Notes: generated from the sequence alone by a model not told the origin. Positions 1 through 20,000 are shown, counted from the stretch's first letter. The stretch is 20,000 nt of DNA from an uncultured virus (IMG/VR IMGVR_UViG_3300033148_006032) (IMGVR_UViG_3300033148_006032), one strand, 5' to 3'. Made by a program: numbers and translations.

Positions 1-831
1 TATGGTTGCCCTTTTAACGTCTCTCTGTTCTTGTAATGTCTTCGCTTCCATGACAAAAAATCTTCCTTTTGTGAAGGTATCCGTCTTAATTATATGTTGG
101 TGTACTTTTAATTCTGGTAATTCAAACTTTCTGTCCTCATATCCTAAATCAGAAGGTTTGGAAACCACGGCACCCCAACCAGCTATCCATTCCCAGAATT
201 TATCTTGGGCGTGTTTTTTTACCCTCCATTTAGAAGTATCTCCCCCGTCATGAACAAAAAAAGTGGCAAGCATTTCACTATATTTCATGATGCCTAAAAA
301 TTGACAATGATTCCCTAATTCCATGAAATCATTCGGAGCTGGAGTAGCTGTACATGCTAATCGATATGGTGTGTCTGCGAATATTTCAATGAGCTGGTTT
401 CTGGTTTTTCCATTCATAGATTTTAGGATACTTGATTCATCCAAAACTATTCCTTCAAACTTTTTCGCATTGAATTTGTGCAATTTCTCATAATTGGTAA
501 TGTTTATTCCAAGAGAAACAATATCCGTTTGAGATTCACATAAATTTATATTCAACCCGATCTTTTTTGCCTCATTGATTGTTTGTTTACTCACAGCTAA
601 TGGTGCTAAAATCAAAACTGTCCCAGGAATAAATCTAGCCCATTCACATTGCATCAATGTCTTTCCCAATCCAGTACCTGCGAATATGGCAGCTTTTCCT
701 TTTTTTAGTGCCCAAAAAACCAAATCACGTTGAAATTCGAATAATATATTGTGTAACGCTTCTCTGGGTATATGTAATCCATAATTTTGTGGAAGGAATT
801 GTTTCGATTTTAAAAATTCTTGATAATCCAT
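1..831 (-). CDS. SNF2/DEAD-like superfamily 2 helicase, N-terminal part (runs off the left edge)
   Basis: Not in the ORF track. Manual translation from ATG 831 (RBS AGGAGG) gives MDYQEFLKSK...LFEFQRDLVFWAL...IFAGTGLGKT (Walker A)...ILAPLAV...TNYEKL...IVLDESS (Walker B)...CTATPAPND (motif III). The frame is open to position 1. Confidence 0.88.
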   Translation of the reverse strand, partial: MDYQEFLKSKQFLPQNYGLHIPREALHNILFEFQRDLVFWALKKGKAAIFAGTGLGKTLMQCEWARFIPGTVLILAPLAVSKQTINEAKKIGLNINLCESQTDIVSLGINITNYEKLHKFNAKKFEGIVLDESSILKSMNGKTRNQLIEIFADTPYRLACTATPAPNDFMELGNHCQFLGIMKYSEMLATFFVHDGGDTSKWRVKKHAQDKFWEWIAGWGAVVSKPSDLGYEDRKFELPELKVHQHIIKTDTFTKGRFFVMEAKTLQEQRDVKRATI

Positions 832-832
832 A

Positions 833-2080
833 TTATGACGTTTCCCTCCTTTCCTTTCCCATTATCTTCATTTGTAGCAAGGCCAATCTGAATTCAAGGA
901 GGCTGTCTATTCCACAATACAGGAGCAGCTCCCTGAACGAATTTTTATCCTTGGTTAACTCCATAATTCTATTTGTTTCATTACTGCTTTTACTTTTCAA
1001 AAAAGGTGCCACACTATCATCATATCCTAAAACTCCGAATTGAACGTATGCTTGGAATTTTAATCCAGTAATTCCTGGAAGGTTATTGAGAATATGGGTT
1101 GCCTGCATTGTGTCAAATGCCCAAGGGTCTGGGCTAATCCCACACATAACATTCATCCAGGTGTCCTCATATTTCATGTTAGCTGCTATCTTTCCAATCC
1201 TTGGATTTTTCAGTAATTGCCGCAGTAATCTGAGGTATTTTTGCCGTGTTGGAAAGGGAATTACATAGGCTTTATTAACTTCTGCACAGAAAGAAATACA
1301 AACTATCTGATGTTTTTCCTTATCGTATGGCTTTAATCCTGTGGTCTCAATATCAAATGCCAATAATGGAGGAGCCTCATCATTCAAGGTTGTTAGTACT
1401 TCTTCAATATCCTCAGATATGATAATACAATCCTCTTCATTTTTGAATTTAGGGAAAGGTACCGTCACCTTCGCAAAGGCTTGTTTGAGGTCATTAGTCC
1501 AAATGACCTCGATTTCATTCGCTTCATCTTGCCTCTCCACGAAGGAAGGATGAAAAGTAGGGCAAACCCAAGCATTGTATTCTCTGTCTGGAATTGTCCA
1601 TCCTCTCCATTTTAATATCCCGCCCAAATTTTTATTCCATTTATATCCTATCAAAGAAGATAGAGCAGATTCTCCCAAGAGGATAATTACTTTTGGTTGA
1701 TACCCTTGTACCACAGCTAAAATCTTTTGTCGGCAGCATGATATTTCGTATTCTGTCGGTGCCCTGTTATTCCCTCTTTCATCTACAGGCCGGCAATTCA
1801 CCGCATTAAGACTGACACAATCCTCGAAAAGGTCTATGTCTAACTGTCTGAATTTTCGTTGAAGTGCCTTGCCTATTTTCCCTTGCCAAGGAATACCCTT
1901 TTTATCCTCTTCCCACCCGGGGAACTCCCCAATTACCATAATGCACTTCTTAAATTGCCCATAAGGTTTTATCCTGGGGGATAATGCATGTTTGTATAGT
2001 TGGCAAGAAGCGCACGAAAGTACACCTTTTTCGGATTTGTATGGTAACACATTTTTTTCTACCTCAAAGAATCCTTTCAT
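833..2080 (-). CDS. Family-4-type uracil-DNA glycosylase domain fused to a PolA-type 3'-5' exonuclease domain; no polymerase domain
   Basis: UDG motifs: CASCQL, GEFPGWEED, NAVNCRP..NRAPT..EISCC, PTFHPSF. Exonuclease motifs: AFDIETTGL (ExoI), ANMKYE (ExoII), FDTM, YCGID (ExoIII). Ends at a clean TAA. Confidence 0.88.
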   Translation of the reverse strand: MKGFFEVEKNVLPYKSEKGVLSCASCQLYKHALSPRIKPYGQFKKCIMVIGEFPGWEEDKKGIPWQGKIGKALQRKFRQLDIDLFEDCVSLNAVNCRPVDERGNNRAPTEYEISCCRQKILAVVQGYQPKVIILLGESALSSLIGYKWNKNLGGILKWRGWTIPDREYNAWVCPTFHPSFVERQDEANEIEVIWTNDLKQAFAKVTVPFPKFKNEEDCIIISEDIEEVLTTLNDEAPPLLAFDIETTGLKPYDKEKHQIVCISFCAEVNKAYVIPFPTRQKYLRLLRQLLKNPRIGKIAANMKYEDTWMNVMCGISPDPWAFDTMQATHILNNLPGITGLKFQAYVQFGVLGYDDSVAPFLKSKSSNETNRIMELTKDKNSFRELLLYCGIDSLLEFRLALLQMKIMGKERRETS

Positions 2081-2169
2081 GCTTTCCTCCTTCTCCGAAC
2101 CTTATATCCGCAATCGAAACACTCAGAACCATTGAAACCCCAGTAACCACATACGGGACATTTACGCAT
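2077..2169 (-). CDS. 30-aa zinc-ribbon-like microprotein MRKCPVCGYWGFNGSECFDCGYKVRRRRKA
   Basis: Manual translation. RBS GGGAGGGG, two CxxC pairs, and an ATGA overlap with the UDG-exonuclease start. It exactly fills the intergenic gap. Confidence 0.65.
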   Translation of the reverse strand: MRKCPVCGYWGFNGSECFDCGYKVRRRRKA

Positions 2170-2170
2170 A

Positions 2171-2428
2171 CTATTCCCCTCCCTTCTTATTCGGCATGAT
2201 TAAACGTGGGTGTTCATATACATGTTTTGGAATATCAATACCAGCATCTACCAATATAATAAATTCGGAAACTCCCCCGAATAAACCGGGGAGGATTCCC
2301 TGTTTTTGAAACGCCTCCACCTCTTCCCAGATTTCGTATAAATCACATTTTGATGTTGTATATTCCTCCTTAGTATAATACTTCCCATTAGTTTTGAAAT
2401 AGGTTAATTTAACCTTTAGTCCTTTCAT
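2171..2428 (-). CDS. Hypothetical phage protein (85 aa, MKGLKVKLTYFK...)
   Basis: Start moved to ATG 2428: TAATG overlap with the clamp stop codon and GGAGGAG RBS. Confidence 0.7.
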   Translation of the reverse strand: MKGLKVKLTYFKTNGKYYTKEEYTTSKCDLYEIWEEVEAFQKQGILPGLFGGVSEFIILVDAGIDIPKHVYEHPRLIMPNKKGGE

Positions 2429-3456
2429 TACTTCTCCTCCTCCGGCACCATTACCGCAACCATATGCTTCCAATTTTCCCCACTGAATCCGATTTTCCCC
2501 ACTCCAATTGTACAATTCCGGAGTTTTCCAAAAATACTTAACAAAAACTCAATACCGATTATAAATTTGACTGGTTTTCCTGTGTATTTTGTTCGGGTTT
2601 TTTCCTCAAACCAACCGTATTCATTTTCAGCAATTACCTTTACTTGTCCATCCTTAATTTGTATGGTTATGATAGGAATATCCCCATGACTTGATGCCTT
2701 CTTGGAAAATACATTTGCCCTTTCCAATATCTGCTCTATATTTTTTGGGAATTCAAATTCTACGCCCTCAAATTCTAAATGCTTACTTGTATCTGGAAAT
2801 TCATTATTCAGAATCCGGCAGGAAAATATTGTACCATCCTCCGTTTTAAAATGCAGCCAACTTTCCCCTATTGCTACTGATGTCACAGCATATTTGACAA
2901 GCTCCTTCGCTGCGGATGCGGGGATAAGACATGCTTTTATTGGCATTGTTTTATCCAAGGTATGTAGCACGATTTGATATGAGTCAGATGCTTGAATATT
3001 TTCTTTGTCAATACTGACACATGTTAGCACAGGCCGGCTCATATCCCGAGAGCAACAGGGATAACAGAATTTCAATGCTTCTACGAAATTCTCAGGAAGT
3101 TTTTTCCATTTTTCAATCTTGCCAATTTCTACCTCAATGGGGAGTTTGACCTCCTGCTCAAACACAAGCCCGGCTTTTGACTTACCCGCTTTGATAATTA
3201 CCTGATTTTCCTCCCAGGTAATATCAATTTCATCTTTTTTCACTTTGTCTAAAAATTTATAAAGGGCTTGCGCTTTAATTGCCCCTGTTACATCTAATCC
3301 TTCTACCGGATGTGAGATACTGATTTCATCATTGTACGTAACCACCTTACCCCCCATAAAGGTAAAACTAGTAGTTTGTTCTATCATTTCCTTGTTTGCC
3401 AATCCAGGTCGTACCTTTTCCAATGCTTCTTGTAATTGCGTTTTATTAACTTTCAT
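2428..3456 (-). CDS. dnaN: DNA polymerase III beta-type sliding clamp
   Basis: 342 aa with DnaN-like segments: N-terminal MKVNKTQLQEALEKV, SRPVLTCV, ASDSYQI, LIPASAAKEL, FSCRILNNEFPD, ILERA. Confidence 0.8.
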   Translation of the reverse strand: MKVNKTQLQEALEKVRPGLANKEMIEQTTSFTFMGGKVVTYNDEISISHPVEGLDVTGAIKAQALYKFLDKVKKDEIDITWEENQVIIKAGKSKAGLVFEQEVKLPIEVEIGKIEKWKKLPENFVEALKFCYPCCSRDMSRPVLTCVSIDKENIQASDSYQIVLHTLDKTMPIKACLIPASAAKELVKYAVTSVAIGESWLHFKTEDGTIFSCRILNNEFPDTSKHLEFEGVEFEFPKNIEQILERANVFSKKASSHGDIPIITIQIKDGQVKVIAENEYGWFEEKTRTKYTGKPVKFIIGIEFLLSIFGKLRNCTIGVGKIGFSGENWKHMVAVMVPEEEK

Positions 3457-3631
3457 ATGCTGTATCCTCCTTTAGATTTTTGATTGTTTGTAAAATTTTT
3501 ATTGCCTCATTACTTAACAATGCTGGTGTTATAATATGATAGTAACTTAGTAGTCTATTATATATTAGCAGCATTCCTCCTTGTCGGCAAGAATCATTCC
3601 CGGGGACAACAGAAGCCAAACAAATTTTCAT
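3446..3631 (-). CDS. Mini-protein E, resembling the DpdA-like N-terminal segment
   Basis: MKICLAS...YNRLLSYYH. ATGA-coupled to the upstream ORF. Confidence 0.65.
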   Translation of the reverse strand: MKICLASVVPGNDSCRQGGMLLIYNRLLSYYHIITPALLSNEAIKILQTIKNLKEDTAYES

Positions 3632-3828
3632 GTCTGTTTCCCCCGTTTGGCTATTTCAAATGCCTGAATAACATGATCTGTTAGTTCCTGTGTATTATTT
3701 GCTCCAGAGGAGAAATAGAAGAAAACTAACCGATTATAATCCGACCGTTTTACGGCTGCTCGTAAAACGGATGCCTCTTTTTTCATGGTGATCATTTGTA
3801 GGAAATTACCTGCTAAATATATTAGCAT
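3628..3828 (-). CDS. Mini-protein D, resembling the DpdA-like N-terminal segment
   Basis: Start moved to ATG 3828 (RBS AAGGAGG). MLIYLAGN...YNRLVFFYF. Confidence 0.7.
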   Translation of the reverse strand: MLIYLAGNFLQMITMKKEASVLRAAVKRSDYNRLVFFYFSSGANNTQELTDHVIQAFEIAKRGKQT

Positions 3829-3844
3829 AATGCACCTTTCCTCC

Positions 3845-4180
3845 TTAAATTTGAAAATCAATTCTTTTCTTTTTTTCCTTTGCTATAAAGTAATCTTCAA
3901 TATACGTACGCATTGCAATGTAATCTTTAACCGTCTTCATTATTATTTGATGCCTGCCTGTAAATCTTAACGAATATCCCTCATTCGGATATATGATACA
4001 ACCAGCATCCCCACAATCTCCATTGGTTATTATTGTTTCATAATCTATATATGCCATTCCAGCAGTGGTATATTCCCAAGTATATTTATCAAATTCCTTT
4101 TTGAAAGTATCAAAAATGGTATATCCATAAATTTCGGAATCCATATGTCTAGTTAGGTGCTTTTTATATGCACGTTTCAT
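3845..4180 (-). CDS. Hypothetical protein (111 aa)
   Basis: ORF fits the co-directional operon. No recognised motif. Confidence 0.65.
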   Translation of the reverse strand: MKRAYKKHLTRHMDSEIYGYTIFDTFKKEFDKYTWEYTTAGMAYIDYETIITNGDCGDAGCIIYPNEGYSLRFTGRHQIIMKTVKDYIAMRTYIEDYFIAKEKKKRIDFQI

Positions 4181-4331
4181 TTTTATGCGTATCTAACATT
4201 TCCATGCTACTAAACTTTTCCTGAACCATCCACCAAAAACTTAATAGAATTCTTGTTTGGTTAGTGTTGATTAATCCCTCCCATGCTCCAGGATCTTTTT
4301 TTTGCGGCCAAATAGCAAGATATATTCTCAT
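4164..4331 (-). CDS. Mini-protein C (55 aa), resembling the DpdA-like N-terminal segment
   Basis: Not in the ORF track. Manual translation: MRIYLAIWPQKKDPGAWEGLINTNQTRILLSFWWMVQEKFSSMEMLDTHKNETCI. Purine-rich RBS AAGGGAGAAG. Confidence 0.7.
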   Translation of the reverse strand: MRIYLAIWPQKKDPGAWEGLINTNQTRILLSFWWMVQEKFSSMEMLDTHKNETCI

Positions 4332-4352
4332 TTTCTCTTTCTTCTCCCTTCT

Positions 4353-5435
4353 TTATAAACCAAAACCTTGTATTTCCTTCCTTTTAAAAGGCCAAGGCCA
4401 TTCCGGCATTGATTTTTCAAGATCTTGAAAATAAATAATATTCATTTCATCCCGAAGCTGATATTTATTAGACAATCCAGGCTCCTCTATAATTTCAAGT
4501 AACCGCATCCTATTTTTATCCTTTGGTTTCCTTTCTGCCCATTTTTCATTTTCTTCCACTTCATGAGATTGGGGAACTTCCTCAAATCGAGATGTGCCAA
4601 GCACATATCCTTTTTCATGAATGTAATTCAGAATAACTTCCCTTTGTTTTGGGGAAAGGATGGAAATATGATCTCCTTCTTTCTTAATTTTAGGACTTCT
4701 ATTGGAAACGGGTATTTTCCAAGAGTTTTCATCATAAATCCATTCCCTATTTCGGTATCTTGGTACATATATTGCCCCGAATCTGGACGTGGCAACCCAT
4801 GATGTACTATCAACACTGAACCATGGATATCGCATCATAATAGGAAGAGATGTCAATCCAAAACCATGTACCTTAACTTTTGGAATACCCTTTTCATCAC
4901 AAATATATTTTGAAAAACATGTATCAAGCCAAGGAATTAATGTATTTTTTGGGGTGCCTACCATGCCTCCAAGGGCAATATAATCATATTGCTCTATGTA
5001 TTTATTTAGGTACTTGAAGGGCTCTCCGATATGAAAAACCGGTAAGGGATGAAGTCCCTCTTTTTCCATAATTCTCTGATTTTCTAATGTTTTTTTGGCG
5101 GCCTTCTTTTTATCAGATATGCTATTTCCCGAAGAAATAACATCAAGATTGGAATAAACTTCTAAAATATCTAGGTGCTCCTTGATAAAATCAATATATT
5201 TATGAATATCAATTTCTACTCCCTGAGTCCAAGCGGAAAATGCGCCTGAATCAAGAAATAAATGTATTTTATTATTGTTGTTTTTCTTTCTTCTCTCCAT
5301 AAGAATACTTCCTTCCTTGTGTTGCCCAATAACCAAGAAAAAATACGACCATAGCCGGAAATTCCAAAGACTATTTAATTTTTTCTCTCTTTTGACCCAT
5401 CCCCCTCCGGGAATTCCCGCCAGCAATATTTTCAT
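4353..5435 (-). CDS. dpdA: DpdA/TGT-like DNA guanine transglycosylase (7-deazaguanine insertion)
   Basis: TGT-fold motifs FLDSGAFSA, NLDVI, PVFH, ALGGMV, VHGFG, SVDSTSW. Adjacent to folE/queC/queE/queD. Confidence 0.8.
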   Translation of the reverse strand: MKILLAGIPGGGWVKREKKLNSLWNFRLWSYFFLVIGQHKEGSILMERRKKNNNNKIHLFLDSGAFSAWTQGVEIDIHKYIDFIKEHLDILEVYSNLDVISSGNSISDKKKAAKKTLENQRIMEKEGLHPLPVFHIGEPFKYLNKYIEQYDYIALGGMVGTPKNTLIPWLDTCFSKYICDEKGIPKVKVHGFGLTSLPIMMRYPWFSVDSTSWVATSRFGAIYVPRYRNREWIYDENSWKIPVSNRSPKIKKEGDHISILSPKQREVILNYIHEKGYVLGTSRFEEVPQSHEVEENEKWAERKPKDKNRMRLLEIIEEPGLSNKYQLRDEMNIIYFQDLEKSMPEWPWPFKRKEIQGFGL

Positions 5436-5595
5436 CTTTTCCTTTCCGAATTAATGATCTCACTAATTCAAATACACGACTGTCAATTTGTCCGAGAAAA
5501 ATATAGAAGAAAGAAAATAATCTGTGTCGGTATAACGAACTATTTTTCTTTTCTCTCTTGGCTAACGCAACCGTCCCGGCTAAATAAATTTTCAT
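5371..5595 (-). CDS. Mini-protein A, resembling the DpdA-like N-terminal segment
   Basis: MKIYLAG...KREKKNSSLYRHRLFSFFYIFLGQ aligns with the DpdA-like MKILLAG...KREKKLNSLWNFRLWSYFFLVIGQ. TAATG-coupled to the folE stop. Confidence 0.75.
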   Translation of the reverse strand: MKIYLAGTVALAKREKKNSSLYRHRLFSFFYIFLGQIDSRVFELVRSLIRKGKDENIAGGNSRRGMGQKREKIK

Positions 5596-6440
5596 TATTT
5601 TATTAACCCCATTAATTCTTGTCTTGCCCTACTATCCTCAAGAAAAACACCTTTCATAGAGGAAGTTCCCATAGTGGCTTGTTGTTTAGTGCATCCTCGC
5701 ATCCGCATACACATATGCGTCGCATCAATAATACAAGCAACCCCAAGTGGTTTGAGGTGTGTCATGAGGGCCTCTGTTATCTGTTCTCCTAAACGTTCCT
5801 GAATTTGCAGACGGCGGGCATATATATCCACAAGCCTGGCCAATTTAGAAAGTCCAATCACCCGCTTGTTTGGAATATATGCAAGGTGAACCACCCCAAA
5901 AAAAGGAAGCATATGGTGTTCACACATGGAGTAAAATTCAATATTTTTACAGAGAATAATTTGATCATATCCTTCTGCTTCAAATGTTGTTAAAAGATCT
6001 GCTGGATTCTGATGATATCCAACAAAAAGTTCATTCTGCCAAGCCCGGACAATTCGATTCGGGGTTTCTTTCAATCCTTCTCTTTTCGGGTCTTCCCCAA
6101 TAAATTGCAGAAGTCTTATTATGTTCTCCTGTATAGAATCACTCTGTTCTTGAGGATGGTCTGTTTCCCAAGGAAACTCAATCCATTCATCCGTATTTTT
6201 TGGTATCAATGATACGAAGTCGGCTTCGTGATATTTTTCCTCATAAAATTTCTTAGTAGCTCCAGAATCTACTAAATCATCAAGAATAATATTGGCGTTT
6301 TCTGGATAACATGTACTCTTTGCATTTTGTAAAAATCCAGCAGCTATCATTCCCCCTTTTGGTACTCCATAAACTATATTTTCAGGTCGATCTATACCTT
6401 TTAAGGCGTTAAAAATATCTTGCCATGACATTTTAATCAT
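5595..6440 (-). CDS. folE: GTP cyclohydrolase I with an N-terminal Gpt-like phosphoribosyltransferase domain
   Basis: FolE motifs: [38 protein letters not shown]. First ~92 aa: [16 protein letters not shown] (PRPP-binding loop), WIEFPWE. Confidence 0.93.
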
Positions 6441-7159
6441 TTTTTTATCTTTCCTTTCTCTTCTCTATTTTCATATATTATTGGATCTTCTTTATTAATT
6501 GCCTGGAATGCCGCAAGTCTTTCTCTGCACGCCCCACACTTTCCACAGCTAATTGGTTGTTTTTTATAACATGTTCGTGTGAGATGATAAGGAACAGGAA
6601 TATCTAATGAATATCCTATTTTTAGAATATCTCCTTTGTCCATATTTTCAAATGGGATCATCACTTGTACTTTCTGGTCTGAGGATAGATGAATAGTCCT
6701 ATTTAATGCGTGTATAAATGCGGGACGGCAATCTGGATATATGAAGTGGTCTCCTTGATGAATTCCGAGTGCTATCTTTTCCGCTCCTATTGATTCCGCT
6801 AACCCAGCCATAATTGACGCAAATATGAGATTTCTACCAGGTACTACTGTTTTTTTCATATTTTCATCATTATAATTCCCTTCTGGAATTTCCTGAGCGC
6901 ATTGTACCAGCAAATTAGAATTGAATTCTTCCATTATAGAGGAGATATTAAATTGATGAGGGCGTATTAATATCTTTGGAAAACCCGGTTTTAAATATTC
7001 TATTATTTTGCCAGCAGCTTTGTTTTCATATGCATTATGGGTAGAACCATATGTGAAAATACAACAATGAATTTCGTCGTTTTCCTTTGCTTGCTGGAGT
7101 AACTGACAAAGTAAAGTAGTGGAATCTAATCCTCCAGATAAGCCAATTATTATTTTCAT
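6437..7159 (-). CDS. queC: 7-cyano-7-deazaguanine (preQ0) synthase
   Basis: SGGLDST PP-loop, [16 protein letters not shown]...[10 protein letters not shown]. Start moved to ATG 7159 (RBS GGAGG). Confidence 0.95.
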
Positions 7160-7195
7160 GATTTGCCTCCTTTGTATAGCCCGTATGATATCTAT

Positions 7196-7221
7196 AAGAA
7201 GAGGTACCATTACCCCTTCTT
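7196..7221 (-). terminator. Stem-loop, possibly a weak intrinsic terminator or processing site
   Basis: On the minus strand AAGAAGGGGTA-ATGG-TACCTCTTCTT forms an 11-bp stem with one G-U pair, just after the stop at 7238. There is no strong U-tract. Confidence 0.5.
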
Positions 7222-7237
7222 ATTTGGATAGATTCTA

Positions 7238-7819
7238 TTACTTTGCCCGGTATTTTCCATTCACCAATTCAACAAGAAATTTATTTTTGCTAATTTTATT
7301 CGGAACCTGCACATGTATCGTGTTTTTCATAGAACTTGGATTTCTTTCCGGAAATTTTTTTATGAGTTCCTTTAAAATTTCTTCTTTGGTAGTCCCTTCT
7401 TTTCCGGCACTTTTTATTAGTGCAGCTATGGTGGCTATTATTCCTATCTTTTTTACAGACCTAGTTTTCCCATTTTGAGGTACCTTAGGTTTTTCTTCCT
7501 CGGTCTCTGTCTCTTCCTCCTTTTTCTTTGTTTCAGTTCCAGTATCTTCCTCTGTTTCTTCCTCTGTTTCTTCCTCTGTTTCTTCCTCTGTTTCTTCCTT
7601 TGTTTCTTCCTCTCCTTGCCTTTTCTGCAAGGCTTTAATTGCTTTCTGCGTGTCAGAAGAAATCTTATCCTGTGGTTCCAACAATTCGATGGCTACAGTA
7701 AGTTCTTCTGTTAACTCTTTCACTGGTGCCTTAAGGTTAATTTCGGGTTTTAAGCCCAAAAGAGTGTTTAACTCTTTCGCCGCCTTTACCAATGCCTTTC
7801 GATCCAACTCATAACTCAT
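7238..7819 (-). CDS. Protein with an acidic EEET-repeat linker and a basic C-terminal domain (possibly winged-helix DNA binding)
   Basis: Start moved to ATG 7819 (RBS AGGAGG). C-terminus IIATIAALIK...TKEEILKELIKKFP...NTIHVQV..VELVNGKY looks wHTH-like (inference). Confidence 0.7.
   Translation of the reverse strand: MSYELDRKALVKAAKELNTLLGLKPEINLKAPVKELTEELTVAIELLEPQDKISSDTQKAIKALQKRQGEEETKEETEEETEEETEEETEEDTGTETKKKEEETETEEEKPKVPQNGKTRSVKKIGIIATIAALIKSAGKEGTTKEEILKELIKKFPERNPSSMKNTIHVQVPNKISKNKFLVELVNGKYRAK
7547..7606. repeat. 12-bp tandem repeat TTCCTCTGTTTC x5 (last copy has one mismatch), encoding ETEE
   Basis: Read directly from the sequence. Confidence 0.9.
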
Positions 7820-7858
7820 TTTACGACCTCCTATAATCAATTTTATTTTTTCCACTAT

Positions 7859-7889
7859 TATTATACATCGTAACTAATTTTGGTTTAGG
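7859..7889 (-). promoter_or_regulatory. Putative promoter CCTAAA-N15-ATGTATAATA
   Basis: TATAAT lies in an intergenic gap upstream of an RBS. The same two-part motif with the same spacing occurs at 9501-9531. Confidence 0.6.
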
Positions 7890-8553
7890 GCATCTTCAAA
7901 ATTTTATGCAATTGGAAAGAGAAAATAATGTGATCTAATAAGAAATAATTACTTTCCTTAATCCTTTCTACTATCTCAGGTATTTTGTTTATATCAGCGT
8001 CAATTGGGCTGACAATACACGGTATATTACATTTCCAATGGATGAAATGTTCCATTTCTTGGAGCATAAAATCGACATCTTTTTTGTCAAATACCACCCA
8101 TTTCAGATATACAAATCCTCCTTTAGTTTTGGCCTCTTCAATCTTCTTGCAAAGGGCTTTCAACGGCATCATGTTTCCTGACATTCCAGATGATGGGCAT
8201 TTCCTGTCTATTACCCAATGTACTTGAGGAATAGATAATGGAGGGTAACTTCCATTTGTCTCCACCTGAATCACATGCCCTCCTTCCTGTAATTCTTTGA
8301 TCAGCAACGGGAGTTCTTTTTGCAGCAAGGGTTCCCCTCCTGTTATCAATACATGCTTATTCCGTACCATTTTCAGAATAGCAGGGAGTTCCATTTCGTA
8401 GCATATATCATCCCTCTCCTGAGCCTGCGGGGTGTCACACCATCTGCATCGTAAATTACATGCTTGCAGTCTTATCCCCGTCATCCAGGTTCCCTGAGGA
8501 AATCCGCCAGCCTCCCCGGAGATGGATTCAAATATATTATTGACCTTAAACAT
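7885..8553 (-). CDS. queE: 7-carboxy-7-deazaguanine synthase (radical SAM)
   Basis: FESISGEAG, CNLRCRWCDT (CxxxCxxC), ITGGEP, VETNG, FQLHK. Confidence 0.93.
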   Translation of the reverse strand: MFKVNNIFESISGEAGGFPQGTWMTGIRLQACNLRCRWCDTPQAQERDDICYEMELPAILKMVRNKHVLITGGEPLLQKELPLLIKELQEGGHVIQVETNGSYPPLSIPQVHWVIDRKCPSSGMSGNMMPLKALCKKIEEAKTKGGFVYLKWVVFDKKDVDFMLQEMEHFIHWKCNIPCIVSPIDADINKIPEIVERIKESNYFLLDHIIFSFQLHKILKMP

Positions 8554-8956
8554 TTTCTCTCCTCCATTCTACGTATGATGTAGGTGATTCATACAATCTT
8601 ACAAAGCTCACATGCTTGATGAAGGGGCCTCGGGCTGATACAGCCTCCAACATCCCAATTATCCAAATCAATATGTTTTCTGCCGTCGGGCTATACTTTG
8701 GGAAGCCCTCTTCTACCTTGTTCAGGAATTCGTGATCCAATTTATCCACTATGAGTTGATTAATAATGTGTTTTATCTCCACAAAATCAATAACCATGCC
8801 TGTTGTTGGATTCACGTATCCTTTGACTCCAACATGAAGTACCCACCGGTGTCCATGGATTTTTTTACATTTTCCTTCATACCTTGGTAAAAAATGGGCG
8901 GCATCAAATGAAAACTCCTTTACCACTTCAATCTGCATTTTTACATTCGTTTCCAT
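8546..8956 (-). CDS. queD: 6-carboxy-5,6,7,8-tetrahydropterin synthase
   Basis: FDAAH, CKKIHGH, LDHEFLN, PTAENI, YESPTS. Likely start is ATG 8956 after AGGAGGAAAGGAAAG, although the frame stays open upstream to 9190. Confidence 0.93.
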   Translation of the reverse strand: METNVKMQIEVVKEFSFDAAHFLPRYEGKCKKIHGHRWVLHVGVKGYVNPTTGMVIDFVEIKHIINQLIVDKLDHEFLNKVEEGFPKYSPTAENILIWIIGMLEAVSARGPFIKHVSFVRLYESPTSYVEWRRENV

Positions 8957-9205
8957 ACTTTCCTTTCCTCCTATCTCATTTTTATTTATCATATCCCACA
9001 AGGGACAGCTATATTTATCTGTATCAACCAGCTGATTCCTGTACAGATAATTTATCAATCCATTATCACTGCAAACATATTGTCTATATCCAAATTCAGT
9101 TGGTTTATACCAATCATACATATTTGAGTTTGATTGCCTCATAGATTTTAAATTGTTTTGTCTTGCTATTTTACGGGCGATTTCATGAGTTCATTTGATT
9201 CTCAT
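8957..9205 (-). pseudogene. Interrupted ORF in frame with queD (TGA at codon 5)
   Basis: Strong RBS AGGAGGAGG, then ATG 9205 reads MRIK*THEIARKIARQNNLKSMRQ... with no further stop before queD. Confidence 0.45.
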
Positions 9206-9227
9206 ATATTTCCTCCTCCTGAATTGG

Positions 9228-9470
9228 TCATTTACCACAGCAGTGTTTATATTTTTTTTTGCCACTGTGGCATTTGCATTTTTCATTCCTCCCCTGCTCT
9301 TTTTTCCGGGCGTACTGAGGAACATGTCTTACATACTTATACTTGGGCATATCTGCCAACATATCCATACTGTAATATCCATTAGGTGATAAACTAGCCA
9401 TAAGTGCTGAAATTGTGCATAGGCTTGCTAAGTGTTTTGATGAGCCTGCGGATAACTTCTTTTCATCCAT
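9228..9470 (-). CDS. Small protein with a C-terminal SEC-C metal-binding motif
   Basis: GRNEKCKCHSGKKKYKHCCGK compared with the SEC-C consensus GRNDPCPCGSGKKYKKCC. Confidence 0.8.
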   Translation of the reverse strand: MDEKKLSAGSSKHLASLCTISALMASLSPNGYYSMDMLADMPKYKYVRHVPQYARKKEQGRNEKCKCHSGKKKYKHCCGK

Positions 9471-9500
9471 ATACCATACCCTCTTTTCCTTAATACATTA

Positions 9501-9531
9501 TATTATACATGCGTCTTCTATTTCATTTAGG
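9501..9531 (-). promoter_or_regulatory. Putative promoter CCTAAA-N15-ATGTATAATA
   Basis: Intergenic; matches the motif at 7859-7889. Confidence 0.6.
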
Positions 9532-9535
9532 TGTA

Positions 9536-9790
9536 TTACCTTTCCTCTCCTAGTTCTACACGAAGTATCAATGCTTTGATAATCTTGCTAGCCTCGATTT
9601 TGTTCATTATTTTATAATCATAACCACCATCCTCGTTAAGTTTCGCAAGTAGCCCTTCAATGTAGTTAATCTGTTCATATGTTGCCTGTTTGCGGCTTAT
9701 ATAGTTTTTACATTTCTTATTTGTACAATTCCCATAAATCAGCAAGGAATGACAAAGTTTGCAAAAATCAGTTTCAGTCATGATATTCAT
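9536..9790 (-). CDS. Hypothetical protein with an N-terminal Cys cluster and an ATxxQxxYI helical motif
   Basis: ATGA overlap with the upstream ORF. CKLC...CTNKKC. Confidence 0.7.
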   Translation of the reverse strand: MNIMTETDFCKLCHSLLIYGNCTNKKCKNYISRKQATYEQINYIEGLLAKLNEDGGYDYKIMNKIEASKIIKALILRVELGEER

Positions 9791-10038
9791 CCTTTCTCTT
9801 TTGTTCTTGCGGTGCATATGGTTCTAAAATTACAAAATAGGCAAAGCGCCCCAAAAGACTGTACAAAACATTTTTTTTGCAAATTCTCTATTATGTGCTC
9901 CTTATCCTTCACAAGTTCTTGCAAATCTTTAATCTGTCCCTGCAATTTTTTTATTGCTTCCTCTTGTGTTCTACATCTTCTTTGTGCATCCGTATCCAGT
10001 TGACTTCTGAATTCTTCAAGATTAATTCCTCTACTCAT
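9787..10038 (-). CDS. Hypothetical coiled-coil protein with C-terminal cysteines
   Basis: RBS AGGAGG; heptad-like segment; CLFC...C. Confidence 0.7.
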   Translation of the reverse strand: MSRGINLEEFRSQLDTDAQRRCRTQEEAIKKLQGQIKDLQELVKDKEHIIENLQKKCFVQSFGALCLFCNFRTICTARTKEKG

Positions 10039-10076
10039 AGTATCCTCCTATACAATATTTTTAATTTTTTCCATTA

Positions 10077-10340
10077 TCATAAGTCAAACATCAATTGTTG
10101 CTTCTTCGTTTTACTCGTTGTCACTGTATCTGTGCCTGTACTGCCCATATCCTTGCCTGCGTAGTCTTTACACCTCCCTTCAGGTATATGAATAGGTTGC
10201 TTACCATTCTTGAAGCAGTACCCATATATCTTACCTCCATTAAGATGCTTTGGTTCTATTAAGATCGATGCATGGATGCAATTCCAACAGTCCATATTAA
10301 TAGAATTTCTTTTGAGTATTTTTCGGGGGTTTTGTATCAT
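10077..10340 (-). CDS. Hypothetical Cys-containing protein
   Basis: CWNCIH...GYC...C. ATGA overlap with the upstream ORF. Ends QQLMFDL. Confidence 0.65.
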   Translation of the reverse strand: MIQNPRKILKRNSINMDCWNCIHASILIEPKHLNGGKIYGYCFKNGKQPIHIPEGRCKDYAGKDMGSTGTDTVTTSKTKKQQLMFDL

Positions 10341-10468
10341 CCATATACCTCCGTTTCCTCTAAGCTTATAATTTCAGGAAAATCTGTATCCGGTATAAAT
10401 ATTTGGGTTTCCTCATACGTAATGGTATTATCTTCTTGTACTATTGGAATTTGTATTATTTTATCCAT
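10337..10468 (-). CDS. Small acidic protein (43 aa)
   Basis: Manual translation: MDKIIQIPIVQEDNTITYEETQIFIPDTDFPEIISLEETEVYG. RBS AAAGGAG; fills the gap. Confidence 0.55.
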   Translation of the reverse strand: MDKIIQIPIVQEDNTITYEETQIFIPDTDFPEIISLEETEVYG

Positions 10469-10840
10469 TCAATCCACTCCTTTTCCGAATGTGGACCAAT
10501 TGCCTTTTTCAATCATTTCCTTTGTAAATCTATGCTTATTACTGGCTGTTCCGAAATGATACCGTGTGCCATCAATCTCACATTCAATAGTCCTACCTCT
10601 CGCCCATGCTTCAAAAGCTTTCTGCCATGTTACGGGTTGTGGTACAAGTTTCCATTTGTCAGTTAATATTATACTTGATAATTCAGAGATTTCTCCAAGT
10701 TTATTAATTGCTTCAACCTGAACAAATCCTGCGGATAAACCTTTTTTATGTTCTAATCTATAGGTTATGCCTCCATCCTCGTACGAAAAAACTAATTCAT
10801 TATTTTCTTCTATCATCCTTATTGCTTCTGATGTATTCAT
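10469..10840 (-). CDS. Hypothetical phage protein (123 aa)
   Basis: RBS AAGGAGG; fits the operon. Confidence 0.75.
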   Translation of the reverse strand: MNTSEAIRMIEENNELVFSYEDGGITYRLEHKKGLSAGFVQVEAINKLGEISELSSIILTDKWKLVPQPVTWQKAFEAWARGRTIECEIDGTRYHFGTASNKHRFTKEMIEKGNWSTFGKGVD

Positions 10841-10859
10841 ATTATTTCCTCCTTAGTTT

Positions 10860-11159
10860 TTATAGGATATCCTCATCAATTACATATGCTATTCTCTGTT
10901 TACTAATTGCCACAAGATGCACTGTCCATTTTACGACAGGTACAAAATAATACTCATCATCACATGCAGTAAATCCATTATAATTAATAACTCTTTTTCC
11001 TACATATGTACACATTTTGTGAATTTCTTGTTTGCTGTATCTCGGTTTACCTTCACCAAATGGTTTAACATCATTACGCAAATATATGTTTTTCACATAT
11101 ATAGATTCTCCTAATTCAGGTTCTTTTTTCGCTTTATTTATGTGTTTATATGAATACAT
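10860..11159 (-). CDS. Hypothetical phage protein (99 aa)
   Basis: RBS AAGGAGG; fits the operon. Confidence 0.75.
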   Translation of the reverse strand: MYSYKHINKAKKEPELGESIYVKNIYLRNDVKPFGEGKPRYSKQEIHKMCTYVGKRVINYNGFTACDDEYYFVPVVKWTVHLVAISKQRIAYVIDEDIL

Positions 11160-11186
11160 AAACTGCCTCCTTTCTACCTCTATAGG

Positions 11187-11396
11187 TTATAAGATTTTTT
11201 TACTGCTTACTTCCTCCTTCAATATCTTCCATCCACCATCGATGTAATTCCATATCCAATCTTCCCAATGTTTTTCCAGTATTTCTTCTATTTCTTCTTC
11301 CGTCATATCATCTTTAAATTCAAGTTCAACTGTTTCTTCGTGTTCCGCACCGACAAATCCTGTACTTAAAGTAAATTTAATCTTTAACACCTTCAT
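11187..11396 (-). CDS. Small acidic phage protein (69 aa)
   Basis: RBS GAGGAGG. STGFVGAEHEE...WEDWIWNYIDGGW. Confidence 0.75.
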   Translation of the reverse strand: MKVLKIKFTLSTGFVGAEHEETVELEFKDDMTEEEIEEILEKHWEDWIWNYIDGGWKILKEEVSSKKIL

Positions 11397-11401
11397 ATAC
11401 T

Positions 11402-11765
11402 CTATACCTCCTCTAACAATTCAGGGTTATCGTGGATATTACCTATAACCCTTTTTTTAAAACATCCTATTGCATAATATCCCTCACCAGTTATATAAGT
11501 TTTATACTTATTACATAAGACTATCCTGAATTCACCTTCTCAAAGATAACCACCATATTTGCAGTGTCCCATTCTGCAATACAATGCACAATAGCACCTT
11601 TATATATCATCTCACCTTCTGGATATTTTTCTGTTCTCTTGTTGTCGTGCAATCCTATATTCTGTAAAAACGCAATTGCTCAAAGCAATTAATAGAATGT
11701 TCATTTAATAATAACCATGAACATAAAATCCACATTACTCCTAAACATATTATAAATCCGATCAT
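11402..11765 (-). pseudogene. Degraded YopX-family gene
   Basis: Fragments in different frames: LQNIGLHDNKRTEKYPEGEMIYKGAIV and VIGNIHDNPELLEEV*. These match the YopX signatures QYTGLKD..EIYEGDIV and VIGNIYENPELLE. Confidence 0.75.
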
Positions 11766-11959
11766 GACGTATCCCCTTCGAGTTTATATTGTTTAATCTC
11801 CTCAATAATCTTAACATCCGCCTCATTGAATTTTGTGGACATATAAGATTCCCCCCTCACAAATGCATATATAAGACTTTGTGTTTCTGCATCAATTATC
11901 TTCCGACCTACTTTATTCTCAAAGTATTTTATAATATTAGCCAATGCTGTTTGGTTCAT
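11762..11959 (-). CDS. Hypothetical protein (65 aa)
   Basis: Start moved to ATG 11959 (RBS AAGGGAG). Confidence 0.6.
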   Translation of the reverse strand: MNQTALANIIKYFENKVGRKIIDAETQSLIYAFVRGESYMSTKFNEADVKIIEEIKQYKLEGDTS

Positions 11960-12001
11960 AAACTCGCTCCCTTTTTTACATATTTTTCTTAACCAATTCA
12001 A

Positions 12002-12973
12002 TTATCCATATCGACACCATATGAATATTTTCTTTTTTACAGCCTGTATACCCCTCCATGCCAACCAAGCTGGGTGACTTGTTCCAGTTATTTCATATCG
12101 AATTTGCCGTACCCGGCGAAACTCAATTTTTCCGGAATCCCAACACATTTTGAGGAGTGTATCCCGGATTGTGTGTATTTGCTTCAACGTTACTTGTTGA
12201 AAATTTATAGGTTTTCCCTGCTGATTTTTAGGTAAGACATTTTTAGTCGCCTGTTGTAATACATCAAATGTCGTAGTGTCTACAGCAAGTCGGTTAACCA
12301 TTGTTTGTATTTTCTCATATATATTTTTCCCGGGAATATTCACGGGTTCTCGGTGAGTATCACTAACAAGCATCATATCATCAACCCATTTGCGTGCCCG
12401 TTTCAAGAATTCCGGAAAAATCCGATTATACTTGAGAAAATAATGCAGCAAGAAAGTTTTTGCTGTCCTTAATTCTGTTTGTACCCCCGTTAGTATAGTA
12501 CCTACTCTATTAACTTCAAGAGCTAGCTCTGTTCTACTCATATAATAAATGTCATTCCTAATGGCTTCATCGGATTTGACCATATTCCCATTTTCACAAG
12601 TTTCTACAACAACAAATGGGCTATTGACAAATAAATCATCCACTGCCATGTATCCTAGTTCTATCATGGTTTGTTGTGCCTCCAACCATTCTTTGACTGC
12701 ACGCCATGCCACCTGGCACGCCTGTTCTATATCGGCCTTAACATACCTTTTTCTTTGTTTCAGGTAGTTCAATTCTGTCAATACCATGTCAATCTTCACT
12801 GGTATGCAAATATTCAATACTTGCTCATCCCGTGCCGTAATCTGGAATTTAACTGCCACAGGTTGAAGATTATCATGTTCAATGAAAACCCGGTTCGCTC
12901 CCATGTCCTTAAGTAAGGCCCGTATTTCACGAATAATATGTGGTACATTCATTTGTATAGTATAATTCTTCAT
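12002..12973 (-). CDS. Hypothetical phage protein (323 aa)
   Basis: Long ORF with RBS AAGGAGG. No confident functional motif. Confidence 0.8.
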   Translation of the reverse strand: MKNYTIQMNVPHIIREIRALLKDMGANRVFIEHDNLQPVAVKFQITARDEQVLNICIPVKIDMVLTELNYLKQRKRYVKADIEQACQVAWRAVKEWLEAQQTMIELGYMAVDDLFVNSPFVVVETCENGNMVKSDEAIRNDIYYMSRTELALEVNRVGTILTGVQTELRTAKTFLLHYFLKYNRIFPEFLKRARKWVDDMMLVSDTHREPVNIPGKNIYEKIQTMVNRLAVDTTTFDVLQQATKNVLPKNQQGKPINFQQVTLKQIHTIRDTLLKMCWDSGKIEFRRVRQIRYEITGTSHPAWLAWRGIQAVKKKIFIWCRYG

Positions 12974-13003
12974 CTTGATTCCTCCTTCGATATATAAGAT
13001 CCA

Positions 13004-13471
13004 CTATCTTTGTTGATCTATTTCCGCAGCAGTTTTGTCAAGTTTTTTGTTTTTTGTGCATATTTGAACTAAATCATTGATTTTCTTAATATCTAAAAAT
13101 TCACTTTCTGATATGTTGATCATAAATTTATCTTCAATTGCTACGAGGATATTTATTCTATCTATACTATCTATTCCTATATCCGCAAGACTGGCGTTTT
13201 CCTGTATATCCTCCTCCAATACGTCTGTCTTCTCTTGTATAATCCGTTTAATTGTTGCGAAAACAGATTCTTTTGATGTCTTTTTATACTCTGGTCCTCT
13301 TACACATTTTCCCCAACCAATCGAATTAATTGGTCTTTGGTGTCGCATCTCCTCAAGTTTCTCATCCCTATCCATACGGTACATCTTAATTACCACACAA
13401 ACCATCTTAATAAAAAGAAATAACACTAACGCATAACCTAAAAAACAATACAACTTTATTTGCTCAAACAT
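13004..13471 (-). CDS. Acyl carrier protein domain with an N-terminal hydrophobic (transmembrane) segment
   Basis: VFATIKRII...ASLADIGIDSIDRINILVAIEDKFMINISESEF..IKKINDLV matches the ACP four-helix pattern with the DS phosphopantetheine site. Residues ~7-28 are hydrophobic. Confidence 0.82.
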   Translation of the reverse strand: MFEQIKLYCFLGYALVLFLFIKMVCVVIKMYRMDRDEKLEEMRHQRPINSIGWGKCVRGPEYKKTSKESVFATIKRIIQEKTDVLEEDIQENASLADIGIDSIDRINILVAIEDKFMINISESEFLDIKKINDLVQICTKNKKLDKTAAEIDQQR

Positions 13472-13500
13472 TTTTATTCTCCCTCCTCTTTTTCTTCTAT

Positions 13501-13665
13501 CTAAAAAATTTGTGTACCAAGCCTTCCTAAGATACGATTTGCCTTTTGCTTTTGTAATTTAATCGCCTTTGGATCATCAAGCACCGTCATGAGTCTATTA
13601 TATATTATCAACTTACTCATTCCTGCTAGTCGCAAATGAGTGAATTTTGTATTTTCATTCGCCAT
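13501..13665 (-). CDS. Small basic hypothetical protein (54 aa)
   Basis: Manual translation MANENTKFTHLRLAG...GTQIF. RBS AAGGAG. Confidence 0.5.
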   Translation of the reverse strand: MANENTKFTHLRLAGMSKLIIYNRLMTVLDDPKAIKLQKQKANRILGRLGTQIF

Positions 13666-13702
13666 AGTGCATTACTCCTTTCTTTTATTATCATACTTAT
13701 TT

Positions 13703-14144
13703 TTATTTGTCACCAACGCTGCACTTTCCTTCTAAATGATCAAGTTCATGACAAAAAAATTCTTGCCTCCAACATTTCCGCCTTAATGGTAATTTCCATC
13801 CCTTTATTATCAAAACCTCTGATAACTATTACATTTGGTCTACTAATTTCCTTTTCTACTCCTGGGTAACTTAGGCAGGTTTCTTTCCCCAGGTTTTCAT
13901 CTGTACTACTGCTTGGGATTTCCGGATTAATCACTATCCATATTCCCTTTTTGAGTTGTTTTCGCACAATGATTATTCGCTCTGCAACTCCTATTTGTGG
14001 AGCGGCTAGCCCCACCCCTTGGTTTTCTAGCATGATATCGCGCATATTCGTAACGATATCATTAAGGTGAGCATCGAATGCCGTAACTTCTTTGCAGATT
14101 GTTTTCAATATCGGATCACCTTTTATCCGTAATTGATATTCCAT
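13703..14144 (-). pseudogene. def: Peptide deformylase with a 1-nt frameshift in a T7 tract
   Basis: GDPIL, GVGLAAPQIG and ETCLS are in one frame. Removing one T at 13753-13759 restores ARIFCHELDHLEGKCSVGDK* (HExxH). Confidence 0.9.
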
Positions 14145-14157
14145 TTCCTTACCTCCT

Positions 14158-14358
14158 CTATGCATTACTTATTTTATCACGCAAATTCTTCATCTCTTGT
14201 ATCTGTTCTTCTACCATCCATAAACAGCTTCCATTTTTTTCAATTAATCTTTTTTCTAATTTGTTTAGTCTACTTCCAAGTGATATTTGTAACAGTTGTA
14301 GTTGTCTGTCAGTAACTTTTAATACACTTTCTCTTGTTTCCATTGTTGTCTTTGTCAT
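14158..14358 (-). CDS. Small helical hypothetical protein (66 aa)
   Basis: Start moved to ATG 14358 (RBS AGGAGG). Confidence 0.65.
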   Translation of the reverse strand: MTKTTMETRESVLKVTDRQLQLLQISLGSRLNKLEKRLIEKNGSCLWMVEEQIQEMKNLRDKISNA

Positions 14359-14389
14359 TTTGTTACCTCCTACCATTTATTTTTAATTC

Positions 14390-14581
14390 TTATTGTACTG
14401 TTATTAATGCTTCCCCATCAAATATACTAAATATAGTTTTTAAGGAGGTGCTATTATTAACTTTTTTAAATTCATTCTCCGAATCTTGATAATTGAATTC
14501 TAAAGTAACTGTACCTTTTTCTTTTAAAATTTTTAATGCTTTTTGATATTGTGTATTTTCCTTTAAATTTGTCATTTTCAT
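14390..14581 (-). CDS. Small hypothetical protein (63 aa)
   Basis: Start moved to ATG 14581 (RBS GGAGG). First gene after the putative sigma-A promoter. Confidence 0.65.
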   Translation of the reverse strand: MKMTNLKENTQYQKALKILKEKGTVTLEFNYQDSENEFKKVNNSTSLKTIFSIFDGEALITVQ

Positions 14582-14627
14582 TTTCAATACCTCCAAATAA
14601 TTTTTTTAACTCCCTCTTACAATTACT

Positions 14628-14656
14628 ATTATATTATATAGTAATATATATTACAA
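14628..14656 (-). promoter_or_regulatory. Sigma-A/sigma-70-like promoter TTGTAA-N17-TATAAT, overlapped by the 14-bp palindrome GTAATATATATTAC
   Basis: -35 at 14656-14651, -10 at 14633-14628, palindrome at 14641-14654. Confidence 0.7.
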
Positions 14657-14733
14657 GTGAGTAATATGTCATATATGTTAATATCACACTATATGGAGTG
14701 AATAGGATACATTACCTATCTATGTTCCTAAAT

Positions 14734-14760
14734 TTTACTCTTGTTTACTCCGATTTACTC
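14734..14760. repeat. Three TTTACTC direct repeats with an exact 10-bp period
   Basis: Copies at 14734, 14744 and 14754 in an AT-rich intergenic region. Confidence 0.7.
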
Positions 14761-14800
14761 CATATATCTAGTTTTTTTATAAAAAAGATTTTAATTTATT

Positions 14801-17734
14801 TTAAATTTCATCCTCCTGGGTGGTTGAATTCTCCATATATGCTCCTGTTCCTGCAGAGGAATAGCTTTCCAAAAAAGGTCTTCCTGCTGCTAAATCTTGC
14901 AAAACCACCACTTCATTATCCCCGGAAAAGGCCCCCTCTCTCACGACAATTTCATTTATTCGTAACACCCCAAGTTTTTTTTCCCGCCCATGCGGATCTT
15001 GATTCAATCCATATTGGGCGGTCACATGTGCCAATTTCCTTTTATCCTCACTAAAATTGGACAAAGATAACCTGCCTTTCTTATAACTGTCCGCGTCTGC
15101 CTGTGTTGCAGACAGTAATAATAAATGTCTTTCCTGGGACATTGCCCTCAGGTTTTTCCAGATATGGTCTTGTCGATGTCTAAATTCAGATACTTTTCCA
15201 TCATCAGCAGAAAGCAAATCTGCATAATCCACCACAATAATATCTGGAACGAATCCATCCCTCCGCTCCCAATCATTCAAACGGTTTCGCATTTCTGTTA
15301 CCGTCAAGGTTCCCGCAGGATAGGTGATAAGTTTAAAACGCCGCTTATATTTTTTAAAGAATGTCCGTATGTTTCTTTTAGCTTGCTTTACTCTAAGGGG
15401 CTGTACTCTCTTCATTTTTTGGAGCCACACTGCCCCCATCCGTTTTTGACATCCATAAGCGCGACAGGTTTCATATTCCGGAAACTCCTCATATTTTTTT
15501 TTCAAAGTTTCTATGTTCGCAAATTCATGAATTTCCTTGTTGAAAAGTTCTAATGTGACTTCTTCAAATATTCCGTGGTCACAATTTCGGTCTGTCCGAG
15601 TACATATATCAAGTTGATTCAGTACACAGTCCCCACGAGGACGAAACCGTTCTTGGCAATACTGTCCTTTATCTGATTTCCTAGCTAAATATACGCAAAT
15701 TCTACGCAGTACCTGACTTTCCGTCATATCCCCAGCCTCAAAAAAAGCAACATTTGCCTTTTGTCGAATAGCCCGCAGTGCTATCTCCATTAAAAGAAAT
15801 GAATTATGAACAATTATATTTTCTGCTATGAAATTATGGGTTTCTGGTATGGTTAGATCAAATGTTTCCTTTTCTCCAACATAAGAAATATCAAGCACTT
15901 CATCCCATAGAATGTGAGAATCAAAATATTTTTTTCCAGCTTTTGTATCCTGTACTTCAAGAAAGGATTGCCTCATTATTGGAGCTTGTTTGGTAATTTG
16001 TTCCCTAACACTCGAAGCTTTTTGAAAAGCTTGCCTAAAAACAGGAATATTTTGATGTTGCCCACTTCCCGGTCCTCTTGGGATTACGTCACAGCATCCT
16101 TCTAATTCAAACAAAACTTCATCATGAAATTTTTTTGCTATTTGTGGAGGGAATTTATCCAAAAATGATTTATAAGCTGGTTTTCTTATAGATAACACTT
16201 TTTTTAACTTATTTTGTTTTTTGTAAAGAAAGCCTATTTCTGTGGCGAATCGGGAAGCATTTTCCCAATCTCCGATTGAAACAGTCCAAGCTCCAGCTTT
16301 GTCATTTTTTTTAAAAGAGATTTTAGCAACTATTCCAAACCGACTCAATAGATGATGCACTTGACGAGCAAGATATTCATTGGCTACTGCAAATCCTATT
16401 TGCAGATCTTCCTTTTCATTTACCCATCCATCGCAGGAATATAAAACCTTTAAAAACAAGGATAAATCTTTTTTTGGTAATTGAAAAACATCGTTTGGAA
16501 TTCTCTTATCATAACTTAATTTATTCCACAAACCAAGCCGTCTTAACATTCGAAGCACATAGTTTTTATTGTGTTTATTTCTATTTCCTTTCGCATTTAT
16601 TACACTACCTGCTATGCCTTTCCATCTTACTGCGCATTCCATTTTTTTTATACATCGAGTAAAGTCTTTTTGAATATCCACATCGGCAGAAGAAAACAGA
16701 AGGACTTTAGTTCGTGCGTATTTATAATTATATTCCCGCAAACAACCTTCGGTAATAAAATAAGCAATCAAGCGAATTTTAAATTCTTTCATTTGCAACT
16801 TCCCGAACACAGGGATATGTTTTGGGGCTGCAATAAAAGAACCCGTTTTTATTTCAGACAAGTTCCTCCATCCATCTGGTGTCAGAAATGGATGATTAAT
16901 TGTTGCTTCTATACATCTTCCAGTTTTGGTAGTTACCTGATAAATAGATTTAACCCCATTTTTCCAAAACTGAGATATTTGAGATGGTATAAAGCTCTGA
17001 GTATTATCATCAAATGAAATTATGTCCTTTCTATTTTTTTCTATAATCTCATAGATAGTCAATTCCTCTCCTGTGGACATAAGTACTTTTTGATCACCAG
17101 ATAGGCACTTCCCGCGTTTTTCTGGGGCAAGAAATGTCACAAATCCACCCCTGATAAAATGGGCATTCAGCATCTTTCCTAACGCTCCAGGATAGGATAC
17201 AACCTGTTGCCCAGTTTCACTGAACGCTATTTCTACCCGTTTTATGGCTTCCTTACTGGATAATTCAAGACCAGCATCTACACCCTCAATAATAGTGGGA
17301 GTATATGCTTGCATTAATTTTTCAGCCTCTGCAATATCCCCCGTATCAATGAGATCCTGAACCTCCAGATTATGCTTTTCAAGTTCTTGTGTTTTCAGAT
17401 ATTGAACTGTTTGGTCATACAGATAGGCAGAATTGAACTGGGTATCTCGTCCGTATTCATCGCTTAAATCGGATAATAACTCCTCTATGTATTCGGCATC
17501 CGCTTTAGGCAGTTTACCTCCTTTTAGATGCTCCATGTAAATATTTTGTATGTCATTGTCCGGTACTTTACTATATTTTTCAAAGTAGGAGGTGCACCAT
17601 CCCGCTATCATTTTTAATTCGGGGGATTCAAGCAAGGCGGGATTCCATATTGGATGAACCCTTTCCTGATAGTCTGTACTGATGATCAATCCTGTAATTA
17701 TCCTACGTTCGATAAATTCTGTATCATTTGTCAT
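14801..17734 (-). CDS. dnaB: DnaB-like replicative helicase (542-aa extein) containing an intein
   Basis: Spliced Walker A APEKRGK|S, FFEAGDM, IVVDYADLL (Walker B), SATQA, FSEDKRK, GLNQ. Confidence 0.85.
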   Translation of the reverse strand: MTNDTEFIERRIITGLIISTDYQERVHPIWNPALLESPELKMIAGWCTSYFEKYSKVPDNDIQNIYMEHLKGGKLPKADAEYIEELLSDLSDEYGRDTQFNSAYLYDQTVQYLKTQELEKHNLEVQDLIDTGDIAEAEKLMQAYTPTIIEGVDAGLELSSKEAIKRVEIAFSETGQQVVSYPGALGKMLNAHFIRGGFVTFLAPEKRGKCLSGDQKVLMSTGEELTIYEIIEKNRKDIISFDDNTQSFIPSQISQFWKNGVKSIYQVTTKTGRCIEATINHPFLTPDGWRNLSEIKTGSFIAAPKHIPVFGKLQMKEFKIRLIAYFITEGCLREYNYKYARTKVLLFSSADVDIQKDFTRCIKKMECAVRWKGIAGSVINAKGNRNKHNKNYVLRMLRRLGLWNKLSYDKRIPNDVFQLPKKDLSLFLKVLYSCDGWVNEKEDLQIGFAVANEYLARQVHHLLSRFGIVAKISFKKNDKAGAWTVSIGDWENASRFATEIGFLYKKQNKLKKVLSIRKPAYKSFLDKFPPQIAKKFHDEVLFELEGCCDVIPRGPGSGQHQNIPVFRQAFQKASSVREQITKQAPIMRQSFLEVQDTKAGKKYFDSHILWDEVLDISYVGEKETFDLTIPETHNFIAENIIVHNSFLLMEIALRAIRQKANVAFFEAGDMTESQVLRRICVYLARKSDKGQYCQERFRPRGDCVLNQLDICTRTDRNCDHGIFEEVTLELFNKEIHEFANIETLKKKYEEFPEYETCRAYGCQKRMGAVWLQKMKRVQPLRVKQAKRNIRTFFKKYKRRFKLITYPAGTLTVTEMRNRLNDWERRDGFVPDIIVVDYADLLSADDGKVSEFRHRQDHIWKNLRAMSQERHLLLLSATQADADSYKKGRLSLSNFSEDKRKLAHVTAQYGLNQDPHGREKKLGVLRINEIVVREGAFSGDNEVVVLQDLAAGRPFLESYSSAGTGAYMENSTTQEDEI
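15803..17107 (-). mobile_element. Intein with LAGLIDADG homing endonuclease (435 aa)
   Basis: Starts CLSGD; block B ATINHPF; endonuclease motifs LIAYFITEG and FLKVLYSCDG; ends TFDLTI..THNFIAENIIVHN followed by Ser+1. Confidence 0.95.
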
Positions 17735-17770
17735 ATATCTTATCCTCCTATGCTCCTATGCTACAACTCC

Positions 17771-18088
17771 TTATGATTCCTCGCTTTCAAAAACTAATTT
17801 AGCACCTATATATTTTTGTACTGCTTCTTTTACAGAAGGTTTATAAATATCTGCCGTATTATAAAAGCGTATTCTTTCAATCATATTATTATTTACTACA
17901 ATGTGGCCTCTTGTGGCTCCTGGATATCTTATGTCTAATGCATTTTTACGATTTCTATGTCTATAGATATATGTATTCCAATGAGGGATATCAAAAGAAT
18001 ATAGCAAATGTTTATCCATTTCGCGTGTTAAGTCATTTATCCACTCAGGTTGTCCTATTATGATATTCACAACAGTTATAAGTTCCAT
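17771..18088 (-). CDS. Hypothetical protein (105 aa)
   Basis: RBS GGGGAGG; fits the operon. Confidence 0.75.
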   Translation of the reverse strand: MELITVVNIIIGQPEWINDLTREMDKHLLYSFDIPHWNTYIYRHRNRKNALDIRYPGATRGHIVVNNNMIERIRFYNTADIYKPSVKEAVQKYIGAKLVFESEES

Positions 18089-18125
18089 AATTTCCTCCCA
18101 CTATTTCATAATACTTATAATTTCC

Positions 18126-19010
18126 TTATTTTAATTCATGCATTATTTTCGCATTAGTACCAGCGTGTAATCTCCATGTTGTACCGTCATAAGACGGAAC
18201 AAAACCGCTGTTCCATAAATCAATGCAAGATTGAAATGGATTTTTGCCAAGGTTATGGTCTATATATTCCCATTTAGTAAGATTGAAAAATGAAGATATA
18301 TAAGCCCCGACCGAATCCCAGACCGAATCCCAGACCGAATCCCTGACCAAAGCTCTGACCGAATCCCCGACCGAATCCCCGACCGAATCCCAGATCGAAT
18401 CCCAGATCGAATCCCAGATCGAATCCCAGACCGAATCCCCGACCGAATCCCCGACCGAATCCCTGACCGAAGCCCTGACCGAAGCCCCGACCGAAGCCCT
18501 GACCGAAGCCCCGACCGAAGCCCTGACCGAAGTCCCGACCGAAGCCCCGACCGAAGCCCTGACCGAAGCTCTGACCGAAGCTCTGACCGAATACCATTGT
18601 TTCAATAATTCTATTTCTTTTTTTGTTACCTTTCCTGCAACCACATCTTTAAATGGGTGGACTATGGGCTTAATTATTAGTTCAGGAACTATTTTTGGGT
18701 GGACTATGGGCTTAATTATTAGTTCAGGAACTATTTTTTTGAAATCCAAGTTATTACAAAATCCCTTAATTAGTGCCGAATCATCCTTATTAGGCATTTT
18801 GTCTATCACCAATTCTTTTGTCAAAGGATTGTATTCGTACTTGTTCAACATATCTTCGTGTTCACCTTTAAAACCATGATAGTCTGCTATACTGGAATGA
18901 CTATCTAGTTCATAATCAAATTTACCTGATAATATTTTTTTTCTTATGCTATAATCAAAATAAAACATCTTTCCTGCTCCATCACTTACCAAACTGAAAA
19001 ATTTACACAT
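18126..19010 (-). CDS. Tetrapeptide-repeat phage protein, intact copy (294 aa)
   Basis: Start moved to ATG 19010 (RBS AAAGGAGG), matching the paralogue's start MCKFFSLVSD. Contains 24 S[VI][RGW][ADT]-type units. Confidence 0.85.
   Translation of the reverse strand: MCKFFSLVSDGAGKMFYFDYSIRKKILSGKFDYELDSHSSIADYHGFKGEHEDMLNKYEYNPLTKELVIDKMPNKDDSALIKGFCNNLDFKKIVPELIIKPIVHPKIVPELIIKPIVHPFKDVVAGKVTKKEIELLKQWYSVRASVRASVRASVGASVGTSVRASVGASVRASVGASVRASVRDSVGDSVGDSVWDSIWDSIWDSIWDSVGDSVGDSVRALVRDSVWDSVWDSVGAYISSFFNLTKWEYIDHNLGKNPFQSCIDLWNSGFVPSYDGTTWRLHAGTNAKIMHELK
18303..18590. repeat. 24 x 12-bp degenerate tandem repeat (minus strand TCG GTC NGG NNT)
   Basis: Read directly from the sequence. Confidence 0.95.
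18654..18738. repeat. 42-bp in-frame tandem duplication (KIVPELIIKPIVHP x2)
   Basis: Units start at 18654 and 18696. The paralogue has a single copy. Confidence 0.9.
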
Positions 19011-19018
19011 AATATCCT

Positions 19019-19055
19019 CCTTTATATTATACATCCCCTTTATATTATACATCCC
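19019..19055 (-). promoter_or_regulatory. 18-bp tandem duplication containing ATGTATAATA (putative -10 elements)
   Basis: GGATGTATAATATAAAGG x2 immediately upstream of the RBS of the 19010 gene. Confidence 0.55.
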
Positions 19056-19062
19056 TACACAT

Positions 19063-19227
19063 TTAATCGTATGAAATTTCAGTCCTTTCCTCACATACTC
19101 CCTCTCTTTTGATTGGGTCTTTTCCATCACAAAAATTGCACTGTACTCTATTTGACGGACATTCTATACAGTTAGTATTGCATCTGTAACAGAAACAATC
19201 TGAACATACATCGTGCATTTCAGCCAT
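19063..19227 (-). CDS. Cys-rich microprotein (54 aa)
   Basis: RBS GGAGGGGG. CSDCFCYRC...CIEC...CNFC...C. Confidence 0.65.
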   Translation of the reverse strand: MAEMHDVCSDCFCYRCNTNCIECPSNRVQCNFCDGKDPIKREGVCEERTEISYD

Positions 19228-19249
19228 TTTCCATTCCCCCTCCAATATA

Positions 19250-19997
19250 TTATACAGTCTTATACACTATTTTCGCATTAGTACCAGCGTGTAATCTCCA
19301 TGTTGTACCGTCATAAGACGGAACAAAACCGCTGTTCCATAAATCAATGCAAGATTGAAATGGATTGTTTCCTTCTTCGTGGTCTATGTATTTCCATCTA
19401 TCAAGGTTGAAAAAGGATGAAATGTACGCCCTGACCGAATCCCCGACCGAATCCCCGACCGAATACCCGACAGAAGCCCCGACCGAATCCCCGACCGAAT
19501 CCCAGACCGAATCCCAGACCGAATACCTGACCGAATCCCAGACCGAATCCCCGACCGAATCCCAGACCGAAGCCCCGACCGAAGCCCCGACCGAAGCCCC
19601 GACCGAATCCCAGACCGAATACCTGACCGAATACCTGACCGAATACCATTGTTTCAATAATTCTATTTCTTTTTTTGTTACCTTTCCTGCAACCACATCT
19701 TTAAATGGGTGGACTATGGGCTTAATTATTAGTTCAGGAACTATTTTTTCCCTTAATTAGTGCCGAATCATTCTTGTTCGGCACACTGTCAATCACGAAT
19801 TCTTTCGTTAAAGGATTGTATTCATACTTATTTAACATATCCTCGTCTTTACCTTTAAATCCATGATAGTCTGCTATACTGGAATGACTGTCTAGTTCAT
19901 ATTCAAGTTCACCTGATAATATTTTTTTTCTTATGCTATAATCAAAATAAAACATCTTTCCTGCTCCATCACTTACCAAACTGAAAAATTTACACAT
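19250..19997 (-). pseudogene. Second copy of the tetrapeptide-repeat gene, frameshifted by a 23-nt deletion near 19750
   Basis: ORFs 19734..19997 and 19250..19696 match the N- and C-terminal halves of 18126..19010. Between AAGGG and TAGTTCC the intact copy has 29 nt and this copy has 6. Confidence 0.85.
19427..19642. repeat. 18 x 12-bp degenerate tandem repeat encoding SV[RGW][ADY]
   Basis: Read directly from the sequence. Confidence 0.95.
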
Positions 19998-20000
19998 AAT

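What the first reader, a model, noticed from the sequence alone, without database searches (positions are those of the whole stretch)
3446..5595. Array of stand-alone mini-genes mimicking the N-terminal module of the DpdA-like enzyme: candidate split, swappable-module DNA modification system
Seen: five N-termini within 2.1 kb share one pattern. 5595 MKIYLAG..KREKK..HRLFSFFY..GQ; 5435 (DpdA-like) MKILLAG..KREKK..FRLWSYFF..GQ; 4331 MRIYLAI..TRILLSFWW; 3828 MLIYLAG..YNRLVFFYF; 3631 MKICLAS..YNRLLSYYH. Four are separate 55-74 aa ORFs with their own RBS or start/stop overlap. Codons differ at conserved residues, which argues for old, selected paralogues rather than fresh duplication debris. The segment between the two conserved motifs varies in length and sequence. 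Established: TGT/DpdA enzymes are TIM barrels, and the DSG motif lies downstream of this segment. Inference: the mini-proteins supply the first barrel strands in trans. Alternative modules could change target sequence, base substrate or activity, or act as dominant regulators. I know of no description of this arrangement.
Basis: partly seen in the sequence, partly recalled or inferred. Interest (0 to 1): 0.88.

Follow-up and report, generated by a model that had tools for sequence, protein, structure and literature searches.

The report
Spare barrel-quarters for phage DpdA
A phage enzyme that swaps guanine in DNA for a 7-deazaguanine has the first quarter of its barrel fold encoded five times, once fused and four times as tiny separate genes, which probably plug into the enzyme as interchangeable subunits.

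Summary
Five N-terminal modules lie at 3446-5595 on the minus strand. One is fused to a DpdA-like gene (PHROG 887, E 6e-59). Four are separate ORFs of 74, 55, 66 and 61 aa. A profile built only from relatives in other phages ranks these five first among 432 window frames.

The AlphaFold model (pLDDT 89.7) places the module as strands b1 and b2, with their helices, of a TGT/DpdA TIM barrel (7ui4, Z 19.8). Of the 120 best homologues, 52 lack this module. In 26 of 26 viral loci found with a mini-gene profile, a DpdA core lies just upstream.

A co-fold of the window's core (residues 46-360) with mini4331 scored 0.91 against 0.02 for the best control. The mini's b1 lies against b8 and its b2 against b3.

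Each window module is closer to modules in other phages than to its window paralogues. They are therefore old, conserved types.

Assembly in trans is predicted, not shown, and its purpose is inferred; changed DNA-context specificity is my best guess. This scan has noted the same arrangement on at least eight other genomes. I found no paper describing it.

The parts
5371..5595 (-). mini5595: stand-alone N-module, 74 aa (effective about 54 aa; the tail overlaps dpdA out of frame). Its type is 'AGT..RE..RLFSF..' with a following helix.
   Evidence: Profile hit E 3.3e-10. The closest relative is the fused N-terminus of homologue P0147 (score 121, against 83 to the best window paralogue).
5301..5435 (-). 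N-module fused in frame to dpdA (residues 1-45; type 'AGxPGGGW.KRE..LN..W..RLWSY'). It forms b1 (2-5), a1 (13-20), b2 (27-30) and the start of a2.
   Evidence: AF2 model. Covered by PHROG 887 from residue 1. 28 of 43 residues identical to the N-terminus of P0099.
4353..5300 (-). DpdA core from M46 (codon 5298-5300): b3 to b8 plus the C-terminal part. It carries D62 (DSG motif) and D209 (SVDSTSW). M46 is a candidate internal start.
   Evidence: The source's gene caller called this 315-aa form (P0096). SD-like AAGGAAGGAAG lies 7 nt upstream, duplex energy -7.6.
4164..4331 (-). mini4331: stand-alone N-module, 55 aa, a divergent member of the 'ATWL..RLLSY' downstream type.
   Evidence: E 1.9e-8. 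Co-fold with the core scored 0.91 against 0.02. Best outside match L020/L021 scored 70, against 27 inside the window.
3845..4180 (-). Interposed 111-aa ORF of unknown function. It overlaps the end of mini4331 by 17 nt. It is not a module.
   Evidence: No Pfam or PHROG hit. The Atlas gave only unnamed viral clusters at 0.79-0.80.
3628..3828 (-). mini3828: stand-alone N-module, 66 aa ('AGNF...NRLVFFYF' type), the weakest member.
   Evidence: E 1.4e-3; E 1.2e-6 with the larger profile. Best outside match L020_4319 scored 80, against 40 inside the window. AAGGAGG RBS.
3446..3631 (-). mini3631: stand-alone N-module, 61 aa ('ASxxPGN(E/D)S..GMLLI.NRLLSYYHI' type).
   Evidence: E 2.7e-8. 38 of 56 residues identical to P0017; score 203 outside against 42 inside the window. 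dN/dS 0.11 against L021.
5595..9142 (-). preQ0 synthesis genes upstream in the same direction: folE (5595-6440), queC (6437-7210), a 205-aa acidic ORF (7238-7855), queE (7885-8553), queD (8546-9142).
   Evidence: Pfam: GTP_cyclohydroI 3.7e-72, QueC 1.8e-53, Radical_SAM 1.7e-11, PTPS 2e-34.

Best explanation
The window comes from a phage that makes preQ0 (folE, queD, queE, queC) and inserts it into its own DNA with a DpdA-type transglycosylase, a (beta/alpha)8 barrel.

In this phage lineage the first quarter of the barrel (b1-a1-b2-a2, about 45-55 residues) is a separable unit. It can be fused to the catalytic core (b3-b8, which carries both catalytic aspartates), or encoded as its own mini-gene. 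Here there are five copies of five different, anciently diverged types: one fused and four free.

The most likely working is as follows. A free quarter docks between b8 and b3 of a headless core and closes the barrel. The headless core would be made here from the internal start at M46, whose ribosome-binding site is as strong as those of naturally headless cores. This would give up to five isoforms of one enzyme.

The strands are conserved across types. The b1/a1 and b2/a2 loops on the catalytic face differ between types but are conserved within each type. In bacterial DpdA these two loops help to form the DNA-binding surface and flank the active site. So the most likely purpose is to vary which guanines (which sequence contexts) are modified, or how DNA is held, broadening protection against restriction.

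Shown: the homology, the fold assignment, the conservation, the linkage to dpdA, and the existence of natural headless cores. Predicted: docking. Inferred: use of M46 and the effect on specificity.
For: 1. Family and fold. PHROG 887, E 6e-59, over residues 1-252. AF2 model pLDDT 89.7 with eight b/a units, b1 at 2-5 and b2 at 27-30. Best structural matches are DpdA 7ui4 (Z 19.8, rmsd 3.4, 280 aligned, model 1..345) and Z. mobilis TGT from chain residue 40.

2. Natural splits. L003/L004 encode a 315-aa core starting 7 residues before LFLDSG, with a 50-aa mini-gene whose start overlaps the core's stop. Of the best 120 of 3467 homologues, 68 have the module and 52 do not.

3. Linkage. 26 of 26 viral loci fetched with a mini-gene profile hold a DpdA core (E <= 1e-10) on the same strand just upstream, with 1-6 module hits per locus.

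4. Breadth. 95 stand-alone proteins of 42-91 aa in the word-indexed search. 412 clusters at E <= 1e-3 among 1.84 billion representatives; 147 of the best 150 are 117 aa or shorter.

5. Same types free and fused. mini5595's closest relative is the fused N-terminus of P0147. P0009 is a free copy of the type fused here.

6. Old paralogues under constraint. Every window module scores higher to a module outside the window than to any paralogue inside it (121/83, 150/83, 70/27, 80/40, 203/42). dN/dS was 0.09-0.74 wherever dS was finite.

7. Modules and cores have separate histories. Spearman 0.088 between core and module identity over 2278 pairs. Examples: core 79% with module 23%, and core 57% with module 85%.

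8. Docking. Core 46-360 plus mini4331 gave ipSAE 0.91, against 0.02 for the best of 3 controls. That mark was reached by 116 of 157 solved complexes and 2 of 215 mismatched pairs. Runs agree in at least 85% of contacts, and partner pLDDT is 70-73. Mini residues 2-4 touch core 161-164 (DpdA 206-209, b8). Mini residues 28-30 touch core 14-16 (DpdA 59-61, b3). This is a split-gene pair, so the pass partly reflects likeness to the fused relatives.

9. Internal start. 58 of 68 fused homologues keep a Met 3-19 residues before the motif, 40 of them at -8/-9, which is where headless forms start. SD duplex energy at window M46 is -7.6. Junction Mets of read-through forms average -4.55 (n=13), headless starts -6.96 (n=12), and other in-frame ATGs -2.48 (n=190; p 0.026 and 9.5e-5).

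10. Role of the loops. [quoted passage not shown]
Against: - The window's DpdA has its own fused module, so nothing here requires a module in trans. A fused module would compete with free ones.
- The M46 start is unproven. The source's 315-aa gene call (P0096) may only reflect a gene caller avoiding the 65-nt overlap with mini5595. The purine-rich stretch before M46 also encodes K/E/G residues. The SD enrichment at junction Mets is modest (p 0.026, n=13), and the script's fused/headless labels are rough (L013 and L027 are mislabelled).
- The co-fold used an artificially truncated core and only one of the four minis. Partner pLDDT is only 70-73.
- No expression data exist, and no experiment links any module to DNA specificity. 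The loop argument is carried over from a bacterial DpdA that is only 15% identical.
- mini3828 is a weak family member (E 1.4e-3).
- dS is saturated in most pairs, so dN/dS is soft evidence.
- No cultured phage with the arrangement was found. Only one mini type was searched.
Confidence: 0.6

Rival explanations
1. Regulators rather than specificity subunits. The free quarters compete for the core, or for the slot of the fused module, and tune DpdA activity. For example they could time modification during infection, or some could act as dominant negatives. The DNA target would not change.
For: The same docking prediction fits a competitor as well as a subunit. The catalytic aspartates D62 and D209 lie in the core, so a module could hold the barrel in an inactive shape. 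Modules in relatives are switched off by frameshifts in (AG)n tracts, as expected for dispensable modulators.
Against: Naturally headless cores (52 of 120; L003/L004) need a module in order to have eight strands at all, so at least one type must be a constructive subunit. Several distinct types are each conserved across phages in a similar gene order, which is more than a simple on/off regulator would need.
Confidence: 0.15
2. The modules connect DpdA to other partners, such as the replisome, the sliding clamp or DNA in general. They would do this through their variable, often basic C-terminal tails. Alternative quarters would then localise or load the enzyme rather than read sequence.
For: The mini-genes lie among replication genes: the clamp gene starts at 3456, right after mini3631, and in L003 a second mini follows the clamp gene. 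The tails after b2 are type-specific and rich in K/R.
Against: No partner was tested. In the co-fold the tail of mini4331 (residues 37-55) makes no confident contact. The strongest within-type conservation is in the b1/a1 loop, for example the invariant A-T-W-L, not in the tails.
Confidence: 0.1
3. Function independent of the phage DpdA core. The minis could be decoys against a host factor that recognises DpdA, or could bind another TIM-barrel protein of the host.
For: The window enzyme already has a module, so the extra ones lack an obvious slot. 412 clusters of free minis exist.
Against: 26 of 26 loci place them beside a DpdA core. The only core-like frame in the window is dpdA. Fused forms of the same types exist. 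The control with an unrelated 316-residue chain scored 0.02.
Confidence: 0.07
4. Decaying debris of repeated 5' duplications of dpdA, with no function.
For: Some copies in relatives are frameshifted. mini3828 is weakly conserved.
Against: All four window ORFs are intact, with start codons and an RBS or start/stop overlap. Each has closer relatives in other phages than in its own genome. dN/dS is below 1 wherever measurable. The family has 412 clusters of free proteins.
Confidence: 0.03

Closest known systems
Single-chain phage DpdA (DpdA1 type: Escherichia phages CAjan and 9g; Queuovirinae such as Vibrio phage pVco-14 and Pseudomonas phage JG054)
   Same: - Same family (PHROG 887; tblastn 34-44% identity).
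- Same gene neighbourhood: queE-queC-queD-folE-dpdA-clamp-polymerase.
- Catalytic aspartates at matching places. CAjan has Asp63 and Asp206 according to passages of PMC7544227; here they are D62 and D209.
   Different: In those phages the N-terminal quarter is part of one roughly 312-aa chain and there are no mini-genes. In 2 of 2 loci examined, dpdA is followed directly by the clamp gene. Here there are four extra free quarters, and close relatives have headless cores.
Bacterial DpdA of the Dpd restriction-modification system (Salmonella Montevideo, PDB 7ui4; PMC10164549)
   Same: Best structural match (Z 19.8). A TIM barrel without the N-terminal lid of the TGTs. A DNA preQ0 transglycosylase. 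Its b1/a1 and b2/a2 loops are implicated in DNA binding.
   Different: 15% identity. It needs DpdB and ATP. It has a structural Zn site (CXCX2CX22H), a motif I did not see by eye in the window protein. It is a single chain.
Eukaryotic heterodimeric TGT (QTRT1/QTRT2; 7nq4 and 7ovs)
   Same: A TGT-family enzyme built from two different polypeptides.
   Different: There the two subunits are two complete paralogous barrels, not a barrel divided into 2/8 and 6/8.
Fragment complementation of barrels in the laboratory (HisF half-barrels, half-barrels of a beta-glycosidase PMC4591997, lacZ alpha-complementation; recalled, except the listing)
   Same: A (beta/alpha)8 barrel, or an enzyme, restored by non-covalent assembly of fragments.
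   Different: Those are engineered, or symmetric 4+4 halves. This is a natural 2+6 split with several alternative small pieces.
Type I restriction-modification systems with several alternative or phase-variable HsdS specificity subunits (recalled; a likeness of working, not of descent)
   Same: One catalytic machine with a choice of small specificity subunits, some switched by repeat tracts. Compare the (AG)n frameshifts in relatives.
   Different: Unrelated proteins. There the specificity subunit is a separate domain, not part of the catalytic fold itself. The specificity role of the DpdA modules is unproven.

Membership tests
DpdA / TGT superfamily (DNA 7-deazaguanine transglycosylase) | TGT-type (beta/alpha)8 barrel | tested here: met
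   AF2 pLDDT 89.7 with eight b/a units. Foldseek hit to TGT, E 6.9e-7. VIA-align hit to 7ui4, Z 19.8, rmsd 3.4, 280 aligned.
DpdA / TGT superfamily (DNA 7-deazaguanine transglycosylase) | Two catalytic aspartates: the general acid/base in the DSG motif after b3, and the nucleophile after b8 | tested here: met
   D62 and D209 are invariant in 79 aligned homologues. They correspond in position to CAjan Asp63 and Asp206, as named in PMC7544227. I did not make a residue-level alignment to CAjan.
DpdA / TGT superfamily (DNA 7-deazaguanine transglycosylase) | Structural Zn site (CXCX2CX22H in bacterial DpdA and TGTs) | tested here: not met
   By inspection of the 360-aa sequence, I saw Cys only in 'DTCFSKYICDE' and no such motif. 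This separates it from the bacterial DpdA type, not from phage PHROG 887.
Phage DpdA, PHROG 887 | Significant profile match over the barrel | tested here: met
   E 6e-59, residues 1-252 on profile positions 10-243 of 509. No Pfam family at E <= 1.
Phage DpdA, PHROG 887 | Clustered with preQ0 synthesis genes | tested here: met
   folE, queC, queE and queD lie directly upstream on the same strand.
Phage DpdA, PHROG 887 | Inserts a 7-deazaguanine into DNA | not testable with these tools
   Needs LC-MS/MS of phage DNA or of DNA from an expression host.
Split DpdA with free N-quarter subunits (arrangement noted earlier by this scan; no paper found) | Free mini-genes homologous to b1-a1-b2(-a2) of DpdA, beside dpdA | tested here: met
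   (26 of 26 loci).
Split DpdA with free N-quarter subunits (arrangement noted earlier by this scan; no paper found) | Catalytic core encoded without the N-quarter | tested here: not met
   In this window the core is fused in frame to a module (ORF 4353-5435). A headless product is possible only from the internal M46. Relatives L003/L004 and 52 of 120 homologues are truly headless.
Split DpdA with free N-quarter subunits (arrangement noted earlier by this scan; no paper found) | Physical assembly of mini and core into a closed barrel | tested here: inconclusive
   The prediction supports it (0.91 against 0.02; b8-b1 and b2-b3 contacts). It is a model of a truncated core, not a measurement.

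The most novel reading that the evidence does not exclude
One catalytic DpdA core draws on a small library of interchangeable quarter-barrel subunits. Each subunit sets a different DNA context for guanine-to-preQ0 exchange. In related phages, individual subunits are switched on and off by slippage of (AG)n tracts inside the conserved RERE motif. A phage population would then carry a combinatorial, phase-variable pattern of DNA hypermodification. This would be the counter-defence mirror image of phase-variable restriction specificity subunits, and a natural example of enzyme specificity being reprogrammed by swapping part of the catalytic fold itself.
Probability: 0.2. Interest if true: 0.92.

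Novelty: new variant of a known kind. Interest (0 to 1): 0.78.

Why it matters
DpdA-type DNA hypermodification is a main way for phages to escape restriction and Cas9. What sets its sequence context is unknown: GA and GGC in CAjan, GA only in iggy (PMC7544227 passages; PMC10484667 abstract).

A natural system in which the b1/a1 and b2/a2 loops come as exchangeable small proteins would give a direct experimental handle on that question. One core could be combined with one mini at a time.

It would also be a rare natural case of a TIM barrel assembled from a 2/8 and a 6/8 piece, with several alternative small pieces. That is of interest for protein evolution, where quarter-barrel ancestry is debated, and for engineering split, programmable DNA-modifying enzymes.

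On the practical side, gene callers and annotators miss or mis-start these genes. The source's own call here begins dpdA at M46.

Tried and rejected
- **Pfam:** nothing for DpdA or any mini. PHROGs gave nothing meaningful for the minis.
- **PDB by sequence:** no relative of DpdA at E <= 1. The fold search was needed instead.
- **Own assembly:** the window's own assembly is not held. The nearest record, G001, is a 17.6-kb fragment, 100% identical over the region, so it adds no independent copy.
- **Broad mini alignment:** The search for related loci with alignment A2 failed because it has no conserved stretch. The narrower alignment A6 worked. The 26 loci therefore sample only the 'ATWL' type.
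- **Cultured phages:** tblastn of one mini (P0012) against 50,697 cultured-phage records found no match at E <= 1. The other mini types were not tried.
- **Sequencing runs:** none was listed for 3400-5700 and no RNA holder was listed.
- **Atlas search of the 111-aa ORF:** only unnamed viral clusters under 0.9.
- **Fresh tandem duplication:** rejected, because the five DNA copies do not align beyond the first codons and each has closer relatives elsewhere.
- **P0096 as proof of the M46 start:** rejected. A gene caller avoiding the overlap with mini5595 would make the same 315-aa call.
- **Change of base substrate by the modules:** considered unlikely (see the b6/a6 passage).
- **Literature:** searches were 'DpdA, phage, 7-deazaguanine', 'DpdA, split', 'DpdA / TIM barrel / in trans' and 'split TIM barrel / quarter barrel / naturally split / fragment complementation'. 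Word searches were also run inside PMC10516641 and PMC6884629 for split, truncated and N-terminal. None described a split DpdA or spare modules. Subscription journals and supplements were not seen.


Full report
**What is in the window**

All genes in 1-9142 run on the minus strand and form a phage replication and DNA-modification block:
- queD (8546-9142), queE (7885-8553), an acidic 205-aa ORF, queC (6437-7210) and folE (5595-6440);
- the region of the finding (3446-5595);
- a sliding-clamp-like gene (2428-3456);
- a UDG/3'-5' exonuclease fusion (833-2080) and an SNF2-type helicase (1-831).

The 360-aa ORF at 4353-5435 matches PHROG 887 ('queuine tRNA-ribosyltransferase', the phage DpdA family) at E 6e-59 from its first residue. 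It has no Pfam hit. tblastn against cultured phages gives 34-44% identity to annotated DpdA genes of Pseudomonas, Stenotrophomonas, Vibrio and other phages. The Queuovirinae phages pVco-14 and JG054 show the same order, queE-queC-queD-folE-dpdA-clamp-polymerase.

**The observation**

Four are separate ORFs of 74, 55, 66 and 61 aa, each with its own ribosome-binding site or a start/stop overlap.

As a test against chance I built an HMM from seven modules of other phages only and ran it on all 432 frames of 25 aa or more in the window. The five modules are the five best hits (E 3.3e-10 to 1.4e-3); the sixth frame has E 0.33. The DNA copies do not align beyond the first codons.

**What the module is**

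An AlphaFold2 model of the 360-aa protein was built with 79 aligned homologues (mean pLDDT 89.7, pTM 0.87). It shows eight beta/alpha units. The module holds b1 at residues 2-5, a1 at 13-20, b2 at 27-30 and helices at 31-36 and 40-51. b3 (59-62) carries the DSG motif.

- Foldseek finds the TGTs (E 6.9e-7) and the bacterial DpdA 7ui4.
- VIA-align ranks 7ui4 first (Z 19.8, rmsd 3.4, 280 residues, model 1..345).
- VIA-align aligns model residue 1 with residue 40 of Z. mobilis TGT, where the barrel begins.

The module is therefore the first quarter of the barrel. D62 and D209 are invariant in the alignment. They sit where CAjan DpdA has Asp63 and Asp206 (passages of PMC7544227). Both lie in the core, not in the module.

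**Relatives show that the quarter is a separable unit**

- **L001** (DpdA 58% identical) has one mini-gene between folE and dpdA and one after dpdA.
- **L002** has a fused module and one mini-gene.
- **L003 and L004** encode a 315-aa DpdA that begins MRKEKINLFLDSG, with no b1 or b2. A 50-aa mini-gene follows, its start overlapping the core's stop. There is also a frameshifted remnant and a further mini after the clamp gene.

Of the best 120 of 3467 homologues (55-74% identical), 68 carry at least 38 residues before the LFLDSG motif and 52 start 3-27 residues before it. Two of the 52 begin with L and may be cut by a contig end.

The fused modules fall into several recognisable types on very similar cores. 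Over 2278 pairs of the 68 fused forms, core identity and module identity are nearly uncorrelated (Spearman 0.088). Examples are a core at 79% with a module at 23%, and a core at 57% with a module at 85%. Modules and cores therefore have different histories.

**The free mini-genes are a large family tied to dpdA**

- A profile of 12 modules finds 95 proteins of 42-91 aa, all unnamed and without Pfam domains.
- An exhaustive profile search of 1.84 billion representatives finds 412 clusters at E <= 1e-3 and 92 at <= 1e-10. Of the best 150, 147 are 117 aa or shorter.
- Some hold two modules in tandem (P0089, P0222, P0225, P0272, P0303). One is joined to an HNH-like endonuclease (P0305).

A profile of the 'ATWL' type fetched 26 viral loci. 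Three of these are the contigs of L001, L003 and L004, and L014 and L015 are near-identical. All 26 hold a DpdA core on the same strand just upstream, and they carry 1 to 6 module hits each.

**The window's five modules are old paralogues**

Each scores better to a module outside the window than to any of its window paralogues (local BLOSUM62 scores):

| Window module | Best score outside | Best score inside |
|---|---|---|
| mini5595 | 121 | 83 |
| fused module | 150 | 83 |
| mini4331 | 70 | 27 |
| mini3828 | 80 | 40 |
| mini3631 | 203 | 42 |

mini5595's best relative is the fused N-terminus of P0147. mini3631 is 38/56 identical to the free protein P0017.

Where synonymous divergence was not saturated, dN/dS was 0.09-0.74. 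Window values were 0.11 to 0.74 for mini3631 and 0.34 and 0.53 for mini5595. Most pairs are saturated.

Strands b1 and b2 are conserved across all types (M1, I3, A6, R/L/S of b2). The b1/a1 loop is type-specific but conserved within a type, for example the invariant A-T-W-L in 20 sequences.

**Docking**

- The score was 0.91 against 0.02 for the best of three controls.
- That mark was reached by 116 of 157 solved complexes and 2 of 215 mismatched pairs.
- The runs agree in at least 85% of contacts, and partner pLDDT is 70-73.
- Mini residues 2-4 lie against core 161-164 (DpdA 206-209, b8).
- Mini residues 28-30 lie against core 14-16 (DpdA 59-61, b3).

This is exactly the gap left by the missing quarter. 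The pair are the halves of a split gene, so the pass partly reflects what the model has learnt from fused relatives. It supports binding and does not show it.

**The puzzle of this window, and a possible answer**

Here the enzyme is not headless. For the four free quarters to matter, a headless core must exist.

- 58 of 68 fused homologues keep a Met 3-19 residues before the motif. Forty of these are at -8 or -9, the offsets where headless forms start. By eye, most of the other ten have Val there.
- In the window this Met is M46, preceded by AAGGAAGGAAG at 7 nt.
- Duplex energies with a generic anti-SD are as follows:

| Site | Duplex energy | n |
|---|---|---|
| Window M46 | -7.6 | 1 |
| Junction Mets of read-through forms (mean) | -4.55 | 13 |
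| True headless starts (mean) | -6.96 | 12 |
| Other in-frame ATGs of the cores (mean) | -2.48 | 190 |

The one-sided p values against the background ATGs are 0.026 for the junction Mets and 9.5e-5 for the headless starts. This is suggestive only. The linker is purine-rich for coding reasons, and the script's labels are rough. The source's 315-aa gene call can be explained by avoidance of the overlap with mini5595.

**Likely purpose**

The crystal-structure paper on bacterial DpdA states two relevant things (PMC10164549, passages):
- The b1/a1 insertion (Ins1), together with Ins8, forms the positively charged DNA-binding surface.
- The b2/a2 insertion (Ins2), together with Ins3, flanks the active site and may contribute to sequence-specific recognition. 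The 7-substituent of the base is read by the b6/a6 loop.

Both Ins1 and Ins2 belong to the exchangeable quarter; b6/a6 does not. Phage DpdAs are known to differ in context: GA and GGC in CAjan (PMC7544227, passages), and GA only in iggy (PMC10484667, abstract). My best inference is therefore that different quarters change DNA context or DNA handling, not the base inserted. This step is untested.

**Comparison with what is known**

The enzyme family, pathway and neighbourhood are those of known phage DpdA. The new feature is the architecture: a 2/8 + 6/8 division of the barrel with several conserved alternative small pieces.

I found no description of it in four full-text searches, nor in word searches inside the two main phage papers. 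Subscription journals and supplements were not seen.

This scan has recorded the same arrangement on at least eight other genomes. These are AI notes, not independent evidence. One of them (e1-5906933) also describes one fused and three free copies.

**Side observation in relatives**

Six modules are broken by a frameshift exactly in an (AG)5-8 tract that encodes the conserved RERE motif. They are in L009, L013, L019, L023, L029 and L033.

From my reading of those tables, 6 of 12 modules with a tract of 10 nt or more are shifted, against 2 of about 50 with shorter tracts (Fisher p about 4e-4). The regex screen misses some modules. The window's own tracts are only 7 nt and both are in frame.

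**Verdict**

Assembly in trans is well supported by comparison and prediction, but unproven. The function of having five types is open.

Noticed in passing
L009:4330-4420, L013:486-560, L019:2406-2480, L023:2967-3115, L029:3389-3450, L033:2800-2900: Modules broken by a frameshift exactly inside an (AG)5-8 dinucleotide tract that encodes the conserved (K)RERE motif at the start of helix a1. Intact modules in L001, L013, L019 and L023 carry tracts just as long. This looks like on/off switching by repeat slippage, or recurrent decay at a fragile site. The window's tracts are 7 nt and in frame.
   Followed up: partly
L017:432-2306: A DpdA core interrupted in frame by about 945 nt just before the SVDSTSW nucleophile motif. 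The insert ends ...YVTGN|SVDS, so it looks like an intein in the active site. L025 shows a smaller break between profile positions 201 and 198.
   Followed up: no
L021:1124-4216 and L031:2052-3637: Two DpdA cores in one locus, with mini-genes between them in L021. These may be paralogous cores sharing the module set.
   Followed up: no
window 14801-17734 (-): A 977-aa replication-helicase-like ORF carrying an intein with a LAGLIDADG endonuclease (Intein_splicing 1.5e-25 at 218-644; LAGLIDADG_3 4.8e-14).
   Followed up: no
window 18126-19130 and 19250-19696 (-): Two paralogous ORFs with long arrays of the tetrapeptide SV(R/G/W)(A/D), and identical N- and C-terminal flanks shared with 19734-19997. 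Other frames through the repeat are open too. No Pfam hit.
   Followed up: no
window 13004-13471 and 13746-14165 (-): A phage-encoded acyl-carrier-like protein (PP-binding 2.9e-12) and a peptide deformylase (1e-33).
   Followed up: no
window 5595-6440 (-), residues 1-100 of FolE: FolE has an N-terminal extension of about 100 residues before the GTP cyclohydrolase I domain (103-280). It contains '[11 protein letters not shown]', which I recall as resembling the PRPP-binding motif of phosphoribosyltransferases. Pfam gave no hit for it. JG054 FolE is similarly long.
   Followed up: no
window 7238-7855 (-): A 205-aa ORF between queC and queE with an (EETE)n acidic repeat. Only weak, sub-threshold Pfam hits.
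   Followed up: no
proteins P0089, P0222, P0225, P0272, P0303, P0305: Single ORFs holding two modules in tandem, and one module joined to an HNH-like endonuclease sequence. These may be read-through of adjacent genes or real fusions.
   Followed up: no
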